This document shows, in pieces, positions 1-64,000 of a stretch of DNA of 64,000 nucleotides; position 1 is the first letter of the stretch; the number at the start of each line of letters is the position of its first letter. The notes beneath the pieces were generated by a model. That model was not told the DNA's origin and searched no databases. It saw only the letters and a program-made list of their open reading frames with translations. The DNA is taken from NCBI GenBank assembly GCA_965249615.1, contig CBDFMI010000006.1:444132-508131 (forward strand), read 5' to 3'. Both the position numbers and the translations under genes were made by a program. The DNA is from a bacterium (GTDB lineage: Bacteria > UBA8248 > JACPRG01 > G963555815).

Positions 1-28
1 AAGGTGGTCATGGCCAGGCAGACTCCTC

Positions 29-733
29 TTGTTCACAGCCCTTTTTGTGATGGGTGTTGTGCAAGGGGGGGGATTTGCGCAAGAGCCGGATGTGACATTT
101 GAGGCGGGGCAGGAGGCGGTCCTCCAGCCGATCCCCGAAGTGAGCGACAAGTTTTTCGGCCAGAAGGTGGCTATCTTCTCTTTTGTCAACAAATCTCTCT
201 CTCGATATGCCTTTCTGGGGAACGCATCGAGCGATTTCCTCATTGAGTTCCTTCAGGACGCCGGCTTTCGGACGATAGAGGCAACGGGCCCCGAATTCGA
301 CAAGATTATGAGGGAGCTGAGACACAATGTCTCGGACCTCGTCGATGACGACACGGCCGCCCAAGTGGGAAAACACCTGGGGACGAACCTGGCCTTCATG
401 GGATCGGTGACGGACTTCAACATCGTGAAGGGAAAGGGCCGGCGGGGCATCTCGATCGGGGGGTTCGGCCTCGGCGGTAGCGGAGGGTCGATCGCCTATA
501 CTGTCCAGGTGGCGGGGCGCCTCGTGGACATCGAGACGCGGGAGATCCTGGCCTCCAAGACATCCGTCATAAAGAAAGTCTTCAAGGTGTCCGGGGGAAG
601 TTTCGTCACGCCCTGGGGGAGCTTCAGCCAGGATGCGGACGTGAACGTGGTGAACGAGACCGGCGGTAGGATCCTCCAGCAAGCGCTGAACGATATGATG
701 ATCAAGATGGTAAAACGCCTCAATAGATTCTAA
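29..733 (+). CDS. CsgG/HfaB-family secreted protein (curli-assembly CsgG-like fold)
   Basis: N-terminal hydrophobic signal-like segment. KVAIFSFVNKS...FLQDAGF...RE...VDDDTAAQVGKHLGTNLAFMGSVTDF...VAGRLVDIETREILAS matches the CsgG-family pattern. The frame stays open to nt 2, so the true start may lie upstream of the window. Confidence 0.55.
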   Translation: MFTALFVMGVVQGGGFAQEPDVTFEAGQEAVLQPIPEVSDKFFGQKVAIFSFVNKSLSRYAFLGNASSDFLIEFLQDAGFRTIEATGPEFDKIMRELRHNVSDLVDDDTAAQVGKHLGTNLAFMGSVTDFNIVKGKGRRGISIGGFGLGGSGGSIAYTVQVAGRLVDIETREILASKTSVIKKVFKVSGGSFVTPWGSFSQDADVNVVNETGGRILQQALNDMMIKMVKRLNRF

Positions 734-813
734 TCGGTTGCTTGGGGGCCTCCGTCGGAGGAGAGGAAGATAGCGCTGTTTTTCGAAGCCCGTCTTTGGA
801 ACCAGACCTCTTG

Positions 814-2259
814 ATGAAAAGAAGTTTATTTGTGCGAGGAGTCCTGAAAGGGGCCCTAGGGCTGGGGTTTGTCGCTGCCCTGGGCTTGATTCTGACACCC
901 GGGGCCTTTGGTTTGACCCTGGAGGAGGCGGCCCGACCATACCGGGGGAAGACCATCGTCCTGGGGGTGGCCTTCGCCCCTGCCATGAACGGCCTCCTGG
1001 AGCTTGTTGAGAAAGAGTTTGTCGCCCGCACCGGGATCAACGTAAAGATCGAGAAATATAGCCTTGGGCAATGGAACGAAAAGGGCGACGCTGACCTTTT
1101 TTCCCAAACTGGGCATTTCGACGTCCTTCAAATGCATCACAACCGGGCTCAGGACTGGGCCTTCAACGGCCATGTGCGCTGGATTAACGATTTCATGGAG
1201 GACCGAGAGCTCCGGGACCCGGACCTCGACCCTGAGGATTTTTTACAGCCCCTCTGGGATGACTACTGTCTCTTCGAAGACGGAAAGCGGGCCTGCTTTC
1301 CGTCGTTCAATTCTCAGGAGATCTACTGGTATCGAAATGACCTCTTCACGCACCCCGAGGAGCAGGCTGCTTTTAAGAAGAGATACGGGTATGACCTGGG
1401 GCCCGCGAAGACTTTTCAGCAGATGAAGGACATCGCTGAGTTCTTCACCCGAAAGAAGGATGAAAAACTCGCGGGGGGGATCTTGGAGGAAGATTTTTAT
1501 GGAATCGGCTTGTCAGGAGACCAGGAGCAGTCCACCGCTTGGGAGTGGTACACCGTCTTGCAGGGCTGGGGAGGAAGCCTTTTTGACAAGGAGGGGCGTC
1601 CCACCTTCGATCATCCCCGAAATATAGAGGCCATGAAGTGGTGGTTTGACATGCGAAGATTTGCCCCACCCCAGGTGGCCGAAACTGGCCGCATGGGTCT
1701 CTTCATCTGGATGACCAAAGGGAACGTTGCCCAAGCTATCCATCAAATTGACTTCTCTTTCGCTATTGACGACCCGAGGATCTCTAAGACCGTGGGGCTC
1801 TACGGCTATTCCCTTCTCCCCGTCAGGGAAGAGGGGATGGAACCGGGGGGATGGGGCGAGGCCGGGCCCTTGATCATCAGCAGATACAGCAAGAACCCCG
1901 AGGCGGCCTATCTCCTCATCCAGTGGATGAGCTCAAAAGAGGTCCAGGAGAAGTGGATTGAGGGGCCGGGAAGCGGGCTGCCGATCCGAAAATCCACGCT
2001 CAATCTTCCCTTTGTCCTAAAGCATTCGGCCTTTGCTCCTGCCATCCACAGTGCCCGGCGCGGGTGGTTTCAGCCCGGGTTCTCCGACTGGGCCACGGTA
2101 GAGCGGGTCTTTATCGTCACCCTCAGAGAGGCCGCCACCCACGAGACCCAGGTTGGAGAGGCTCTCGGTCGGGTTCAGAAGGGGGCCCTGGAAATTCACC
2201 CCGAGGGGAGCATCAATCCCGGCCAGCCCACAAGAAACGAGCTCTGGACTCACGAATAG
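814..2259 (+). CDS. Extracellular solute-binding protein (family 1, sugar-type ABC substrate-binding protein)
   Basis: ATG at 814 gives MKRSLFVRGVLKGALGLGFVAALG, a signal peptide. The length and W/Y-rich periplasmic-binding-protein pattern fit. No permease or ATPase gene lies adjacent. Confidence 0.65.
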   Translation: MKRSLFVRGVLKGALGLGFVAALGLILTPGAFGLTLEEAARPYRGKTIVLGVAFAPAMNGLLELVEKEFVARTGINVKIEKYSLGQWNEKGDADLFSQTGHFDVLQMHHNRAQDWAFNGHVRWINDFMEDRELRDPDLDPEDFLQPLWDDYCLFEDGKRACFPSFNSQEIYWYRNDLFTHPEEQAAFKKRYGYDLGPAKTFQQMKDIAEFFTRKKDEKLAGGILEEDFYGIGLSGDQEQSTAWEWYTVLQGWGGSLFDKEGRPTFDHPRNIEAMKWWFDMRRFAPPQVAETGRMGLFIWMTKGNVAQAIHQIDFSFAIDDPRISKTVGLYGYSLLPVREEGMEPGGWGEAGPLIISRYSKNPEAAYLLIQWMSSKEVQEKWIEGPGSGLPIRKSTLNLPFVLKHSAFAPAIHSARRGWFQPGFSDWATVERVFIVTLREAATHETQVGEALGRVQKGALEIHPEGSINPGQPTRNELWTHE

Positions 2260-2315
2260 ATCCTTTGGAGTGAGTTCCACCGTCTATCGATAGCCTTCAT
2301 CTTTGGAGGTGAAGG

Positions 2316-3248
2316 ATGCATCACGAGCTTCACGCTTCGCCAAAGACCGTCCATTGGGGCTTCTTTGACAGCCGGCTCAAGCCCGCTCTCTCCGTTGAGT
2401 CGGGAGACCGGGTGACCATCCATACGGTCTCGGGGGGAGGGCCGCCGGATCTCCTCAAAGACAAGATCAAGATTTTGCCGGAGCTCAAATCCATCCACGA
2501 GGAGGTGGAGCGGGGTGCCGGCCCTCACATCATGACCGGCCCCATCTGGGTGAAGGGGGCTGAGCCTGGGGATGTCCTGGAGGTTCGGATAGAAGATGTC
2601 CAGCTCCGCCAGGACTGGGGCTGGAATCTGATGCTGCCGCTAATGGGGGCCCTCTCCGAGAATTTCTGCCTTTCCCGCTATGTTGTCATCCCTCTCGATC
2701 GGGAGCGGATGGTGGCGAAAGGGCTTTCTGACACCCAGGTGCCCCTTCGGCCCTTCTTCGGGATCCTAGCGGTCGCCCCGCCTCCGGGATACGGGCGGGT
2801 CTCGAGCTTCCCGCCCAGAGAGTATGGCGGCAACATGGACAATAAGGAGCTGGTCCCCGGGACCACACTCTACCTCCCCGTCTTCAATCCGGGCGCCCTC
2901 TTTTCAGCCGGCGACGGCCACGCCGCCCAGGGGGATGGCGAGGTCAACCTGACCGCTATCGAGACGGCCATGACGGGGGTCTTCACCCTGATTGTCCGGA
3001 AAGATCTTTCGCTCAAGGTGCCCCGCGCCGAGACTCCGACCCATCACATCACGATGGGGTTTGACTCTGACCTGGATGACGCCGTGAAAGGGGCCCTTCG
3101 GGAGATGATCAAGTTTCTCGTAGAGGTCCAGGGTCTCAGCCCAGAGGATGCCTATACACTCTGCAGCATCGCTGTCGACTTTCGAGTGACCCAGCTTGTG
3201 AACAGCAATAAGGGGATCCACGCCATGCTGCCAAAGGATATCTTCTGA
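2316..3248 (+). CDS. Acetamidase/formamidase family protein
   Basis: HHELHASPKTVHWGFFD..., GPIWVKGAEPGDVLEV and GGNMDNKEL..G..LYLPV..GALFSAGDGHAAQGDGEV are typical FmdA/AmdA family motifs. GGAGGTGAAGG RBS lies before the ATG. Confidence 0.8.
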   Translation: MHHELHASPKTVHWGFFDSRLKPALSVESGDRVTIHTVSGGGPPDLLKDKIKILPELKSIHEEVERGAGPHIMTGPIWVKGAEPGDVLEVRIEDVQLRQDWGWNLMLPLMGALSENFCLSRYVVIPLDRERMVAKGLSDTQVPLRPFFGILAVAPPPGYGRVSSFPPREYGGNMDNKELVPGTTLYLPVFNPGALFSAGDGHAAQGDGEVNLTAIETAMTGVFTLIVRKDLSLKVPRAETPTHHITMGFDSDLDDAVKGALREMIKFLVEVQGLSPEDAYTLCSIAVDFRVTQLVNSNKGIHAMLPKDIF

Positions 3249-3336
3249 AGGTCAGAAGGCCTCCTTCGAACAAGAGTCGCTGGCTCTGATAGGGGGTTCG
3301 CTGGGAAGGTGAGGGACCCTCAGTCCCCAAAAGAAG

Positions 3337-3370
3337 ACAAAGGCCCCGGAGATTTCTCCGGGGCCTTTGT
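3337..3370. terminator. Bidirectional rho-independent terminator hairpin between convergent formamidase and cspA
   Basis: Near-perfect inverted repeat ACAAAGGCCCCGGAGA / TCTCCGGGGCCTTTGT, flanked by A-rich and T-rich tracts. Confidence 0.6.
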
Positions 3371-3432
3371 CGCCATCATGAGGGCTGGAAACGGGTGTTG
3401 CCTGTTCCCTGTGCCCTTTGGCATGAACCTGG

Positions 3433-3669
3433 TTAAGGAGCCGGCTGTTCCGACTGTTCCGGCTGTTGGCCGGCCCTCACCACGTTCACGGCCCTTGGGC
3501 CTTTGGCGTCCGTCTCGATGTCGAACTCGACGGCTTCACCTTCCGAAAGGGTCCTAAAGCCATCTCCCTTTATGGACGAAAAGTGGACAAATACGTCCTT
3601 TCCGTCTTCCTGGGTGATAAAGCCAAACCCCTTCGCTTCGTTGAACCACTTCACGGTCCCACGCGCCAT
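3433..3669 (-). CDS. cspA: Cold-shock protein (CspA family)
   Basis: [33 protein letters not shown] carries canonical RNP1/RNP2 cold-shock domain motifs. Confidence 0.95.
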
Positions 3670-3827
3670 TCCTCACATCACCTCCTTTCTTCCTGCGGCC
3701 AGGAGTTTCCTCTTGTCACGGCGCGTCTTCGGGTCCGGCATAAAAAAAGCGAACCCCATGTCCGGGGCTCGCGGCACACTTCCAACGCGGACGGCCTGTC
3801 AACAGCACCCTGACAACTGGCAGCGAG

Positions 3828-3856
3828 AATGTATTATTTTCTTCCTCTTCTGTCAA
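3828..3856 (-). promoter_or_regulatory. Candidate sigma70-type promoter of cspA (TTGACA-N17-TACATT on minus strand)
   Basis: Minus-strand TTGACA sits at 3856-3851 and TACATT at 3833-3828, with a 17-nt spacer. This implies a 5' UTR of about 150 nt, which is typical for cspA genes. Confidence 0.4.
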
Positions 3857-4037
3857 CTCTTTTCTTGGTTGCCGAGAATCTTTCGAAAAGCGAAACCAAA
3901 ACGGGTGGGGGAAGGGAATATTGATGATGCAAAGACCCCCTCAAGCCCGTCTTTTTTAAGAGGCCGTCAATTCCCGTTGACATCTTCAGGGGGAACTCCT
4001 AGCCTCCCAGCCAGGAGTTTTAGAAGGAGTCTTCGCA

Positions 4038-4877
4038 TTGAGTCGTCTTTTTGGTTTGGTGCTGGCCCAGCTCGTCATCGGCGGCGTCTCGCTCCTCCTC
4101 TTGGTTCCCTTGCAGACGCTCGGCCGGCGTTTTTTTCGGACCTGCACCTGGATCTTTCTTGGGATACTCCTTTTCAGCTACTGGCTTCAGCCCCCCCCAG
4201 AGGGATATACCCGTCTCGGTTCTTTATTTAGCCAGGGCCTCTGGGCCACATGGGAGGGACGGGAGTTCGGGGGCCTTTCCCTTTATCTACTTCTCATCTT
4301 CTTACATCTTGTCTCACTCTATGCTTGGAGAGACCGGCTGGTCCGAGGTCTCCTCGGCCTGAGCGTCGCCTGTGGCGCCTTTGTGCTGTTCAGCAACTCG
4401 GCGGTCATGACGACGGTCGACATGTCGAGCCTTCAGGTGGGTCTCTTGCCTATAAATTTTTTCCTCTCGGCCTTGGCCCTTGGGACCGTTTTCACAGGGA
4501 TGCTCTTCGGTCACTGGTATCTGGTGGACCCTAGCCTCCCCTTGAGGCTTATCCACCGTTTCAGTTGGCTCCTTGTAGCGGTTCTCGTGGCCCAGGGGGT
4601 TGCGCTGATTTCCTTCGTCGTCTTCGGGTTTGAGCCGAGGCACTTTGCCGCCGTGTGGGGGGAGGGCGCCCTCTTCTCCTCCTGGGGCGTTTTTTTCTGG
4701 GGACGAGCCCTCTTCGGCCTCCTCGGGACTCTCCTCGTGGCCCTGGTCATCCTCTATAGCCTTCGGATCCACGCTACCCGGACTGCGACGGGATTTTTCT
4801 ATATTGCCATCCTCACGGTTTTTACGGGCGAGCTGATGGGGCGGTTCATTCTGTTCCTGGCGGCCGTTCCCGTCTGA
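4038..4877 (+). CDS. Polytopic membrane protein, unknown function
   Basis: TTG start 8 nt after AGGAG. About 8 hydrophobic helices. No family recognised. Confidence 0.5.
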   Translation: MSRLFGLVLAQLVIGGVSLLLLVPLQTLGRRFFRTCTWIFLGILLFSYWLQPPPEGYTRLGSLFSQGLWATWEGREFGGLSLYLLLIFLHLVSLYAWRDRLVRGLLGLSVACGAFVLFSNSAVMTTVDMSSLQVGLLPINFFLSALALGTVFTGMLFGHWYLVDPSLPLRLIHRFSWLLVAVLVAQGVALISFVVFGFEPRHFAAVWGEGALFSSWGVFFWGRALFGLLGTLLVALVILYSLRIHATRTATGFFYIAILTVFTGELMGRFILFLAAVPV

Positions 4878-4964
4878 GGGCCTGCACGCTCCCCCTGATC
4901 TATCCAGGACAACCTTTTTGTGGGGAGGACCCGAGGTCGGGGCGCCCCCCCCCTCAAAAAATCC

Positions 4965-5441
4965 TCAGCGCATGGTCCAGCCGATATAGAAGGCGCCGGC
5001 GGCGAGGGCCAGATTAAGGAAGGTCCCGACCTGGAGTCTCCGAAGTACCTTCATCTGCTCCTCGATCGGCATGGTGAACTCGCGGAGCTCAAGAGGGGCG
5101 TTGGCCCGGGTGAGCTTGAGGCCAACGCCAAAGAACTGGTGACTGCTGAAGAAGATGATGAGAAAGACGAGGAGAAGTTTCAGACTCAGGGATTTGTAGG
5201 TGATGGTAAAGAAATTCGCCCCAATGGCGATCTTGAGATCCGTTAGGAGGAAAGCCCCCGTCATCAACAGGAGACCAAGGAGAAAGAGGGCGTAGGGGTG
5301 GTAAAAACGGAGGATGCCGGCAACCCGCGCCATACACTCCTCGGGGGCCTTCCTTCGAAGAAGGGGAATGGCAAGAACACCCATGGCGAAGAGTGAGGCG
5401 ATGTAGATGATGGCTGCAAAAAGGTGGACCTTTAGCAACAT
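4965..5441 (-). CDS. Small 4-helix membrane protein, unknown function
   Basis: 158 aa with four clear hydrophobic segments. Convergent with the previous gene. Confidence 0.45.
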   Translation of the reverse strand: MLLKVHLFAAIIYIASLFAMGVLAIPLLRRKAPEECMARVAGILRFYHPYALFLLGLLLMTGAFLLTDLKIAIGANFFTITYKSLSLKLLLVFLIIFFSSHQFFGVGLKLTRANAPLELREFTMPIEEQMKVLRRLQVGTFLNLALAAGAFYIGWTMR

Positions 5442-5637
5442 TCCCCGGGTTCCATCCTAGCGAAGACATTCGGGGTCTCAAGGACCCAGTCCGCCTATAG
5501 GGCCCTTTCCTCATTGGAGGTCAGTCTAACCTCTCTTGGACTCTCGTCCAAGGGGGTTGTTTTGCGAGGACGGCAGGTTTCTCGAAAGGGACGGCTTAAG
5601 GGTGTCCGGGCTGAAAACGGGCTGAACAAAAGAGATC

Positions 5638-5666
5638 TTGCTGAATTTTGGAGAGGGGAGTATACT
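5638..5666 (+). promoter_or_regulatory. Candidate promoter of fbp (TTGCTG-N17-TATACT)
   Basis: Hexamers at 5638-5643 and 5661-5666 with a 17-nt spacer. An AT-rich leader of about 100 nt follows. Confidence 0.35.
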
Positions 5667-5769
5667 GGCGCCACTTTTTTACTAACAGATGTTCTCATCC
5701 AATCAGCCCATTCGCATCTGCTGTTCTCTTAATATATCGGTCTTCTATCGTCTGTGGGGAGGAGAAAAG

Positions 5770-6882
5770 ATGGAGATCACGTTAAGTGTCATTAAGGCGG
5801 ACATCGGGAGTGTGGGCGGGCATATCCGCCCGAGTAAACGACTGCTTGAAACGGTGCGGGACTTTGTCTCGCGAGAAGGGGCCTCCCTCGCCATCGATAG
5901 CTATGTGGGAGCGACAGGAGACGACATCGGCATCCTCCTAACCCATACCCGAGGGGCGAGCGATGAGGCCATCCATAAACTCGGCTGGGATGCCTTCAAG
6001 GCCGGGACGGAAGTGGCCAAATCCCAGGGGCTCTACGGCGCGGGTCAGGATCTTCTGAAGGACGCCTTCTCGGGGAATATCCGGGGGCTGGGGCCCGCTG
6101 TTGCAGAGATGACCTTCGAGGAGCGCCCCAATGAGCCCTTCCTCTTCTTTCAGGCCGACAAGACAGACCCGGGGGCCTATAACCTCCCGGTCTATCTTGC
6201 CTTTTTGGACCCCATGTGGTGTCCGGGCCTGATACTGAGCCCGAAGATGAAGGAGGGCTTTAAATTTACCATCATGGACGTGGCTTCCTCCGAGGAGGAC
6301 CGCGTCATTGAGCTCAACGCCCCAGAGGAACTCTACGACATCGCCACCCTCCTTCGGGACAACTCGCGGTTCGTGGTGGAGTCGGTTCACTCCCGCATGG
6401 ATGGGGAGATAGCTGCGGTAGTGAGCACATCGCGACTCCACAACATCGCGGGGACCTATACCGGAAAAGATGACCCTGTCATGCTGATCCGCTCCCAGGG
6501 CGGTTTCCCCGCCACAGGGGAGCTCCTTGCTCCCTACAGCATCGGCCACTTGGTGGCAGGCTGCATGCGGGGAAGCCACAACATGCCCCTCATGCCGGTT
6601 CACTACGGGAGCCCCATGTCCTTCTTCGACGGGCCTCCGGGCGTGAGCTGCCTTGCCTTCTGCGTTCACGAGGGGCGCCTCACTGAGCCGGCCGACGCCT
6701 TCGATCACCCGTTCTGGGACCACATCCGGGTGGAGATCTCTAAGAAGGCCGTCGAGGTCCGCCGCCAGGGCTTCTCAGGCCCCGCCATGCTGGGGATGAA
6801 TGAGCTGGAGTACACAGGGGTCGTGGAACGCCTGTCCCAGCTGGAGGAGCGATTCAGCGTGCGGGAAGAAGTGAAGGCCTGA
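5770..6882 (+). CDS. fbp: Bifunctional fructose-1,6-bisphosphate aldolase/phosphatase (class V FBPase, archaeal type)
   Basis: MEITLSVIKADIGSVGGH... N-terminus and whole-length pattern match the FBP aldolase/phosphatase family. ATG at 5770 is preceded by GGGAGGAG. The track ORF starts 27 codons too early. Confidence 0.9.
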   Translation: MEITLSVIKADIGSVGGHIRPSKRLLETVRDFVSREGASLAIDSYVGATGDDIGILLTHTRGASDEAIHKLGWDAFKAGTEVAKSQGLYGAGQDLLKDAFSGNIRGLGPAVAEMTFEERPNEPFLFFQADKTDPGAYNLPVYLAFLDPMWCPGLILSPKMKEGFKFTIMDVASSEEDRVIELNAPEELYDIATLLRDNSRFVVESVHSRMDGEIAAVVSTSRLHNIAGTYTGKDDPVMLIRSQGGFPATGELLAPYSIGHLVAGCMRGSHNMPLMPVHYGSPMSFFDGPPGVSCLAFCVHEGRLTEPADAFDHPFWDHIRVEISKKAVEVRRQGFSGPAMLGMNELEYTGVVERLSQLEERFSVREEVKA

Positions 6883-7129
6883 AAGACTAAAATCCCGCCT
6901 GAGACCGCGCTAGGGTTCGCAGACTTTTCCGAGGGTCCTCCGTGAGGGTCCTTCACTCGCCCTTTCGCATCAAACCCCTTCCAATTCAGTCTTGCGTGGG
7001 CCGGGGCTCTCTGGCATCTTGGTATCCGGAGTTCTCGACGACAGGCGCAAATGACGGGCATCTGGGAAGAGATGGGGTCCATTTGTTCCTAAATGGCTTC
7101 AGGGATGGATGAGTAGGGAGGAGTCTGGC

Positions 7130-7525
7130 GTGGCGATGAAATTTCCTGACGAGCTGAAGTACTCAAAGGAGCACGAGTGGGTCCGTGTGGACGGGAACCA
7201 CACCACGGTGGGGATCACGGAGCACGCCCAGGCGGAGCTCGGTGATGTCGTCCACGTGGAGCTTCCTGAGGTGGGAGCTGAGCTGGAGGCCAGCAATTCC
7301 TTTGGGACGGTGGAGTCTGTCAAAGCGGTTTCCGACCTCTTTGCCCCGGTCTCGGGCAAGGTGACCCAGGTTAACTCCGCTCTTGAAGAGCGGCCCGAGG
7401 TGATCAACTCCGACCCTTATGAAGATGGTTGGATGATTATTATTGAGATGTCCGACCCCGGCGAGCTGGATGGCCTGCTCTCCGCGGATGTGTACGGTAC
7501 CTACGTTGAGGAAGAGGACAGCTAA
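7130..7525 (+). CDS. gcvH: Glycine cleavage system protein H (lipoyl carrier)
   Basis: LKYSKEHEWVRV and the lipoyl-lysine motif ESVKAVSD are present. Start is GTG 7130 (6 nt after GGGAGGAG) or ATG 7136. Confidence 0.9.
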   Translation: MAMKFPDELKYSKEHEWVRVDGNHTTVGITEHAQAELGDVVHVELPEVGAELEASNSFGTVESVKAVSDLFAPVSGKVTQVNSALEERPEVINSDPYEDGWMIIIEMSDPGELDGLLSADVYGTYVEEEDS

Positions 7526-7673
7526 GTGCGTTTCGTCCTCCGCACCGAAGTGGATGTGGCAGCCAGCTAGGCGGCCATTGGGGCGCCTGGCCTAGAAAGC
7601 CTGCTTTCCTCCACGGCCCCGCCGACAATACCGCAGGCCTGATTCCTCTTTTTTCAAGGAGTGAAGCGCTCCC

Positions 7674-9794
7674 GTGGACGGTTTACAGTCAGATACTGGG
7701 AGCCGCTGGTCTCTTCTGTGGCGGGATTGTTTGGGGTGGCTATCGGTCTCAGCAGGTCTGGGTGTATTTGAATCGATCCTTCTGGCCTTCCAAAGACCTG
7801 AGATCAATCCCTTCGCAGTGATCGATCTTTTGGATCTCCTGAGCTCCGCCATCGTTTTAAATTCCTTGATGATTCTCCCAGTCTCAGCGGGCCATTTCCT
7901 CCTGTGTTTTCGCCTTTTGGGAGATCGCGACCGTCGGGCGCAGGGTCGAAACACGTTTTTATTCCACCTCGTTGTGTTCCTCGCGTTGGTGTTCACCATT
8001 TTTATTGGCCGAAGACTCATCTTCACGATCCCTGCAGCCATCGTGATCGCCACGGCCCTTTGGTTCGGACTGAAATATACACCCAGGCGGCTGGCCCGTA
8101 TGTTCGGGCTGGGTGTCACCGTTTTCCTGCTGGCCTTTCTTTCCTACGAATTTGCACGGCCATTTTATCCCCTAAAAAATCTCCGCGAGGTCCGGAACGA
8201 AGACAGCGCACTTCCAAATGTGCTCCTGGTGCTTGTGGATACGTTGCGGGCGGATCGGCTCTCCACATACGGCTATTCCAGGGAGACGTCCCCGTTCATT
8301 TCAAAGCTCGCGGGAGAGGGGGCGAAATTTACGAATTTCTATGCGAACGCGAGTTGGACTCCGCCGGCGACGGCAACGATTTTGACCGGCGTATTTCCCT
8401 CAATCCATGGAATAAACGGAACGTCGTTCCAAAAGAAGGCTCCGGTTAAGACGCTTTGTGAGGTTCTGCGCGGACACGGATACAACACGGCTGCGTTTGT
8501 CGCGAACCCATGGATCGGTGAGCGCAGTGGATTACTCGAAGGATGCGACTATCACAGCCCGATGTGGAACCCCTTTAGGCGAAACCACCAGAGACGTGAT
8601 GTCCCAGATCCATCCGCACCCTCTTTCCTGATCCTCGCCAGCGAGCCGATGCTGGAAAACATTTTCGTCTGGAGAAAGTTTGTTTTTTTGCCACGCATTT
8701 TCGTTTGGAATAGATTTGTTTCTTTGTCCGATAGGGTTGTAACCAGCCTTTTCATAATTGACAGGAAGAAGAGCCACCTCCTCCGCGGGGCATTTCGCCT
8801 AATTCAGGAGGTTGATGGAGATGGGAATGATAACCGAGAGGAGATAGAAAATCGCATTCCTCGTGCGGATGAGTTTACACATGGAGTCTTGAACTACGTC
8901 GATTATGTGGCATCGGTGGAAAACCATGATGGCCAAAGGACGAAATTCTTTATCTATCTGCACTATGTAGAACCGCATAGCCCGTATCAGTCACCTGGGC
9001 GCTATGGTCGCCTGTTTGATCCCCACTATCCGGATGAGCGTGTGACTGAGTATCCGGATCCGTCTGAAAATGGGACCACGCCGGAATTGCCGGATGCGCA
9101 GCTGCACAACCTTCAAGCACAATACGACGGAGAGACCCGTTACTTTGATGACAACTTCCAGTTCCTTTTCTCGAATCTAGAGGAAAGGGGGTTCGTGGAT
9201 AACACGTTGATTGTCTTTGTTTCTGACCATGGAGAGGAATTCTACGAGCATCGGGGATTTGGGCATGGGGGAACAGTCTTTGAGGAAGTGCTCAGAGTGC
9301 CTCCCATTTTATGGTACCCCGGCAGCTTGCCCGGCGGACTTGAGGTGGAGGAGCCGGGATCCCAGGTGGATCTAATGCCAACGATTATGGAGGTCCTCGG
9401 TCTTCCGGGGCCCGGGGATTTCCAGGGAAGAAGCTTGTTGCCGCTCATATATGGGGAGGAGAGCGGGGCGGCCATCTATGGAGAAAGCTCACGCGAGCCC
9501 CCTGGCCGCGAGCTTAGTTCTCATCGGTTTTTAGTTCATGGCCGATATAAATTTATCAACCAGGAAAAACCTGAGACAGAGCATGAAAAATTTCTTTTTG
9601 ACCTTCAGTTGGATCCGAACGAGCAAGAAAACATCTACGGCTCTGAAAAAAAGATAGCGGAAGAAATGGAGTTGCTACTGGAAAAATTCGTCACATTGGT
9701 CGAGAATGACCCCCGGTACTCTGAAAACCCAGAGGCCATCGGAGTTGACCCGGAACTGGAGGAGCGTCTGAAGGCTCTCGGATACGTTGAATGA
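7674..9794 (+). CDS. Membrane-anchored sulfatase-family (alkaline-phosphatase superfamily) protein, LtaS/EptA-like architecture, paralogue 1
   Basis: About 5 N-terminal TM helices, then VLLVLVDTLRADRLSTYGY, WTPPATATILTGVFPSIHG and VSDHGEEFYEH. Start codon is uncertain (GTG 7674). Confidence 0.8.
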   Translation: MDGLQSDTGSRWSLLWRDCLGWLSVSAGLGVFESILLAFQRPEINPFAVIDLLDLLSSAIVLNSLMILPVSAGHFLLCFRLLGDRDRRAQGRNTFLFHLVVFLALVFTIFIGRRLIFTIPAAIVIATALWFGLKYTPRRLARMFGLGVTVFLLAFLSYEFARPFYPLKNLREVRNEDSALPNVLLVLVDTLRADRLSTYGYSRETSPFISKLAGEGAKFTNFYANASWTPPATATILTGVFPSIHGINGTSFQKKAPVKTLCEVLRGHGYNTAAFVANPWIGERSGLLEGCDYHSPMWNPFRRNHQRRDVPDPSAPSFLILASEPMLENIFVWRKFVFLPRIFVWNRFVSLSDRVVTSLFIIDRKKSHLLRGAFRLIQEVDGDGNDNREEIENRIPRADEFTHGVLNYVDYVASVENHDGQRTKFFIYLHYVEPHSPYQSPGRYGRLFDPHYPDERVTEYPDPSENGTTPELPDAQLHNLQAQYDGETRYFDDNFQFLFSNLEERGFVDNTLIVFVSDHGEEFYEHRGFGHGGTVFEEVLRVPPILWYPGSLPGGLEVEEPGSQVDLMPTIMEVLGLPGPGDFQGRSLLPLIYGEESGAAIYGESSREPPGRELSSHRFLVHGRYKFINQEKPETEHEKFLFDLQLDPNEQENIYGSEKKIAEEMELLLEKFVTLVENDPRYSENPEAIGVDPELEERLKALGYVE

Positions 9795-9831
9795 AGGTTA
9801 AAGGGCTCGACTCGGACTTGGTGCACACAGC

Positions 9832-12039
9832 ATGAACCGCTGGTCCTTGCTTCGGCGAGATTTTTTGGGATGGCTGGCGGTTTCGGCAGGTCTGGGCGTA
9901 TTTGAATCGGTCTTGCTGGCCTTCCAAAGACCTAAGATCAACCCCTTCGCGGCCATCGATCTGGTCGCTCTTTCGATTTCTGCCGTCCTTTTCAACTCCC
10001 TGATGGTTCTACCCGTTTCACTCGGTCATTTTTTCTTGTATTGGCGGTTTTCTGGAGGCCACGACCATCAGGCGCAGGGCCGAAACGTCTTTTTATTTCA
10101 CCTCGTCGTGTTCCTCGCGGTTGCGTTCATCATTTTTATTGGCCGAAGGCTCATCCTTACGGTTCCTGCAACTATTCTGATGTCCGCGGGCCTTTGGTTC
10201 GGCCTTAGATATCTTTCGACAAGGATTGTTCGGGCATTTTCAGTAGGTGCCGGTATTTTCCTCTTGGCACTTTTTTCGTATGAGTCCCTCCGCTTGCCGC
10301 TCTATATCACAGACCCCGATTATGAACTATGGAAGTCGGAAGTTACGTTATGGGAGGAGGAAGACCCGCGATGTGAGACGCACCTGCGCTTCTCTACTCT
10401 CAACGGCGACCTGGGGTCCCTCGATTCCAGGAACTGTTCCAATTACTACCTGGAGAAGTTCAGGCAGGTAGAAGCGGAGCACCAATCACTGCCGAACGTT
10501 ATTCTGGTTCTTGTCGATACGCTTCGCCCCGATCACCTGTCCACATACGGCTATCATCGAGAGACATCGCCTTTTATTTCGAAGCTGGCGGCGGAGGGGC
10601 TAAAATTTACCAATTTCTATGCGAACGGTGCGTGGACCCCGCCGACGACTTCAACGCTTCTAACCGGCGTTTTTCCCGCAATCCATGGGATATATGAGCC
10701 TGGCGGGCAAAAGAGGGAGACAGTCAAAGTCATTTCTGAGACTCTCCGTGACTACGGCTATAACACAGCCGCCTTTATCGCGAATCCACTGATTACGAAA
10801 AGCACTGGGTTGCTGGACGGATATGATTATTTCTACCGAAAACCCAGGCCGCCGGTGTCGCGGCCGTCGTTGAGGCTCGCGAGCTTCCCCAGTCCGGAGA
10901 ACCTCCTCATATGGGTGAAGTTTCTGTCTCTGTCAGATAAGGTGGTCCAGGCGTTTCGGGGTTTTGATGGGAAGAAAAACGATCTTTTAGTTCAGATATT
11001 TCCCTTCAGCCGTGAATTAGAGCCAGAAAGACAGGAAAGGATACGGGAGGAATTCCGTTTCCCCCCCGCGGAAGTCGACATGGATAAAGAACTCGACTTC
11101 CCCCGGGCGAATGAAATGGCGAACGCGGTGCTGAATTACGTGGATTACGCCTTGGCAGGTCCTGACTTCGACGTTGTGCAAACGAAATTCTTCCTCTTTC
11201 TCCACGACATGGGTCCCCACGATCCTTATAAGTTGCCCACGCCATATGACGTCCTCTTCGACCCTGGGCGCCAGGATAGGCCGGAGGCCGAAGGGGCAGT
11301 CCGGTTTTTGGATGAGTCGCCGCCTGCGTCAGTTCGGGAGAGATTGGCCCATGATTTGCCGCTGTATGACGGAGCAATCCGTTTCTTCGATGATAATTTT
11401 CAGGTGCTCTTTTCGGAACTCAAGGAACGGGGGCTTTTGGACAATACCCTAGTGATCTTGCTGGCAGATCATGGGGAAGAATTCTATGAGCACGGTGAAA
11501 TTGGACATGGGGAGAAGGTCTTTGAGGAAATTGTCAGGATCCCCCTTGTCTTGTGGTATCCAGGGGAATTGCCCTAAGGGGTCGAGGTGAAGGAGTTCGG
11601 GTCGCAGGTGGATATAATACCCACGATCGTGGATGTTCTGGATCTGCCAGTACCAGAGGGGTTGCAGGGAAAGAGCCTCTTGCCCGCGATATCCGGGAGG
11701 GGGCTAGAGAGGGTTGTGTACGGAGAAAACTTGCGTGGTTCGCAGGATTTATCGTCGGGAGATATGTTGCGATTTTTGATCCATGGCCGATATAAACTCA
11801 TCACCATGGGGACACCTAAGACAGTGCGGGAAAAATTGCTCTTTGACCTCCAGTCGGACCCGCATGAGAAAAACAACATCTGCGGGTCTGAGAAAAAGAT
11901 AGCGGAAGAAATGGAATCGCTGCTAGAGGATTTCATCGCATTGGTGAAGAAGGACCCTAGGTATTCTGAAGACCTAGAGGCCGTTGAAGTGGACCCGGAA
12001 CTGCAGAAGCGTCTAAAGGCTCTCGGATACATTGAATGA
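9832..12039 (+). pseudogene. Paralogue 2 of the membrane-anchored sulfatase-family protein, interrupted by an in-frame TAA (11575-11577)
   Basis: Track ORFs 9832-11577 and 11587-12039 share one frame and together align along the whole of paralogue 1: ...WYPGELP*GVEVKEFGSQVDIIPT versus ...WYPGSLPGGLEVEEPGSQVDLMPT. Confidence 0.75.
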
Positions 12040-12129
12040 GGGTTAAAAAGTTCGCGTCGATCCTGGTGAAAAAGCAGGCTCACCTTTGGCCCGCGATCGG
12101 GTTTTTAGTTTGAGAGGACGTGGGTAAGA

Positions 12130-13806
12130 ATGTCCATCTCCAAGGTCGCCCTCCTGGGTCTTGACGGTGCCACCTTCTACCTCCTTCGCCCCTGGATGGA
12201 GGATGGAACGCTCCCCAATCTTGCGAACCTCCAAAAACGGGGAGCCTCTGGGGTCCTTGCCTCCACCGTTCCACCGGTGACACCGACGGCCTGGTCCACG
12301 TGCATCACGGGGGTAAACCCGGGAAAGCACGGGATATTCGATTTTCGAGATTCTCCCCTCCGTCATCCCGACCGCCCCCTTCTGAGTCTATCCTCTATCC
12401 GCGCCCCCCGGCTCTGGCAGCTCCTGAATGGGGTCGGGAAAAAGACCATCATCCTCAATGTCCCCATGACTTATCCACCTGAGGCGGTGGACGGGTGCAT
12501 GGTCTCGGGGATGATGACACCGGGGCCGGAGGCGAACTACACTTATCCCCTGGAACTCAAGGCGGAGATCCGTCGGGAGATCGGAGAGTACCTGCCGGAT
12601 ATCGACCTGCCCAAGTACGACGCCGAGCGTTATGAGGATGCCCTGGCATACCTGGACTTGATACGGAAAAGTTTTTCCCAGCGGGAAAAACTTTTCTTCC
12701 ACCTCATGGAGAACCGGCCCTGGGATTTCTTCATGGGGGTTTTCATCTTGCCCGACCGGCTCCAACACGTCTTCTGGAAATATCTGGACCCTGAGGCCGG
12801 GCTCTACGGGACCGAGATCGCCCAGCGGCTCCGAGGCTCGGTCATTGACTGCTATCGTCTGATGGATGATTTTATCGGGCGCCTCGTGGAGCGGCTTTCC
12901 TCTGATACCCTCCTTCTTATCATGTCGGACCACGGTTTTGGACCCACCCAGGCCTGGATCAACGTGAGCACCTGGCTGGAGCAGCAGGGTCTCCTCAAGA
13001 TGAGGGGCCAGATGGCCCTGCAGCGACGCCTCTTGTACCATGCTGTGGGGCTGAACGAGGTGGGCTGGCTAAAACGCCTTATCCCGCAGTCCCTTCAGGC
13101 CTTCGCCCGAAAACGGGTGCGTCAGACCAAGTCCGCCTTTCGGACCGACGTTCAGGTCACCCTGGACTGGGATCGGACCCAGGCCTTTTTTCCCAGCATT
13201 CCGGCTCAAGGGATCTACATCAATGTGGAGCGGGACGGAGCGGGGATCGTCCCCCCGGGGGAGGCCTACGAGGCCCTGCGCGCTCGGCTTCGCGATTCGT
13301 TGCTGGCCCTGAAGGACCCGGCGACAGGGGAACGGATCGTGGACGCGGTGCAGTATCGAGAAGAGGTCTACCACGGGCCCGAAACCCCCTACGCCCCGGA
13401 CCTGTTCTTCGTCGCCCGAAATTACAGCTACCTGGGCCGGCCGATGTTTGGGGGCCGAGAGGTCATCCGGTCGCGCGTCCAGGTGCCAAACGGCTTTCAC
13501 CGCCCCGACGGGATCTTCATGGCTCATGGACCTCACGTGGCCTCGGGCCGGGCGGTCACTGGCTCCCACATCGCTGACATCACCCCCACCATCCTCTATA
13601 GTCTCGGCCTCCCCGTCCCAAAAGAGATGGACGGAAAGCCTTTGTCGGAGATCTTTGAGGCGGACTTTCGGCCCGAGAAGAAGGGCCAAGAGGTGAGCGC
13701 TACTGAAAGTCCACAGCCGCCTGAGAGGACTCCCTCTGAGGCTTATCGTCCCGAGGAGGCCTCCGCCATCGAGAAACGCCTTCGGGCCCTGGGGTATGAG
13801 GACTGA
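12130..13806 (+). CDS. Type I phosphodiesterase/nucleotide pyrophosphatase-like (NPP, alkaline-phosphatase superfamily) protein 1
   Basis: ALLGLDGATF, PPVTPTAWSTCITGVNPGKHGIFDF and LLIMSDHGFG are metal-ligand and Thr-nucleophile motifs of the NPP family. Confidence 0.8.
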   Translation: MSISKVALLGLDGATFYLLRPWMEDGTLPNLANLQKRGASGVLASTVPPVTPTAWSTCITGVNPGKHGIFDFRDSPLRHPDRPLLSLSSIRAPRLWQLLNGVGKKTIILNVPMTYPPEAVDGCMVSGMMTPGPEANYTYPLELKAEIRREIGEYLPDIDLPKYDAERYEDALAYLDLIRKSFSQREKLFFHLMENRPWDFFMGVFILPDRLQHVFWKYLDPEAGLYGTEIAQRLRGSVIDCYRLMDDFIGRLVERLSSDTLLLIMSDHGFGPTQAWINVSTWLEQQGLLKMRGQMALQRRLLYHAVGLNEVGWLKRLIPQSLQAFARKRVRQTKSAFRTDVQVTLDWDRTQAFFPSIPAQGIYINVERDGAGIVPPGEAYEALRARLRDSLLALKDPATGERIVDAVQYREEVYHGPETPYAPDLFFVARNYSYLGRPMFGGREVIRSRVQVPNGFHRPDGIFMAHGPHVASGRAVTGSHIADITPTILYSLGLPVPKEMDGKPLSEIFEADFRPEKKGQEVSATESPQPPERTPSEAYRPEEASAIEKRLRALGYED

Positions 13807-13807
13807 G

Positions 13808-14878
13808 ATGGCAGGTCTGATGACGAAAGTCTCCCATGCCCTTCGAGGGGGTTGGGGGACCCTTTTGAAGGTCGGGGTGAGTGGACTGCTCATCCTTGTC
13901 CTCATTTGGCAGGTGGATTTCGATCGGCTTTGGGTCGTCGTCCGGGATATGTCCCCCGCCTGGCTCCTCCTGGCGCTCTTCTTCAAGTCGGGAGGGGTAT
14001 TCTCGAGCATCCTTCGGTGGCGAGTGCTTCTGAAGGGACAGGACCTCGCCGTCCCTTTAAAAGTCCTCACCTCCTCCTTTCTCGAAGGCCGTTTCTTCGG
14101 CACCTTCACGCCGAGCACCATCGGCCTTGACGCCTATCGAACGTATGACCTGGCCAAGTATTCCGGCCGAACAGCGGCCTCGGTTTCAGTCACATTGGTG
14201 GATAAGGTGATCGGGCTGTTCTCTCTCTCCTTTCTCGTGGCGGTCACCTCATTTGCCGGCGCCCGGTTTGTTGGAGGGCAAGGGGTCTTCTCCCTTCTCC
14301 TCGTCTTCTGTGTCCCCCTCTCCCTGTCCCTGATCTTTCTCCTTTTTCCGGGGCTCCTTGGCCGACTCGTCGACATCAGGAGGTGGAAATCAGGAGGATG
14401 GGCGGAGAAGATGGGCCGTTTCGTCGAAACCGTCACCGTCTATCGCCACCACCGGATCCTCATTGTTCAGGCGGTCGGGCTCGCTATCTTGGTCCACCTT
14501 GGGACCACGCTCATGTATTACGGGACGGCCCTTTCGGTGCAAGCCCCGGTCAGCCCCTTGGACATCCTCTTCGTTGGGCCCCTGATGATCACGGCGACGG
14601 TCATCCCTCTTTCTGTGGCCGGGATCGGGGTCCGTGAGGGGACCTTTGTCTTCTTCCTCACTCGGGTGGGGATCGAGGCGGAGGCCGCCATCCTTCTCGC
14701 CTTTCTCGGGTTCCTCGTAGGCGAGGTCATCAGCCTTTTCGGAGGCTTCATCTTCCTGTTGCGCTCCCACGCGTATCATCGGCGTGAGGGGGGGGTCGCC
14801 GGGGCCGCGGAAAGCGGCCTGGGCAAAGCCGGGGGTGAGGAAGAGGCCGTGGGGACAAAGAAAGAGATTGGCTCTTGA
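13808..14878 (+). CDS. UPF0104 / lysylphosphatidylglycerol-synthase-TM-region family 'flippase-like' membrane protein
   Basis: SILRWRVLLKGQ...FLEGRFFGTFTPSTIGLDAYRTYDL motif and about 8 TM helices. ATG 13808 lies 1 nt after the upstream TGA and is preceded by GAGGA. Confidence 0.75.
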   Translation: MAGLMTKVSHALRGGWGTLLKVGVSGLLILVLIWQVDFDRLWVVVRDMSPAWLLLALFFKSGGVFSSILRWRVLLKGQDLAVPLKVLTSSFLEGRFFGTFTPSTIGLDAYRTYDLAKYSGRTAASVSVTLVDKVIGLFSLSFLVAVTSFAGARFVGGQGVFSLLLVFCVPLSLSLIFLLFPGLLGRLVDIRRWKSGGWAEKMGRFVETVTVYRHHRILIVQAVGLAILVHLGTTLMYYGTALSVQAPVSPLDILFVGPLMITATVIPLSVAGIGVREGTFVFFLTRVGIEAEAAILLAFLGFLVGEVISLFGGFIFLLRSHAYHRREGGVAGAAESGLGKAGGEEEAVGTKKEIGS

Positions 14879-16551
14879 GACGCCTCCTCATCATCGGCGT
14901 CGACGCCGGCACCCTGGACCTCATCGAGCCGTGGGCCCGAGCGGGTGATCTCCCCCATCTGGCCCGTCTCCTCAGGGAGGGGGCCTATGGGCGAGTCCAG
15001 TCGACCCTCCCCCCCTCCACCTATCCCGCCTGGACCTCCTTCATGACCGGTCAGAACCCCGGGCGGCACGGTCTCGTGGACTTCACCTTGAGGGAGGGAG
15101 GGCGCTATGCCGTCAGATTCGCCAGCTCCCGAGACCGGCAAAGTGCTAGTTTGTGGGGGATCCTCAGTGAGGCCGGCCGAAGAGTCGCCGTCCTCGGCAT
15201 GCCCGCCACATACCCCCCTGAAGCCGTCAACGGCTGTATGGTCAGCGGATTCGACTCCCCCCTAGCATGGCGTCTCAACGAGAGCTTTTTTCATCCTCGA
15301 GGGCTCCACCGGGAGGTCATACAGGAGGCGGGACTCTTCCCGCTCTCGGCCTGCCGGGAGGATCGGATCGGAAAGGGCTGGCACGAGCGGGCCTATCGGG
15401 AGATCCTGAAATCACTGGAGCAAGAAACTCGCGTGGCGGAGTACCTCCTGGGCCGGGAAGCGTGGGATTGCTTCTGCGTCGTCTTCGGCCAGACAGATAC
15501 GGTGTGCCATCATTTCTGGAAATTCTTCGACCCATCCTCTCCCCGATATGACTCAGAGGGGGCGAGGCGCTTTGGAGACGCCATCCGTCAAGTCTATCGG
15601 CGTGTGGATTCAGCCATCGGTTCCCTGCTGCAAAAGGCGCCCGATGACGTCACGGTCCTCATCGTCTCGGACCACGGAGCGGGGGGGGCAGGAAACCAGA
15701 TTATTCATTTAAACGCTTGGCTGGCCGGGGAGGGCCATCTGACCTTTCGAAAGGGGGGGGTGGGCTACCGTGCCCTTTCAGCCCTGAAGACGCTGGGCCT
15801 CGGCTATCTCCCGAGGAGGGTTCAAGAACAGGTCTTTCGTGCGGGCGGGGGCAGGCTGGCAAATGGGCTAGAATCCCGCTTGCGTTTCGGCCAGATCGAA
15901 TGGGCGAAGACCCGGGTCTATTCCGAGGAGCTGGGTTATTTCCCCTCTCTTTGGATCAACCTTCGGGGGAGGGAGCCTCAGGGGACGGTGGAGCCCGGCA
16001 GGGAATATGAGGATCTGAGGGACGAGATCATCAGCCGCTTAGAGGTTCTCAGACACCCCGTCACGGGGAGGCGCCTCGTTGAGCGGGCCGTTCGGCGAGA
16101 GGAGGTTTATTGGGGCCCCTTTGTGGACCGGGTTCCTGACATTCTCCTGGAGCTCGCCCTCGACGAGGGCTATAGCTACTCCTGCCTTCGAAGTCCAGCC
16201 CGCTCCCAGGGCCCCTTCGTTCGCTCTCTCCAGAGAGCGGAGGGGGCCAGGGGCCAGGGGATGAACGGCTCACACCGACCAGAGGGGTTTTTCGTTCTCT
16301 CGGGTGAGGGGGTGCGCCCGGGGAAGTGCCGGTTCACCCCCCATCTCATGGACTTTGCCCCGACGCTTCTCGCCCTTTTGGGGATCACCCCTTCGGTGGG
16401 GATGGACGGTCGGGTCTTGGAAGAAGTCCTGAGCGTCCCTGAGCCTCATCCCGTCCCCGTCGCCGTGGCAGGGGAAGAGACGCCTTCGGCGGCCCAGGGG
16501 TGGGAAGGCACGGCCTTCCGGCGGCTTCGGGACCTTGGATACCTGGAATGA
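14875..16551 (+). CDS. NPP-like alkaline-phosphatase-superfamily protein 2
   Basis: Paralogue of 12130-13806 (IIGVDAGTLD, PPSTYPAWTSFMTGQNPGRHGLVDF, LIVSDHGAGG). The TTG start overlaps the upstream stop (TTGA). Confidence 0.8.
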   Translation: MRRLLIIGVDAGTLDLIEPWARAGDLPHLARLLREGAYGRVQSTLPPSTYPAWTSFMTGQNPGRHGLVDFTLREGGRYAVRFASSRDRQSASLWGILSEAGRRVAVLGMPATYPPEAVNGCMVSGFDSPLAWRLNESFFHPRGLHREVIQEAGLFPLSACREDRIGKGWHERAYREILKSLEQETRVAEYLLGREAWDCFCVVFGQTDTVCHHFWKFFDPSSPRYDSEGARRFGDAIRQVYRRVDSAIGSLLQKAPDDVTVLIVSDHGAGGAGNQIIHLNAWLAGEGHLTFRKGGVGYRALSALKTLGLGYLPRRVQEQVFRAGGGRLANGLESRLRFGQIEWAKTRVYSEELGYFPSLWINLRGREPQGTVEPGREYEDLRDEIISRLEVLRHPVTGRRLVERAVRREEVYWGPFVDRVPDILLELALDEGYSYSCLRSPARSQGPFVRSLQRAEGARGQGMNGSHRPEGFFVLSGEGVRPGKCRFTPHLMDFAPTLLALLGITPSVGMDGRVLEEVLSVPEPHPVPVAVAGEETPSAAQGWEGTAFRRLRDLGYLE

Positions 16552-17768
16552 GTGGAGAGAAAGGATCTCGTCGGAAGGTGGCCATGGTGGCCCCCTGTCC
16601 CTTCCCAAGCGTTCAGGGCTCCCAGATCCTGATCCAGGATCTGGCCGGGGGCCTCGAGAGGAGGGGACACGAGGTCCACGTGGTCACTTACCCCTTCGGG
16701 GGCTCCCGTCCGACCGCTTCCTTGCGGATCCACCGGGCTGCCTGTCCCCTTCGTTATGCCGTGGACCACCCGGGCCCTCATCTCTATAAACCTTTTCTGG
16801 ACCTCTTCGTCTTGAGAGAGCTCCTGCGGGTCATCCGCGGGGAGGGGATTGAGCTCCTCCACGCCCACAGCTATGAGGGGTTGCTCATCTCCCTGCTGGC
16901 CGGAAGGTGGACGGGCATTCCCGTCCTCTATCACAGCCACACCCTCCTCGAGGAGGAGCTCCCCACCTATTTTCGGGCCTCGTGGAAGCGCGCCCTGGCG
17001 CATTGGGTGGGCCGACTGCTGGACCGACAGCTTCCGCGTCGGTCAGACCATTGCATTGCCCTTTGTCAGAGAACCCTTGGGGCCTTTCGGGCCTTGGGGG
17101 TGGCGGCGGATCGCTCTTCCTGCATTCGTCCTCTGATCTTTTCCCCCGCCGATAAAACTCCTTCCAGGGTGGATGTAGAGCGCCATCCCTTCATCCTCTA
17201 TACGGGAAACCTCCACCCGTATCAGGATCTCAATCTCCTGATGGAGGGGTTCGCCGAGGTGGCCTCGAGGCTCTCAGAGGTCCGCCTGGTTATCGCCACC
17301 CATTCTGACCCTTCCCATTACGCCGCCCTGGCAAGGGCCCTGGGGCTGTCGGAGCGGGTCTCCTTTCGCGTGAAACCTCCCTTGGATGAAGAGTGGGGTT
17401 TGATGCGGAGGGCCGACCTCCTCGTCTGTCCGCGCCTTCGGTGCTCCGGCTACCCCATCAAGCTTTTGAACTACCTGGCGGCTGGAAGGCCCATCCTCGT
17501 CAGTGAGGGCTCGGCCGAGGGGATTCGCCATGGCGAGAACGGCTACGTTGTCTCTCGGCCTGAACCGAAAACCCTGGCGGAGGGGGCTATTCAAATCCTT
17601 CAGTCCCCCGCCTTGGCAAAACGGTTGGGCGAAGGGGCGGCCCGGACCTACCGGGAGGAGGTGGCGGAAGAGCGCTCCTTGTCGGCCATCGAGGCCATCT
17701 ACACGCAGTGTCTGGGGGAGGAGGGGAACGCGGCCCTCCTCGCCCACCCGAGGGAAATGGCCTCATGA
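16548..17768 (+). CDS. Glycosyltransferase family 4 (GT-B fold)
   Basis: KVAMVAPCPFPSVQGSQILIQDLAGGLERRGHEVHVVT N-terminal and C-terminal GYPIKLLNYLAAGRPILVSEGSAEGIRHGENGYVV (E-x7-E region). The ATG overlaps the upstream stop (ATGA). Confidence 0.85.
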   Translation: MSGEKGSRRKVAMVAPCPFPSVQGSQILIQDLAGGLERRGHEVHVVTYPFGGSRPTASLRIHRAACPLRYAVDHPGPHLYKPFLDLFVLRELLRVIRGEGIELLHAHSYEGLLISLLAGRWTGIPVLYHSHTLLEEELPTYFRASWKRALAHWVGRLLDRQLPRRSDHCIALCQRTLGAFRALGVAADRSSCIRPLIFSPADKTPSRVDVERHPFILYTGNLHPYQDLNLLMEGFAEVASRLSEVRLVIATHSDPSHYAALARALGLSERVSFRVKPPLDEEWGLMRRADLLVCPRLRCSGYPIKLLNYLAAGRPILVSEGSAEGIRHGENGYVVSRPEPKTLAEGAIQILQSPALAKRLGEGAARTYREEVAEERSLSAIEAIYTQCLGEEGNAALLAHPREMAS

Positions 17769-19168
17769 CCAAGGTCTTGATCCTGGGCCTCGATTGCGCA
17801 GACCCTCGCCTGGTCTTTGACCGCTGGCGACAAGAACTTCCGAACCTCAGACAGCTCATGGAGGCCGGCGTCTGGGGCCCTCTTCAGAGCACCATCCCCC
17901 CCATCACGGTCCCAGCCTGGGCCTGCATGATGACGGGGCGGGACCCTGGAGAGCTAGGGATCTATGGGTTCCGAAACCGGACCTCCTATCAGTACGGGGC
18001 CCTGGGGATCACCAGCTCTCTCTCGGTCCAAGAGGAGACCCTGTGGGACATCCTGGGCCGCACCGGCCGGGAGGTGGTGGTCGTCGGGGTCCCTCCTTCA
18101 TATCCTGTGAAGCCCGTCCGGGGCAGCCTCATCTCCTGCTTTCTCACCCCGAACGCCGAGGTCCCTTTCACGCATCCCCCTGAGCTCAAGGAGGAGGTTC
18201 AGCGTCTTGCCGGCGGGTACCTGTTTGACGTGGAGGGATTCCGGACCGACGACAAGCCCCGGCTCCTCCAACAGATCCACGAGATGACAGAAAAACGCTT
18301 TAGGGTCCTGAAACACCTACTCACCCGAAAGCCGTGGGACTTTTTTATGTCGATGGAGATCGGGGTGGACCGCATGCATCACGGCTTTTGGAAATTTCAC
18401 GATGAGGGCCACATCAAGCACCCCCCGCAAAACCCCTATCAGCACGTCATTCTGGACTATTACCGCTATGTGGACAAGGAGATCGGTGAGCTGGTGGAGT
18501 CCGTCGACGAGGACACGGTCATCATCGTCCTCTCTGATCACGGGGTGAAGAGGATGGAGGGGGGGCTGTGCGTCAACGAATGGCTCATGAAGCAGAAATA
18601 TCTGAGCCTCTCCGCCTACCCCAAGGAGCTCACCTCCCTCAGCAAGCTCGATGTGAACTGGGACCGGACCATGGTCTGGGGAGAAGGGGGGTACTATGGC
18701 CGGATCTATCTCAACGTAAAGGGCCGGGAACCCCAGGGGGTCATCGCCCCAAATGACGTGGAGAAGATCCGGGCAGAGCTGAAACAGGGCATGGAAGAGC
18801 TTTCCGACGAATCAGGGCGCCCCCTCGGGACCCGCGTATTCTATCCCGAGGAGGTCTATCAGGAGGTCCGGAGGATCCCGCCCGATCTCATCGTCTATTT
18901 TGGAGACCTGGACTGGCGCTCTGTCGGGACCGTGGGCCATGGCTCGATCCACACCCGAGAGAATGACACGGGCCCTGACGACGCCAACCACGACACCCAC
19001 GGGATATTCATCATGGCGAAGAAGGCGGACCTCAAAGGGGGCGGGACCGGTCTGGGAACCCGCCTCGACGGTCTCAGCCTCTACGACGTGACCCCCACCG
19101 TCCTGGACCTCCTTGGCCTTCCCATCCCACCCTCGATGCACGGGCGAGTGATTTCTCCTAGAGCCTGA
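17765..19168 (+). CDS. NPP-like alkaline-phosphatase-superfamily protein 3 (divergent)
   Basis: LILGLDCADP, PPITVPAWACMMTGRDPGELGIYGF and IVLSDHGV. ATGA overlap with the GT4 gene. It lacks the shared C-terminal tail, and the HG of the TG-x-x-PG-x-HG motif is LG here. Confidence 0.8.
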   Translation: MTKVLILGLDCADPRLVFDRWRQELPNLRQLMEAGVWGPLQSTIPPITVPAWACMMTGRDPGELGIYGFRNRTSYQYGALGITSSLSVQEETLWDILGRTGREVVVVGVPPSYPVKPVRGSLISCFLTPNAEVPFTHPPELKEEVQRLAGGYLFDVEGFRTDDKPRLLQQIHEMTEKRFRVLKHLLTRKPWDFFMSMEIGVDRMHHGFWKFHDEGHIKHPPQNPYQHVILDYYRYVDKEIGELVESVDEDTVIIVLSDHGVKRMEGGLCVNEWLMKQKYLSLSAYPKELTSLSKLDVNWDRTMVWGEGGYYGRIYLNVKGREPQGVIAPNDVEKIRAELKQGMEELSDESGRPLGTRVFYPEEVYQEVRRIPPDLIVYFGDLDWRSVGTVGHGSIHTRENDTGPDDANHDTHGIFIMAKKADLKGGGTGLGTRLDGLSLYDVTPTVLDLLGLPIPPSMHGRVISPRA

Positions 19169-19208
19169 TCGGTCCGCCTGTCTGGCTGAAAGAACCGCCA
19201 GAAAAAGC

Positions 19209-19236
19209 TTGACGGGGAAAAATGGGTGTATATACT
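19209..19236 (+). promoter_or_regulatory. Strong sigma70-like promoter (TTGACG-N16-TATACT); copy A of a 40-nt conserved element
   Basis: TTGACG at 19209-19214 and TATACT at 19231-19236. The 40-nt block 19201-19240 matches 35889-35928 at 35/40 positions (hand count). Confidence 0.5.
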
Positions 19237-19305
19237 CGTTGTATCGGAAGAGACTGAAGGAGACGGAATTTCAGTCCGAGAGCGGGGCCACGCAATGGAG
19301 CAGAA

Positions 19306-20034
19306 ATGGCCCAGGAGGGGGTGAACATGGGCGAGCTTTCTTCCACGGCGAAGCGTGCTGTCTCAGCCTACGGCGGGGCCGATCGCTGGCGAAACGCACG
19401 GGCCATCGAGGCTGTGGTCTCGGCCAACGGCTTGGGCTTCCGCTTGAAGTGGCGGCGTCCTGCCCCAAATGCGGACGTCCGGGTGGAGATAGCGGAACCG
19501 GTCGTCAGGATGGATCTCAAAGATAGCGAGGGGCACATCGGCGTGATGGACCGGGGAGACGTGAGGATTGAGACGTCTTCTGGTAAAGTCGTGGCCTCAC
19601 GGCCGAATCCAGAACACCTGTTTCCCTACGGGCGAAGGGCTTTTTGGTGGGATCGGCTCGACCAGATCTACTTCTCAGGGTACGCCTTGTGGAACTACAT
19701 GACGCTTCCGGCCCTGTTGCTCAGGGACGACATCCAATGGGAGGAGCTCAGAGAGGGGAGCCTTCAGGCGCGTTTTCCCAAACATCTTCCAACACATTGC
19801 GAGGTGCAGCAGTTTCATTTCGAGCCGGCCACAGGGCTCCTGCGCCAGCTCGACTACACGGCGGAGGCCTTCGGAAACTGGGCCAAGGCCGCGAACGTGG
19901 TTTTGGAGCACGGCGAATCGGAGGGGATTCCTTATCCTTCACTGCGTCGGGTTACCCCGCGCCGAGGGGACGGCAGCCCGCGCAAGGGGCCGCTCCTCGT
20001 CGGGATCGAATTCCATCGATTCCGGCTCGTCTAG
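19306..20034 (+). CDS. Hypothetical protein (no signal peptide, no recognised domain)
   Basis: Long ORF with codon usage like its neighbours, located downstream of the promoter-like element. It ends 8 nt before the convergent cysC stop. Start may be 19306 or 19327. Confidence 0.5.
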   Translation: MAQEGVNMGELSSTAKRAVSAYGGADRWRNARAIEAVVSANGLGFRLKWRRPAPNADVRVEIAEPVVRMDLKDSEGHIGVMDRGDVRIETSSGKVVASRPNPEHLFPYGRRAFWWDRLDQIYFSGYALWNYMTLPALLLRDDIQWEELREGSLQARFPKHLPTHCEVQQFHFEPATGLLRQLDYTAEAFGNWAKAANVVLEHGESEGIPYPSLRRVTPRRGDGSPRKGPLLVGIEFHRFRLV

Positions 20035-20042
20035 TCCCCAAT

Positions 20043-20675
20043 CTAGTCGATATATCCCAAGCCCTTCAGTTTGGCCTGGATGGTCTGCTTCTCTTCCTCG
20101 GAATAGACGTAATCGGCGGGCTCGATGTAACCGAATTCTTCCAGCCGAGAGAGAATATGCGCGACAGATTCCTTAACCGACTCTTTGTCCGTCTCGACGG
20201 TTATCTCGGGGTTGAGGGGCTCTTCATAGGGGTCTGAGACCCCCGTAAAATTCTTAATCTCACCCTTAAAAGCTTTCGCGTACATCCCTTTCACGTCCCG
20301 TTCTGCGCAGACCTCAACAGGGCATTTGACGTAGAGCTCCACGAAGCGCCCCACCTCGGCCCTTACGGCGTCTCGGATGGCCCGGTAGGGGGCGATGACC
20401 GCCGCCATGTTGGGAACCCCGTTTCGGGTCAAGAGGTGACAGAGGTATCCCAGGCGAATGATGTGCTTATCGCGGTCCTCTTTGGAGAAGCCGAGGTCGG
20501 CGCTGAGATTGCGGCGCACTTCGTCGCCGTCGAAGACCTCGACGTTCGGAAAACCGCGCTCGTGAAGTTTCTCTCCGAGAAGAACGGCAATCGTGCTTTT
20601 CCCTGAGCAGGGAAGGCCTGTGAACCAGACCGTGAACCCTCTGGGTTTATCTTTGATCACTTTCTCTCTCCTCAA
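20043..20675 (-). CDS. cysC: Adenylylsulfate (APS) kinase with C-terminal extension
   Basis: GFTVWFTGLPCSGKSTIA P-loop and FDGDEVRRNLSADLGFSKEDRDKHIIRLGY. An extra tail of about 35 aa ends in LKGLGYID. Confidence 0.9.
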   Translation of the reverse strand: MRREKVIKDKPRGFTVWFTGLPCSGKSTIAVLLGEKLHERGFPNVEVFDGDEVRRNLSADLGFSKEDRDKHIIRLGYLCHLLTRNGVPNMAAVIAPYRAIRDAVRAEVGRFVELYVKCPVEVCAERDVKGMYAKAFKGEIKNFTGVSDPYEEPLNPEITVETDKESVKESVAHILSRLEEFGYIEPADYVYSEEEKQTIQAKLKGLGYID

Positions 20676-21850
20676 GAGCCGCCGTCAGAACCCTGTCCTG
20701 CCCGCTCGGCGTAAGCCTGGTGCAAGACCCGGGCGACTTCAGGCCGCATCACCTCCGGGGGTGGAAGCTCCCCGCGGTCTAAAATTTCCCTCACACGAGT
20801 TCCGCTCAGGAAGACGCGCTCTTTCTCCCCGTGGGGGCAGGTCTTGGCCGTTATCATGGCCTCACACCCACGGCAGTAGAAGGCGTGGTCGAAGAAGAGA
20901 GGGGTGATCCCGATCTCCGAGGCCTCGAACTCGTGGAAGATATGGTGGGCGTCATAGGAGCCGTAGTAAGACCCGACGCCGGCGTGGTCCCGGCCCACGA
21001 TGAAATGGGTACAGCCGTAGTTCTTTCGCACGATAGCGTGGAAGATGGCCTCCTTCGGCCCGGCGTAGCGCATGGCCGCCGGAAACACGGAGAGGACCGT
21101 CCGGTTCTTGGGAAAATAGCTCTCCAGGATCACCCTGTAGGAGGCCATCCGGAGGTCCGCCGCCAGGTCGCCCTCCTTGGTGGCCCCGACCAGGGGATGA
21201 AGTAGGAGGCCGTCCACACATTCTAGGGCGCACTTCTGAATGTACTCGTGGGCGCGATGAATGGGGTTTCGGGTCTGGAAGGCCACGACCGTCTTCCACC
21301 CCTTGAGCTGAAAGAGAAGGCGGGTCTCCTTGGGTTCCAGATGGAAGTTGGACCACTCGGTGGCGGCCCCTCTTCGAAGGAGTTTAATAGGCCCCCCGAT
21401 GAGGACAGGGCCTCGCTCGAAGACCTGGCGAACCCCGGGGTGGTCCGAATCTTTTGTCCCGAAGACCTGCTCCACCTCCCTCTCCTTGTCCGGCTTCCAC
21501 TGAGAGGTGACCCGAAGAAGCCCGGTCGTTTCCTTCCCGACCGTGAGGGTAATCTCGTCACCTATGGAAAGGGTCTGGGCCGTCTTCTCATCCACGCCGA
21601 GGACGATGGGAAGCGTCCAGGGAAGGCCCAAGGCGAGGCGCTGGTCTTCCACCACAGCCTGGTAGTCCTCCTCCTCCATGAATCCCCTTAGGGGGCTGTA
21701 GGCCCCCGTCGCGATGAGTTCGAGATCGGAATGCTCCTGGGCCGACAGGGCGATTTTCGGCAGCCCTTGGGCTTTTTTGTCCAAGGCGGGCCGATCCTCC
21801 TCCCGGACCATCCGGTCGACGAGGACCCCGCCGTGCGGTTTGATAGGCAC
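20672..21850 (-). CDS. sat: Sulfate adenylyltransferase (ATP sulfurylase, homo-oligomeric Sat type)
   Basis: QTRNPIHRAHEYIQK, HPLVGATKEGD and GRDHAGVG motifs. 4-nt overlap with cysC. Confidence 0.9.
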   Translation of the reverse strand: MPIKPHGGVLVDRMVREEDRPALDKKAQGLPKIALSAQEHSDLELIATGAYSPLRGFMEEEDYQAVVEDQRLALGLPWTLPIVLGVDEKTAQTLSIGDEITLTVGKETTGLLRVTSQWKPDKEREVEQVFGTKDSDHPGVRQVFERGPVLIGGPIKLLRRGAATEWSNFHLEPKETRLLFQLKGWKTVVAFQTRNPIHRAHEYIQKCALECVDGLLLHPLVGATKEGDLAADLRMASYRVILESYFPKNRTVLSVFPAAMRYAGPKEAIFHAIVRKNYGCTHFIVGRDHAGVGSYYGSYDAHHIFHEFEASEIGITPLFFDHAFYCRGCEAMITAKTCPHGEKERVFLSGTRVREILDRGELPPPEVMRPEVARVLHQAYAERAGQGSDGGS

Positions 21851-22045
21851 CTAAAAACCCTCCTCACCCCGGAGTCCCGGGGAATTGTATGGGGTGGAAA
21901 GACATCGCGCTTTTGTGTCCAAAACGCCAATTCTATCAGACAATTTCGGGTCCGTCCACCTGCCGCTGTGTTCAGGGGATCAGTTGTGGGGGGCCGGCCT
22001 TGCGGGGTTGAGGGCGGGTTTGCTCGAAGCGTCCTTCCCCGGGTC

Positions 22046-23464
22046 TTATCTCCCGGTGGCGGGCTCTAAATTCACCTCGATATAGCGCGCAATCTGGGGG
22101 TGGACTCGGGAGATCTCGTGGTAGATCTGCTGAGCCGCCCTCCGGTAGGTGAAGTGCCCCTTGGGGTCGGAGCGGAGCTTCACCACGTGCATCACCTCCC
22201 GGAGGTTCATCTGCCAGAGGAAGCGGCGGTGATGAGCGTTTAGGACAAAGTAGGGGGCCTCGTTCGGAAAATCCGCCAAAAACTTCTCAAAACACTTCTC
22301 GGCCTTGTCCACCCCTGCCAAATATTCTTGTTTCAACCCGGCGTCCTCGACGAGCTCGGGGATCGAGAACCCGTGGCGGATGGTCGGGGCCTGAGTGCTC
22401 TGGCTGCACATCCGGTGGCGCTTGAGGTCGAGGAAGGCCCCCTGGTCCACGAGACACTCGAAGGTGTAGGTCAGGTACTCCATCTCCCGGATGGGGATGT
22501 CAAAACGCTCTATTCGGCTCAGGGCCTCTTCAATGACTTTTTCCCGAGCTTCTTGGGGCATCTGTGCCACCCTCTCCCGGATGGCCTCGTAGGGGAGATG
22601 ACTGTATTTGAACAAGATGGCCGCCGCCAGGGCGACGTCGGGGTTTTCGGGGACCTGAACCAGCCGGGCATAATTTTCCTGAGGGCCGGACGCCTTTGAG
22701 ACCGGGGAGCCGTTGGTCATGGTAGAGGCGACGAGCTTCCTGAGGGCCGCCTCCGTGTCTCTCAGATAGGCGTTGTCGTCTGCATACTTGACGAGGGTTG
22801 GGGCGGCCGCCTGGCTGACCTCCTTCAGGGTGGTCCCGATCTGTTGGATTTCGGACAGGTCGTGGGAGAGCATCTTGGTGATGGCGTGCTCCAGGTGTCG
22901 GGCGTTGACGGTCATCCCCACATTGGCCAGGGCGGCGGTGGGGAGGAGAAAGCGCGAGCGGTCGAGGGCGTGGGCCCTCACGCGGACGTTGTATCCCCGA
23001 TCCGTCTCGTTCTCCCTCCTTTGGAGGACCCCCTTCTCTTTGATGAAGGCGTCCAGCTTCGTCTGGACGGCGTGGTAGTTCTCGAACATCCACTGCATGG
23101 CCTCGCGGTATTTTTGGCCGAGGGGTGAGGCGTCCACCTCGTCTGGGACATAATAGTCGTCCGGCTTGAAAACCTGATAGCGGGAGGATTTTTCGGTGTA
23201 GGAGGCGAGACGGTTCGCCTCGATGACTTCCGTTGCGTAGCGCGAAACATTCTCGATGGCGATGGAGAGGACGGCGTGCTCGGCCACCGAGGCGTGCCCA
23301 TAGCCGACGACCCATTTCTCATGGAACTCGGCCGAGGCGCTTTCGGTCAGCTCCTTGGCGATCTCGTCAAAGGCCTTTGGGGAGCGACTCGTCTTCGCGA
23401 AGGCGACGGCGACCACCTCGGGCGGGAGGTCCCGGAGGAGATAGATGCGGCGTTTTTTGTCCAT
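22046..23464 (-). CDS. ThyX-like FAD-dependent thymidylate synthase family protein, double-domain (about 470 aa) form
   Basis: N-half: GHASVAEHAVLSIAIENVSRYATEVIEANRLASYTEKSSRY. C-half: YTFECLVDQGAFLDLKRHRMCSQSTQ and the VKLRSDPKGH tail. These are ThyX signature elements spread over two halves. Confidence 0.7.
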   Translation of the reverse strand: MDKKRRIYLLRDLPPEVVAVAFAKTSRSPKAFDEIAKELTESASAEFHEKWVVGYGHASVAEHAVLSIAIENVSRYATEVIEANRLASYTEKSSRYQVFKPDDYYVPDEVDASPLGQKYREAMQWMFENYHAVQTKLDAFIKEKGVLQRRENETDRGYNVRVRAHALDRSRFLLPTAALANVGMTVNARHLEHAITKMLSHDLSEIQQIGTTLKEVSQAAAPTLVKYADDNAYLRDTEAALRKLVASTMTNGSPVSKASGPQENYARLVQVPENPDVALAAAILFKYSHLPYEAIRERVAQMPQEAREKVIEEALSRIERFDIPIREMEYLTYTFECLVDQGAFLDLKRHRMCSQSTQAPTIRHGFSIPELVEDAGLKQEYLAGVDKAEKCFEKFLADFPNEAPYFVLNAHHRRFLWQMNLREVMHVVKLRSDPKGHFTYRRAAQQIYHEISRVHPQIARYIEVNLEPATGR

Positions 23465-23595
23465 GAGTGCCTTAGCGCAAGAGAATCCAGGGTCTGAAGA
23501 TGGACGAGAATGGCAGGGCCAGCGCTTCTTTTATACCAAAACCCCCACGTCTTTCACAATGACCTCAAAAGGCGGGAATTTTGTTCACAGGACCA

Positions 23596-25074
23596 CTATG
23601 GGACCAGGGCGATGGCCGACGCCCCTTGGAAGAAAGGGGCCGCTGAGGCCTTAACCGCGGAGAGCAGGGGGTCGGGATAGAGCCCGATCAGGAGGACTCC
23701 GACCACCATCAAGCCGAGGGCGAGACGGAGTGGGACGGAGGTGGAGATTTCGACCTTTCCGGCCGGTTCCACCATGTACATATTCACGACGACCTTGAAG
23801 TAGTAGTAGACGGAGAGGACGCTGTTCAGGACCCCGATGAGGGCCAGCCAGATATAGCCTGACTCGATGGCCGCCGAGAAGAGATAGAACTTCCCGACAA
23901 AACCCGCCGTCGGCGGGACCCCCGCCAGAGAGAGAAAGAAGACGACAAAGCCGATGCCGGCCAGGGGGTGGGCCCTCGCGAGTCCCCGAAAATCCTCCAC
24001 CCGGTCTCCTCGGAAGTTTTGGCGGCACAGGAGGATCACCATGGCGAAGGCGCCCATGTTCATGAAGATGTAGACGGCCAGGTAGAGGAGGACGCTTGCC
24101 ATCCCGATCTCGCTGCCGACGACGAGGCCGATCATGACGTAGCCGGCATGGGCCACCGAAGAGTAGGCCAGGAGCCGTTTCAGGTTGGACTGAACCATGG
24201 CGGCGATGTTGCCCCAGGTCATGCTGAAGACGGCCAGGAGCCAGAGGAGAATGGCCCACTGGTCGGCGATCCCCTCGAAGGCGACGGCGAAGATCCGGAG
24301 CAACCCCGCGAAGGCCGCCGCCTTGGTCCCCACGCTCATGAAGGCCGTGATGGAGGTGGGGGCTCCCTGGTAGGCGTCCGGGGCCCACATGTGGAAGGGG
24401 ACGAGGGCGATTTTGAAGGCGAACCCAGCCACGATCATGATGACAGAGAGGGTGAGGAGAATATTGGGGCCTGTCATCTCCCCGAAGGCGGCATGCATGG
24501 CGGCGAGGTTCGTCGTCCCCGTAATGCCGTAAGCGAGTGCGATTCCGTAGAGGATGATCCCCGAACTGAAAGCCCCCAGGAGAAAGTATTTGATCCCTCC
24601 CTCTTGGGACAAGAGATCGCGCTTCATGAAGCCGACCAGCATGTAGATGGGGATGGAGAGAAGCTCCATGCCGATGTAGATGGTCAGGAGGTCGCTCCCC
24701 CCGGCCATCACCATCATCCCGATAACGCTGAAGAGGATCAGGGCGTAGTACTCCCCCAGGTGAATCTCCTCTATCGAGAGGTATCGCAGGGAGATGAGGA
24801 CCGTGAGGACGGTGATCGCCAGAAAGATGAACTTGAAGAAGATGGCGAAGGAGTCCACCCGGTACATGTCGCTGAAGAGGCTGGCCTCCATCCCGATCAG
24901 GGGGAGGGTGAGGAGGCCCGTCACGACGACCCCGAAAAGCGTCAGGAGGCCCAAGAGCGCCTTTCGCCTCTGGGGGACAAAGAGGTCCACCAAAATCACG
25001 AGGCAAACGAGGACCGTCATGGCGATCTCCGGCATGATCGCAAAAAGGTTGACGGCGGGGAGCTTAAGCGGCAT
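23596..25074 (-). CDS. nuoN: NADH-quinone oxidoreductase subunit N
   Basis: 14-TM antiporter-like subunit pattern. Last gene of the nuo operon. Confidence 0.9.
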   Translation of the reverse strand: MPLKLPAVNLFAIMPEIAMTVLVCLVILVDLFVPQRRKALLGLLTLFGVVVTGLLTLPLIGMEASLFSDMYRVDSFAIFFKFIFLAITVLTVLISLRYLSIEEIHLGEYYALILFSVIGMMVMAGGSDLLTIYIGMELLSIPIYMLVGFMKRDLLSQEGGIKYFLLGAFSSGIILYGIALAYGITGTTNLAAMHAAFGEMTGPNILLTLSVIMIVAGFAFKIALVPFHMWAPDAYQGAPTSITAFMSVGTKAAAFAGLLRIFAVAFEGIADQWAILLWLLAVFSMTWGNIAAMVQSNLKRLLAYSSVAHAGYVMIGLVVGSEIGMASVLLYLAVYIFMNMGAFAMVILLCRQNFRGDRVEDFRGLARAHPLAGIGFVVFFLSLAGVPPTAGFVGKFYLFSAAIESGYIWLALIGVLNSVLSVYYYFKVVVNMYMVEPAGKVEISTSVPLRLALGLMVVGVLLIGLYPDPLLSAVKASAAPFFQGASAIALVP

Positions 25075-25077
25075 CTC

Positions 25078-26673
25078 CTACCTGCTCCATTCTGTGGTCA
25101 GGTACTGGTGCTGTCTCAAGGCCTCAGACGCCTGGGCGGACAGGCTTTCGGGCGTCCCCCGGGCCAGCTCCACGTGCTGGATGAGGTTCTTGACGCTCGG
25201 TTCCATGATTTCGAGGAAAGGCTTGGGGTACATCCCGATCCAGAACATGAGAAGGAGGATGGGGAGCATGTAGGCGACTTCGCGGCGGTTCAAGTCCGGG
25301 AGGTTTTGGTTCTCCTCATGGGTCACGGCCCCGAACATCATCCGCTGGAAGAGCCAGAGCATATAGCCCGCCCCGAGGACGATCCCCGTGACAGCGAAGG
25401 CGGCGTACACCGTGCTCGTCTGAAAGACCCCAAGGAGGATGAGGAATTCTCCCACGAAGCCGTTGAGGCCGGGAAGCCCAATGGACGAGAACATGGCGAT
25501 GGCGAAGACCACCGTGAAGACCGGCATCACGCGCGCGAGGCCGCCGTAGTCGGCGATCATTCGGCTGTGTCTTCGCTCATAGAGGATCCCCACGATCAAG
25601 AAGAGGGCCCCGGTGGAGAGACCGTGGTTCAGGTTCTGAAGGAGGGCCCCAAGAAGACCCTGGGGGTTCAGGGCGAAGATCCCCAGCATGACGAACCCGA
25701 GATGGCTCACGGAGCTATAGGCCACCAATTTTTTAATGTCTTTCTGGGCCATGGCCACAAGGGCCCCGTAGATGATCCCGATGATGGCCAGAAGGGCGAT
25801 GAAGGGGACGAGGTTGAAACTGGCCCTGGGCAGCAGGGGGAGGCTGAAGCGGACGAAGCCGTAGGTCCCCATCTTGAGGAGCACCCCGGCCAGGATGACA
25901 CTCCCCGCCGTGGGGGCCTCCACGTGGGCGTCGGGAAGCCAGGTGTGGAAGGGGAACAAGGGGACCTTGATGGCGAAGCCCACAAAGAGGGCGAGGAAGA
26001 TCCAGAACTGAAAGTTCTCGGGCAGCTTCGGCGCCATCCGGTAGAGCTCAAGCAAATTAAAGGTGAACTCGCCGGAGCCGTAGATGGGGTCGGCGTTCAG
26101 GAAGTAAAGGGCCAGAAAACCCAGGAGGAGGAGGACGCTTCCGAAGAGTGTGTAGAGGAAAAACTTGATGGCGGCGTAGAGCTTCCGAGCCCCCCCCCAG
26201 ATGCCGATGAGGAAATACATGGGGACCAGCATGACCTCCCAGAAGACGTAGAACAGGAAAACGTCAAGGGCCATGAAGACCCCCAGCATCCCTGTCTCCA
26301 GGATGAGGAGGCTCACGTAGTACTCTTTTTGCCGCTCTCCGATGTTGCTGAAGGAGCAGAGAACCGCGACGGAGCTGAGGAGCGTGGTCAGGATGATGAG
26401 GGGGAGGCTGATCCCATCGATGCCAAAGAAGTATTGGACCCCGATGGATGGGATCCACTCCGCGCGTTCGACGAACTGCATTTGGACATTGCTCGGCTCA
26501 AAGTAGGGGATCATGAAGAGTGAGGAAAAGAGGGAGATCAGCGAGACGCCGAAGGCGAACCATTTGATGACGAGTGGTCGCTGCCTGGAGAAGAGGAGCA
26601 TGATCAAGACGGCCCCTACGATGGGGACGTAGGCCGTCATCGAAAGGACGGGGAAGCCGAGGGCGTTTGTCAT
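25078..26673 (-). CDS. nuoM: NADH-quinone oxidoreductase subunit M
   Basis: Antiporter-like subunit with WLPDAHVEAPTAGSVILAGVLLK motif. Confidence 0.9.
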   Translation of the reverse strand: MTNALGFPVLSMTAYVPIVGAVLIMLLFSRQRPLVIKWFAFGVSLISLFSSLFMIPYFEPSNVQMQFVERAEWIPSIGVQYFFGIDGISLPLIILTTLLSSVAVLCSFSNIGERQKEYYVSLLILETGMLGVFMALDVFLFYVFWEVMLVPMYFLIGIWGGARKLYAAIKFFLYTLFGSVLLLLGFLALYFLNADPIYGSGEFTFNLLELYRMAPKLPENFQFWIFLALFVGFAIKVPLFPFHTWLPDAHVEAPTAGSVILAGVLLKMGTYGFVRFSLPLLPRASFNLVPFIALLAIIGIIYGALVAMAQKDIKKLVAYSSVSHLGFVMLGIFALNPQGLLGALLQNLNHGLSTGALFLIVGILYERRHSRMIADYGGLARVMPVFTVVFAIAMFSSIGLPGLNGFVGEFLILLGVFQTSTVYAAFAVTGIVLGAGYMLWLFQRMMFGAVTHEENQNLPDLNRREVAYMLPILLLMFWIGMYPKPFLEIMEPSVKNLIQHVELARGTPESLSAQASEALRQHQYLTTEWSR

Positions 26674-26714
26674 AGAGGCGAAACTCCCAGTCAGGACTTA
26701 GAAGTTATCTTTCC

Positions 26715-28748
26715 TCATCCGAGAAGGAGGAAGAGGCTCACGGTGATGAAAATGCCAAGGAGCATGACCAGGGCATAGTTCTGGACGACGCCCGTCTGAA
26801 GGCGGCGAAGCCCCCGGGCCCAGTTGATGAGAATGACCCCGATCCCATTCACGGCGCCGTCCACCGTTTGAAGATCGAAAATGCCAGACAGCTTGCTGAG
26901 GGCCACCGTTCCCCATGAGACCCCGTTGACAGCCCCGTCCACACCCTTGGCGTCAGTGCCCGAACAAAGATGAGCCAGGCGTATCGAGGGCCGTATGAAG
27001 ACGGCGTGGTAGATCTCGTCCACCCAGTATTTATTGAGGAGGAGCCGGTGGACTCCACGGAATCGCTCGGCCACCTTGGCGGGGAGGTCTGGCCGCTTTC
27101 GATACATGTGGCGGGCCAGCATCCACCCCGACACCCCCACCACCACCGAAAAGACGGCGAGCCACAGCTCCAGAAGGCCGAATCTCCCTGATTTGTTTTC
27201 GGCTGAAGCCGCCACCAGCTGGATGCCGGCATGGCCCCCGTCTGGGAAGACTGGCGCCAAATGCTCGTGAAAGAAGTTCATCTGCGGGATGCCGACCCAG
27301 CCCCCCAGCAGGGCGAGGACGGCGAGGATCACCAAGGGAACCGTCATCACGGCGGGGGATTCGTGGACATGGGAGACGACGTGAGGGTCGCCCCGGGATT
27401 CTCCGTAGAAGGCGAGATAGATGAGGCGGAACATGTAGAAGGCCGTCATGAAGGCGGTGATGATCCCCAGGGCGTAGAGGAAATAGTGGCCGCCCTTAAA
27501 AGTCTCGGCCAGGATCTCGTCTTTGCTGAAGAAGCCCGCGAAGGGCGGAATCCCGGCGATGGCGAGGGCCCCCATGTAAAAGGTGATGGCCGTGACGGGG
27601 AGGCGGCGACGAAGCCCCCCCATGTAGCGAAGGTCCTGCCTCCGCCCCTCCTCCGGGTCGGAGTGCAGGGCGTGGATGACGCTCCCCGCGCCGAGGAACA
27701 TGAGGCCTTTGAAAAAGGCGTGGGTCATGAGATGAAAGATCCCGGCCCCGAAGGCCCCCACCCCAAGGGCCATAAACATGTAGCCGAGCTGGCTCACCGT
27801 GGAGTAGGCCAGGACCTTTTTGATGTCATTCTGGACGAGCGCAATGGAGGCGGCGAAGATGGCCGTGAGGGCCCCGACCAGAGCCACCACGCTCATAGAC
27901 ACGGGGGAGAGGAGATACAAGGCGTTCGAGCGGGCCACCATGTAAACCCCGGCGGTCACCATGGTGGCGGCGTGGATGAGGGCGCTGACCGAAGTGGGGC
28001 CTTCCATGGCGTCCGGAAGCCAGGTGTAGAGGGGAAGCTGGGCCGATTTCCCCACGGCCCCCACAAAGAGGAGGAGTGTAATGGCCGTCGCCGCGCCGGC
28101 GATGGCGGAGCCCGCCACCGCTGCCCCGGCCTGATCGAAGACGCCTGCGTAGTTCAGCGTCCCGAATGTCTGGAAGATGAGAAAGAGGCCGAGGAGGAAA
28201 CTCGCGTCCCCGATGCGGTTCATGATGAAGGCCTTTTTTCCCGCGTCGGCGGCTGACTTCTTGTGGTACCAAAAGCCGATGAGGAGATAAGAACAGAGCC
28301 CCACCCCCTCCCAGCCGACGAACATGAGGAGGTAGTTGTTGGCCAGGATGAGAAGGAGCATCGAGAACATGAAGAGGTTCAGGTAGGCGAAGTAGCGGGA
28401 GTAGCCCGGGTCCCCACGCATATACCCGGCCGAGTAGACGTGGATGACGAACCCCACCCCCGTTACCACGAAGAGCATCACGGCGCTGAGGGGGTCCAGA
28501 AGGAACGCCACCTCGACCAGAAGGCTCGGCACCGGGATCCACTCAAAGAGGCGCACCTCACCGCTCAGGCCCCGGAAGACCGCCTGATAGAGGAGGAGGA
28601 GGGACAGCCCCAGAGAAAGGCCGGTGGAGATAATGGCGGGCCAGTGGGCTTTCCTTCCGATGTAGCGCCCGAGGAATCCGTTCACCAAGACCCCCAGGGC
28701 CGGAAAGACGAGGACGAGAGGCAGAAGATTCAGCACTGATATCACCAC
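26715..28748 (-). CDS. nuoL: NADH-quinone oxidoreductase subunit L
   Basis: 677 aa with [22 protein letters not shown] and a long C-terminal lateral-helix region. Confidence 0.9.
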
Positions 28749-29044
28749 TTCAACAGGTTGATCTCGTCGACGTTTAGGGCGGCTCTTTGCCGGTTGATGG
28801 AGATGATGAGGGCGAGTCCGACGGCGGCCTCGGCCGCCGCCACCGTGATGACAAAGATGGCGAAGACCTGCCCCGTTAGGTTCCCATGGGCCCTGGAGAA
28901 GGCTATCAGGGTCAGGTTGACGGCGTTCAGCATGAGTTCGATGGACATCAGGATGATCATGATGTTTCGCCTGGTCAGGACCCCGACGGCCCCAATCAGG
29001 AAGATGATGCCCCCCAGGGCGAGGTAGTAAGGAATGGGAACCAT
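28742..29044 (-). CDS. nuoK: NADH-quinone oxidoreductase subunit K
   Basis: 100 aa, 3 TM, with the ...[12 protein letters not shown]... motif. Confidence 0.9.
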
Positions 29045-29566
29045 TTACTTAATCTCTCGCTTGGCCAGCACGATGGCCCCGATCATGGCCGCCAGGAGGA
29101 GGAGGGAGGCCACCTCAAAGGGGAAGAGGAACTGGGTGTAGAGAACGCCCCCGAAGGCCTCGGTGTTGCCTATCTCCGCGGCGGCCTTCGCCCCCTCTGC
29201 GACAACCCCCGCCGGGGGCAGCAATTCGAAGAATCCCCCCAACAGGATGACCAGGAACTCGGCGGCCAGGAGCCCACCGATGATGAAAGCGAAGGCCCGC
29301 TGGCGGTTCCACTGACGGACCCCCATCTGTTCGCGCACATTAACGAGCATAATGACGAAGACGTAGAGCATCATGATGGCCCCGGCGTAGATGAGGATCT
29401 GGATGGCAGCGAGAAACTCCGCGCCCAGCATGACGTAAAGGGCAGCCACGAAGAAGAAGCTGAGGAGGAGAGCGAGGGCGCTGTGGACCACGTTTCTCAG
29501 GCTGATGACCATCACGGAGGCGGCGATCATCCCGACCGCGAAGATGAGAAAGAATGGCCATTCCAT
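29045..29566 (-). CDS. nuoJ: NADH-quinone oxidoreductase subunit J
   Basis: 173 aa membrane subunit, positioned between K and H. Confidence 0.85.
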   Translation of the reverse strand: MEWPFFLIFAVGMIAASVMVISLRNVVHSALALLLSFFFVAALYVMLGAEFLAAIQILIYAGAIMMLYVFVIMLVNVREQMGVRQWNRQRAFAFIIGGLLAAEFLVILLGGFFELLPPAGVVAEGAKAAAEIGNTEAFGGVLYTQFLFPFEVASLLLLAAMIGAIVLAKREIK

Positions 29567-29579
29567 CTTGGAATCCCCT

Positions 29580-30662
29580 TTAAACGAGCTGCAGGACGAT
29601 ACCGGTGATAAAAATGTTCAAGAGAGCCAGCGGGAACATCATCTTCCACCCCAGCGCCATGAGCCGGTCATAGCGAAAGCGCGGCAGGGTCCCCCTGATC
29701 CAGATGAACATGAACATCCCGAACAGCACCTTGAGGAAGAACCAGAGAGGTCCTGAGATGAGGACGGCCTTCGTCACCCCCCCGATGTTCTGGACCAGGG
29801 AGGCCAACCCCACAGAGGCGGCGCCGACGGCCGATGCCACCAGGAAGGTGACCAGGTCCACGCCGCCCGAGATGATGGTTTCCAGGAACTGGGGGATTTG
29901 CCAGCCCCCGAAGAAGAGGATCGCCCCGATGGAGCAGATCACCATCATGTTGGCGTACTCAGCCAGGAAGAAGAAGGCGAACTTCATGCCGCTGTACTCG
30001 GTGTGGAAGCCCCCCACCAGCTCTGTCTCGGCCTCGGGGAGGTCGAAGGGGAGGCGGTTGGTCTCGGCGAGCCCGGCGACGAAGTAGAGGACGAAAGCCA
30101 GGGGCTGATAGAAGATGAACCAGACGTTCTTCTGGGCCTCGACGATCTCAAGGAGGTTCAGGGACCCGGCCACCATGAGAGGGCCGATTAGGGCGAACCC
30201 CAAAAAAATCTCGTAGCTGATGAGTTGGGCCGCGCTCCGGAACCCCCCCAGCAGGGAATACTTGCTCCCCGAGGCCCAGCCCGCCATGACGATGCCGAAG
30301 ACACCGAGGGAGGAGATCCCGAGGATGTAGAGGATCCCGATGTTGATGTTGGCGATGAAGAAGTTCCCCGAGATGGGGATGACCGAGTAGACGATGAAGG
30401 CGGGGATGAGGGCGAAGAGCGGGGCCATCAGGAAGACCGGTCGATCCGCCTGGTGCGGGATGATGTCTTCCTTGAGGAAGAGTTTTAGACCGTCGGCGAT
30501 GGGCTGAAGGAGGCCGTGGTAGCCGACCCGCATGGGCCCCATGCGCACCTGAATGTGCCCGATGACCTTCCGCTCGAAGTAGACCATGTAGGCCACCAGG
30601 AACGAGACCGCCCCCCAGATAATCAGGATCTTGATGAGGGCGAAACCAACCTCAAGCCACAT
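29580..30662 (-). CDS. nuoH: NADH-quinone oxidoreductase subunit H
   Basis: [32 protein letters not shown] and [26 protein letters not shown] motifs. Confidence 0.95.
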
Positions 30663-30701
30663 CTGTGTGCACCTTGCCTCCGCTAGGGGGGGTCGCTGAC
30701 C

Positions 30702-31826
30702 TCAGCGATCCACTTCCCCGAGCACAATATCGATGCTTCCGATGGCGGCGACGGCGTCCGAGATGAGGCCGCCCTGCATCATGGTGGAGATCGACTGCAG
30801 ATTCACGAAAGAGGGGGGACGGATCCTCAGCCGGTAAGCCCGGTCGGTCCCGTCACTGACTAGATAGTAGCCCAGCTCCCCCTTGGGACTCTCGATCCGG
30901 TGGTAGACTTCCCCCTTTTTTGGCTTCAACACCCGGGGAACCTTGGCCATGGTCTTTCCGGAGGGGAGGTCGGCGGCGGCCTGCTCGATGATGAAGGCGC
31001 TCTGGCGCATCTCCTCCACACGGACGAGGTAACGGTCATAGACATCGCCATTCTTTCCCACCGGGACGGTGAAGTCAAAATCCTCGTAGGCGGCGTAGGG
31101 CTCTGCACGCCGCACGTCATGGGCCACGCCGGAGGCCCTCAGGATGGGCCCACTGGCCCCGAGGTCAATGGCGTCCTCGGCGGAGAGAACGGCCACTCCG
31201 CGGGTCCTGGACTGCCAGATACGGTTCTCGGTGAGGAGGTCTTCATAATCGTAGATGGCCTTGGGGAACTCGCGGGCGAACTCCAAACACTTGTCGTAAA
31301 AAAGTTTGGGGGGGTCGTGGTAGACGCCTCCGACGCGGAAGGCATGAACCGTGAGCCTCGCCCCAAAGGCGGTCTCGAAAAGATCCAGGACCTTCTCTCG
31401 GTCCCGGAAACAATAGAGGAAGGCCGTCATGGCCCCGATGTCCAGGGCGTGGGTGGCGAGCCAGAGGAGATGACTCGCGATCCGGGTGAGTTCGGCTGTG
31501 ATGACGCGGATGTACTGGGCCCGGGCCGGAACCTCCATCTGAGCAAGCTTTTCCACCGTCTCCACATATCCCAGGTTGTTGGCTGGGGAGGCCACATAAT
31601 CCGTTCGGTCTGTGTAGGGAACGAACTGGGCGTAGGTGATGTTCTCGCCGATCTTCTCGACGCCCCGGTGGAGATAACCGATGTCCACGTCAACCCCTTG
31701 CACAATCTCCCCCTTCAGCCGAAGGATGACGCGAAGGACCCCGTGGGTGCTGGGGTGCTGGGGCCCCATGTTGAGGATGAGCTCTTCCGTCTGGGGGACG
31801 ATGGTCTCTGGGGTGACCTGGGTCAT
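30702..31826 (-). CDS. nuoD: NADH-quinone oxidoreductase subunit D
   Basis: NMGPQHPSTHGVLR, IGYLHRGVEK and a C-terminal IDIVLGEVDR. Confidence 0.95.
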   Translation of the reverse strand: MTQVTPETIVPQTEELILNMGPQHPSTHGVLRVILRLKGEIVQGVDVDIGYLHRGVEKIGENITYAQFVPYTDRTDYVASPANNLGYVETVEKLAQMEVPARAQYIRVITAELTRIASHLLWLATHALDIGAMTAFLYCFRDREKVLDLFETAFGARLTVHAFRVGGVYHDPPKLFYDKCLEFAREFPKAIYDYEDLLTENRIWQSRTRGVAVLSAEDAIDLGASGPILRASGVAHDVRRAEPYAAYEDFDFTVPVGKNGDVYDRYLVRVEEMRQSAFIIEQAAADLPSGKTMAKVPRVLKPKKGEVYHRIESPKGELGYYLVSDGTDRAYRLRIRPPSFVNLQSISTMMQGGLISDAVAAIGSIDIVLGEVDR

Positions 31827-31830
31827 AGTC

Positions 31831-32622
31831 TCACTCTCGATGGGCCATGGGCCGGGCGGCGGGCGGGATATGGCTTTCTACCCATTGGAGCCCGAACCCA
31901 TCCCCGCGAACGGGATACTCCTTTCGGAGGGGATGGCCCTCCCAGTCGTCCGGGAGGAGGATCCGTCTGAGGTCGGGGTGGCCCTCGAAATCAATCCCCA
32001 CCATGTCGTAGGCCTCTCGTTCGAGCCAGTTGGCCGTCCGCCAGATGTCAGACACGGTCGGGGCCGTCTCCGCCTCCCCAAGGCGGACCTTCAGCCGAAG
32101 GCGCCCCCTTCGCTCCAAGCCATAGAGGTGATAGACCACCTCGAAGGGGCGATCCCGGTCCGGGTAGTGGACACCGCAGAGGTCCGACAGGAAATTGAAA
32201 TGGTGTTGGTCTTTGAGGTGAAGACAAAGTGGGTGGATCTGGTCCCGCCGGACGACGACGGTGAGTTCGTCCTCTTTTCCCATGAAGGCGGAGACCTCTT
32301 CCACCCCTTCCCCTGAAAAGGCGCGAATGGCCTTCACCAGGGGGAGTTCCTCGAGATTTTCGCCGGGCTTTTTGTCCGCTTTGACCGGTGGCGGGGCCTT
32401 TTTTTGTTCCGAGGCCGGGGGTTTCTCAGCCGGAGGCGCTTTGGGCTCTTCGGATTCAGCCGTTGGAGGGGAAGCTTCGGGAGCGGCTGACTCTTCCCCC
32501 TCGGGCTTTTTGTCCGCCTTGACCGGCGGTGAGGCCTCTTTTTGTTCCGAGGCCGGGGGTTTCTCAGCCGAGGACGCTTCGGGCTCCTCGGGCTCAGCGG
32601 GGGCGGAGTTCTCTTCGGTCAC
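31831..32622 (-). CDS. nuoC: NADH-quinone oxidoreductase subunit C with about 95-aa Pro/Glu/Lys/Ala-rich repeated N-terminal extension
   Basis: The C-terminal 165 aa match NuoC ([14 protein letters not shown]..., [36 protein letters not shown]). GTG start lies after GGAGAG. Confidence 0.9.
32364..32590 (-). repeat. In-frame direct repeat (two copies of about 90 nt, 138-nt period) encoding the NuoC N-terminal extension
   Basis: Copies at 32364-32453 and 32502-32590 align without gaps and with few mismatches. They encode EKPPASEQK(E/K)A(S/P)PPVKADKKP. Confidence 0.85.
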
Positions 32623-32742
32623 CTCGTCTCTCCTCTAGACGACGACCCATCTAACCTGTGCAAAAATTCACAAAAGGCGGCCAAAAAAAAGCTTCCCGTT
32701 GTTCCTTTGGCCTCCCTGACTCACGGTCATCGTTTCCCTGGG

Positions 32743-33219
32743 CTACTTTCGAAGAAACTTTTCCTGCTGGATCTTCTCCTGCAGCTTCAGAATTCCCCAC
32801 ATCAAGGCCTCCGGGCGGGGAGGGCAGCCCGTGAGATAGATGTCGACGGGGACCACTTGGTCCACGCCCTGGAGGGTGGAGTAGGTGTTGAAAGGTCCTC
32901 CTGCCGTCGAGCAGCTCCCCATGGAGACCACCCATCGGGGTTCTGCCATCTGGTCATAGATCTTGCGCAAAACCGGGGCCATCTTGTAGGTGACGGTCCC
33001 GGCCACGATCATCACGTCCGACTGACGCGGGCTCGCCCTGAAGATGACCCCAAAGCGGTCGAGGTCATATCGGGAGGCGCCTGTGGCCATCATCTCAATC
33101 GCGCAGCAGGCCAGGCCGAACTGCATGGGCCAAAGGGCTGATTTTCGGGCCCAATTGACCAGGTAATCGAGGGTTGTCGTGAAGATGTTCTCCTCGAAGC
33201 GGTGTTCCACTACACCCAT
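32743..33219 (-). CDS. nuoB: NADH-quinone oxidoreductase subunit B
   Basis: [18 protein letters not shown] and GCPPRPE, which are the N2 cluster ligands. Confidence 0.95.
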
Positions 33220-33602
33220 TTAAGGGCCCCTTTGCGCCAGGCGTAGAAGTAACCGACGAGGAGGATGAGAATGAAGAGCATCATCTCGACGAGGCCAAAT
33301 AGGCCGAGCCGGCCGTAGACCACCGCCCAGGGAAACAGGAAGACCGCCTCCACGTCAAAAAGGAGGAAGAGGATGGCGACGATGTAAAACCGGATGGAAA
33401 ATTGTTCCCCCGCCCGCGTGAGGGGCGGGATCCCGCACTCATAGGGGGAGAGTTTCTCGGTGTCTGGCCGGTTGGGTCGGATGAGATAGGCCAGGAGGAG
33501 GGTCCCGATTCCGAAGGCCGCCACCACCAGGATGAAAATGAAGATTGGGACATAGGGATGGATGACAGTGTAGTCACTGAAAAACCGGTTAACCAGTTCC
33601 AC
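33210..33602 (-). CDS. nuoA: NADH-quinone oxidoreductase subunit A
   Basis: 130 aa, 3 TM, with YECGIPP and [14 protein letters not shown] motifs. Confidence 0.9.
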
Positions 33603-33714
33603 GCCGGGCCCCCTCGAAACCCCACATCCCTACTTAGTAATTATACTTTATTAGTCCCCGGAAGCGAAGACGCAACGGGAAAAAAGGTCTCCTGATCGGT
33701 CCTTGGATTTTTCT

Positions 33715-34032
33715 TCACGGCTTGAAGAAGACCTCGGTCAGACAGGGGTCGATCTCTGGTTTCAATTCCAGATAACGCTCACTTCGCTGGAGCTGGTTGA
33801 AGAGGGCCGTCTTTCCGGCTACGCCCAGTTCTGACCAGTTGACGCAAGCCTTGGCCTCCTTAACGAGGAGGTCCAGGCGCTTCGCCCGCTCTTTCTCATC
33901 TTCCTCATCGCCCGTCTCGGCCAGGGCCCGAAGGCGCTGGATGCACCCGGAGAGGGTGTCTTCCCGGGAAGGTAGAGACTCGAAGATATAGAGATAGCCC
34001 TCTATCCGCTGACGCAGGGCCTGCGCGTCCAT
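33715..34032 (-). CDS. Hypothetical acidic protein (105 aa) upstream of nuoA
   Basis: The internal ATG at 34032 gives MDAQALRQRIEGYLY.... The upstream part of the track ORF is R/P-rich and implausible. No family recognised. Confidence 0.35.
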   Translation of the reverse strand: MDAQALRQRIEGYLYIFESLPSREDTLSGCIQRLRALAETGDEEDEKERAKRLDLLVKEAKACVNWSELGVAGKTALFNQLQRSERYLELKPEIDPCLTEVFFKP

Positions 34033-34267
34033 GGCCCCCCACTTCTTCTTCTCGCTCACCAGGCAACTCCGCCGTCTTAGGGCTTTCCGCGGGCGAGGAC
34101 CGTGGTCCCCACCATCGCGGCGAACCGGATAAGGAAACGACCTCAAAAGGGCGAAAGAAGATCTCTGAAGATAAAGCGCCTTGAGCGATCCTGGTTCCTT
34201 TCCTTGATTTATAGAGCTTCGCAGGCGAAAATGCACCCTCTTTTGCTTTCACGAAAGAGGTTTCGGC

Positions 34268-34867
34268 ATGGCCTGGAAGTTTCCAGCGGAGGAGATGCAT
34301 CTCCTCATCCGTCCCACCCGCCTTCGAACCACCCCTCCTTTTAAAACCCTCCGGCGGATGGGCCTTCGCCGCGGGATGGTCGCCGTGGACCTCGGGTGTG
34401 GACCCGGCTATTTCGCCATTCCCGCTGCCAAGATCGTGGGAGAGAAGGGGCGGGTCTTCGCCTGCGACACCTCGCGGGCGATGTTGCGGGTGGCAAGGGA
34501 GCGGGCCGCTCAGGCCGGCGTCTCGAACCTTGTCCTAAAGCCGTCGACGGAATACGTCTCTTCCTTTGCCAAAGGGGCGGCCGACTTCTGCCTGCTCAGT
34601 TATGTCCTTCACGAGGTCGATGACCCCCCTCGCCTCCTTCGGGAGGCGAGGCGTCTCCTTCGCCCGGGAGGGATCTTCGCCATCATCGACTGGAAGAAGC
34701 GGCCGACCGAAACCGGACCTCCCCTCGAGGACCGGATCTCCACCGCTCGCATGGGGGCGATGCTCCGCAGGCTTGGGTTTAGCGTGGGGGGCCGGTGGAG
34801 CCCCAAGGCAGAAAACTATGTCCTCGTCGGCACCTTGTCGCCGGGGCCCACGAAAGGCTCGAAATAG
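34268..34867 (+). CDS. Class I SAM-dependent methyltransferase
   Basis: VAVDLGCGPGYF (motif I), RVFACDTS and LRPGGIFAIIDW. Confidence 0.8.
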   Translation: MAWKFPAEEMHLLIRPTRLRTTPPFKTLRRMGLRRGMVAVDLGCGPGYFAIPAAKIVGEKGRVFACDTSRAMLRVARERAAQAGVSNLVLKPSTEYVSSFAKGAADFCLLSYVLHEVDDPPRLLREARRLLRPGGIFAIIDWKKRPTETGPPLEDRISTARMGAMLRRLGFSVGGRWSPKAENYVLVGTLSPGPTKGSK

Positions 34868-34953
34868 AAATTCACTGGGCCTGGGGGATTACGAAGAGCC
34901 AGGGGGTTTCCAGGACATTTTCTTTAAATCAGAAAGCGGGAGGGGAGCTCATC

Positions 34954-35610
34954 ATGAATCAGGCCCTCGATGTCACCTGCTATGTCTGCTACGTCTGACC
35001 CTTTGCCTATCGGGCCACGGAGTGGCTCGAACGTCTAAGGGAGAGTCGGCCCCTTCGGGTCGTCTATAAGCCCTTCATCCTGGAGCAGGTGAACTTCCAG
35101 GAGAAGCGGGGTCCGGAATGGAAGATCTGGGAGGACGACTTTTTCCCCAGCCGGGACCTTCCGCCCCTCGAGGCGGCCAGGTGCGCTGCCCTCCAGGGGG
35201 AGGAGGCTTTTGGGCGATTCCATCTCCTCCTCTTTCGAGCGAGACATCAGAAGAATTTTGACATCACGAACCAGCTCATCCTCCTCGACGTGGCCAAGGA
35301 GGCGGGGCTCGATGGAGAGCGCTTCGCCAGTGATCTCAAGAGCCGAAGCCAGTTGGAGGGGGTCGCCCGAGGGCACATGGAGGCCGTCGAGAAGCATGGG
35401 GTCTTCGGCGTCCCGACACTCATCTTCAACGGCGGGAGGCCCCTCTTCGTGAAGCTGGGGGAGGGGAAGTGGGAGGGGAAGGAAGACCAAAAACTCCTGG
35501 AACAACTTCTCAAGCTCTCGGTGGATCAGCCCTATGTCCTAGAGGTGAAACAGCCGAAATCGGCCGTCCTCGCCGAGGAGGCTGAGAAGAAATATCAGGC
35601 CTATCCCTAA
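34954..35610 (+). CDS. DsbA-like thioredoxin-fold oxidoreductase, candidate selenoprotein (in-frame TGA at 34996-34998)
   Basis: ATG 34954 lies after GGGAGGGGA. It reads MNQALDVTCYVCYV-TGA-PFAYRATEWLERL... in one frame with track ORF 35089-35610, which carries the DsbA body and the cis-Pro loop GVFGVPTLIF. Total length is 218 codons, typical for the family. Confidence 0.6.
35010..35030 (+). promoter_or_regulatory. SECIS-like stem-loop 11 nt downstream of the in-frame TGA
   Basis: UCGGGCCA(C)-GGA-(G)UGGCUCGA forms an 8-9 bp stem with one G-U pair. The apical loop contains GG. The spacer 34999-35009 is 11 nt. Confidence 0.5.
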
Positions 35611-35751
35611 GAAGGTTCTGAAGAAGTCTCAGGGGGTCGCCTGAGAATCCACGCCGTCGCTTGCCCGTCTGAGGCAGGCTGGCTATATTGGGTTTCGTTT
35701 AGAGAGGAGATGGAAGTTCTCTTCGTTTTCGCGCGGTAGGGCGGGTCAATT

Positions 35752-35853
35752 ATGGACTTGGATTTTCTCTTCGTCGTCGGCGGGATTATCATCCTGGCGG
35801 GGATGGCCTTTATTGTCCTCCTCGGCATCCTTTGGGTATTTCGCCGGGGATAA
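35752..35853 (+). CDS. Possible 33-aa single-TM small protein
   Basis: MDLDFLFVVGGIIILAGMAFIVLLGILWVFRRG, a hydrophobic helix with an RR anchor. The RBS is weak and the ORF is below the track cutoff. Confidence 0.2.
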   Translation: MDLDFLFVVGGIIILAGMAFIVLLGILWVFRRG

Positions 35854-35896
35854 CCCTCACTTTTCCCATCCCACAGAAAAATCCCGCAGAAAAAAC

Positions 35897-35924
35897 TTGA
35901 CGAGGCAAAATAGGTGTATATACT
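35897..35924 (+). promoter_or_regulatory. Strong sigma70-like promoter (TTGACG-N16-TATACT); copy B of the 40-nt conserved element
   Basis: TTGACG at 35897-35902 and TATACT at 35919-35924, about 60 nt upstream of the SDR gene. Confidence 0.5.
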
Positions 35925-35982
35925 CATTTAGATAACACTGGAGACACACGAGCACCTAAACCGATGAGGAGGGGTCGTTGAA

Positions 35983-36711
35983 ATGAGACTAGAGGGGGAA
36001 AGCGTATTGGTCACCGGCGCCAATCGCGGCATAGGCGCAGCACTCGTTAACGCCTTGCTTGGCAAAGGTGTGCGAAAAGTCTATGCCGCCGCAAGGAATC
36101 CCGACAGCCTGCCGGATTTTGGAGATAGCCGTGTTGTACCTATAGCTATCGATATCACTAACACCGAGCAGGTCAAACAAGCGGCCAAGACTGCGGCCGA
36201 TGTCGAGTTACTCATCAACAACGCAGGCGTCGCCGCCTTCACGAGCCTGCTGGATGGTCCCATCGACCTGATAAAGCGAGACATGGACACCAACTACTAC
36301 GGCACTCTGGATATGGTTCGACGCTTTGTGCCCGTGTTGGAAACCAAGACCGATGCGGCAATTGTAAATGTGGTAACCATTGGCGCCTTTGTGAATTTCC
36401 CGATGTTGGGAGGCTATTGCACGTCTAAGTCGGCACTGTTCTCACTTTCCCAGGGAATCCGAATCGAACTCGCGGCTAAGAGCATTGCGATCCACACCGT
36501 TAATCCCGGGCCAATCGACACTGACATGGCCAAGGATTTTCAGGCAGAGAAAACCAGTCCGGAGGTGACCGCAGAGAACACTCTGACAGCGCTGGAAAGC
36601 GGTGAGGTCGATATTTTCCCTGACGCCGGTAGCCAGGGGATGATTAAGGTATGGAAAAGCGACTATCGTGCCCTCGAGCAAATGGTAGCCGAAATGCATA
36701 ACGCGACTTAG
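35983..36711 (+). CDS. Short-chain dehydrogenase/reductase (SDR) family oxidoreductase
   Basis: VLVTGANRGIGAAL (TGxxxGIG), NNAG and S...YCTSK catalytic motif. Visibly more A/T-rich codon third positions than the surrounding genes. Confidence 0.85.
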   Translation: MRLEGESVLVTGANRGIGAALVNALLGKGVRKVYAAARNPDSLPDFGDSRVVPIAIDITNTEQVKQAAKTAADVELLINNAGVAAFTSLLDGPIDLIKRDMDTNYYGTLDMVRRFVPVLETKTDAAIVNVVTIGAFVNFPMLGGYCTSKSALFSLSQGIRIELAAKSIAIHTVNPGPIDTDMAKDFQAEKTSPEVTAENTLTALESGEVDIFPDAGSQGMIKVWKSDYRALEQMVAEMHNAT

Positions 36712-36804
36712 AAGGGAAAGGAATCGACCAGCAAAAAGGGCACCTATGGGAGACTGTTCGCTGAACGTTCTCCCATCTCCCATTGGCTCTGCTTTTTCAG
36801 AAAG

Positions 36805-36830
36805 AAAGTCCCGAGGAGCCTCGGGACTTT
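36805..36830. terminator. Bidirectional terminator hairpin between convergent SDR and aminotransferase genes
   Basis: Perfect 12-bp inverted repeat AAAGTCCCGAGG/CCTCGGGACTTT, with TTTTT upstream and T-rich flanks. Confidence 0.65.
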
Positions 36831-36855
36831 GAGATGCAGAAGGGCCGGAAGCCTT

Positions 36856-38040
36856 TTAGCTTCCCGCCTTCGCCAGGGCCGCCGTCACCTTCCCCATCCG
36901 CTCGACCCCCTTTTCGAGATCTTCCATGGACTGGGCGTAGCAGAGGCGGATATACCCCTGCCCGTGGGGCCCAAAACCGTCTCCGGGGACTGAGGCCACC
37001 TTCCCCTTCTCCAGGAGGTGTTTGGCAAAAGTCATCGAGTCCATCCCTGTCCCTTCGATGTTGGGGAAGAGATAGAAGGCGCCCCCGGGGGTGGGGCATT
37101 TGATGCCGGGGAGCTCGTTCAGGTTCTTCGCCATGTAGTCTCGCCGAAGCAGGTAGCTTTTCACCATTTCCTGGACGGCGGATTCCGACCCGTCGTAGGC
37201 GGCAACGCAGGCCTTCTGGGCGGCCGCAGTGGGGTGGCAGTTCGCGTAGAGCTGAAGCTTTGGTATGGGGGCGATGATCTCGGCTGGACCTGCGGCAAAT
37301 CCTATCCGCCAGCCGGTCATCGCGTAGGTCTTCGAGACCGTGTTCACCGTGATGGTCCGCTCGGCCATCCCAGGGAAGGTGGCGAGGGAATGATGGACGT
37401 GAGGGTCGTAGACAATCCGCTCGTAGACCTCATCAGAGATGACGAGAAGATCCCGTTTCTTTGCCAGCTGACAGATGGCCTCCATGCCCTCTCGGTCCAG
37501 GATGGCCCCGGTCGGGTTGCTCGGCGAATTTATCAGGAGGACCTTCGTCTTCGGGGTGATGAGGGGCTCAATCAGGTGGGCCCTGGCCCGAAAGCCCTCC
37601 TTCTCCAGGAGGGGATACAAGACGGGGGTGGCCCCCGTCAGCTGGACGATGGATGCGTAAGGGGGCCAGCCGGGGTCAGGAAGAAGGACTTCTTCTCCCG
37701 GGTTGACCGTGCCCTGGATGGTGAGAAAGAGGGCGGCCGTCGCCCCTGTCGTGACGACCACCTGGGTGGCCGGGTCCACCGTCATCCCATTTTCGCGGGC
37801 GAGCTTTCGGGCGATGGCCTCCCGAAGCTCCAAGATACCGGCAGAGGAGGTGTAGTGGGTATATCCATCGTCCAGGGCGTCCTTGGCCGCTTGAATGATA
37901 TTGGCGGGGGTGTCGAAGTCCGGCTCTCCGATCTCCAGCCGGACGACATCCTCCATCTTTGCGACGATCTCGAAGATCTCGCGGATCTCAGAGAGGCGGA
38001 GACCCCGAGCCCGCTCTGAAATAAAAGACTTCATGCCCAT
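36856..38040 (-). CDS. Pyridoxal-phosphate-dependent aminotransferase, class I (aspartate/aromatic type)
   Basis: LEIGEPDFDTP, Y..S.G, NSPSNPTG and the SKTYAMTGWRIG PLP-lysine motif. Confidence 0.9.
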   Translation of the reverse strand: MGMKSFISERARGLRLSEIREIFEIVAKMEDVVRLEIGEPDFDTPANIIQAAKDALDDGYTHYTSSAGILELREAIARKLARENGMTVDPATQVVVTTGATAALFLTIQGTVNPGEEVLLPDPGWPPYASIVQLTGATPVLYPLLEKEGFRARAHLIEPLITPKTKVLLINSPSNPTGAILDREGMEAICQLAKKRDLLVISDEVYERIVYDPHVHHSLATFPGMAERTITVNTVSKTYAMTGWRIGFAAGPAEIIAPIPKLQLYANCHPTAAAQKACVAAYDGSESAVQEMVKSYLLRRDYMAKNLNELPGIKCPTPGGAFYLFPNIEGTGMDSMTFAKHLLEKGKVASVPGDGFGPHGQGYIRLCYAQSMEDLEKGVERMGKVTAALAKAGS

Positions 38041-38230
38041 CTCCCCATCTCCAGAGGGAAAGCGAACGCCTTTTTGGTTGAAACCTCTTGATTCTAATGG
38101 GTTAGGCCCTGGAATGGCAAGACATATCGGAGCCCCCGAGGGTTAGAGCCTGTCAGGGGAAGAAGGAATGATTGACGATGATATGGGTGGGCAGAAGACC
38201 TTTGGCCAGTTCACCGCAGTTCAAACCGGT

Positions 38231-40297
38231 TTATTTTGGCCCTTCGACCAGCTTCTCTGGGAGTCTTTCATTGTGGTCGGGCGAGAGCCCGAGGTCCTTG
38301 AGGAGTTTGGCGCTGTAGAAGGCGAGCTCCCAAGATACCGCGGGCCTGATCTGAGAAGGCGTGAGCCCCTCAGCAAACGTCAGGTCAGCCCCCTTGAGGT
38401 TGGCCAGGAGAAGATCGGCCCCTTCGAGGTTAGCCCCGCGCAGGTCGGCCCCTTGGAGGTTGGCCTGGGTCAGTACGGCCCCTTGGAGGTTGGCCTGGAG
38501 CAGGTTGGCCCTCTGGAGGTTGGCCTGGAGCAGGTTGGCCCCCTGGAGGTTGGCGGAAAACAGGACGACTTCCTGGAGATCAGCTCCCTGGAGGTCGCTC
38601 CTCTGGAGGTCGGCCTCGTGGAGGAGGGCCCCTTGAAGTTTTGCCCCCTGCAAGTCGGCATTGACTAGGAAGGAACGAAACCCTGCGGCGTATCGCAGGT
38701 CTCTTCCCCTGAGACGGGCCCCTTTCACCAGACTAAACTCATCTTCGTTCTGTCCCGTCCAGTTTGGGGGCTTGGTTGAAACCTCCACCTCGCTGAAGTC
38801 CGCGAAGGGGCTGAGGCCAATGAGCGCGAAGGCGCCTGGCACCCATCTCCGGATGCTGATCGGTTTCAGGTCGGGGGCGATAGGCGTGGTGGCTTGCCGT
38901 ATGAAGCGAGCAGGAGGGGCAAAGTAGGCGGGGGGGACGCCGTCAATCCCCCCGAGGGCGAACAAAGAAAAGATGGCGCCGATACCGAGGGCCATTGCCA
39001 GGGGCACGTAAATCCTCCCTAAGGCCGATATGTATGGTCCCCAGACCCTCCATCTTCCCTTGAGACGAACCGGGATTAACTCCTCGCCGCGAAGCGTTCT
39101 CCTCGCGAGCTGGATGAACCAAAGGGCGCAAAAGGCTGAAAGGGCCAGAAGGGCTGAGTGAAACCAGGTCCCGGCCCATTCGTGGCGGGGGAGATATCTC
39201 GTCCAGAAGAGAAGGAGCGTTGCCGGGACGACCCACCAGCCAAGGACGAAGGAGATATGCACCTGCAGGCGAGAAAGTGGCGGGCGGTTTTTCCTCAACA
39301 GCGGGAAATGAGCCCGCGCAAGACAATTCAGGAGCCAGGGGTAGGCCCTCTTGTCGATGGGCCTCCCGTCGGGGAAGACAGCGGGAAGATCCGCCAGACC
39401 TTCCCACAGGCGAAGTAGGTGGACATGAAAATAGATGTAGTGGCCAAGAATGAGGAGGGGCACCGCTAAGTAGAACCAGACGATGGGGATCGCGGTCCCG
39501 AGGATGGGAAGGGGCGAGGAAGCGGAGTTGGTCAGGAGCCGGGTGTCTGTCGTCGTGGCGATAGTCAGCAGGGCATAGAGGCATGCCAGCAGCATCGCGA
39601 GGAAGATCTTTCGCGCGCTTTTGGACGCCTCCTCAACAATTCTCAGAGGCTCAAACCTGTGAAGGTCACCCGGGAGCGCCACTGCGTCCAGGTTGGCCCC
39701 GCCAAGCTTCACCCCTGAGAAGTTGACGACCCCCTGGAGGCTGGTCCCCTTCAGGTTTGACCCCCGGAAGTCCGTATCAGTCAGGCTGGCCCCGTGGAGG
39801 TCGGCGTGATCGAGATTGGCCTCGCGGAGGAGGGCCCCTTGAAGCTCGGCCTCGTTCAGGCTGGCCCTCTGGAGCTTGGCCCTCCTCAGACTGGCCCCTT
39901 CAAGGTTGGCCCCGGTCAGGTTGGCTTCCTTGAGGTTGACGTCCTCCAGATTCGCCCCCTTGAGGTTAGCCTTCACTAGGTTGGCCTCCTTGAGGTTGGC
40001 TTCAGACAAGCTCGCCCCTTCGAGGTTGGCCTTAAGCAGATTGGCCTCTTGAAGGTTAGCGCCACTCAGATTGGCCAGTCGGAGATCGGTGTCGGAAAGG
40101 TTGCGTCGTCGGAGGTCAGTGTTCGAGAGATCGGCTTTTTGCCCCTCCTTTTTTGATCCCTGCCACTTCCGGTGCGCCTCAAGGATTTCTGTCAGCTGCT
40201 CCTTGGTGAGCGTCCGAAGCGCGGAAATTTCTTGGGGGATCATTTCAGGTTTGTCGGTTTCCTGACTCATCTTCCCTTTACCCGTAATGGGCCGCAC
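38231..40297 (-). CDS. Pentapeptide-repeat protein with central multi-TM domain (repeat - TM - repeat architecture)
   Basis: N-terminal and C-terminal runs of A(D/N)L(x)x pentapeptides (ANLQEANLLKANLEGASL...) flank about 6 hydrophobic helices. Start is GTG 40297 or ATG 40270. Confidence 0.85.
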   Translation of the reverse strand: MRPITGKGKMSQETDKPEMIPQEISALRTLTKEQLTEILEAHRKWQGSKKEGQKADLSNTDLRRRNLSDTDLRLANLSGANLQEANLLKANLEGASLSEANLKEANLVKANLKGANLEDVNLKEANLTGANLEGASLRRAKLQRASLNEAELQGALLREANLDHADLHGASLTDTDFRGSNLKGTSLQGVVNFSGVKLGGANLDAVALPGDLHRFEPLRIVEEASKSARKIFLAMLLACLYALLTIATTTDTRLLTNSASSPLPILGTAIPIVWFYLAVPLLILGHYIYFHVHLLRLWEGLADLPAVFPDGRPIDKRAYPWLLNCLARAHFPLLRKNRPPLSRLQVHISFVLGWWVVPATLLLFWTRYLPRHEWAGTWFHSALLALSAFCALWFIQLARRTLRGEELIPVRLKGRWRVWGPYISALGRIYVPLAMALGIGAIFSLFALGGIDGVPPAYFAPPARFIRQATTPIAPDLKPISIRRWVPGAFALIGLSPFADFSEVEVSTKPPNWTGQNEDEFSLVKGARLRGRDLRYAAGFRSFLVNADLQGAKLQGALLHEADLQRSDLQGADLQEVVLFSANLQGANLLQANLQRANLLQANLQGAVLTQANLQGADLRGANLEGADLLLANLKGADLTFAEGLTPSQIRPAVSWELAFYSAKLLKDLGLSPDHNERLPEKLVEGPK
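38387..38566 (-). repeat. 30-nt tandem repeat array (6 units) inside the pentapeptide-repeat coding region
   Basis: Units start at 38387, 38417, 38447, 38477, 38507 and 38537 (GGCCCCTTGGAGGTTGGCCTGGAGCAGGTT-like). Each encodes two pentapeptides. Confidence 0.9.
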
Positions 40298-40395
40298 TTA
40301 GAGCCGCCAGGGATCTGTGTGGCTCAGATAGTTCTCATAATATCATATGGTTTCGGAGAATTTTGGTCCTGGGCCGTAATCGCCTGGATGCGCCC

Positions 40396-40424
40396 TGGAC
40401 AGACGGTCAGCCCGTGTCTATATT
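40396..40424 (+). promoter_or_regulatory. Candidate promoter TGGACA-N17-TATATT giving a leaderless or near-leaderless transcript
   Basis: The -10 element ends 8 nt before ATG 40433. There is no Shine-Dalgarno sequence. Confidence 0.35.
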
Positions 40425-40432
40425 CTTGTTTT

Positions 40433-40750
40433 ATGGAGCCGAAAGAGCACGTCGAGATCGCATCGGTGGACAAGGAGGGCCGCATAGAACTTTCCCAAAA
40501 GGTTCTCAAGACCCTTGGCGTCGCCCCTGGGAAAGAGGTCAAGCTAAAGGTCCGGGGAAAGCAGGTGACGGTCGAACGTCACATCGCAGACCTTTTTGCG
40601 GAGTACCGCAATAGGCCGAAGGCCCCGGGCATTCAGGAGCTCGCCAAGGCCCAGAAGAAGAAAAAAGAGGAGGCCAAAGAGGAGTTCAAAAAACGTCTCA
40701 AAGAACGTCCTGAAGTCCGCCCCGAAGATCGTCCGGATTTTTGGGATTAG
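40433..40750 (+). CDS. AbrB/MazE/SpoVT-family DNA-binding domain protein with Lys/Glu-rich tail
   Basis: VEIASVDKEGRIELSQKVLKTLGVAPGKEVKLKVRGKQVTVE matches the swapped-hairpin SpoVT-AbrB domain pattern. The real start is internal to track ORF 40172-40750. Confidence 0.6.
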   Translation: MEPKEHVEIASVDKEGRIELSQKVLKTLGVAPGKEVKLKVRGKQVTVERHIADLFAEYRNRPKAPGIQELAKAQKKKKEEAKEEFKKRLKERPEVRPEDRPDFWD

Positions 40751-40941
40751 AATAAAGAGATACGCAGCGAGTTCGATTGCCCGCTGGTTCCCTTTAGTCG
40801 CCGCAAAGAATTCCACGATCAGTCAAATCCCCGCTCTTCCCCTTGACGCCTCAACTTGTTTCTGTTAATTCTTGACCGCCGGTTGGAAGACCTTGTCCGG
40901 CCCCTGCCGCTTGACGAAATTCCCCTCGGAGGAATTCTGCT

Positions 40942-43317
40942 TTGATCTGGATTCGCCTCTTTCTCTTCTTCGTTTCGCTCAGCTTCCTTTTTCCTGGTCT
41001 CGGCGGGGCGCAGGATGTCTTTCCCACCCCCAAGGGTCTAGAGGCAGCTCAAAAATTTTGGATCGACATCTTCACTAAGCACGGCAGGAATCAAGTCGTT
41101 ATCCACGATGCCGATCACCTGGACGTGGTCTATGAAGTCCTCCAGCTTGATGGGCGCGGCCCCTCCGGCAAGGTCAGCCCCAAACGGCGGGAGGCCGGGA
41201 TTCGTCGAGCCAAGAGCCGCTACCGTGAGCTCATCGACTCCTGGAGGAAGAACTCGCCCGACCCCTCTCAGCTGTCGAGCTCCCATAGGCGGATCTATCT
41301 CGCGTTGACGCGCCCGGAGCGCCGCTACAGCCTGCAGGAGGCCCGAAAGAACATTCGCGGGCAACTGGGACTTAAAGAGAGGTTCCGCGAGGGCCTTATC
41401 CGGTCCGGACTTTATCTGAACCGCATGAAGGAGATCTTTCGCCAGCACGGCCTGCCGGACGATCTCATCGCCATCCCCCACGTGGAGTCCTCCTTTCAGA
41501 TCCACGCCCTCTCCAGATACGGGGCTGCGGGGATCTGGCAGTTCACGCGGGACACGGGCCGAAGGTTTCTCACCATCAATTACGCCATCGATGAGCGCCG
41601 GGACCCTATTCTCGCCACTGAAGCGGCGGCAAAACTCCTGAAGGCGAACTTTGCGGATCTGGGGAGCTGGCCCCTCGCCGTGACGGCCTATAACCATGGC
41701 CTCGGAGGGATGAGGAGAGCCGTCCGCACGGTGGGGACCAAAGACCTTCCCACCATTATCCGACGCTACAGGGGGCGGATCTTTGGCTTTGCCTCGAAGA
41801 ATTTTTACGCCGAATTTCTGGCGGCAAGAGAGGTCAACAATCACCCAGAAAAGTATTTCGGCGGGGTTCCTTTTGCGTCTCCCCTGAAGTTCGATGTTTT
41901 CGAAATTCCTGACTACATTGGGATGGAGACCGTCACCCGGCACCTTGGCCTGGGGCAGGAGGAGATCCGAGCGCTGAACCCGGCCCTTCGCCGCCCTATC
42001 CTGGATGGAAGACGGTATCTCCCGAAAGGCTATCCCCTTCGGGTGCCTCCAGGGAGTGGAGAAGAGATCGCCAGGGCCTACGCCGCCATCCCTTCCGACG
42101 AAAAGTCGAGAAGCCAACAGCGCGACCAGTGGTATCGAGTCCGGCGGGGAGATACGCTCATCAAGATCGCCCGCCTCTTCGGGACTTCCCTCAACGCCCT
42201 CGTGGCGGTCAACGATCTCCGAGACCCGGACCGCATCCGTAAAGGGGCGGTCCTCGCCATCCCCCCAGCGCGCGGGTCCAGAGAACAAGGGCGCCCCGGG
42301 TCGTATCAAGTTCAAAGGGGAGACACGCTCGGCAAGATCGCCCGCCTCTTTGGGACCTCCGTCAACGCCCTCATGGCCGCCAACAACCTTCGGAACCCGA
42401 ACCACGTTCGTAAAGGGACGGTTCTGACCGTTCCCTCGACGGAGGCGTCCATCAAGCAGGAGCGTCCTCAGTCGTATCGAGTGCGAAGGGGAGATACGCT
42501 GACCGAGATCGCCCGCCTCTTTGGGACCTCCGTCAAGGCCCTGATGGCCGCCAACGGCCTTCGGAACGCGGACCACGTCCGCAAAGGGGTGGTCCTCGCC
42601 ATCCCCGGGGTGGAGAAGACGACGCTGGCCCGCCTCGAACAGGAGGAGCCGAAACCGAGCCCTCTAAAACCTCCTGAGAAACCCGAGCAAGAGGAGATTG
42701 AGGCTGTCCAAATTGACATTGTCCAAGAGGACATCCCTGAGAAAATCCCTGACGAGGTCTTGAACGGGGAAACCGTCCCCTCAGACGGGAGCCCGGCGGC
42801 ACCCCCGGCCGAGGAAGAGGCCCCCCTTCCTTCTCCTCTCGCCATCTCCGAGGTCAGATTTCCAGAAGCCTCCAGGGACCGAGGCTGGATCATCGTTGAG
42901 CCGGCGGAGACCCTGGGCCATTTTGCCGATTGGCTTGAGGTGGAGACCCAGGCCCTCAGACACCTGAACAGGCTCAGGCGCGGGAGGGCCATTCAGGTCG
43001 GACAGCGGATCTCACTCGCCTTTCAAAAAGTGGGCGTGGAGGTGTTCGAGGCAAGACGGCTTGAGTACCACAGGGGGCTAGAAGAGGACTTCTTTGAGGT
43101 CTACCAGGTCGAGGGAACCGAGCTCCACGCCCTCCAGACCGGGGAGAATATCTGGGCCCTCGCCCGTGGACGCTATGGGGTTCCCTTCTGGCTCGTGGCC
43201 AGATATAATCCTGACAAAATCCTTTCCCGGTTGGGCACAGGGGAGCGGGTGGTCATTCCCATTGTCGGGTCCCGGGCGGCTGAACCGCTTCAAGCGGAGA
43301 CCGGTATCGAGCCCTAA
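40942..43317 (+). CDS. Membrane-bound lytic murein transglycosylase D-like protein (SLT domain plus 3 clear and about 2 degenerate LysM domains)
   Basis: Signal peptide, then VESSFQ...AAGIWQFTRDTG (SLT catalytic Glu region). Three YRVRRGDTLxxIARLFGTSxxALxAxNxLR...KGxVLxIP LysM repeats follow. Confidence 0.85.
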   Translation: MIWIRLFLFFVSLSFLFPGLGGAQDVFPTPKGLEAAQKFWIDIFTKHGRNQVVIHDADHLDVVYEVLQLDGRGPSGKVSPKRREAGIRRAKSRYRELIDSWRKNSPDPSQLSSSHRRIYLALTRPERRYSLQEARKNIRGQLGLKERFREGLIRSGLYLNRMKEIFRQHGLPDDLIAIPHVESSFQIHALSRYGAAGIWQFTRDTGRRFLTINYAIDERRDPILATEAAAKLLKANFADLGSWPLAVTAYNHGLGGMRRAVRTVGTKDLPTIIRRYRGRIFGFASKNFYAEFLAAREVNNHPEKYFGGVPFASPLKFDVFEIPDYIGMETVTRHLGLGQEEIRALNPALRRPILDGRRYLPKGYPLRVPPGSGEEIARAYAAIPSDEKSRSQQRDQWYRVRRGDTLIKIARLFGTSLNALVAVNDLRDPDRIRKGAVLAIPPARGSREQGRPGSYQVQRGDTLGKIARLFGTSVNALMAANNLRNPNHVRKGTVLTVPSTEASIKQERPQSYRVRRGDTLTEIARLFGTSVKALMAANGLRNADHVRKGVVLAIPGVEKTTLARLEQEEPKPSPLKPPEKPEQEEIEAVQIDIVQEDIPEKIPDEVLNGETVPSDGSPAAPPAEEEAPLPSPLAISEVRFPEASRDRGWIIVEPAETLGHFADWLEVETQALRHLNRLRRGRAIQVGQRISLAFQKVGVEVFEARRLEYHRGLEEDFFEVYQVEGTELHALQTGENIWALARGRYGVPFWLVARYNPDKILSRLGTGERVVIPIVGSRAAEPLQAETGIEP

Positions 43318-43402
43318 AGGCAACCCGCCGCTTCCCTCAAAGGGGATCTAAACCGGGCGGGCTGTCCCGTAGGTTCCAAGAGCGACAGCCTCCAGGGGAA
43401 TC

Positions 43403-44569
43403 ATGGACCTCAAGATCTCCAAAGAAGAACTTCAGAAGGCGCTCGCCCGAGTGCAGGGGATCGTCGAGACCCGCACCAGCGCCATGCCCATCCTTCAAAA
43501 CTTCCTCCTCCAGGTGCCTAAAAAAAAGAAAGAGGGCAAGGTGGTCGTCTCCGCCACTGACCTGGACATCAGCTTCCAGGGGACCTACGAGGCAGAGATC
43601 CTCTCCCCGGGCCAGATCACCCTCCCCGCCCGAAAGGTTTTTGACATCGTCAAAGAACTCCCCTCCGCCGAGGTCTCCCTCAAGTTGGAAGAGAATCAAT
43701 GGCTGCGCCTCACGTGTGCGAAAAGCGTCTTCCGGTTCCCAGGGCTTCCGGCGGAGGATTTCCCCGCGGTCCCCTCCCTGCAGGAAGGGCCCACCCTTGA
43801 CCTGAAGGCCCAGGATCTGGCGGAGATGCTCCGGAAAACCATGTTCGCCATCTCGACGGACGAGACCCGTCACGCCCTCAACGGGGTCTTCTTGGAGGGA
43901 GAAAAGGATCGCCTGAGCTTGGTGGCAACCGATGGGCACCGGCTGGCCTTCATCTCCCGGGCCTGTGAGCCCCTTCAAGAGCCGGTTGGATTCATCGTCC
44001 ACCGCAAGGCCGTCGCCGAACTCCTAAAACTTCTCTCTGAGGTGAAAGACACCGTCCGCGTACAGGTCCAGGAAAATCACGTCCTATTCGCCTTGGGTTC
44101 CTTGCTGATCGTCTCAAGGCTCATCGAGGGCCAGTTCCCCAATTACCGCCAGGTCATCCCCAGCCAGAACGAGCGAAAGGTCTCCCTTTCCCGTGCCGCC
44201 CTCTGGGGAGGGCTTCGCCGGGTGTCTCAGATGGCCGACGAGAGGTCCCGCCTGGTCAAGTTCAAGCTGGAGCCCAAGACCCTCTCCCTGCTCACCGACG
44301 CTCGGGAGCTCGGGGAAGCCCACGAGACCCTCGAGGTGGACTATGAGGGAGAGGAGGTCACCGTCGGCTTCAACGCCAGATATGTCCTGGACTTCCTGAA
44401 CGCCATTGAAACCGAGTCGGTTCAAGTCGCGCTGAATGACCCTCTGAGTCCAGGCCTTTTCCGACCCGATGGAGCCGAAGGCCAAGAGAAACCCCCCTCC
44501 GGCAAGGGGAAGAAGAAAGCACCGAGTCAAGAGGAATACCTCTGCGTTATCATGCCCATGCGGGTCTAG
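43403..44569 (+). CDS. dnaN: DNA polymerase III beta sliding clamp
   Basis: MDLKISKEELQKALARVQGIVE...PILQNFLL and C-terminal ...CVIMPMRV. A K/G-rich insertion sits near the C-terminus. Confidence 0.95.
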   Translation: MDLKISKEELQKALARVQGIVETRTSAMPILQNFLLQVPKKKKEGKVVVSATDLDISFQGTYEAEILSPGQITLPARKVFDIVKELPSAEVSLKLEENQWLRLTCAKSVFRFPGLPAEDFPAVPSLQEGPTLDLKAQDLAEMLRKTMFAISTDETRHALNGVFLEGEKDRLSLVATDGHRLAFISRACEPLQEPVGFIVHRKAVAELLKLLSEVKDTVRVQVQENHVLFALGSLLIVSRLIEGQFPNYRQVIPSQNERKVSLSRAALWGGLRRVSQMADERSRLVKFKLEPKTLSLLTDARELGEAHETLEVDYEGEEVTVGFNARYVLDFLNAIETESVQVALNDPLSPGLFRPDGAEGQEKPPSGKGKKKAPSQEEYLCVIMPMRV

Positions 44570-44577
44570 CCCCTTCG

Positions 44578-44600
44578 GGCACGCAGTGCCTTTCCCCTTT
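44578..44600 (+). terminator. Candidate rho-independent terminator after dnaN
   Basis: GGCAC-GCA-GTGCC hairpin followed by TTTCCCCTTTT. Confidence 0.4.
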
Positions 44601-44613
44601 TACTGGCGACGCT

Positions 44614-44994
44614 TTAGTCTTCCAGGATGACCTCGGCGAGGGCCATCTCGTCGGTGTGGGAGAGGCTCACGTGGGCCTTTCTGACGCCGAGCGAGTGGGC
44701 TCTTCGCTCGGCGGCACCGTACAGATGAAGGTCTGGACGGCCCCCCTCGGCGGGGAGGACCTCGATCTCCGTCCACGAAAGGCCACCATGGGGCCAGCCC
44801 CTGCCCAGGGCCTTAAAAGCGGCCTCTTTGGCAGCGAAGCGGGCGGCGTAGTGCGTGTACTTTCGCGGGCGGGATTCGCAATAGACGATCTCGGCGGATG
44901 TGAACACCCGGCGGAAGAACCGCGTCCCGTATCGCGTGCCCGCCGATTGAAGCCTTGCCACATCGACGAGGTCAGTCCCGATGCCGACGATCAT
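44614..44994 (-). CDS. acpS: Holo-[acyl-carrier-protein] synthase
   Basis: MIVGIGTDLVDVARL... FAAKEAAFKALG ... SLSHT motifs. Confidence 0.9.
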   Translation of the reverse strand: MIVGIGTDLVDVARLQSAGTRYGTRFFRRVFTSAEIVYCESRPRKYTHYAARFAAKEAAFKALGRGWPHGGLSWTEIEVLPAEGGRPDLHLYGAAERRAHSLGVRKAHVSLSHTDEMALAEVILED

Positions 44995-45209
44995 CCGCCA
45001 CCTCCGATGAAAAATCATCCATGGGGAAGTTTTTAGTCATTATAGACGAAGAGGGGCGGGCGTGAGAACCGACTGGCGCCTTGAAAATGTGAAAATGAAA
45101 AATTGAAAAAGTCCTACCTCTTAAAATCCCTTGTCATGGAAGACGGATGGTGTTAGTTTCCTACTTGTCCTGGGTGCTTCAGCTGATGCCTTCCGCAAGT
45201 TCTTCTTAG

Positions 45210-46664
45210 ATGAAATTTGAGCAAGACTTCCAAAGCCTGATCGAGCTCGTCAGCAATGTCACAGACGCCTTCACGGCGGGAGTTTTTCTCCCCGGCCCCG
45301 CGGAGGGAATGCTGACTCTCAGGATCTATCACACCCTCAGCGACCATCTGAGGACCGATGCCCATATTGAGCGCGGGCAGGGGCTTGTCGGCTGGGTGGC
45401 CGAACACGGCAAACCCTTGAATTCCGTAGAGTTCAAGCACGACATCTCTGCCCTCGGTCTCTACGGCGGGCCAGAGGACATCAAATCTTTCATGGCCGTC
45501 CCGATTCGCACCCCAGAGGGGACCGGCGTCCTCTGCATAGACAGCAAGCGTCAATATGTCTTCACCCCCAAGGTTCAAAAGATCCTCCTCGACTTTTCGC
45601 GGCTCATCTCCTACCTGCTGGAGAACTCTGACGTCTACCGGCAGATTGGCCGAGGGGCCATCTCTCTTTCCGATATGCGGGACTACGCAGGGGCCCTCAC
45701 CCATTCCTGCGATGAGGAGGCCTTCCTCGACTCCGCTTGCAATCTGCCAAAGAAACTCCTGGACTATGATGCCTGCCTCATCGCCCTGCGGGCCCCCGGG
45801 GAGGACCGCTTTGAAGTGGCTCGCTGTATCTGTCGCTTGGAGGACCCCCTGGAGGGACGCCCGGTCGACCTCGACCGAAGCCTCGTGGGCTGGGTCCTCT
45901 CCCGCGGGGAGGTCCTTCATCTGCAGACCCTGAACCGAGAGAGGGGCAAGAGTCACCTCATCCATCCCGAAGAGCCGGCGTGGCCCGTGGCCTCTTTCCT
46001 CGGCCTCCCTCTTCAGGTGGCAGAGGATTTCCTCGGCGTCCTCGCCTTCACCCGCTCGAGGCCGGGGGGATTTTTGGATCGGGAGCTTGCGGCGGCCGAA
46101 CTGGTCCAGCGCCTGCTGTCCCTGGGCCTCGCCAACACCAGAATGCATACCAAGTGGCGGAACCTGGCCGAGGTGGACCGCCTCACGGGCCTTCCGAACT
46201 ACCGCCGTTTTCAGGCTCATCTCAAGGCCGCGCTGGAGCGGACCACCGAGCAAAAAGGGTTTCTCGCCCTGCTGGCCGTCGAGGCCGTGGAATTTCCCGA
46301 CCCGGGTCGGGAGGCTTGGCTGGGAGATGGGCTCCTCAAGGAGCTGGCGCTTCTTCACCGGCAGTTTGCGGGGGACCCGGACTTAGTGACATGCTTTCAA
46401 GGACAGAGGTTCCTCCTCGCCTTAGAGGGGGCGAGTCCCGAAGCGGCGCGGGCCCTCGCCGAGAGGCTCCGGGAGGTTGTCGAGGAGACCATCTTTCCTT
46501 CCCAGGGCCCTCAAGTCCGCCTCAGGATCCACATCGGCCTCAGCAGCTTTCCAGAGGACGGTCGCACAGAGGGGCAGCTCGTCCTTCAAGGGCTTCGAGC
46601 GCTGGAGTGGGCCAAGGAAGAGGGGCGAAACACCATCTGTTCTTGCGCGGAGGTAATGGAGTGA
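45210..46664 (+). CDS. GAF-GAF-GGDEF-domain protein with degenerate (probably inactive) GGDEF site
   Basis: Two GAF-like regions (GLVGWVAEHGKPL..., SLVGWVLSRGEVL...), then DRLTGLPNYRRF. The site normally reading R-x-GGDEF reads CFQGQRF here. Confidence 0.75.
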   Translation: MKFEQDFQSLIELVSNVTDAFTAGVFLPGPAEGMLTLRIYHTLSDHLRTDAHIERGQGLVGWVAEHGKPLNSVEFKHDISALGLYGGPEDIKSFMAVPIRTPEGTGVLCIDSKRQYVFTPKVQKILLDFSRLISYLLENSDVYRQIGRGAISLSDMRDYAGALTHSCDEEAFLDSACNLPKKLLDYDACLIALRAPGEDRFEVARCICRLEDPLEGRPVDLDRSLVGWVLSRGEVLHLQTLNRERGKSHLIHPEEPAWPVASFLGLPLQVAEDFLGVLAFTRSRPGGFLDRELAAAELVQRLLSLGLANTRMHTKWRNLAEVDRLTGLPNYRRFQAHLKAALERTTEQKGFLALLAVEAVEFPDPGREAWLGDGLLKELALLHRQFAGDPDLVTCFQGQRFLLALEGASPEAARALAERLREVVEETIFPSQGPQVRLRIHIGLSSFPEDGRTEGQLVLQGLRALEWAKEEGRNTICSCAEVME

Positions 46665-46666
46665 GG

Positions 46667-47692
46667 ATGCCACTGAGCTTTTTGCCCCGGCGGCTGGCCG
46701 GGGACATCGCCATCGACCTCGGTACCGCCAATACCCTCATCTACATCCCCGGGAGAGGGATCGTGTTGCAGCAACCCTCGGTCGTGGCCGTTGTCCAGGA
46801 CAATGGGGAGGTCCTCGCCGTGGGGGATGGGGCGAAGACCATGTGGGGCAAGACGCCGGACTCCATCACCATCATCCGGCCCATGAAAGATGGCGTCATC
46901 GCTGATTTTGAAGTCACCCGAACCATGATCCAGTACTTCATCCGCCAGGTCTATCAGGGCCGGCGCTACTTCAAGCCTCGAATGATGGTGTGCGTTCCCT
47001 CCGGGATCACCCAGGTGGAAAAACGCGCCGTGAAGGAGTCGGCCTTTCAGTCGGGGGCCCGAAGTGTCCATCTCATCGAGGAGCCCATGGCGGCCGCCAT
47101 CGGCAGCAAGCTGCCCGTCCACGAGGTGGGCGGGAACATGGTCGTCGACATCGGGGGTGGGACCACCGAGGTCGCCGTCATCTCCCGATATGCCACCGCC
47201 TACAGCGAGTCCATCCGAATCGCGGGGGACGAGATGGATGAGGCTATCCAGGCCCAGGTGAAGCGGGTTTACAGGCTTGCCATCGGCCCCTTTGAGGCCG
47301 AACGGGCCAAGATCGAGATCGGCTCCGCCGCCCCCCTGGACTCCCCGCTGACGACTGTCATCCGGGGCCGGGACATTGTGGAGGGGATCCCCAAGGCCAT
47401 CAATGTCGACGACACCATGATCCGTGAGGCCCTCAACGGCCCTGTGAAGGCCATTGTGGAGGCCATCCGGCGGGCCCTGGAGCGTTCCACGCCGGAGCAG
47501 GCCGCCGACATCACGCGAAAGGGCATCGTCCTGGCGGGTGGCGGATCGCTTCTGAAGGGCCTGGGAAAACGCCTGCACGAGGAGACGGGTCTTCGCATCT
47601 ATCGGGCCAAGGACCCCCTAACAGCCATCGTGCGAGGGACCGGGGAAGTCCTGGAAAACATGAAGATAATGCACAAGGTCTGCGTCACCTAG
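46667..47692 (+). CDS. mreB: Rod shape-determining protein MreB
   Basis: DIAIDLGTANTLIY, IRPMKDGVIADF, VVDIGGGTTEVAVIS and GIVLAGGGSLLKGL. The track ORF 45980-47692 is a spurious 5' extension. Confidence 0.95.
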   Translation: MPLSFLPRRLAGDIAIDLGTANTLIYIPGRGIVLQQPSVVAVVQDNGEVLAVGDGAKTMWGKTPDSITIIRPMKDGVIADFEVTRTMIQYFIRQVYQGRRYFKPRMMVCVPSGITQVEKRAVKESAFQSGARSVHLIEEPMAAAIGSKLPVHEVGGNMVVDIGGGTTEVAVISRYATAYSESIRIAGDEMDEAIQAQVKRVYRLAIGPFEAERAKIEIGSAAPLDSPLTTVIRGRDIVEGIPKAINVDDTMIREALNGPVKAIVEAIRRALERSTPEQAADITRKGIVLAGGGSLLKGLGKRLHEETGLRIYRAKDPLTAIVRGTGEVLENMKIMHKVCVT

Positions 47693-47723
47693 GGATTCCT
47701 GAAAGCAGGAACGGGAGCCTTTC

Positions 47724-48359
47724 ATGGGAGTTCTGGATTACGTCATTCTGGGCATCCTGGGGGCCAACGCCCTCTATGGTTTCCTCAGAGGGATGGTCCG
47801 GGAGGCCCTTTCGTTGGCGGTCTGGGTGGCGAGTTATATGGTGGCGGCCCGGGTTTACGGCTTCGGGGCAGCGTACCTGGGTCGGGTTGCCGGGGACCCC
47901 ATCCTGGCGGGCGGGATCAGCTTTACCACCGTCTTCCTCGTGACCACCCTTGTGATTGGGACACTGGTGGGGTTGATTTATCGACTGACCAGCCGAGGCT
48001 CTCCCTCTTTCCCCAGCCGGTTCATCGGATCTATCTTCGGTTTCGCCCGGGGGTTCCTCGTTGTCTCGGTCCTTCTCCTCTTCTCCAACACCTTCTCCGA
48101 ACGGGCCACCCAGGGAGACCTCCTGAACAGTTCTCCCCTGGCCCCCTATTTGGACATTATGACTGAGTCCATCTCCCTGGCTTTCCCCACCGCGAACCAT
48201 GGGTCTCTGGACAACCGGCTCACCCGGGAACTCAAAGACGTCCGAAAAAATCGAGGTGAGGGGCTCCTCGGAAACCTGGCGAAGGCTATGGAAAGCCGTC
48301 AGGACCCCGAGCGGCTTAAAGAAACTGTGAAGGATTTGTCCCTCGAGGAGCTACAATAG
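47724..48359 (+). CDS. cvpA: CvpA family membrane protein
   Basis: MGVLDYVILGILGANALYGFLRGMVRE, four TM helices and a soluble tail. Confidence 0.8.
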   Translation: MGVLDYVILGILGANALYGFLRGMVREALSLAVWVASYMVAARVYGFGAAYLGRVAGDPILAGGISFTTVFLVTTLVIGTLVGLIYRLTSRGSPSFPSRFIGSIFGFARGFLVVSVLLLFSNTFSERATQGDLLNSSPLAPYLDIMTESISLAFPTANHGSLDNRLTRELKDVRKNRGEGLLGNLAKAMESRQDPERLKETVKDLSLEELQ

Positions 48360-48390
48360 GGGGCCTCCTCTCTTCGAGGCCCAATCATTC

Positions 48391-49262
48391 TTGACCCCAC
48401 GCCATCGCTCACGGAGACCCCCCGCCTGGATCCAGGCCCTCGCCCACGACCGGGAGAGCGGCGCGACGGTCTTGGCCCAACGGGCGGCGAAGGGCCTTCT
48501 CAAAGCCCTCAAGAGGCATCAAGGCGACAGCGAGTTCATTGAAGAGATCGCTCGCCTCGGTAGGCAGCTTCAGTTGGCCCAACCGGCCATGGCACCCCTC
48601 TTTCACCTGGCGAACGCGGCCCTTCTCGGCGCCTCGGCAAAAAGGCCTGCTGAAGGGGCCACCCGGTCTGTCGCCAAATTCCTTAAATCCCTCGAGTGGG
48701 CCAAGGGCCAGCTTCTTCGGGTTGCCCTCCCCCTCATTCCGAGGGGGGGGCGTCTTCTGACTCATTCAGCCAGCAGCGCCGTTGAGGCCCTCCTTCGGGA
48801 GGTTGAAGGGGTCTCGGTCCTGTGCACCGAGTCCAGGCCGGGCCATGAGGGCCTGGGGCTTCACCGGCGGCTCTCGCGCGCAGGGGTGCACGTTCGCCTC
48901 GTCCCCGACCTGGCGGCCTTTGAAGCTTTTAAAGAGATGGATCTCTTTCTCGTTGGTGCGGACGCCCTCACGCCCCGGGGCCTGATTCACAAGATAGGGA
49001 CGGCTCCCCTGGCGCGATGGGCGAGAGAGCATGGGGTCCCGGTCTTCACGCTGTGCACGACCCAAAAATTTCTGCCCGAGCGGATGCTGCCAGCCCCGCC
49101 TTTGAGAGTGAGGGGCTCTTTGACCGGACGCCTTGGCGGCATTTGACCTGCGTCGTTACAGAGCGAGGCCCCATGGGGAGAAAGGAGGTGCTTCAAGCGA
49201 TCGCTTCCATCCAGATTGCTCGTGCCTGGAAGACCCTCGCTCGTGAGGAGAGAGAGGGCTGA
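48391..49262 (+). pseudogene. eIF-2B alpha/beta/delta-like (ribose-1,5-bisphosphate / MTR-1-P isomerase-related) protein with apparent frameshift
   Basis: The body is in the frame of 48391-49146 (LLTHSASSAV...CTESRPGHEG...LFLVGADAL...). The family-typical C-terminus LFDRTPWRHLTCVVTERG is in the frame of 49017-49262. The switch lies between about 49060 and 49100. Confidence 0.6.
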
Positions 49263-49384
49263 GGGTTGAGTGCTGTCCGATGCGCCTGACCCCATCGGGG
49301 TGGCTCCGAAGGGAGGGCCTGCGGTATACTCCCCGCGATTTTCTTAAAAATTAAAAATTCTTCTTTCAAGGAGGAAGGAGGTTC

Positions 49385-50506
49385 ATGCGCATTCTAGTGA
49401 CAGGGGGGGCCGGATTTATCGGCTCCTTCCTGGTGGATGAGCTCATCGGGCGCGGCCATGAGGTCAGAGTGTTCGACGCCCTCCTTCCCCAGGTCCACGG
49501 AGATGGGGGCCGACCCGCCTATCTCAATCCAAAGGCCGAGCTCGTTCACGGTGATGTCCGAGACCGGGAGGCCCTTGGCGCCGCCCTGGAGGGGGTGGAA
49601 TGGGTCTACCACAAGGCGGGGGCGGTGGGGGTTGGGCAGTCCCAGTACGAGATCAAGCATTATGTGGATGTCAATATCGGTGGGACTGCGAACCTCCTGG
49701 ATCTCCTGGTGAGTTCAACGAATCAAGTCCGGGGGCTGGTGGTGGCCGCCTCCATGAGCAGCTACGGGGAGGGGAGCTACCGCTGCGAGGGGCAAAAATC
49801 GTGCGGAGTCATCCGCCCCCCCCTTCGGACGCTTGAGCAGATGGCCAAGAGGGAGTGGGAACCCCTCTGTCCCCATTGTGGTGCTCACCTTCACCCCATC
49901 CCGACCGATGAGGAGGCCGCCTTTCACCCCAACTCCGTCTACGCCATCACGAAGCAGGTCCAGGAGGACCTCGTCGTGAATTTCGGAAGGACCTACGCCC
50001 TTCCGGTCGCCTCCTTTCGGTACTTCAACGTCTACGGGCCCCGCCAGTCTCTCTCCAATCCTTACACCGGGGTGGCCGCCATCTTCCTCAGCCGCTTGAA
50101 GAACGACCAGCCTCCGGTGATCTACGAGGACGGCCGCCAGACCCGGGATTTTGTCTCCGTCCATGACGTGGTTCAGGCCAATCTGAGGGCGCTGGAGCAG
50201 GACTGGAAGGGTCCCCTGGTGCTGAACATCGGAAGCGGTGAGCCCCGGAAAATCTCGGGCATCGCCGAGACCCTCGCCCAAGTGCTCGGAAAAGAAATAG
50301 CGCCCGATGTGACCCAGACCCCCAGGAAGGGTGATGTCCGCCACTGTTTTGCCGATATCAGCCGGGCCCAAAAAGCCCTCGATTTTGTCCCTCAAGTGGA
50401 TTTTGAGACGGGGATGCGAGAGCTTATTGAGTGGTCGAGGGAGGTTGAGGCGGAAGACCGGTTCGACCAGGCCGCGGGGGAACTGAAAGCCCGGGGGCTC
50501 CTATGA
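49385..50506 (+). CDS. NAD-dependent epimerase/dehydratase (extended SDR) with Cys-containing insertion
   Basis: ILVTGGAGFIGS and YAITK catalytic motif. It has an insertion ...YRCEGQKSCG...PLCPHCG.... Confidence 0.85.
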   Translation: MRILVTGGAGFIGSFLVDELIGRGHEVRVFDALLPQVHGDGGRPAYLNPKAELVHGDVRDREALGAALEGVEWVYHKAGAVGVGQSQYEIKHYVDVNIGGTANLLDLLVSSTNQVRGLVVAASMSSYGEGSYRCEGQKSCGVIRPPLRTLEQMAKREWEPLCPHCGAHLHPIPTDEEAAFHPNSVYAITKQVQEDLVVNFGRTYALPVASFRYFNVYGPRQSLSNPYTGVAAIFLSRLKNDQPPVIYEDGRQTRDFVSVHDVVQANLRALEQDWKGPLVLNIGSGEPRKISGIAETLAQVLGKEIAPDVTQTPRKGDVRHCFADISRAQKALDFVPQVDFETGMRELIEWSREVEAEDRFDQAAGELKARGLL

Positions 50507-50524
50507 GGTCTGCCTGACGAAAAG

Positions 50525-51976
50525 CTAGCGGCGGGATCGGCGTCGGCGACGGAGGGTCTGAAGCTTTAGAAGATTAGTAGGACCCCGTTCTGAGAGGGGA
50601 GACCCGCTCAGGATGGCGATGACGTCGCCCTCTTTGGCCTGCTTGTGTCGCAGGAGTCGCTCCTCCACCTGCTCGAAGACCTTTTCGGTGTGATCGCCCA
50701 GGGGCAAGAACTGGGGAGTCACCCCCCAATAGAGGGCCATCCGCTCGAGGATGCGATCATCATGCGTATAGGCCAGGATGGGCACTGCCGGCCGGTTCCT
50801 TGCGACGAAGCGCGCGGTAAGCCCTGACTGTGTAAAGGCGACGATGGCCCGGGCCTTGAGGGCCTGCACGGCATCACAAGCGGCCCGCGTCACCACACTG
50901 GCCGGGGTGACCGCTCCCTCAGGAGCGACGTCCCGCTTCCGTGCAGCGGTCTCAGCCTCCATGATGATCCGGGATATCATCTCTACGGTGTGGACAGGGT
51001 AACGACCGATGGCGGTCTCCCCGGAGAGCATGACAGCGTCCGTCCCATCCAGGATGGCATTGGCCACGTCAGAGGCCTCAGCCCGGGTCGGGCGTGGGTT
51101 TGAGATCATAGAGAAGAGCATTTGGGTGGCCGTGATAACGGGGAGAGCCCTCGCGTTGGCGGCCCGGATGATCTGCTTTTGGACGATGGGCACCTTCTCC
51201 GGGGGCATCTCAACCCCTAGGTCCCCGCGGGCCACCATGACGCCGTCGGCCGCCTCCAAGATGGCCTCCAGGTGCGAGATGGCCTGGGGTTTCTCCAGCT
51301 TGGCGATGAGGGGAATCTTTGACTTTCGGCGGGCGAGGATCCTTCTTGCCGCCTCCAGGTCCGAAGCCCCCCGCACAAAGGACAGGGCGATATAGTCCAC
51401 TTTCTGGCGGATGCCGAATTCAAGGGCCTCACGGTCTTTTCGGGTGAGCGTGGGGACGTTCACTGCGGAGGCCGGGAGGTTGATCCCCTTGTGGTCTCGA
51501 AGGATCCCTCCCTGGTCGATTCGACACCGGACGTCACCTCCGACCACCTTCTTCACCGTCATCTGAATGAGGCCGTCGTCTATCAGAATGAGGTCTCCCG
51601 GGCGCACATCTTTCGCAAGGAGAGGATGGGTGGTGGAGACTCGCTCGGCCGTCCCCAGGATGGGGCGCGGCGTGAGGACGATCTCTCTGCCCCTGATCAA
51701 TTCGACCGCCCCCTCCCGGATGCGGCGGGTGCGGACCTTGGGGCCGGGAAGGTCCTGCAGGATGGCGATAGGTTTTTGGCATTTCTTAGAGGCGGCCCGA
51801 ACCCGTCGGATGGTCTCGGTGTGCTCGGCGAAAGCCCCGTGGGAAAAATTCACTCGTGCGACGTCCATCCCCGCCAGGATGAGCCGATGGATCATCTCCT
51901 TAGAGTGGCTGGCAGGACCGAGTGTGCACACGATCTTGGCGCGCCGGCGGGTTTTGGAATTTCCTGCTGTCTTCAA
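50525..51976 (-). CDS. pyk: Pyruvate kinase
   Basis: KIVCTLGPAS, ARVNFSHG, IIAKLEKPQA and MVARGDLGVE motifs. Confidence 0.95.
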   Translation of the reverse strand: MKTAGNSKTRRRAKIVCTLGPASHSKEMIHRLILAGMDVARVNFSHGAFAEHTETIRRVRAASKKCQKPIAILQDLPGPKVRTRRIREGAVELIRGREIVLTPRPILGTAERVSTTHPLLAKDVRPGDLILIDDGLIQMTVKKVVGGDVRCRIDQGGILRDHKGINLPASAVNVPTLTRKDREALEFGIRQKVDYIALSFVRGASDLEAARRILARRKSKIPLIAKLEKPQAISHLEAILEAADGVMVARGDLGVEMPPEKVPIVQKQIIRAANARALPVITATQMLFSMISNPRPTRAEASDVANAILDGTDAVMLSGETAIGRYPVHTVEMISRIIMEAETAARKRDVAPEGAVTPASVVTRAACDAVQALKARAIVAFTQSGLTARFVARNRPAVPILAYTHDDRILERMALYWGVTPQFLPLGDHTEKVFEQVEERLLRHKQAKEGDVIAILSGSPLSERGPTNLLKLQTLRRRRRSRR

Positions 51977-52026
51977 TGATTTCCTCCGAAGGTCGGATTC
52001 ACCGCACAGGGCGAGGATAGCATAGG

Positions 52027-53285
52027 GTGGATGATCCGGGAAAACCCAGACGGGCTCAGGCGAAGCCCCCCGGGCGGTTTTTCGACGCGAAAAAGGCCCT
52101 CCCTCACGCCCATCAGATCGCTTCCCCTCGCTTGGTCGGGACGGAGGGAGAGGGGGCCGCCGCGGCCTATCTTCGGCGCACTCTCCTTGAGGCCGGGTGG
52201 CAAGTGAGGGAAGAGGCCTTTGGCCTGGGGACGACGGGCTCGGCCTTCACCTCGTGGGCGCTGGGGGGCTCCAGTCTCCTCTGTCTCGCAGCCAGGGTTT
52301 TCAGCCCCGCCCGCCCCTGGGCTTCAGCCGCCCTGGTGACCGCCTTGGGCTTTTTTGCATTGAAGGCGGGTTCTTTGTGGAGGTCCTTCGCTCGAAGGCA
52401 AGCCCTTCGCGAAGCGCCCAAGGGTCGGGGGTCGAAGAACCTAGTGGCGGAAATGGGGACGAGGGAGAAGGAAGCTCCCCGGCTCATTCTCATGGCCCAC
52501 TACGACTCGAAGGGAACAAGCCAATACCTCACGCATACGAGCCAATCCCTCACGCAACGGCTCCTCCTCTTTCTCACTCTTTCTGCCAGCTTCTTCGCCC
52601 TGTCGGTTTTTTATGTTCTCTCGGCGGTCTCCCTTATCGAGCCTGGTGGCTTGGGTGTGAACCTCCTGACGGCACTCGCACTTCTCCTCACTCTCATCCT
52701 GGCGACCGCTCGGACGGATAATTTATCGCCCGGGGGGTTGGACAACGCCTCCGGGGCCGGAGTTGTCCTCGCCCTGGCCGAGACCCTGGCCTCCAGTCCC
52801 ACCCGGGGTCTTTAGGTGGTTTTGGCCTTGACCGGTGCGGAGGAGTTGGGCCTGTGCGGGGCTTATGCCCTCCTTCGCCAACAGAGACACGAGTGGGACC
52901 CTGGAGAGACCGCTGTTATCAACATCGATACAGTGGGGATTCCGCAAAAACTTCGCCTTTTCGGAGGACCGGGGAAGAGATGGGGGGACCGGGCAAGCAC
53001 GCTCCAGGAGCTCCTTCAAGACGCGGCCCACCAAGAGGGGGTTTCTCTCCGGCGGTTCAGCCTCCTTGGCAGTCTTTTGATGGATCATGTCCCTTTCTCC
53101 GATGCGGCTACCCGGCGGTCGACTTCTCCGTCGTGGCCCGGGCGATTGGTCATGCTCACACACGGAGAGATTCTCCCGATTTGATTGAGGAGGAAGGGCT
53201 TGACGAGGTGGGCCGCGTTATTCTCAGGGCCATTTCGCTCATCGAGGAGACGGCCACAGCCACCTCATCGGCTGACGGGCGTTGA
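52027..53285 (+). pseudogene. M28-family metallopeptidase with TM insertion, interrupted by in-frame TAG (52813-52815) and a frameshift near 53098-53112
   Basis: MAHYDSKG, GGLDNASGAGVVLALAE, then TAG, then LTGAEELGLCGAY in the same frame. MDHVPFSDA is followed by GYPAVDFS...HAHTRRDSPDLI in another frame (track ORF 52854-53285). Confidence 0.6.
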
Positions 53286-53347
53286 CTTTCAAGGTCGTAG
53301 TTGGTAGCTTTTATAGGGGTTAGTGAACCTTTTAGGGTCGGTGGATC

Positions 53348-54079
53348 GTGCTTTTTTCCGTTAATCTCGGACAAGATAGCAGCGGTATATGGGGACTTGT
53401 CCTCAGTGCTGGGCCGATGGTCCAGTTCGTCCTTCTCATCCTTCTGGCTTTCTCCGTAGTCTCCTGGGCCATCATCTTTTTAAAGTATCGTCTCATCGGG
53501 AGGGCCCAGACGCAGTCAGAGGGCTTCCTTCAGGCCTTTTGGAGCAACAAGAACCTGGATTCCCTCTATGAGATTTCGTCCGGCCTCCTGGAGAGTCCTC
53601 TGGCTAAAGTGTTTCGGGCGGGCTACCGGGAATTTTCCCGGGTCAACCAGGCAGTCTCCGGCGAATCTGGCGAATCGCAGGAGAACTCCATCGCCGTGGC
53701 GACAGAGCTCTCCGGCGTTGACAATATTCGCCGGGCCCTCGTGAGGGCGCGGAGCCTGGAGTCGAACCGGCTGGAGCGGTCCCTCATCTTTCTCGCCACG
53801 ACGGGGAGCACGGCCCCCTTCGTCGGTCTCTTTGGGACGGTGTGGGGGATCATGAATGCCTTTCGGGGGATCGGTCGCACTGGGGCGGCGAGTCTGGCCG
53901 TGGTGGCCCCAGGGATCAGCGAGGCCTTGATCGCCACGGCCGCTGGCCTGGCGGCGGCCATCCCGGCGGTGGTGGCCTACAACTACTATGTGAATCGCAC
54001 CAGGGCCCTTGGGGAGGAGATGGAGAACTTTTCGTCCGAGTTCCTGAACCTGGTCGAGCGCTACTATTTACGGAGGTGA
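53348..54079 (+). CDS. tolQ: Tol-Pal system protein TolQ (MotA/TolQ/ExbB family)
   Basis: Three TM helices and TAPFVGLFGTVWGIMNAF motif. First gene of the tol-pal cluster. Confidence 0.85.
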   Translation: MLFSVNLGQDSSGIWGLVLSAGPMVQFVLLILLAFSVVSWAIIFLKYRLIGRAQTQSEGFLQAFWSNKNLDSLYEISSGLLESPLAKVFRAGYREFSRVNQAVSGESGESQENSIAVATELSGVDNIRRALVRARSLESNRLERSLIFLATTGSTAPFVGLFGTVWGIMNAFRGIGRTGAASLAVVAPGISEALIATAAGLAAAIPAVVAYNYYVNRTRALGEEMENFSSEFLNLVERYYLRR

Positions 54080-54085
54080 GGCCTC

Positions 54086-54502
54086 TTGGCCCTCGATTCC
54101 AAACAGGGAAGCGCACTCCACGAGATCAACATGATACCCCTCGTGGACGTCATGCTGGTTCTCCTGATCATCTTTATGGTCACAGCCCCTCTCCTTCAGC
54201 AGGGGGTGGACGTGAGTCTTCCCGCTGTGAACGCCCCTGAGCTTCCCCTCCAGGAAGATCAGTTCGTGGTGACCATTACAAAGGAGCGAAAGGTCTACCT
54301 CAACCGGGCTCCGCTCACCCTCTCCCAGCTCGGGGCCAAGCTTCAGGCCCTCTATCAGGATCGATCCAGAAAAGAGGTCTTTCTCAGGTCCGATAAGGAT
54401 GTCCCCTACGGTTTCGTCGTCGAGGTGATGGGGCTGATCCGAAAGAGCGGGATCGGGCGGGTCGGCATGGTGACCGAAGCGACGACCGTAACTGAGCCAT
54501 GA
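54086..54502 (+). CDS. tolR: Tol-Pal system protein TolR (ExbD family)
   Basis: INMIPLVDVMLVLLIIFMV anchor carrying the conserved Asp. Confidence 0.85.
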   Translation: MALDSKQGSALHEINMIPLVDVMLVLLIIFMVTAPLLQQGVDVSLPAVNAPELPLQEDQFVVTITKERKVYLNRAPLTLSQLGAKLQALYQDRSRKEVFLRSDKDVPYGFVVEVMGLIRKSGIGRVGMVTEATTVTEP

Positions 54503-55335
54503 ATTCTATAGAGATCTCCTCGCGCCAGGCTGGATGGGCCCCCGTGGTAGTCGTCTCAGTGCTGGTTCATGCGGCTATTCTGGGGGGGATCTTGACCCTG
54601 AGCCCATCGTCGGACAAACCCCGGAATTTCTACGCGCCGGCCATGACCGTGAATCTCGTTGGGCCGGGGCCTGCCAGGCCCGCTGCACCGTCCTCCCCTA
54701 GAAAGGTTGAGGCGGCACCGAGGCCTGCCCCTAAGGTGGAACCCAAGAGGACACCTCCACCGAAAGAGACACCAGCGGTTAAGGCGACGCCTGCGCCCAA
54801 GGTGAAAGCTGTGCCCAAGGTGGTGCCCGCACCCAAGCCGAAGCCCCCGGCTGAGGCGAAGGTGGTCGAGCCTACGAAGCCTAAGGAGGAACCTCCTGCC
54901 AAGCAGGAGAGTGTCCCCGAGCCCGAGGAGGCTGAGGTGAAGGCCGGCCTGGAAGAGATCCGGGAGCGGCTTGCCAAGGCGCGGGCCGGAGAGGGAGTAG
55001 AGGGTCCCGGAGGCCCACCCAAGGGGGGTGTCTCCTCGGTCGCCCTGGACCTTCGCCACAGGGCTTATTACAATCAGGTTTGGCAAATCCTCGAGGAGGC
55101 CTGGGTCCTGCCGGGTTCCGCTCGTGCAGAGACCCTTCAGGCGGTTGTCTCCATCGGGCTCGATCCGGCAGGGAAAATTATCGAAGTCAAATTTGAGCGT
55201 CGTTCAGGGAATCGTTATTTCGACGAGTCTGTGGAGCGGGCCCTGGCCAAGGTCGCTCAGTTTCCCACTCCCCCTGAGGCCGCTTCGGGTAGCATCTTTC
55301 GTGTAGGATTGCGCTTCATGCCGAGGGTTCAGTGA
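54499..55335 (+). CDS. tolA: TolA / TonB-family energy transducer
   Basis: N-terminal anchor, a Pro/Lys/Ala-rich linker and a C-terminal TonB-like domain. ATGA overlap with tolR. Confidence 0.7.
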   Translation: MNSIEISSRQAGWAPVVVVSVLVHAAILGGILTLSPSSDKPRNFYAPAMTVNLVGPGPARPAAPSSPRKVEAAPRPAPKVEPKRTPPPKETPAVKATPAPKVKAVPKVVPAPKPKPPAEAKVVEPTKPKEEPPAKQESVPEPEEAEVKAGLEEIRERLAKARAGEGVEGPGGPPKGGVSSVALDLRHRAYYNQVWQILEEAWVLPGSARAETLQAVVSIGLDPAGKIIEVKFERRSGNRYFDESVERALAKVAQFPTPPEAASGSIFRVGLRFMPRVQ

Positions 55336-55384
55336 ATCACATCTCCAGACCCTCGGCTTAATTTCAGACGAAGGGCCAACAGGA

Positions 55385-56707
55385 ATGAAGAATCTCAAAA
55401 TATCCAAGTGGACCCTTTGCCTTGCGGTAGGGGTCTTGCTTGTTTTCGCGGCGGTCCCCTCTCATTCCCAGCCCAAGGTCTATCTGGACATCGGCCCCGG
55501 GGGGGGCAGACAGTTGCCCATCGCCATTCCCCCCTTTAAAAACCTCACCCCCGAGAGTGGAGATGAGGCCCTGGGCTGGAAGCTCGGACAGGTCCTTGCG
55601 GACGACCTCGGGGTCACAGGCCTCTTTCGGATCCTTGATCCGGTCACCTTTCTTGAGGATCCCCTTCAGGGGGGGCTGGAACCCGAGGACATCGACTTTC
55701 GGGATTGGACGGCCATTGGGGCGGAGGCCCTGATTAAGGGGGGATTCCGGGTCGAGGGGGAACAGCTAGAGATAGAGGCCAGGCTCTTTGTGGTGGTCCA
55801 GGGGGCCATGGCGGTCGGAAAAAAGTACACCGTCAAGCTCGACGACTATCGCCAGGTCTCCCACAACTTCGCCAATGAGGTGCTGAAAAGCCTGTCCGGC
55901 GAGTCCGGGATCTTCGACACGCAGATCGCCTTTATCTCGTCCCGCCGGGGAAACAAAGAGATCTTTGTGATGGACTACGACGGTTTTAACGTGAGGCAGC
56001 TGACGCGAAACGGCTCGACCAACCTCAAGCCCGCTTGGTCGCCGGATGGGGCGAGACTCTCCTTCACTTCTTTTCAGCAAGGACAGCCGAGTCTCTACAT
56101 GCTGGAGCTGGCCCAGGCCAAGGTGCAGTCCTTTGGCCTCTCGGCTGAGGTGGCAACCGGCGGCGTCTGGTCGCCGGACGGCTCTCTCATGACAGCCGTC
56201 CTCAGCCGTGCTGGAAACGCAGATCTCTATCTTCTTGACCCCGACGGCCAGATCCTTCGCCGGCTCACCGATCACTTCGCTATTGACGTAGACCCGGCCT
56301 GGTCGCCCGACGGAGAATCCATCGCCTTCACTTCCAACCGTTCGGGCTCCCCCCAGGTCCACCTCATGAAGGTCTCGGGCCAAGAGGTCCAGAGGCTCAC
56401 CTTTGAAGGCAATTACAATTCGGGACCCGCCTGGTCTCCGCGGGGAGACCAGATCGTCTTCTCCAGCCTGGCGAATGGACGTTTTGACATCTTCCTCATC
56501 CATCCCGATGGCAGCGGTCTGCTCCAGCTGACCCGAAATGCTGGCGACAATACGGACCCTGTCTGGTCTCCCGACGGGCGCCTTATCGCTTTTACCTCGA
56601 CTCGGAGCGGGAGAGAGGCCATCTACGTCATGAACACCGTGGGCCAGTTTGTCCGCCGCCTTCAGCCCGGGGAGACGCCCGCCTGGTCCCCTCGAAAAAA
56701 GAGATGA
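55385..56707 (+). CDS. tolB: Tol-Pal system beta-propeller protein TolB
   Basis: Signal peptide followed by repeated P(A/V)WSPDG blades. Confidence 0.9.
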   Translation: MKNLKISKWTLCLAVGVLLVFAAVPSHSQPKVYLDIGPGGGRQLPIAIPPFKNLTPESGDEALGWKLGQVLADDLGVTGLFRILDPVTFLEDPLQGGLEPEDIDFRDWTAIGAEALIKGGFRVEGEQLEIEARLFVVVQGAMAVGKKYTVKLDDYRQVSHNFANEVLKSLSGESGIFDTQIAFISSRRGNKEIFVMDYDGFNVRQLTRNGSTNLKPAWSPDGARLSFTSFQQGQPSLYMLELAQAKVQSFGLSAEVATGGVWSPDGSLMTAVLSRAGNADLYLLDPDGQILRRLTDHFAIDVDPAWSPDGESIAFTSNRSGSPQVHLMKVSGQEVQRLTFEGNYNSGPAWSPRGDQIVFSSLANGRFDIFLIHPDGSGLLQLTRNAGDNTDPVWSPDGRLIAFTSTRSGREAIYVMNTVGQFVRRLQPGETPAWSPRKKR

Positions 56708-56809
56708 ACATGGAGGGCCGAATAGGATATATTGGGGCGCACCTTTTTTAGGCGATAGATTCGCTGCGGGGGCCTCGAGGGGGTCTTGTGAGAAAGAGGA
56801 GGAAGATAG

Positions 56810-57394
56810 ATGTCCAGAACTTGGCGTAGTCGTGTCCCACTTCTGTCTGTTATTGGTCTGGCTGTCCTTGTGATAGGGTGCCCCAAGGCGCCTCCCGAAG
56901 CGACGCCACCGCCGGCTCATACCCCGCCGCCGAGTGAAGAGGTCCGTCGCCCGGAGCCGCATCGGCCTCCGGTACTGTCCCGGGTCGTTCCGGAAGAGGA
57001 TCGACGGAGGTTGGATCAGGCCCGAAGGGAGCGGGAGTTCCAGCTGGCCCTGTCGAACTTCGAGCGAACGCTCATCCAGTTTGACTTCGACCGATCTGAG
57101 ATCAAAGAGCGGTACAAGGGTGTCCTTCAGCAGAAAGCTGACTTTCTCAGGGCCCATCCCAATATCCGGGTTCAGATTGAAGGGCATGCCGATGAGCGCG
57201 GAACGGTCCAGTACAACCTGGCCCTGGGGGATCGGCGGGCAGAGAGCGCCAAGGCCTTTTTGGCGGCCCTGGGCATCGACGCCAACCGGCTCTCGACCAT
57301 CAGCTTTGGCGAGGAGCGGCCCCTTGACCCGTCTAAGAACGACGTGGCCTACACCAAGAACCGAAGGGCACGCCTTCTCGTGATTGGGCAGTAA
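56810..57394 (+). CDS. pal: Peptidoglycan-associated lipoprotein Pal (OmpA family)
   Basis: Lipobox LVIGC and OmpA-like FDFDRSEI...IEGHADERGT..YNLALGDRRA. Confidence 0.9.
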   Translation: MSRTWRSRVPLLSVIGLAVLVIGCPKAPPEATPPPAHTPPPSEEVRRPEPHRPPVLSRVVPEEDRRRLDQARREREFQLALSNFERTLIQFDFDRSEIKERYKGVLQQKADFLRAHPNIRVQIEGHADERGTVQYNLALGDRRAESAKAFLAALGIDANRLSTISFGEERPLDPSKNDVAYTKNRRARLLVIGQ

Positions 57395-57436
57395 GAGAAG
57401 GGCGTTTTTCGAGCAGACACCGCCGCTGAGGCTTGA

Positions 57437-58348
57437 ATGGTTCGCGCAACTTCATGGCGTCTGGCAGGTGCAGGCTTCTTCCTCCTGCTTGCCGGCTGCA
57501 TACCAATCGAAGAGGCTGAGGTCTTGCAGCGCGATATCAGGCGCCTTCAGGCGGACGTTGCGACCCTGAAGGACACTGAGGGCACAGAGGGGGGAAAGCG
57601 GACGGCCTCGCAAGAGGTGGAGACACTTCAAACGGAACTAAAGCGGTTGCAAGAAACTCAGGCCGATTTGGAGGCAAGGCTTCAGAGCGCGCTTCAGTCG
57701 ACGGCGACAGCCACCGGGGATGTCGAGGAGACCCAGTTCCTGGCCACCAAAACGGCCAGGGAGCTTGAGGAATTGAAGGGGGGCCTGCAAGGGCGTCTGG
57801 AAGCCCTGGAGAGGGACCTCCTCCTGGTCAAGAATAACCTAGGCTTCAGGTCGAGCGTCCCTCCCACAACACCAGCGGAGTCCCTGCCGTTTCCCCCTGT
57901 GGAGGGAGTCCCGCCCATTCTCCGCCTTGTTCCCGATTCGGGTCCAGCGGCTGTTGCCCCGATCCCGCCTCACATGTCTGAAGAAAGACGCCTTTATGAC
58001 GATGCCCTCGAACTGGCCCTGGGGGGCAACCTCTCCGAGGCGCGAAGGGAGCTTGAGGGCTTCCTGAGGCTCTTCCCGAAGTCTGAGTTCGCGGATGACG
58101 CCCAGTACTCCATCGGGGAGACTTACTTCACCGAGAGACGCTACGAAAAAGCGATCCTGGAATTTGACAAGGTCGTCATCAATTATGATACGGGAGACAG
58201 GCTCGCAAGCGCTCTACTCAAGCAGGGTTATGCCTTCCTCGCCCTGGGGGATGAGACCTCCGCAAGGCAACTGCTGACGCAGGTCATCGATCAACATCCT
58301 GACTCCTCCGAGGCGGAAGAGGCTCTGTCAAAGCTGGAAGACCTGTGA
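57437..58348 (+). CDS. cpoB: Tol-Pal system protein CpoB/YbgF (coiled-coil plus TPR)
   Basis: Lipobox-like LLAGC, a coiled-coil region and C-terminal TPR repeats (YSIGETYF...YEKAI). Confidence 0.8.
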   Translation: MVRATSWRLAGAGFFLLLAGCIPIEEAEVLQRDIRRLQADVATLKDTEGTEGGKRTASQEVETLQTELKRLQETQADLEARLQSALQSTATATGDVEETQFLATKTARELEELKGGLQGRLEALERDLLLVKNNLGFRSSVPPTTPAESLPFPPVEGVPPILRLVPDSGPAAVAPIPPHMSEERRLYDDALELALGGNLSEARRELEGFLRLFPKSEFADDAQYSIGETYFTERRYEKAILEFDKVVINYDTGDRLASALLKQGYAFLALGDETSARQLLTQVIDQHPDSSEAEEALSKLEDL

Positions 58349-58421
58349 TCCCCGGGGGCTCTTGGGTCTTCGCGCCCCCGGCGGCCCGGGAAATACCGCC
58401 TCTTCCCCGCTAAGGACTGCC

Positions 58422-61181
58422 ATGTGGCGCGCCAGACGCAAGCCACGCTGGGGACGGCGACTGGCCGCCGCCTTTGGGCTGCTGGTTGTTCTCCTAGTCG
58501 TCCTTCTTTTTGCCCTTCCCGTTATCCTCCGCTTGGATGCCCTGCGTAACCGAATCGTTCAGGAGTTGAGCCAACAGCTTGCGCGACCGGTGAACGCCGA
58601 GGCTATGCGGTTCAGGATCTTCCCCTCCGCCCGGTTGGAACTGGAGGGGGTGAGCCTCCTGGACCCACCCGACTTCGGCGGCCAACCGGCCCTGACAGCA
58701 CGAAGCCTAGGCGCCCACCTTCGGCTCTTTCCTTTATTGCAACGTCGGCTGGAGATCACAAGCATCGATCTGAGGAAGCCGGTGATCACCCTTCGCCGCG
58801 TTCCGGGTGGGGGGTACAACCTTTTCGGGCCGGCCCCCGCAGGGGAAGAGGTGCCGCCTGGGGGAGGGGAGGAGTCGCCTCCCGCCGGACCCGGCCTCAC
58901 TCCCACCGAACCCGAGTCCCCCCTAGTCTCGCCTCTGGCGGGCCTCCTGATTGCCCGCCTCGGAGTGCGCGATGGGGAATTTCGCCTGGAGCCCGAGATC
59001 GGGAGGACTGAGGCCTTCGCGCTCAAGGGGGTTGATATTGACTTCAGCCAGCCAGCCTTGGGTTCAACGGTAGAGTTCCGCATGAGGGTCCGAGAGCCAA
59101 ACCTCCAATTCACCGCTGAGGCAGGGCCCTTTGAGGACTTTTCGACCTTCCCCACGACCTTCCCCGCGGAGGGAGAACTTCAAATCGGGGGGTTGAGTGT
59201 CGAGACCCTTCAGCCCCTCCTCGCGCGGACCTTTCGAAGGGCCCCCTTTGTCCCGACGGCGGGGAAGGTGGAAGGTGCCCTGCGCTTTATGGGAAACCCC
59301 TCTGAGACCCTTACCCTCCAGGGAGAGCTCTTTCTCTCCGGCCTCCAAGCCTCTTTCCTGGGGAAGCCGGTTCAACAGGCAAGGGGCGAAGAGTTCCGCA
59401 TCCTTCCCAGAATAGAGCTTCAAATTTCGGAGAGTCCAAGCTTGAACGCCGAGGTAGACCTCTTTCCCAAGGCGGGCCGGTTGAAGCTCAGGGCCAAGGC
59501 CGAGGGTATTCACAGAAGCAGCCATTGGCAGGGGTCTCTGGATGGCCCGCAACTTATTCTGACCGAGCTCCTCCCCCTCCTTAAAGCCCTTGCGAGTCCT
59601 TCTTTGGATTCCCTCGAGGCGGATGGGTTCTCCTCTCTGAAGGCCTCCTTTGAGCGCTCGCAGACGGTCTCTACCTTTCACCTGGAGTGGGACGCCCTGG
59701 CGTCGGAGATCCGGTTCGGAGACTTTTTTGGAAAGGGCCGCGGAGTTCCCATGCGCCTTACGGCCGACGCCGTGCGAAAGGAGAACAGCCTGGAGGTCAA
59801 CCCGTTGAGGCTAAAGCTTCGACAGCTGGAGCTCGAGGGATCGCTGATCGCCGAAGCTTTTGGGTCGGGCCCATTACGCCTCAATGCCTCTTCGGGGAAT
59901 TTCCCCCTGGAGGGCCTCGATGAGCTGGTGCCGTTGCTCAAGGCCTATGCCCCGGCGGGCGAGGCCCGGCTGACGATTGCCGCCGTGGGTACCGCCGAAG
60001 AGATTGCCTCGGGAAGGCATCAGGCGGAGATCCTTCTGGAAAAGGCCGCCTTCAGTCTCCCGGGGTTCCCACACCGGGTCAGGGACCTGGAGGGGTTGAT
60101 CCTCGCATCCCTCGGATCTCTTCAACTCTCTGGACTGAAGGCGCTGATCGGGGAATCGGCCCTTGAGATCGAGGCCCAGCTGACGGATTGGAATTCGCCC
60201 CGACTGACTTTCGACGTGCGGGCCCCGCGATTCATCCTGGATGATCTTTTGCCGCCTAAGGGACCCCCCAGGGCGGTTTCGCGCCCTCCCCTCATCCAAA
60301 AGGCCGCCTGGTCTCTCTTCGCGCAGGCCCCGGAAGAAGTCCAGGAGCAGTCCTCCAAATCTTTTCCTCTACTGGCTCGGGCGGAGGCTGAGGGTTCCAT
60401 CCAGGTAGATGAGGGCGCAGCCTTTGGGACAATCTTCCAGAACCTCAAGTCCTCCGTTCAGCTTTCTGAAGGGGTGCTTCGGGCCGACGGGCTGAGGGCG
60501 GAGATCTACGGAGGGACCCTAGAGGGAGAGGGGGAGATGGAAGTGGGAGTTGACCGCCCCGCCTACAAGGCCCGAATTCAAGTTGACGACGCCCGGGTCG
60601 AGGCGCTTCTCGCAGCCTTCGGTGCCTCCAAGGCGCCTCTCGCGGGGCAATTTCGTCTCCAGGGAGATTTCGAGGGCCTGGGTTTCGGCAAAGAGGACAT
60701 AACGAACGGGCTTTCGGGCATGGGAGAGATCTCCCTGACTGATGGGGAGCTCTCCGGCGTTGGATTCCTGGAAGAATTGGAGGCGCTCCTCCAGGTGTCC
60801 GGCCTCTTCTCTGAAGAGGCCGGAAGGATTCGCTTTCGTTCACTTCAAGGCCCCTTCCATTTGGAAGAGGGGCGGCTTTCCTTGCCGGATATCGAGCTCG
60901 TGGCGGACAAGGTGACTCTCCGTGGCGAGGGCCACGTCGGCCTGGACGGGACAGTGGACCTTGAAGTGAGGGCCCTTTTCTCCGACTCGATGAGCCGTCG
61001 GCTCATCCGGGGGATACTGGGGCCCTTGTTCCCGGAGGGAGAGCGGGTCGAGGTGCCTTTCCGGGTGAAAGGCCCCCTTGACTCTCCTGCTGTGCGCCTG
61101 GACCCGGACTTCCTGAAAGAGCGTCTGGGGGAAGACCCCACGCGGGTGCTGGGTGACGTCCTGAAGAGGCTCCTTCGTTGA
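58422..61181 (+). CDS. AsmA-family outer-membrane biogenesis protein
   Basis: N-terminal anchor RRLAAAFGLLVVLLVVLLFALPVIL followed by a long beta-rich periplasmic region. ATG 58422 follows AAGGA. Confidence 0.7.
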   Translation: MWRARRKPRWGRRLAAAFGLLVVLLVVLLFALPVILRLDALRNRIVQELSQQLARPVNAEAMRFRIFPSARLELEGVSLLDPPDFGGQPALTARSLGAHLRLFPLLQRRLEITSIDLRKPVITLRRVPGGGYNLFGPAPAGEEVPPGGGEESPPAGPGLTPTEPESPLVSPLAGLLIARLGVRDGEFRLEPEIGRTEAFALKGVDIDFSQPALGSTVEFRMRVREPNLQFTAEAGPFEDFSTFPTTFPAEGELQIGGLSVETLQPLLARTFRRAPFVPTAGKVEGALRFMGNPSETLTLQGELFLSGLQASFLGKPVQQARGEEFRILPRIELQISESPSLNAEVDLFPKAGRLKLRAKAEGIHRSSHWQGSLDGPQLILTELLPLLKALASPSLDSLEADGFSSLKASFERSQTVSTFHLEWDALASEIRFGDFFGKGRGVPMRLTADAVRKENSLEVNPLRLKLRQLELEGSLIAEAFGSGPLRLNASSGNFPLEGLDELVPLLKAYAPAGEARLTIAAVGTAEEIASGRHQAEILLEKAAFSLPGFPHRVRDLEGLILASLGSLQLSGLKALIGESALEIEAQLTDWNSPRLTFDVRAPRFILDDLLPPKGPPRAVSRPPLIQKAAWSLFAQAPEEVQEQSSKSFPLLARAEAEGSIQVDEGAAFGTIFQNLKSSVQLSEGVLRADGLRAEIYGGTLEGEGEMEVGVDRPAYKARIQVDDARVEALLAAFGASKAPLAGQFRLQGDFEGLGFGKEDITNGLSGMGEISLTDGELSGVGFLEELEALLQVSGLFSEEAGRIRFRSLQGPFHLEEGRLSLPDIELVADKVTLRGEGHVGLDGTVDLEVRALFSDSMSRRLIRGILGPLFPEGERVEVPFRVKGPLDSPAVRLDPDFLKERLGEDPTRVLGDVLKRLLR

Positions 61182-61212
61182 GAACGAGATCTTTTTGGAG
61201 GGGTGGCTGAGA

Positions 61213-62424
61213 GTGACTCAGATCAAGCTCCCCGACGCCTTGGTGGTTAGCCAGACGTCCAAGATCGTCTTTCTCATCCTGGACGGGCTTGGGGACCTCC
61301 CCGATGGGCCTTCCGCGAAGACCCCTCTTGAGGCCGCCTGGACGCCGCACCTGGACGACCTTTGCGCCGCTGGTGTCTGCGGTCTCCTGGACCCTGTCTC
61401 ACCCGGTATCACACCCGGGAGCGGACCGGGCCATCTCGCCCTCTTTGGCTACGATCCGCTGGCTCATCAGGTGGGCCGGGGGGTCCTCTCCGCCCTGGGT
61501 CTTGATTTTCGTCTGGGGCCGGGGGATCTGGCCGCTCGCATGAATTTTGCGACGCTGGATAAGGCCGGAAATATCACGGACCGACGTGCCGGACGGATCG
61601 ACGACGACTTGAACCGGCGTCTGACCGACCTCCTCAACCAGGGAATCAAATTGGGAGAGGGGGTGCAGTGCTTTGTCCAGACGGAGAGGGAGCATCGGGC
61701 CCTGGTGGTCATTCGGGGGGATGGCCTCTCGGCCGAGGTGTCGGACACTGATCCCCAAAGGACCGGGGTGCCGCCCAGCCCCGCCCGGGCTAGCGGTTCC
61801 TCCGGGACCCGTTCGGCGGAGCTCGTCAACGCCTTTGTGGCCCAGGCAACTGAGCTCCTGCGGGAGCAACCCCGGGCGAACGGAGTCCTTTTGCGGGGGT
61901 TCGACACGCTGAGGCAGCTTCCCTCTATGAAGGAGAGATATGACCTTCGCTGCCTTGCCATCGCGGGATATCCCATGTACCGGGGCCTCGCCCGCCTGGT
62001 GGGCATGGAGGCTCACCCCGGTTCGTCAGACCTTGAGGAACAGATAAAAATTCTGGCTCAGAATTTTAAGGCCTTTGATTTCTTCTATCTCCACGTCAAG
62101 GCCACCGACCTCTTTGGAGAGGACGGAAATTTTGAAGGAAAGAGGCAAGCCATTGAAGCAGTAGATCGGGTGGTTCCACAGATTGTCGATCTCCGCCCAG
62201 ACGTCCTCGTCGTGACCGGGGACCACTCGACCCCGGCCTCCATGCGGGCTCATAGCTGGCACCCGGTCCCCGTCCTGCTCTGGGCAGCGAGATGCCGGCC
62301 CGATGAACTAAAGACCTTTGGAGAGCGGGCCTGTCTTCGGGGGGGGCTTGGCCGCCAACTCATGCGCCATCTCATGGCCCTTGCCCTCGCCCACGGGGGC
62401 CGCTTGGCCAAGTATGGGGCCTGA
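61213..62424 (+). CDS. apgM: Cofactor-independent phosphoglycerate mutase, archaeal type (ApgM)
   Basis: IVFLILDGLGD, TPGSGPGHLALFGYDP and VVTGDHSTP motifs. Start is GTG 61213 (after GGAGGGG) or TTG 61195. Confidence 0.85.
   Translation: MTQIKLPDALVVSQTSKIVFLILDGLGDLPDGPSAKTPLEAAWTPHLDDLCAAGVCGLLDPVSPGITPGSGPGHLALFGYDPLAHQVGRGVLSALGLDFRLGPGDLAARMNFATLDKAGNITDRRAGRIDDDLNRRLTDLLNQGIKLGEGVQCFVQTEREHRALVVIRGDGLSAEVSDTDPQRTGVPPSPARASGSSGTRSAELVNAFVAQATELLREQPRANGVLLRGFDTLRQLPSMKERYDLRCLAIAGYPMYRGLARLVGMEAHPGSSDLEEQIKILAQNFKAFDFFYLHVKATDLFGEDGNFEGKRQAIEAVDRVVPQIVDLRPDVLVVTGDHSTPASMRAHSWHPVPVLLWAARCRPDELKTFGERACLRGGLGRQLMRHLMALALAHGGRLAKYGA

Positions 62425-64000
<1,576 letters not shown>

What the first reader, a model, noticed from the sequence alone, without database searches (positions are those of the whole stretch)
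19201..19240. A 40-nt promoter-like element occurs twice (19201-19240 and 35889-35928; 35/40 identical, ungapped)
Copy A is gAAAAAgCTTGACGgGGaAAAATgGGTGTATATACTCgTT and copy B is gAAAAAaCTTGACGaGGcAAAATaGGTGTATATACTCaTT. Both contain TTGACG-N16-TATACT, but the identity extends through the spacer and the A-rich upstream flank. That exceeds what a sigma70 promoter alone requires in a GC-rich genome. Copy A precedes a hypothetical gene (19306-20034) wedged between the AP-superfamily operon and cysC. Copy B precedes an A/T-richer SDR gene. Inference: a shared operator/promoter cassette giving co-regulation, or a small mobile promoter module.
Basis: seen in the sequence. Interest (0 to 1): 0.5.

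Follow-up and report, generated by a model that had tools for sequence, protein, structure and literature searches.

The report
Redox-repressor operator built into two promoters
The two near-identical 40-base stretches are ordinary bacterial promoters that carry the binding site of a widespread oxidation-sensing repressor (MosR-type MarR family), so the two downstream genes are probably switched on together under oxidative stress.

Summary
19201-19240 and 35889-35928 match at 35 of 40 positions, and the similarity extends to 53 nt. These are the only two copies in the window. Each copy is a sigma70-type promoter (TTGACG, 16-nt spacer, TATACT) with an A-tract upstream. The near-palindrome GTGTATATACTC lies over the -10 hexamer.

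Scans of public genomes and metagenomes show that this cassette is the standard promoter of one MarR subfamily in many phyla. Of 74 such genes found by protein similarity alone, 68 carry it directly upstream, and most of those transcripts appear leaderless.

The closest solved relative of that subfamily is M. tuberculosis MosR (E about 1e-25). MosR binds TGT-N4-ACA, senses H2O2 through Cys10 and Cys12, and controls the short-chain dehydrogenase gene rv1050. The subfamily keeps the CxC pair and the DNA-reading residues.

A weight matrix built from 63 of these promoters scores the window copies at 36 and 40 bits. The next independent site in the window scores -1.

The window copies are therefore most likely regulon promoters, driving a LolA-fold protein and an SDR, under a MosR-like repressor. 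That repressor is not encoded in the window and I could not locate it. This is a new member of a known kind, of moderate interest.

The parts
19188..19240 (+). Copy A: the full conserved promoter-operator cassette (53-nt block shared with copy B)
   Evidence: D18, 83% over 53 nt.. Weight-matrix score 35.8 bits for the 52-mer starting at 19196.
19202..19206 (+). Copy A: upstream A-tract, UP-element-like. It matches the aAAAAa consensus found 2-3 nt before the -35 in MosR-like gene promoters.
   Evidence: Sequence. Consensus of 63 promoters.
19209..19214 (+). Copy A: -35 hexamer TTGACG
19223..19240 (+). Copy A: operator, 18-mer TGGGTGTATATACTCGTT. Its core GTGTATATACTC (19226-19237) matches 11 of 12 positions of the palindrome GTGTATATACAC, which has the form TGT-N4-ACA.
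   Evidence: The right arm CTCGTT also occurs in a real MosR-like gene promoter (L089).
19231..19236 (+). Copy A: -10 hexamer TATACT, inside the operator. The predicted transcription start is near 19243 (an A).
   Evidence: The position of the start is inferred from leaderless MosR-like genes, whose start codon lies 5-9 nt after this hexamer in 41 of 64 promoters.
19327..20034 (+). Target gene A: a 235-aa conserved protein with no Pfam or NCBIfam family and a predicted LolA/LolB-superfamily fold. An alternative start at 19306 would give 242 aa. The ribosome-binding site AGGAGGGGG favours 19327.
35876..35928 (+). Copy B: the full conserved promoter-operator cassette
   Evidence: D18.. Weight-matrix score 40.4 bits for the 52-mer starting at 35884.
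35890..35895 (+). Copy B: upstream A-tract
   Evidence: Sequence. Consensus.
35897..35902 (+). Copy B: -35 hexamer TTGACG
35911..35928 (+). Copy B: operator, 18-mer TAGGTGTATATACTCATT, with core GTGTATATACTC at 35914-35925
   Evidence: The right arm CTCATT also occurs in MosR-like gene promoters (L064, L082, L098).
35919..35924 (+). Copy B: -10 hexamer TATACT. The predicted transcription start is near 35931 (a G).
35983..36711 (+). Target gene B: a 242-aa short-chain dehydrogenase/reductase (adh_short; NCBIfam PRK08264.1-4). Its GC content is lower than that of its neighbours.

Best explanation
Each copy is a strong sigma70-type promoter: an A-tract, TTGACG at -35, a 16-nt spacer and TATACT at -10. 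An operator for a MosR-like, thiol-based redox-sensing MarR-family repressor is built into it. The near-palindrome (T)AGG-TGT-ATAT-ACT-C covers the -10 hexamer. A bound repressor dimer would therefore block RNA polymerase. By analogy with M. tuberculosis MosR, oxidants would close a disulfide between the two N-terminal cysteines (CxC). The repressor would then leave the DNA, and the two genes (a cytoplasmic LolA-fold protein and an SDR oxidoreductase) would be transcribed together.

Shown here: the sequence architecture; its membership of a promoter-operator class linked across phyla to MosR-like genes; and the conservation in that protein family of MosR's DNA-reading residues and cysteine pair.

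Inferred: that the source genome encodes such a repressor, that it binds these two sites, where transcription starts, and that oxidants are the inducing signal.
For: 1. A scan of 185,579 species genomes with CTTGAC-N11-GGTGTATATACT gave 15 loci. In at least 6 of them, from Blastocatellia, Methylomirabilales, Gammaproteobacteria, Dadabacteria and an unclassified MAG, the match lies directly upstream of one MarR subfamily gene.

2. The reverse test started from protein similarity only. It returned 80 metagenomic loci encoding that subfamily. Of the 74 with enough upstream DNA, 68 carry the GTATATAC core inside a TTGAC / TATAC(T/A) promoter just upstream. A random 280-nt stretch would contain this 8-mer far less than 1% of the time.

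3. A weight matrix from 63 unique promoters of this class scores the window copies at 40.4 and 35.8 bits. The training set ranges from a minimum of 17.3 to a median of 52.2. The next independent site in the window scores -1.1, and the window mean is -67. The copies share 30-32 of 40 positions with promoters from other organisms.

4. In 41 of 64 unique promoters the regulator's start codon lies 5-9 nt after the -10 hexamer. This leaderless arrangement indicates that TATACT is a working -10.

5. The subfamily's closest solved relative is MosR, PDB 4fx0/4fx4 (E 4.6e-25 and 1.8e-24). MosR binds TGT-N4-ACA through R70, T71, T72, R75 and N76 (PMC7145548). The motif DRTTLTRN is invariant in the alignment of six subfamily members, and the window core is TGT-ATAT-ACT.

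6. The CxC pair aligns with MosR Cys10 and Cys12. It is present in 67 of 75 unique family members.

7. MosR controls rv1050, a short-chain dehydrogenase (PMC11351531). In the metagenomic loci a second operator (GTGTATATACAC or GTGTAGTTACAC) precedes SDR genes directly downstream of the regulator in L022, L023, L065, L066, L076 and L083. Window copy B likewise drives an SDR.

8. Both copies are kept in a syntenic relative whose copy-A gene product is 94% identical at the protein level.
Against: No MosR-like or other MarR gene lies in the 64-kb window. None of the top 120 of 2,474 family clusters sits on the probable source contig or on the relative's contig. The cognate regulator of this genome is therefore unverified.

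The right arm of both window operators departs from the palindrome: ACT-C-GTT and ACT-C-ATT instead of ACA-C or CCTA. The same arms do occur in real promoters of the family.

The only relative with these loci is too close for phylogenetic footprinting.

More distant homologues of the LolA-fold gene (L017-L021) and of the SDR (L104-L106) lack the element. Regulon membership is therefore specific to this lineage.

There are no expression, transcription-start or binding data.
Confidence: 0.78

Rival explanations
1. The copies are two strong constitutive promoters that look alike only because one was recently copied from the other, or both from a third. No dedicated repressor acts on them, and the palindrome is a by-product of an AT-rich -10 region.
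For: The A and B copies share some bases that the family consensus does not require: G at the sixth position of the -35, GG in the spacer, and CAG before the A-tract. This hints at common descent within the genome. No regulator gene was located.
Against: The same cassette, including the flanking AATAGG arm, recurs upstream of one MarR subfamily across phyla, in 68 of 74 cases. A perfect palindrome of the same core recurs at a second site that lacks a TTGACA -35. The core matches the TGT-N4-ACA motif bound by the structural homologue MosR. Descent alone cannot explain 30-32 of 40 matches to promoters in unrelated organisms.
Confidence: 0.1
2. The element is a small mobile or repetitive element (MITE or REP-like, or a portable promoter module) that happens to lie upstream of genes.
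For: Two dispersed copies are 83-88% identical in otherwise unrelated intergenic DNA. The SDR gene behind copy B has lower GC content. Its nearest non-self homologues are only 75% identical, and the few named ones are gammaproteobacterial. This is compatible with a gene that acquired its promoter secondarily.
Against: There are only two copies in 64 kb, even when mismatches are allowed. No terminal inverted repeats or flanking duplications are present. No longer repeat surrounds them. Both copies have the same orientation and lie at promoter distance from a start codon. The genome-collection scan found the pattern once per genome, not in multi-copy bursts.
Confidence: 0.05
3. The palindrome is the operator of a different transcription factor. 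One candidate is a NiaR-type repressor, whose type I sites also have a TGT-N4-ACA core. Another is an unrelated winged-helix protein. Under this reading the MosR-like genes elsewhere are merely frequent targets of that factor.
For: A TGT-N4-ACA core is reported for NiaR type I sites (PMC2330245). The regulator in the source genome is unidentified.
Against: NiaR is described for the Bacillus/Clostridium group, Fusobacteria and Thermotogales, and it controls NAD genes. Here the motif follows one MarR subfamily in Acidobacteriota, Methylomirabilota, Gammaproteobacteria and Dadabacteria. The downstream genes are SDRs, 4Fe-4S proteins, hydrolases and glyoxalase-like proteins, not NAD genes. Autoregulation by the adjacent MarR is the simpler reading, and MosR's crystal complex shows this family reading that motif.
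Confidence: 0.05

Closest known systems
M. tuberculosis MosR (Rv1049) with its target rv1050: an oxidation-sensing MarR repressor (PDB 4FX0, 4FX4)
   Same: The regulators linked to this cassette are MosR's closest sequence relatives among solved structures (E about 1e-25). They keep the Cys10/Cys12-equivalent CxC pair and the recognition-helix residues R-T-T-x-x-R-N. The operator core is TGT-N4-ACA, as in the MosR-DNA complex. A short-chain dehydrogenase is a target both in M. tuberculosis and in the window.
   Different: The window holds only target promoters, with no regulator next to them. Identity to MosR is modest (about 90 bits), so this is a sister group in other phyla rather than an orthologue. 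The M. tuberculosis operator sequence itself could not be retrieved for comparison. Many regulators of this family appear to be made from leaderless transcripts. Here the operator sits directly on a consensus-like -10 hexamer.
OhrR, MgrA and SarZ: thiol-based peroxide-sensing MarR repressors
   Same: They share the logic of a MarR dimer on a pseudo-palindrome overlapping a promoter, released by cysteine oxidation, with autoregulation and control of detoxifying enzymes.
   Different: The sensing chemistry differs: a single Cys, or an inter-subunit Cys22-Cys127' disulfide in OhrR, against an intrachain CxC disulfide in MosR (PMC5823404). The NCBIfam OhrR model matches only weakly, well below its cutoff.
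Generic sigma70 promoter with an UP-like A-tract
   Same: It matches 10 of 12 consensus positions with a 16-nt spacer and an upstream A-tract, and it lies 50-85 nt before a start codon preceded by a ribosome-binding site.
   Different: Conservation of the spacer and of the bases flanking the -10 goes beyond what a promoter needs. The embedded operator accounts for it.
NiaR (YrxA) type I operator
   Same: It has a TGT-N4-ACA core.
   Different: It belongs to a different regulator family, a different taxonomic range and a different regulon (NAD synthesis). No link to these loci was found.

Membership tests
sigma70-type promoter | -35 and -10 hexamers close to TTGACA and TATAAT, separated by 16-18 nt | tested here: met
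   TTGACG, 16 nt, TATACT: a 10 of 12 match at both copies.
sigma70-type promoter | Lies upstream of a gene, in the same orientation, in non-coding DNA | tested here: met
   Copy A lies 33 nt after the stop of the upstream gene and about 90 nt before the start codon at 19327. Copy B lies about 58 nt before the start codon at 35983.
sigma70-type promoter | A transcription start 6-8 nt downstream of the -10 hexamer | not testable with these tools
   No RNA data are available. There is indirect support: in 41 of 64 homologous promoters the regulator's start codon sits 5-9 nt after the hexamer, which is a leaderless arrangement.
MosR-type (MarR family) operator | A palindrome with a TGT-N4-ACA core | tested here: met
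   GTGTATATACTC at 19226-19237 and 35914-35925 matches 11 of 12 positions of GTGTATATACAC. The one departure (ACT for ACA) creates the -10 hexamer TATACT and is the majority form in the family's own promoters. The motif definition comes from PMC7145548.
MosR-type (MarR family) operator | The operator class co-occurs with genes for MosR-like regulators (autoregulation) | tested here: met
   From DNA to protein: at least 6 of 15 pattern hits lie upstream of such genes. From protein to DNA: 68 of 74 loci carry the operator.
MosR-type (MarR family) operator | A cognate MosR-like regulator is encoded in the same genome | tested here: inconclusive
   None is present in the 64-kb window (tblastn; hmmsearch). 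None of the top 120 family clusters lies on the 881-kb or 272-kb contig.
MosR-type (MarR family) operator | The regulator binds the site and is released by oxidation of the CxC pair | not testable with these tools
   This needs EMSA or footprinting with and without oxidant. The CxC pair and the DNA-contact residues are conserved in the family.
Miniature mobile element or dispersed repeat (MITE/REP) | Terminal inverted repeats or target-site duplication, with many copies placed independently of gene starts | tested here: not met
   No flanking inverted repeats. Only two copies. The similarity ends at the 53-nt block.
Structured RNA leader or riboswitch (Rfam) | A match to a curated covariance model | tested here: not met
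   No Rfam family reached its gathering score anywhere in the window. No tRNA or tmRNA was found.

The most novel reading that the evidence does not exclude
The cassette (A-tract, TTGACA, 11 nt, TAGG-TGT-ATAT-ACT-CCTA, often followed by a leaderless ATG) may be an undescribed signature of a very large family of MosR-like CxC redox sensors. The family has at least 2,474 clusters at 90% identity and spans many phyla. Its regulons could then be read directly from sequence. In the window's lineage, the regulon seems to have grown by placing copies of the regulator's own promoter-operator in front of unrelated genes. One of these is an SDR that may have been acquired horizontally, and whose orthologues elsewhere answer to LysR or TetR neighbours.
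Probability: 0.4. Interest if true: 0.5.

Novelty: new member of a known kind. Interest (0 to 1): 0.35.

Why it matters
It turns an anonymous repeat into a testable regulatory prediction. Two genes of unknown role, a cytoplasmic LolA-fold protein and an SDR, are predicted to be induced together by oxidants through a MosR-type repressor.

The operator and promoter consensus recovered here is aAAAAa-nn-TTGACA-N11-TAGGTGTATATACTCCTA, with a second site type GTGTA-NN-TACAC. It gives a simple sequence handle for mapping the regulons of a large and almost unstudied family of thiol-based redox sensors in uncultured phyla such as Methylomirabilota, Acidobacteriota, Dadabacteria and Gammaproteobacteria. 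The only characterised member of that family is in M. tuberculosis.

The mechanism itself, a MarR repressor on a palindrome over the -10, is textbook.

Tried and rejected
- Exact-protein look-ups of both window proteins and of their 100%-identical cluster representative found no contig. Only cluster sizes showed that the window probably comes from an 881,271-bp NCBI/ENA contig.
- The genome-collection scan did not return the source genome, so it is not a GTDB species representative.
- Searching for the cognate regulator in the window failed. So did looking among the 120 best family clusters for one on the source or relative contig.
- Phylogenetic footprinting failed because the only relative that keeps the loci (L016, L102) is nearly identical across the intergenic regions.
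- More distant homologues of gene A (L017-L021) and of the SDR (L104-L106) lack the element, so they gave no footprint.
- The original MosR paper (PMC3488046) is not held. No supplement with the 4FX4 DNA sequence was available. The M. tuberculosis operator sequence therefore could not be compared base by base.
- Literature searches for the core sequence with MarR or operator returned nothing relevant.
- Rfam, tRNA, inverted-repeat and weak-site scans were negative.
- My first spacing pattern used the wrong number of N and missed both copies. I discarded it.

Full report
**Observation**

The two stretches read exactly as the finding quotes them. They match at 35 of 40 positions without gaps. 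The repeat finder extends the pair to 53 nt at 83% identity, 19188-19240 against 35876-35928 (family D18). A 30-nt consensus pattern with up to three mismatches hits only these two places, and none of 100 shuffles produced a hit. Both copies contain TTGACG, a 16-nt spacer and TATACT, which is 10 of 12 consensus positions.

An alignment of the two loci, together with their counterparts in a close relative, shows that similarity between A and B ends at the edges of the block. No inverted repeats flank either copy. No Rfam family or tRNA is present anywhere in the window.

- Copy A follows a Phosphodiest-family gene and precedes an ORF with no family. cysC lies convergent just beyond it.
- Copy B follows a DsbA-like gene and a 33-codon hydrophobic ORF, and precedes an adh_short SDR.
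- The SDR gene has a GC content of about 0.53, against about 0.60 in the surroundings.

**What the element is**

I scanned one genome for each of 185,579 species with CTTGAC-N11-GGTGTATATACT. This gave 15 loci, about the number expected by chance for 18 fixed bases (my estimate). The hits were clearly not random. Most shared further bases outside the pattern, forming AATAGGTGTATATACTCCTA. That sequence is a near-palindrome, TAGG-w-GTATATAC-w-CCTA.

In at least six of the loci the match sits immediately upstream of the same kind of gene, a 150-170-aa MarR-family protein. These loci are:
- L005, Blastocatellia
- L006, an unclassified MAG
- L008, Methylomirabilales
- L009 and L014, Gammaproteobacteria
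- L012, Dadabacteria

I then ran the reverse test. Starting from an alignment of these proteins only (A1), a metagenome scan returned 80 loci encoding relatives 50-91% identical to the L008 protein. Of the 74 with at least 150 nt of upstream DNA, 68 carry the GTATATAC core inside a TTGAC / TATAC(T/A) promoter directly upstream. In the 412 kb of these loci the core occurs almost nowhere except at that position and at one second position described below.

The consensus of 63 unique promoters is aAAAAa-nn-TTGACAag-nnn-aaAATAGGTGTATATACTCcTAttatg.

A log-odds matrix built from those 63 sequences scores the window copies at 40.4 and 35.8 bits. The training set has a minimum of 17.3 and a median of 52.2. 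The best independent site elsewhere in the window scores -1.1, and the window mean is -67 with a standard deviation of 14. The copies share 30-32 of 40 positions with promoters of unrelated organisms. Class membership therefore explains most of the 35 of 40 identity between them. The remaining shared bases (TTGACG, GG in the spacer) suggest a lineage-specific flavour or descent from one promoter.

**Evidence that TATACT is a working -10**

In 41 of 64 unique promoters of the class, the regulator's first in-frame start codon lies 5-9 nt after the hexamer, most often 6 nt. This is the arrangement of leaderless mRNAs, whose start codon is at the transcription start. By the same spacing, the window promoters should start transcription near 19243 and 35931. 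That would give leaders of about 84 and 52 nt, each ending in a good ribosome-binding site. This is inference, because no RNA data exist.

**Who binds it**

The linked proteins match Pfam MarR models, and NCBI names them only as 'MarR family'. Among solved structures their closest relative by far is 4fx0/4fx4, M. tuberculosis MosR (Rv1049), at E 4.6e-25 and 1.8e-24. The next hits are at about 1e-9.

The literature held in the library states the following:
- MosR binds a palindromic TGT-N4-ACA motif. It contacts DNA through Arg70, Thr71, Thr72, Arg75 and Asn76 of the recognition helix, plus Arg95 and Lys97 of the wing (PMC7145548).
- MosR senses oxidants through an intrachain Cys10-Cys12 disulfide and then leaves the DNA (PMC5823404; PMC11351531).
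- Its target rv1050 encodes a short-chain dehydrogenase.

In the HMMER alignment the family's CxC pair aligns with the CAC of MosR. The residue numbering of the recognition helix shows a constant offset of 4 between the PDB index and the published numbering, so this CAC is Cys10/Cys12 (my count). D-R-T-T-L-T-R-N is invariant in the alignment of six members. It was also part of the search pattern used, so its 70 of 75 frequency there is biased. The CxC pair was not part of any search pattern. It is present in 67 of 75 unique proteins, at a fixed distance from the helix in 62 of them.

The window core GTGTATATACTC is TGT-ATAT-ACT. It has the MosR-type geometry with one arm changed by one base, and that change creates the -10 hexamer.

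**A second site type**

A second operator type in the other genomes supports the reading that the palindrome, not the promoter, is what the protein recognises. Just after the regulator's stop codon, many loci have a T-run followed by ATAC-GTGTATATACAC-AAT. This is a perfect 12-bp palindrome with no TTGACA -35. In the closest relatives of L008 the centre varies (GTGTAGTTACAC, GTGTAGCTACAC, GTGTATTTACAC) while the TGT and ACA arms stay fixed.

The genes behind these second sites are:
- a protein of about 447 aa with 4Fe-4S motifs
- adh_short SDRs (L022, L023, L065, L066, L076, L083)
- an alpha/beta hydrolase
- an enoyl-CoA hydratase
- a glyoxalase-like protein
- a luciferase-domain protein

SDRs are therefore recurrent targets, as in M. 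tuberculosis and as at window copy B.

**The two target genes**

The SDR belongs to NCBIfam PRK08264.1-4. Apart from the source and its close relative, its nearest homologues are only about 75% identical, and the few named ones are gammaproteobacterial. Three orthologues at about 70% identity sit next to LysR or TetR regulators, one of them together with a glutathione S-transferase gene, and they lack the operator. Combined with its lower GC content, this suggests that the gene was recruited, perhaps after transfer, into the MosR-type regulon of this lineage. That is inference.

Gene A has 215 homologues and no annotation. An AlphaFold model built from 36 sequences is confident (pLDDT 94.6). 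It resembles LolA/LolB-superfamily half-barrels that bind hydrophobic ligands (3buu, E 1e-6, TM 0.52). I see no obvious signal peptide at its N-terminus. One distant homologue lies beside HxlR, DinB and glyoxalase genes (L017), which is a stress and detoxification neighbourhood.

**What is missing**

No MarR-like gene exists in the 64 kb. Cluster look-ups indicate that the window comes from an 881,271-bp NCBI/ENA contig, and that a relative (94% identical for the gene A protein) is ERZ25071923 contig_13. Both cassettes are conserved in that relative. However, none of the 120 best of 2,474 family clusters lies on either contig, and I could not read the rest of the genome. Binding, the transcription starts and the oxidant response are untested.

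**Rivals**

- *Recent promoter duplication without a repressor.* This cannot explain the cross-phylum link to one regulator family, nor the sites that carry only the palindrome.
- *A mobile element.* This is contradicted by the copy number, the lack of inverted termini and the fixed orientation.
- *A different factor such as NiaR.* NiaR type I sites share a TGT-N4-ACA core, but this reading fits neither the taxa nor the genes involved.

**Verdict**

The element is a new instance of a known mechanism, a MarR/MosR-type repressor over the -10. As far as the searchable literature shows, its operator consensus and its wide distribution have not been written down. Interest is moderate.

Noticed in passing
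L022-L101, for example L032 2740-2800, L023 860-900, and L008 on the reverse strand about 30 nt after the marR stop codon: Many MosR-like loci carry a second, promoter-independent operator right after the regulator's stop codon. It is a run of 7-8 T followed by ATAC-GTGTATATACAC-AAT, with centre variants AGTT, AGCT and ATTT. It lies ahead of the next gene, which may be a 4Fe-4S protein, an SDR, a hydrolase or others. How this site is used (as an internal promoter or as a roadblock) is unclear.
   Followed up: partly
window 19327-20034: The 'hypothetical' target gene A gives a very confident model (pLDDT 94.6) with a LolA/LolB-superfamily half-barrel fold, and I see no obvious signal peptide at its N-terminus. 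It belongs to a family of at least 215 unannotated proteins. One homologue (L017) sits among HxlR, DinB and glyoxalase genes.
   Followed up: partly
window 35983-36711: The SDR gene has a GC content of about 0.53 in a 0.60 background. Its closest non-self homologues are about 75% identical, and the few named ones are gammaproteobacterial. Orthologues elsewhere sit next to LysR or TetR regulators. The gene may have been transferred horizontally and then rewired.
   Followed up: partly
window 35752-35853: A 33-codon ORF encodes a very hydrophobic peptide (MDLDFLFVVGGIIILAGMAFIVLLGILWVFRRG). It lies between the DsbA-like gene and copy B, and a gene is also called at this position in the relative (L102 9770-9871).
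   Followed up: no
L001 6191-6219 (Candidatus Gracilibacteria MAG): One of the pattern hits that is not next to a MarR gene lies about 20 nt upstream of an Fe/Mn superoxide dismutase gene (Sod_Fe_N, E 6e-23). Its ORF appears cut at 66 aa. I did not examine why. The match could be chance or a real redox-regulon site.
   Followed up: no
L018-L021, about 60-90 nt upstream of the gene A homologue: More distant homologues of gene A carry a different repeated motif upstream, GGTACAATAGTGGTACAGTGTACC. This suggests that another regulator controls the same gene family in that lineage.
   Followed up: no
L051, L052, L057 and L060 (L058 and L059 also lacked a detectable CxC): In these loci the MosR-like protein has SCVSF in place of CxC, so only one cysteine remains, yet the same promoter-operator is present. 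These may be variants with one-cysteine sensing or without redox sensing.
   Followed up: no
window 31831-32622 (minus strand): NuoC (Complex1_30kDa) has an N-terminal extension of about 90 aa rich in Pro, Glu and Lys. The extension contains an internal duplication, which is the 97-nt direct repeat at 32364-32460 and 32502-32598 (88% identical).
   Followed up: no
window 38231-40297 (minus strand), 42105-42617 and 7700-12068: Three other repeat families in the window are ordinary. The first is the pentapeptide-repeat gene (15- and 30-nt periodicity). The second is three tandem 171-nt units encoding LysM-like repeats; the syntenic gene in the relative (L102) is an SLT/LysM protein. The third is a pair of units about 2.2 kb apart that are 77-79% identical and look like tandem paralogues.
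   Followed up: no
L016 10705-12218 compared with window 20034-20043: The close relative has two extra small minus-strand genes (207 and 95 aa, no Pfam family) between gene A and cysC. They are absent from the window, so this is an insertion or deletion difference right next to the regulated gene.
   Followed up: no

Follow-up and report, generated by a model that had tools for sequence, protein, structure and literature searches.

Can an operon that encodes the membrane arm and the quinone module of complex I, with no NuoI to bring electrons in, specify a working enzyme? To our knowledge complex I and every related energy-converting hydrogenase are regarded as having NuoI, or a homologue, within their universal core, and this subunit is the electron entry point in every member that lacks the N-module. 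In the 64-kb window (the whole stretch of DNA that was analysed) ten contiguous minus-strand ORFs were assigned using Pfam and NCBIfam to nuoA-B-C-D-H-J-K-L-M-N, with the following features.

33640..33645, minus strand: candidate -10 hexamer TATAAT, a consensus match only
33210..33602, minus strand: nuoA, 130 aa, GTG start (PF00507, E = 3e-40)
32743..33219, minus strand: nuoB, 158 aa (TIGR01957 and NF005012 above cut-offs)
31831..32622, minus strand: nuoC, 263 aa, GTG start (PF00329, TIGR01961)
30702..31826, minus strand: nuoD, 374 aa, short Nuo11 type (TIGR01962, NF004739, NF008974)
29580..30662, minus strand: nuoH, 360 aa (PF00146, E = 2e-123)
29567..29579, minus strand: nuoH-nuoJ spacer, 13 nt, the nuoI position in canonical operons (sequence read directly)
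29045..29566, minus strand: nuoJ, 173 aa (PF00499)
28742..29044, minus strand: nuoK, 100 aa (PF00420; NF004320 above cut-off)
26715..28748, minus strand: nuoL, 677 aa (TIGR01974, 750 bits)
25078..26673, minus strand: nuoM, 531 aa (TIGR01972, 633 bits)
23596..25074, minus strand: nuoN, 492 aa (TIGR01770, 459 bits)

Gene content of the operon and its flanks

The first-pass annotation had described ten contiguous nuo genes with no room for nuoI. This was confirmed by the Pfam and NCBIfam assignments together with the spacers, which measure 39 nt between nuoD and nuoH and 13 nt between nuoH and nuoJ. The operon has a single nuoM and is free of frameshifts and internal stops, and Nuo models outscored Mrp and hydrogenase models by far on the window proteins (NCBIfam). 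The motif C-x2-4-C-x2-4-C-x3-4-C was absent from all six frames of the window, and no NuoI/TYKY protein with two Cx2Cx2Cx3CP motifs (clusters N6a and N6b) was present in the 64 kb. Four NuoI types plus NuoE, NuoF and NuoG were used as phmmer queries against all ORFs of at least 30 aa from the window and from L001, the 21-kb locus of the closest relative, and the best match had an E of 0.5. The motif scan and the phmmer searches upheld the earlier statement that the window holds no 2x[4Fe-4S] ferredoxin-like ORF, and the absence of nuoI and of the NADH-input genes from the ten-gene operon is confirmed as real. Identity as a 14-subunit NADH:quinone oxidoreductase was rejected, as NuoE, NuoF and NuoG of the N-module were missing from the window and L001.

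A perfect TATAAT lies 38 nt upstream of the nuoA start, between a 105-aa ORF (33715-34032) and nuoA, and is a candidate operon promoter by its match to the consensus. A consensus promoter scan of the operon gave nothing above shuffles. The 105-aa ORF, whose conservation with this operon type the first-pass annotation had proposed to check, turned out to be confined to the close lineage, with one real homologue among 1.84 billion representatives, and is absent from the tandem-type loci described below. Having no Pfam match and no fold match, and being set apart from nuoA by the -10 hexamer, it was rejected as a novel subunit. The long ThyX encoded downstream might have served as a flavoprotein input module, but its Thy1 domain and RHR motif mark it as a genuine ThyX and its linkage to the operon is confined to two subfamilies; this role was rejected.

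Conservation of the gene order and ancestry of the operon

The nuoI-less order with direct H-to-J adjacency was found in 14/14 loci with NuoH at least ~60% identical (the window and 13 others), and because the 13 further loci come from independent assemblies, neither chance nor assembly accounts for the order. At 12 of these 14 loci the nuoI-less operon sits ~145-175 nt downstream of an operon with nuoI, and in the two fully resolved tandem loci the upstream operon is a complete nuoABCDEFGHIJKLMN. Together the tandem operons make an array of 24 genes, in which E, F, G and I are precisely the genes missing from the second set. This set shares 41-64% identity with the co-resident canonical one; between genomes it is as conserved as the first, and the two diverge at similar rates. 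At L088 the sequence TTTACG-16-TATAAT occupies the place equivalent to the window hexamer, in the interval from the first operon's nuoN to the second operon's nuoA, and by this match the second operon seems to carry a promoter of its own. The nuoI-less operon type is conserved, and under purifying selection, in Nitrospinota-like bacteria. A literature search found no description of it; the string 'nuoABCDHJKLMMN' given for a 12-gene cluster (PMC8004040) is probably a typo for ...HIJ....

In the window lineage the ten-gene operon stands alone, and the lineage apparently lacks the neighbouring 14-gene operon. The 30 kb upstream of the window operon and the 23 kb downstream of it contain no complete nuoA-N operon, nor do the 7 kb upstream and 4 kb downstream at L001. 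The first-pass annotation had considered that the order might be common in the lineage with nuoI just outside the window; the order is indeed common, and the 7 kb upstream at L001, which fall entirely within the stretch that the window covers, contain no nuoI. The ten NuoI clusters nearest to a query of the neighbouring-operon type, and ten NuoG clusters from among the nearest, were checked member by member; among the members listed, none came from the five window-lineage contigs (881,271 bp for the window; 272,636, 1,419,664, 2,132,424 and 2,152,400 bp for relatives). The same queries did retrieve these proteins from tandem-type genomes. The NuoI query was of the neighbouring-operon type, and because Nuo11-type NuoI is just 38-45% identical to it, an unlinked Nuo11-type nuoI in the window lineage would escape this search.

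Phylogenetic placement, a check proposed with the first-pass annotation, was obtained from a NuoH tree, which puts the window clade sister to 11-gene operons with nuoI; the sister groups (Aquificota, T. takaii and one Tectomicrobia cluster) have kept the gene. Window NuoD scored 499.1 against TIGR01962 (cut-off 459.35) and 490.5 against NF004739 (cut-off 360), both above, and matched NF008974 (PRK12322) over its full length at 506.4 bits, just below the curated cut-off of 522. Its best PDB match was Aquifex aeolicus NuoC/D 2 (7q5y_B). The 11-subunit (Nuo11) systems, nuoABCDHIJKLMN of Aquificota, Thermosulfidibacter takaii, Chlorobi and the Bacillus type, likewise have nuoD adjacent to nuoH and no nuoEFG, and share with the window the short NuoD type and a charged N-terminal extension of NuoC. 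By D-H adjacency, short NuoD and tree placement the second set is, as judged from its sequence, of 11-subunit, N-module-less ancestry, with the eleventh gene absent. Nuo11 operons carry nuoI between nuoH and nuoJ whereas the window operon does not, so the presumed receiver of a cytoplasmic donor's electrons is not encoded in cis. Canonical 14-subunit NDH-1 has the same seven membrane subunits plus NuoB, NuoC and NuoD, whose catalytic residues are all present in the window; it differs in having NuoE, F, G and I and a ~25-aa 'MEALIHHF' segment that window NuoD lacks.

Other reduced or second complex I systems were compared. Photosynthetic NDH-1 is an N-module-less complex I fed by ferredoxin, and its NdhK and NdhH chains were matched by window NuoB and NuoD in the PDB search; it contains the ferredoxin-facing NdhI as well as NdhS, V and O, none of which is in the window. 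Split or partial nuoACDHJKLMN clusters lacking both B and I are described in Acidobacteriota (bioRxiv 10.1101/197269), and L091, the Tectomicrobia sister cluster of the window clade, is nuoACDHIJKLMN, with nuoI present and nuoB absent. Like the window operon these clusters omit a Q-module Fe-S gene, but the window omits only nuoI and keeps nuoB. The acidobacterial losses occurred independently, at other places in the NuoH tree. Clusters of the Acidobacteriota and L091 types often lie beside another nuo operon, which implies supply in trans, and as L091 lacks the indispensable nuoB, supply of a Q-module Fe-S subunit in trans does happen in this group. Nitrospina gracilis NUO-2 (PMC3578206) and the '2M' complex I are likewise second copies in nitrite oxidisers and their relatives, and a role in driving electrons backwards, from quinol to ferredoxin, has been proposed for them; NUO-2 has nuoI and a modified nuoEFG scattered over the genome. 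2M complexes have a second nuoM and a NuoL whose lateral helix is extended, in contrast to the window with one nuoM, no nuoI and no nuoEFG, and 2M membership was rejected on the single nuoM and on a NuoL just ~30 aa above the median length of nuoI-containing relatives. Group 4 [NiFe] hydrogenase, Ehr and Mrp identities were rejected because the NiFe cysteines are lacking and the N2 ligands and quinone site are intact.

Selection, catalytic residues and subunit extensions

Between the window and L001, dN/dS was 0.09-0.21 for all ten genes (0.21 for nuoA), and purifying selection acts on all of them. NuoB aligned over its whole length with mitochondrial PSST, the CC, C and CPP motifs among the matched positions, and Cys38, Cys39, Cys103 and Cys132 aligned with the PSST/NDUFS7 ligands, in agreement with the first-pass annotation that all N2 ligands are retained; the cysteines were present in 11/11 clade members compared. 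NuoD keeps the His pair of QHPSTHG and the Tyr of DRTDY, which correspond to His38 and Tyr87 in T. thermophilus numbering, and has no CxxC at either end. These quinone-site His/Tyr residues are retained across the whole clade. Columns at least 85% conserved in nuoI-containing relatives were kept in the nuoI-less clade at 24/26 positions for NuoA, 67/73 for NuoB, 22/27 for NuoC, 123/132 for NuoD and 97/110 for NuoH, with no switched consensus in NuoA-D at these columns; the conserved positions of NuoB, C and D show no remodelling peculiar to the clade. The pump is complete as well: NuoH, A, J, K and the three antiporter-like subunits are all present in the window, and the pump Lys/Glu residues of the latter are all retained. 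NuoL keeps all its conserved Lys/Glu/His/Asp residues, NuoM keeps 165/169 conserved columns, and every charged column conserved to at least 85% is kept in both. The exception among the 15 such columns of NuoN is Arg427, which is 75% kept and is replaced by Lys in the window and L001.

Two additions to the subunits were considered as substitutes for NuoI and rejected. NuoH carries, in the stretch that links its last two conserved helices, a 43-aa hydrophobic insertion (residues ~258-300, nt 29763-29891), which by topology reasoning would face the periplasmic side. It has no cysteine motifs and is missing from most nuoI-less members, being common in alignment A1 only to the window, P0001 and P0002. 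The first ~95 residues of NuoC form an acidic Pro/Ala/Lys/Glu-rich low-complexity extension with an internal duplication, visible as a 97-nt direct repeat in nuoC (32364-32460 and 32502-32598); the N-terminus agrees with the NuoC start of L001. This extension also has no cysteine motifs and occurs in nuoI-containing Aquificota.

Probable source of the missing connector

The reading that we favour, with a probability of roughly 0.55, is a functional second complex I of Nuo11 ancestry that obtains its NuoI-type connector in trans. The ten genes code for all seven membrane-arm subunits (NuoA, H, J, K, L, M, N) and for the quinone module (NuoB with N2, NuoC and NuoD), and the operon's own nuoI would have been lost near the base of the clade of Nitrospinota- and Tectomicrobia-type bacteria. 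The enzyme would couple quinone/quinol chemistry at N2 to proton pumping, using a 2x[4Fe-4S] connecting subunit made elsewhere. In most members its source may be the complete nuoA-N operon immediately upstream, and in the window lineage an unlinked NuoI-type gene elsewhere. The electron partner would be ferredoxin via NuoI, possibly running in reverse (quinol to ferredoxin) for a reductive TCA cycle, or else NADH if NuoEFG were shared too. We infer the trans supply and the partner: a nuoI-less operon that normally lies right behind a 14-gene operon probably has its missing part supplied from elsewhere. The precedents of L091 and the acidobacterial clusters, the retention of conserved columns in NuoA-D and NuoH with nothing to indicate that a partner subunit disappeared, the purifying selection with all pump residues intact, and the Nuo11 ancestry also speak for this reading. 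Of the two earlier proposals, that nuoI and the input module are encoded elsewhere or that a different connecting subunit is used, the first holds in this way for the operon type as a whole, with a nuoI-bearing operon upstream in 12/14 loci, and may hold for the window genome. Counting against trans supply, the window lineage has the operon alone, with neighbour-type NuoI and NuoG not found on its five contigs; purifying selection on the operon there suggests that at least this lineage manages without the NuoI of the 14-gene operon. The promoter that the second operon seems to possess counts against it as well. NuoI is also normally assembled together with NuoB, C and D.

An enzyme that has dispensed with NuoI altogether is possible, though we consider it improbable. 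N2 would be its only bound Fe-S cluster and a soluble carrier would dock in the vacated NuoI site, most naturally a 2x[4Fe-4S] ferredoxin, the fold from which NuoI derives, giving a proton-coupled ferredoxin:quinone oxidoreductase or the reverse. The lone operon of the window lineage speaks for this, with neighbour-type NuoI and NuoG undetected on contigs of up to 2.15 Mb, its ten genes still under purifying selection and a promoter-like site of its own. It also fits a published statement (PMC10839748) that 'yet unknown ferredoxin-reducing complexes' are required in Nitrospinota other than the class Nitrospinia. In its more specific form, in which the window lineage's only complex I is an N2-only proton pump with a transient ferredoxin or small carrier and could be such a complex, we regard the proposal as rather unlikely. 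Weighing against a NuoI-free enzyme, NuoB, C and D lack clade-specific remodelling, the nuoI-bearing operon adjoining in 12 of the 14 loci is a simpler source, and a stand-alone Nuo11-type nuoI would have escaped the search. Moreover, we know of no complex I or group-4-hydrogenase-type enzyme without a NuoI homologue.

More doubtful is the idea that the tandem operons yield isoenzymes with a common electron wire, in which NuoE, F, G and I of the 14-gene operon serve either of two Q and P module sets; the two resulting NADH:quinone oxidoreductases might differ, for instance, in preferred quinone or in direction. The four subunits missing from the second set are exactly those that hold all the clusters upstream of N2, the two sets diverged at similar rates, and Aquifex aeolicus has paralogous nuo sets, and complex I isoforms with single-copy nuoEFG. 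However, the Nuo11 ancestry of the second set and its 41-64% identity to the first indicate that it did not originate as a duplicate made for that N-module, a single set of E, F, G and I would be needed for two copies of all the other subunits, and the idea is inapplicable to the window lineage if the 14-gene operon is truly absent there. That the operon is decaying, or encodes an Mrp-like cation/proton module that is redox-dead and takes in no electrons, would explain the missing nuoI and nuoEFG, but this is largely refuted by the low dN/dS, conservation equal to the canonical operon, the N2 cysteines and quinone-site His/Tyr kept clade-wide and the intact reading frames. A sequencing or annotation artefact concealing a frameshifted or unannotated nuoI inside the operon, which the first-pass annotation had named as a way to be wrong, found no support and has a negligible chance of being correct, given the 13-nt and 39-nt spacers, the lack of a ferredoxin motif or NuoI similarity in any frame and the same order in 13 other, independent assemblies.

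The locus represents a widespread operon type in which N2, the quinone site and a complete pump are retained but NuoI is never encoded. If Q-module Fe-S subunits are shared freely between paralogous complexes, this would bear on assembly and on how isoenzymes are constructed; if electrons enter at N2 without NuoI, it would be a new architecture. The operon also bears on the source of reduced ferredoxin for the reductive TCA cycle in autotrophic Nitrospinota outside the class Nitrospinia.

Gene content and surroundings of the ten-gene nuo operon

Ten adjoining minus-strand genes were assigned unambiguously to NuoA, B, C, D, H, J, K, L, M and N using Pfam and NCBIfam, with an acidic ORF ahead of them.

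23596-33602, minus strand: ten-gene operon nuoABCDHJKLMN
33715-34032, minus strand: 105-aa acidic ORF upstream of nuoA

The spacers measure 39 nt between nuoD and nuoH and 13 nt between nuoH and nuoJ. A six-frame motif scan of the entire 64-kb window found no match to C-x2-4-C-x2-4-C-x3-4-C, and the sole CxxCxxC, at 3446-3466, is in an unrelated reading frame. When NuoI (four types), NuoE, NuoF and NuoG were compared by phmmer with all window ORFs of at least 30 aa, the best E value was 0.5. NuoB Cys38, 39, 103 and 132 align with the ligands of Fe-S cluster N2 in mitochondrial PSST. The first-pass annotation had described a nuo order lacking nuoI and nuoEFG with these two gaps, no ferredoxin-like ORF in the window and a NuoB keeping its four N2 cysteines, and its factual statements were all correct, as gene assignment, spacers, motif scan, phmmer and NuoB cysteines agree.

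The nuoB-nuoC spacer (window 32623-32742, minus strand) is unusually long for the operon at 120 nt and holds GGCCAAAGG…AAGCTTTTTTTTGGCC, a hairpin and T-run. A 33-aa ORF was called in this spacer of L001, the closest relative locus, and its sequence is not kept in the window. NuoH carries a hydrophobic 43-aa insertion (residues ~258-300, window 29763-29891) between its two last conserved helices, found only in the window and in the NuoH homologues P0001 (96% identity) and P0002 (85%); NuoH of the remaining nuoI-less clade members is 317-323 aa long. Topology reasoning places the insertion on the periplasmic side and it was therefore rejected as a substitute for NuoI. The 5' part of nuoC contains a recent duplication, a 97-nt direct repeat with 88% identity (window 32364-32460 and 32502-32598, spaced 138 nt) that doubles ~46 aa of an acidic, low-complexity NuoC N-terminal extension rich in Pro, Ala, Lys and Glu. 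NuoC is 263 aa in the window versus 218 aa in L001, and such charged extensions also occur in Aquificota with nuoI.

The 105-aa ORF is a real gene; its dN/dS of 0.10 indicates purifying selection, a helical bundle is confidently predicted (pLDDT 85.6), and searches gave no Pfam and no PDB fold match. A perfect TATAAT, a candidate promoter by consensus match only, lies between this ORF and nuoA. One true homologue (76% identity) was found among 1.84 billion representative proteins and the ORF is missing from all other loci, so it is not conserved with this operon type, a point that the first-pass annotation had marked for checking, and is a lineage-specific orphan outside the operon type. A UbiE-like methyltransferase and a DsbA-like protein are also encoded upstream of the operon, and a long ThyX, ATP sulfurylase and APS kinase downstream. 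The ThyX-type thymidylate synthase (472 aa, window 22046-23464, minus strand, directly downstream of nuoN) has two Thy1 stretches and an RHR motif. L001 and L003-L005 have this neighbour after the nuoI-less operon too, as does L002 beyond an IS insertion; it is not found there in L087, a more distant genome with tandem nuo operons. Elsewhere on the plus strand the window encodes a bifunctional FBP aldolase/phosphatase typical of autotrophs (FBPase_3, 5689-6882) and five paralogous alkaline-phosphatase-superfamily genes with Sulfatase/Phosphodiest domains (7674-19168), interleaved with a lysyl-phosphatidylglycerol-synthase-like membrane protein; GC falls to 52% at 8-12 kb. A 570-aa MreB ORF (45980-47692, plus strand), with its MreB domain starting at residue 242, is either extended at the N-terminus or annotated with too early a start.

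Tandem arrays and ancestry

The public protein collection includes the window NuoH, encoded on a contig of 881,271 bp; at 90% identity or more this NuoH clusters with copies on contigs of 2,132,424, 2,152,400, 1,419,664 and 272,636 bp. L001, on the 2.13-Mb contig (96% identity), has the identical ten genes in identical order. The next NuoH relatives (58-71% identity) carry the depositor names Nitrospinota or Tectomicrobia. Gene order was determined by phmmer mapping of 85 fetched loci and from the gene tables of five more. Fourteen loci have a NuoH sharing ~60% identity or more with that of the window, those named being the window, L001-L008 and L086-L089, and in every one of them nuoJ directly follows nuoH. 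In 12 of the 14 the ten-gene operon begins 145-175 nt past nuoN of another, nuoI-containing nuo operon, which is a complete nuoABCDEFGHIJKLMN in the two cases where it is fully visible (L088 and L089), and the usual layout is therefore a 24-gene array. The genes missing from the second set of this array are precisely E, F, G and I, whose products carry every Fe-S cluster upstream of N2. The tandem-type L088 locus also encodes, divergently from its 14-gene operon (1-1314, minus strand), a 553-aa fused NuoE-NuoF-like protein with 2Fe-2S_thioredx, Complex1_51K, SLBB and NADH_4Fe-4S domains.

First- and second-set paralogues inside one genome are only 41-64% identical, and the second set is not a copy of the first. 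Second-set NuoD is of the short type (~370 aa), without the ~25-residue 'MEALIHHF' segment of canonical NuoD; NuoD matched NF008974/PRK12322 over its full length at 506.4 bits, just below the curated cut-off of 522, and its closest solved relative is Aquifex aeolicus NuoC/D 2 (7q5y_B). Placement of NuoH among complex I clades, proposed by the first-pass annotation, grouped the window's NuoH beside those of Nuo11 operons, which encode an 11-subunit complex lacking the N-module. In these single-protein neighbour-joining trees the nuoI-less loci formed one clade, followed by L091 from Tectomicrobia, which keeps nuoI, and then by the 11-gene nuoABCDHIJKLMN of Aquificota and Thermosulfidibacter takaii. 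Bootstrap support reached 96/100 for the nuoI-less clade with L091 and 93/100 when the Aquificota type is added; the nuoI-less clade without L091 had only 51/100. The NuoD type and the NuoH tree neighbours indicate that the ten-gene operon descended from a Nuo11 complex and that nuoI was lost near the clade base.

L091, 7478-18585, Tectomicrobia MAG GCA_016192455.1: nuo cluster nuoA-C-D-H-I-J-K-L-M-N

L091 has nuoI and no nuoB, with a 215-nt gap at the expected nuoB place, and is the sister cluster of the nuoI-less clade, representing a complementary 'missing Fe-S subunit' variant. Elsewhere in the NuoH tree nuoI-less H-to-J adjacency occurred in Acidobacteriota, one Methylomirabilota locus and another Tectomicrobia locus, as independent events. 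The Acidobacteriota clusters are nuoA-C-D-H-J-K-L-M-N, without B and I, an arrangement that bioRxiv 10.1101/197269 also notes, as 'nuoACDHJKLMN' clusters.

Selection and retention of catalytic residues

Between the window and L001, dN/dS was 0.09-0.21 for all ten nuo genes, with neighbouring housekeeping genes in the same range. The second set is conserved as well as the first between two distant tandem genomes (second versus first set: B 73% vs 77%, D 64% vs 65%, H 67% vs 62%). For residue retention, the alignment columns counted were those in which relatives with nuoI show at least 85% conservation. The nuoI-less clade kept 24/26 (A), 67/73 (B), 22/27 (C), 123/132 (D), 97/110 (H), 157/165 (L), 165/169 (M) and 78/96 (N) of these, and NuoA-D had no switched consensus at such columns. 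The antiporter-like subunits kept nearly all conserved Lys, Glu, His and Asp, apart from a single position, NuoN Arg427, where the window and L001 have Lys. NuoD retains the QHPSTHG histidines and the DRTDY tyrosine, which we take to be T. thermophilus His34/His38 and Tyr87. These sequences indicate that the ten-gene enzyme is a redox-active, quinone-reactive proton pump. An Mrp-like antiporter was rejected on the basis of the retained quinone-site NuoD motifs and conserved columns of A-D.

Source of the NuoI subunit

The obvious source of NuoI in the tandem genomes is the operon directly upstream. The ten-gene operon of the window's lineage is solitary, a state that is derived because the tandem layout occurs on both sides of the window's branch. 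NuoI of L002 and NuoG of L088 were searched against a collection of 5.8 billion proteins, and membership was checked in the ten NuoI clusters closest to the query and in ten of the closest NuoG clusters (for two large clusters, at least the members listed). The proteins recovered came from tandem-type genomes (contigs of L006, L007, L008, L086, L088 and L089, among others), and none of the five contigs of the window's lineage was among the members listed for these first-operon-type queries, a result to be read knowing that Nuo11-type NuoI shares only 38-45% identity with the query type and that a stand-alone one would fall outside the best 120 matches. The window's lineage, or at least its linear 2.13- and 2.15-Mb contigs, therefore probably lacks the 14-gene operon.

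Supply of a NuoI-type subunit in trans is the most likely reading, with a probability of roughly 0.55, because nuo clusters of these lineages do omit an indispensable Fe-S subunit (nuoB in L091 and the acidobacterial clusters), because nothing in the NuoB, C, D and H sequences looks remodelled, and because, to our knowledge, no complex I or group-4-hydrogenase relative lacks a NuoI homologue. The main rival is a NuoI-free enzyme, with a soluble ferredoxin docking at the vacated site and exchanging directly with N2; its best argument is the solitary operon of the window's lineage, which is still under purifying selection, and we consider it unlikely. Two NADH-dependent isoenzymes with a common NuoEFGI, less probable again, would explain why the genes missing in tandem genomes are an exact complement but do not fit the window's lineage. 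A relic was rejected given the purifying dN/dS, conservation equal to the first set and kept residues, and both decay of the operon and an artefact hiding nuoI are excluded for practical purposes.

Ferredoxin would most plausibly be the cytoplasmic partner, because of the Nuo11 ancestry, and reverse running of the enzyme may feed the reductive TCA cycle. PMC3578206 put forward such a reverse role for further complex I copies of Nitrospina, and PMC10839748 leaves it open for classes other than Nitrospinia, writing of 'yet unknown ferredoxin-reducing complexes'. Full-text literature searches, including on Nitrospinota complex I, yielded no description of the nuoI-less operon type, and the complexes named in a comparative-genomics paper on Nitrospinota are limited to NUO-1 and a complete NUO-2. 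Partial or split nuo clusters are already familiar and the nuoI-less ten-gene type is a further variant of these. Its interest is that the window's lineage seems to be without any source from which to borrow NuoI, and that a subunit regarded as core is consistently absent, with its absence selected.

What the first reader, a model, noticed from the sequence alone, without database searches (positions are those of the whole stretch)
34954..35610. Candidate selenoprotein: DsbA-like oxidoreductase with C-x-x-C-x-x-U motif and SECIS-like hairpin, split by the ORF caller
Seen: ATG 34954 (RBS GGGAGGGGA) opens MNQALDVTCYVCYV, then TGA (34996-34998), and continues in the same frame as PFAYRATEWLERL... 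into the DsbA-like body, which has the GVFGVPTLIF cis-Pro loop. The redox-motif region (CYVC-YV-U) is therefore on the 5' side of the TGA and the rest of the thioredoxin fold is on the 3' side. Neither piece makes sense alone, and the joined product is 218 aa. Eleven nt after the TGA, an 8-9 bp hairpin (35010-35030) has a GG-containing apical loop. That matches the spacing and loop features of bacterial SECIS elements. Established: thioredoxin-fold CxxU/UxxC selenoproteins, including DsbA-like ones, exist in bacteria. Caveat: this window also contains genes broken by TAA and TAG, so a TGG/TGC-to-TGA pseudogene is the alternative.
Basis: partly seen in the sequence, partly recalled or inferred. 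Interest (0 to 1): 0.7.

Follow-up and report, generated by a model that had tools for sequence, protein, structure and literature searches.

The report
Mis-annotated DsbA-like selenoprotein gene
This is a real but ordinary selenoprotein gene: a cytoplasmic thioredoxin-fold enzyme whose catalytic cysteine is replaced by selenocysteine encoded by an in-frame TGA, belonging to an already catalogued family that gene callers routinely truncate.

Summary
ATG 34954, in-frame TGA 34996-34998 and TAA 35608-35610 give a 218-aa DSBA-domain protein, and a 9-bp hairpin with a GGA loop lies at 35010-35030.

The TGA is not a lesion. The same column is TGA in 71 of 80 species-level genomes that carry a homologue. 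It is TGT/TGC (Cys) in the other 9 and in distant full-length proteins. The 14 upstream codons are under purifying selection. The hairpin meets the published bacterial SECIS rules and constrains synonymous sites.

The motif needs correcting. Sec aligns with the first Cys of the canonical C-P-x-C, and the second Cys is Ala (U-P-F-A). The closest solved relative is the single-Cys cytoplasmic protein DR2335 of Deinococcus, whose function is unknown. Only the Cys at -3 is conserved; the Cys at -6 is not.

The 2026 selenoproteome catalogue already lists "DsbA-like protein form 2, DxxUP". The window belongs to a sister clade in which that Asp is Cys, and a second clade-specific Cys (C77) appears with it.

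Sec machinery could not be checked in this genome. Verdict: genuine selenoprotein, new member of a known kind, modest interest.

The parts
34938..34946 (+). Shine-Dalgarno-like GGGAGGGGA, 7 nt upstream of the start codon
   Evidence: Read directly from the sequence. The start at ATG 34954 agrees with homologue N-termini such as MAETLDVTCYVCYV-U and MAEKLDVTCYVCYV-U.
34954..35610 (+). Complete selenoprotein CDS, 218 aa including Sec15, ending in TAA 35608-35610. It is a DR2335-type DsbA-like thioredoxin-fold protein.
   Evidence: Translation. Pfam PF01323 over residues 7-186, E 8.5e-15. Profile match to PDB 7DK9, E 3.7e-37. AF2 model of clade member P0018, pLDDT 87, with top Foldseek hit 7DKA/7DK9.
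34987..34989 (+). Cys12 codon (TGC), 3 residues before Sec. It replaces an otherwise invariant Asp and is a candidate resolving residue (C-x-x-U).
   Evidence: Cys in 42 of 42 clade A sequences and Asp in all 40 other family members. TGC/TGT synonymous variation with an invariant amino acid.
34996..34998 (+). In-frame TGA read as selenocysteine (Sec15). It lies at the N-cap of helix alpha1 and aligns with the nucleophilic Cys of C-P-x-C.
   Evidence: TGA at this column in the window, 71 of 80 loci and L085; TGT/TGC in 9 loci. Cys in full-length database homologues. The modelled helix starts one residue later.
35010..35030 (+). bSECIS-like hairpin: 9 bp in the window (7-bp core 35012-35028) and apical loop GGA at 35019-35021, 20 nt after the UGA.
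   Evidence: MFE fold. Passes the published bSECIS rules with local dG -14.3 kcal/mol (rules from PMC13188914). The core helix is paired in nearly all of 36 distinct clade A sequences (4 cells unpaired at the outermost core pair, 1 at the third). Synonymous-site constraint.
35089..35610 (+). The truncated ORF that public gene callers report (173 aa, GTG start). It lacks strand beta1 and the active site.
   Evidence: P0001 is 99% identical, 173 aa. Gene calls on ENA contigs. GenBank relatives are annotated as shortened 'DsbA family protein'.
35182..35184 (+). Cys77 codon (TGC), a second clade-specific invariant Cys, located in the helical insert domain
   Evidence: Cys in 42 of 42 clade A sequences; Ala or Ser in the others.
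35404..35418 (+). F-G-V-P-T segment containing the cis-Pro (Pro154) loop of the thioredoxin fold
   Evidence: F151, G152 and P154 are invariant, and V153 and T155 nearly invariant, across 28 family members.

Best explanation
Window 34954-35610 encodes one 218-aa cytoplasmic selenoprotein of the DsbA-like thioredoxin fold. It belongs to the subfamily typified by the single-Cys protein DR2335 of Deinococcus radiodurans.

UGA 34996-34998 is recoded to selenocysteine. The hairpin at 35010-35030, with apical loop GGA 20 nt downstream, acts as the bacterial SECIS element that recruits SelB carrying Sec-tRNA(Sec).

Sec15 sits at the N-terminus of helix alpha1, opposite the cis-Pro loop. This is the position of the nucleophilic Cys in C-P-x-C oxidoreductases. 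Because the +3 position is Ala, catalysis must proceed through a single selenol that attacks a disulfide, mixed disulfide or other electrophilic substrate.

In this clade the otherwise invariant Asp at -3 is Cys12, and Ala77 is Cys77. These residues most likely resolve the selenenyl intermediate through a Se-S bond. In the Asp-containing clades an external low-molecular-weight thiol would do this instead.

What is shown: the TGA/Cys column, the conserved hairpin, the fold and the residue pattern. What is inferred: actual Sec insertion, cytoplasmic location, the resolving role of C12/C77, and a thiol-dependent reductase or antioxidant function. The physiological substrate is unknown, including for the solved Cys homologue.
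For: (1) Comparative TGA. 71 of 80 loci from distinct GTDB species, plus the window and L085, have TGA at the aligned column. They are labelled Nitrospinota, Tectomicrobia, Thermodesulfobacteriota or Deltaproteobacteria, Dehalococcoidia/SAR202 and other Chloroflexota. Nine loci have TGT/TGC.

(2) Full-length database homologues read C-P-[FW]-A-Y with Cys at that column. Nearly all close homologues are N-terminally truncated just after it. P0018's 'W' at the column is a TGA translated with another genetic code.

(3) The upstream codons are coding. C12 is 41/41 (TGC 34, TGT 7), Y13 is 41/41 (TAC/TAT) and V14 is 37/41 (GTC/GTT).

(4) SECIS. The window hairpin meets all four published bSECIS criteria (criteria in PMC13188914). 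58 of 73 Sec sites pass, against 1 of 9 Cys sites and 4.4% of 3212 other in-frame positions in the same genes. Local dG averages -10.0 for Sec sites and -7.2 kcal/mol for Cys sites, Mann-Whitney p = 0.002. The closing pair is C-G, U-G or U-A and never C.A. The stem Ala codon is GCC in 40/40, while an Ala codon outside the stem uses GCC, GCA and GCT. The stem Arg codon ends in a purine in 41/41, while Arg+12 is mostly CGT/CGC. Clade B keeps a different hairpin (CAGCC-GUGU-GGCUG) at the same distance, and 0 of 500 shuffles reach its covariation score.

(5) TGA is the commonest ordinary stop among long ORFs of the window (29 of 56), so the codon is not reassigned.

(6) Fold. AF2 model with pLDDT 87. 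The best PDB matches are DR2335 (7DKA/7DK9, TM 0.72-0.79), then Rv2466c, FrnE and kappa-class GST.

(7) Lineage. MAGs labelled Nitrospinota/Nitrospinaceae (placed in GTDB phylum UBA8248) and Dehalococcoidia rank among the most selenoprotein-rich bacteria in BSepDB, with 46-54 genes each (PMC13326102).

(8) The family is catalogued: 'DsbA-like protein form 2, PF01323, DxxUP' (PMC13188914).
Against: No selA, selB or selD homologue and no tRNA were found in the 64-kb window or in the fetched flanks. Sec-decoding capacity is therefore not shown for this genome, and no second selenoprotein gene is visible in the window.

Rfam has no matching SECIS model; the only hits are chance-level snoRNA matches.

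Covariation in clade A is weak because the hairpin sequence hardly varies: one pair shows changes on both sides and 7 of 500 shuffles reach the score. Part of the stem is imposed by the conserved Ala and Trp codons.

Fifteen of 73 Sec sites fail my simple implementation of the bSECIS rules. [quoted passage not shown]

The distances between C12, Sec15 and C77 could not be measured, because the tools do not expose model coordinates. No conserved operon partner points to a substrate.
Confidence: 0.88

Rival explanations
1. Pseudogene: a TGC or TGG codon mutated to TGA in this genome, and the gene is dead.
For: No Sec machinery is visible in the window.
Against: The same TGA occurs at the same column in 71 species-level genomes from several phyla and in two independent assemblies of this population. 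Both flanks are under purifying selection. The full DSBA domain spans the TGA. The SECIS-like hairpin is conserved.
Confidence: 0.01
2. The functional product is the downstream ORF only, from GTG 35089 or another internal start, as public annotation has it. The 14-codon upstream piece would then be a separate leader peptide or non-coding.
For: Gene callers and GenBank annotate exactly this: P0001 at 173 aa, MDP6482584.1 at 196 aa, MBW2145707.1 at 189 aa.
Against: The truncated product would lack strand beta1, the N-cap of helix alpha1 and the catalytic residue of the fold. Internal 'starts' differ between homologues (MEWLERL..., MTYK..., MNFQ...), which is what a caller taking the first available codon would produce. 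The upstream peptide aligns with the beta1 to active-site segment of the Cys homologues, DR2335 and Rv2466c.
Confidence: 0.04
3. UGA is decoded by something other than Sec: either a reassigned code (UGA as Trp or Gly), or SECIS-independent near-cognate readthrough inserting Trp or Cys.
For: One pipeline translated a homologue with W at this column (P0018). Sec insertion has not been shown experimentally.
Against: TGA terminates 29 of 56 long ORFs in the window. Homologues have Cys at the column, never Trp or Gly. A hairpin meeting the bSECIS rules is conserved at Sec sites and largely absent at Cys sites. The host lineages are known Sec users (PMC13326102).
Confidence: 0.05

Closest known systems
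DsbA-like selenoprotein 'form 2' (PF01323, motif DxxUP; representative MDP6049977.1) in the 2026 prokaryotic selenoproteome catalogue (PMC13188914, citing Peng et al. 2016)
   Same: Same Pfam domain, a single Sec followed by Pro, and no Cys at +3. The Dehalococcoidia/SAR202 relatives recovered here (clade B, L040-L080) read D-x-x-U-P exactly. They align end to end with the window protein.
   Different: The window's clade has Cys instead of Asp at -3 (C-x-x-U-P) and an extra invariant Cys77. I could not fetch the representative sequence, so identity of the two families rests on motif and domain only.
DR2335 (DR_2335) of Deinococcus radiodurans, PDB 7DK9 and 7DKA (C24S)
   Same: Closest solved structure: profile E 3.7e-37, Foldseek TM 0.72-0.79. 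Motif Y-F-D-F-L-C-P-Y-A-W-R-G, with its single conserved Cys24 at the Sec column and Ala at +3. Predicted cytoplasmic (PMC8945050, PMC6300522).
   Different: It has Cys rather than Sec, Asp at -3 and no Cys77 equivalent. Its function has not been reported, so it supplies a fold but not a mechanism.
Rv2466c of Mycobacterium tuberculosis (mycothiol-dependent reductase; PDB 4NXI, 4ZIL, 5XUR; Pfam PF22234)
   Same: Homologous over the full length (E 3e-17). It has the same D-x-x-C-P start of helix alpha1 and is a cytoplasmic DsbA-like reductase. PF22234 was precomputed on many family members.
   Different: Rv2466c has the full C-P-W-C dithiol motif, whereas here +3 is Ala. The window protein's PF22234 score (14.7 bits) is below the curated cut-off of 27.
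DsbA-like selenoprotein 'form 1' (UxxC; Sargasso Sea 2005, COG2761/FrnE-like)
   Same: A DSBA-domain selenoprotein with Sec at the first position of the canonical motif (PMC1088965).
   Different: Form 1 keeps the second Cys (U-x-x-C). The window protein is U-P-F-A.
Periplasmic DsbA of E. coli
   Same: Thioredoxin fold with a helical insert and a cis-Pro loop. It gives weak profile matches limited to the C-terminal half (E about 1e-3).
   Different: The window protein has no signal peptide, since beta1 starts at about residue 5. It has no C-P-H-C motif and no DsbB partner nearby. It is not a disulfide-forming oxidase by any tested criterion.

Membership tests
Bacterial selenoprotein gene (Sec-UGA plus bSECIS) | The in-frame UGA is conserved among orthologues, with coding sequence conserved on both sides | tested here: met
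   TGA in the window, 71 of 80 loci and L085. Upstream codons show synonymous change only.
Bacterial selenoprotein gene (Sec-UGA plus bSECIS) | Cys-containing homologues align with the UGA | tested here: met
   Nine loci have TGT/TGC. Ten full-length database proteins have C-P-[FW]-A. DR2335 Cys24 aligns here.
Bacterial selenoprotein gene (Sec-UGA plus bSECIS) | Downstream stem-loop: 3-9 nt apical loop, upper stem of at least 4 bp, G in the first two loop positions, 16-37 nt from the UGA, MFE of -7.5 kcal/mol or lower | tested here: met
   Window values are loop GGA, 9 bp, spacing 20 nt and -14.3 kcal/mol. The criteria come from PMC13188914. 58 of 73 Sec sites pass, against a 4.4% background.
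Bacterial selenoprotein gene (Sec-UGA plus bSECIS) | selA, selB, selC (tRNA-Sec) and selD are present in the same genome | not testable with these tools
   None is in the 64-kb window or the locus flanks. The only support is at lineage level, from BSepDB.
Bacterial selenoprotein gene (Sec-UGA plus bSECIS) | Selenium is demonstrably incorporated at the UGA position | not testable with these tools
   This needs 75Se labelling or mass spectrometry.
DsbA-like selenoprotein form 2 (DxxUP) | PF01323 DSBA domain containing one Sec | tested here: met
   and the translation.
DsbA-like selenoprotein form 2 (DxxUP) | Motif D-x-x-U-P | tested here: not met
   The window reads C-Y-V-U-P. Asp at -3 is present in all 31 clade B Sec forms and all 9 Cys forms, and is Cys in all 42 clade A members. 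The U-P part is met.
DsbA-like selenoprotein form 2 (DxxUP) | Sequence homology to the catalogue's representative, MDP6049977.1 | not tested
   The accession could not be retrieved with the available tools. The link is inferred from motif and Pfam domain alone.
DsbA-like selenoprotein form 1 (UxxC) | Motif U-x-x-C | tested here: not met
   The +3 residue is Ala in the window and in all of clade A (U-P-[FY]-A). It is Val or Ala in clade B, and Ala, Val or Ser in the Cys forms. It is never Cys.
DR2335-type single-Cys cytoplasmic DsbA-like proteins | Full-length homology to DR2335, with its single catalytic Cys at the aligned position | tested here: met
   Profile E 3.7e-37 over residues 21-230 of 7DK9. 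Cys24 aligns with the Sec column. It is the Foldseek top hit.
DR2335-type single-Cys cytoplasmic DsbA-like proteins | No signal peptide (cytoplasmic) | tested here: met
   Beta1 begins at about residue 5 of the model, and there is no N-terminal hydrophobic stretch. This is by inspection only; no signal-peptide predictor was run.
Periplasmic DsbA oxidase | Signal peptide and a C-P-H-C type dithiol motif | tested here: not met

The most novel reading that the evidence does not exclude
Within a family that otherwise works with one Sec or Cys and an invariant Asp at -3, the window's clade has rebuilt the active site. This clade covers MAGs labelled Nitrospinota, Tectomicrobia and Thermodesulfobacteriota.

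The change is a correlated double substitution: Asp12 to Cys and Ala77 to Cys, 42 of 42 against 0 of 40. It produces a C-x-x-U motif shifted three residues upstream of the canonical C-x-x-C register, plus a distal Cys.

This could be a self-resolving Cys-Sec-Cys relay, turning an enzyme that depends on an external thiol into an autonomous one. It could equally be a three-chalcogen metal or metalloid binding site. I did not find it described in the catalogues I could read.
Probability: 0.3. Interest if true: 0.5.

Novelty: new member of a known kind. Interest (0 to 1): 0.3.

Why it matters
The practical value is an annotation fix. This gene and dozens of orthologues are deposited as N-terminally truncated 'DsbA family' or hypothetical proteins that lack their active site. 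NCBIfam has no model for the family, so the error will keep spreading.

Biologically, the result adds one more thiol-oxidoreductase selenoprotein to lineages already known to be selenoprotein-rich. It also shows that in the genomes sampled, most members of the DR2335-type family use Sec rather than Cys (71 of 80). That makes the uncharacterised Deinococcus structure a useful template.

The clade-specific Cys12/Cys77 pair offers a cheap, testable handle on how a one-residue Sec or Cys active site acquires internal resolving residues.

Tried and rejected
- Rfam on 34900-35150 gave only chance-level snoRNA hits and no SECIS family.
- ARAGORN found no tRNA in the window.
- tblastn with E. coli SelA, SelB and SelD against the window and 80 loci found nothing. 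This says nothing about the rest of the genome.
- Two scans of the window for further in-frame-TGA genes with coding signal on both sides recovered only adjacent genes sharing a frame and, in the second scan, the target itself.
- The first related-loci run, with the broad alignment, failed for lack of a conserved stretch. A narrower alignment worked.
I modelled clade member P0018 instead. Model coordinates are not exposed, so the C12, Sec15 and C77 distances were not obtained.
- The afdb50 fold library was unavailable.
- Neighbourhood clustering found no partner gene conserved across clades. Only lineage-level synteny appeared: DUF971 downstream and DUF4202 upstream in parts of clade A.
- The promoter and terminator scan was uninformative.
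- Supplements of Peng et al. 2016 and the BSepDB paper gave no sequence-level detail on 'form 2'. The deep-Sep paper does not mention DsbA. Haft and Tolstoy 2025 is not held. No paper on DR2335 function was found.
The long + strand ORFs near 24-29.6 kb are antisense shadows of nuo genes.

Full report
**Observation.**
The region reads as the first stage described. GGGAGGGGA lies at 34938-34946. ATG 34954 opens MNQALDVTCYVCYV, followed by TGA 34996-34998. The same frame then continues as PFAYRATEWLERL... for 203 codons to TAA 35608-35610.

With the TGA counted as one residue the product is 218 aa. It matches Pfam DSBA (PF01323) over residues 7-186 (E 8.5e-15), so the domain spans the TGA.

The hairpin UCGGGCCAC-GGA-GUGGCUCGA at 35010-35030 is part of the minimum-energy fold. 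As a single sequence it is not remarkable against shuffles (z = -1.7).

Public gene calls start the gene at GTG 35089, giving 173 aa (P0001). Two independent ENA assemblies of the same population carry the identical TGA.

**The TGA column across relatives.**
A protein search returned about 60 relatives. Nearly all close ones are N-terminally truncated. They begin at MEWLERLKK..., MTYK... or later, just after the TGA column.

The distant full-length relatives read ...Y-F-D-[YF]-L-C-P-[FW]-A-Y-R..., with Cys aligned to the window's TGA (alignment A1).

I then fetched DNA for 80 homologous loci, each from a different GTDB species genome, and read the column directly.
- 71 loci have TGA.
- 9 loci have TGT or TGC.
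- The one close relative that appeared to have Trp at the column (P0018) has TGA in its DNA. The gene caller had used a different genetic code.

The TGA-bearing genomes are labelled Nitrospinota/Nitrospinaceae, Candidatus Tectomicrobia, Thermodesulfobacteriota or Deltaproteobacteria, Dehalococcoidia/SAR202, other Chloroflexota, or simply 'bacterium'. The Cys forms are from Dormibacterota, Thermomicrobiales, Chloroflexia and other Chloroflexota.

Upstream of the TGA the peptide is conserved with synonymous variation. Cys12 is 41/41 with TGC or TGT, Tyr13 is 41/41 with TAC or TAT, and Val14 is 37/41 with GTC or GTT. The 14 upstream codons are therefore translated.

TGA is also the commonest ordinary stop among long ORFs of the window (29 of 56), which excludes a reassigned code.

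Together these results dispose of the pseudogene alternative. They also satisfy the classical Sec/Cys-pair criterion for a selenoprotein.

**The hairpin.**
The sequences fall into two clades.

Clade A contains the window, L001-L039, L071 and L085. After the UGA it encodes P-[YF]-A-Y-R-A-[MT]-E-W-L. Its hairpin is GGGCCAY-GGA-RUGGCUC.
- The 7-bp core is paired in nearly all 36 distinct sequences. Five pairs are paired in 36/36, the third in 35/36 and the outermost core pair in 32/36.
- The closing pair occurs as C-G (11), U-G (15) or U-A (10), and never as C.A.

Clade B contains the Chloroflexota Sec forms. It encodes P-[FYW]-V-[HY]-N-A-A-V-W-L and forms a different hairpin, (G)CAGCC-GUGU-GGCUG(C), at the same distance. 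None of 500 column shuffles reaches its observed covariation score or its fraction of paired cells.

Synonymous sites show RNA-level constraint.
- The Ala codon inside the stem is GCC in 40 of 40 sequences. The Ala codon three positions upstream, outside the stem, uses GCC, GCA and GCT.
- The Arg codon in the stem ends in a purine in 41 of 41 sequences, which lets it pair with U. Arg+12 is mostly CGT or CGC.

I applied the published bacterial SECIS rules (PMC13188914): a 3-9 nt loop, a stem of at least 4 bp, G in the first two loop positions, 16-37 nt from the UGA, and MFE of -7.5 kcal/mol or lower.
- The window passes, with loop GGA, 9 bp, 20 nt spacing and -14.3 kcal/mol.
- 58 of 73 Sec sites pass.
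- 1 of 9 Cys sites passes.
- 4.4% of 3212 other in-frame positions in the same genes pass.

Local folding energy is lower at Sec sites than at Cys sites (mean -10.0 against -7.2 kcal/mol, Mann-Whitney p = 0.002).

There are caveats. The sequences are related, so these are not independent trials. Part of the stem is dictated by the conserved Ala and Trp codons. Several clade B members have an AUGU loop that fails the G rule. Rfam has no matching family.

**What the protein is.**
An AlphaFold2 model of clade A member P0018, built with a 37-sequence alignment, has mean pLDDT 87. Strand beta1 covers residues 5-11, Cys lies at 12, the Sec position at 15, and helix alpha1 starts at 16. Sec therefore sits at the helix N-cap, where the nucleophilic Cys of thioredoxin-fold C-x-x-C enzymes sits.

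The best solved matches are as follows.
- DR2335 of Deinococcus radiodurans (7DK9, and the C24S mutant 7DKA) is the top hit, with Foldseek E about 4e-10, TM 0.72-0.79 and profile E 3.7e-37.
- Rv2466c follows, with profile E 3e-17.
- FrnE, HCCA isomerase and kappa-class GST come next.
- Periplasmic DsbAs match only weakly.

The printed alignments show DR2335 as Y-F-D-F-L-C24-P-Y-A-W-R-G and Rv2466c as F-W-F-D-P-L-C-P-W-C-W. The window's Sec therefore corresponds to the first Cys of C-P-x-C. The second Cys is Ala in this family.

The motif is thus U-P-F-A with Cys at -3. It is not a C-x-x-C-x-x-U unit lying wholly on the 5' side.

DR_2335 is described in two reviews as a predicted cytoplasmic DsbA-like protein with a single conserved Cys and no functional data (PMC8945050, PMC6300522).

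The window protein has no room for a signal peptide, so it is not a periplasmic disulfide-forming DsbA.

**Clade-specific residues.**
I built a full-length alignment of all 82 translated genes.
- The residue at -3 is Cys in 42 of 42 clade A members. It is Asp in all 31 clade B Sec forms and all 9 Cys forms, and also in DR2335 and Rv2466c.
- Residue 77 is Cys in 42 of 42 clade A members and Ala or Ser elsewhere.

I infer that C12, C77 or both act as internal resolving residues for a selenenyl intermediate. I could not measure distances, because model coordinates are not exposed.

**Context.**
The gene lies between a UbiE-type methyltransferase (34268-34867) and an SDR (35983-36711), next to a nuoA-N operon on the opposite strand.

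No neighbour is conserved across clades. A DUF971 protein follows the gene in 17 clade A loci, and RNase III and FtsY follow it in many Chloroflexota loci. Context therefore gives no clue to a substrate.

**Sec machinery.**
None of selA, selB or selD, and no tRNA, is present in the window or the fetched flanks.

Indirect support comes from BSepDB. It ranks MAGs labelled Nitrospinota/Nitrospinaceae (GTDB phylum UBA8248) and Dehalococcoidia among the ten most selenoprotein-rich bacteria, with 46-54 genes each (PMC13326102).

**Comparison with what is known.**
DsbA-like selenoproteins have been known since the Sargasso Sea analysis (UxxC; PMC1088965). They rank among the top 20 bacterial selenoprotein families (PMC5029168).

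The 2026 catalogue separates 'form 1' (UxxC) from 'form 2' (PF01323, DxxUP, MDP6049977.1). Clade B matches the form 2 motif exactly. The window's clade A is its sister, with CxxUP.

I could not retrieve the representative sequence, so the equation with form 2 rests on motif and domain.

NCBIfam has no model for this family. The only hit is a sub-threshold match to a DsbG-like selenolipoprotein model. GenBank entries are truncated 'DsbA family protein' records.

**Verdict.**
This is a genuine selenoprotein gene (confidence about 0.9). It is correctly spotted and mis-annotated in public data, and it belongs to an already catalogued kind.

The active-site reading needed correction. The function, presumably a thiol-dependent reductase or antioxidant, remains inferred. 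The Cys12/Cys77 signature of this clade is the only element that may be new.

Noticed in passing
window 34987-34989 and 35182-35184; the same columns in L001-L039, L071 and L085: Cys12 (-3 from Sec) and Cys77 are both invariant in the window's clade (42/42). They are replaced by Asp and by Ala or Ser in every other family member (40/40). This is a correlated, clade-specific double substitution next to the Sec.
   Followed up: partly
window 35611-36855, compared with L001 3655-3998: The SDR gene at 35983-36711 has lower GC3 (0.62) than its neighbours (0.75-0.8). It is present in the window and in ENA assemblies L083 and L084. L001 is about 95% identical in the flanking genes but has no match to it. 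There the gap between the DsbA-like gene and the aminotransferase is about 340 nt instead of 1245 nt. This suggests a recent insertion or deletion.
   Followed up: partly
L014 3689-4043 and 2292-2892; the same positions in L008 and other clade A loci: In 17 clade A genomes the gene immediately downstream encodes a 112-117 aa DUF971/GBBH-like_N protein (PF06155, E 1.6e-17) with a C-P-C-A-N-C motif. In 23 genomes a DUF4202 protein lies upstream. Neither is present in the window.
   Followed up: partly
window 23968-26523 (+) and 28886-29608 (+): These long + strand ORFs have GC1 of about 0.85. They are antisense shadows of the nuoM/N and nuoJ/K genes on the - strand, not genes. The nuo operon (nuoA to nuoM) is intact according to the gene calls on L083.
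   Followed up: partly
L085 416-418 (protein P0018): A public pipeline translated this homologue's Sec-TGA as Trp, apparently using genetic code 4 on a short Logan contig. That produced a full-length protein with a spurious W at the active site.
   Followed up: yes
window 33715-34236 (-): This hypothetical ORF has no Pfam match. Against L001 it aligns in two pieces in different frames, and the gene call on L083 is only 114 aa. Its true start, or its integrity, is uncertain.
   Followed up: no
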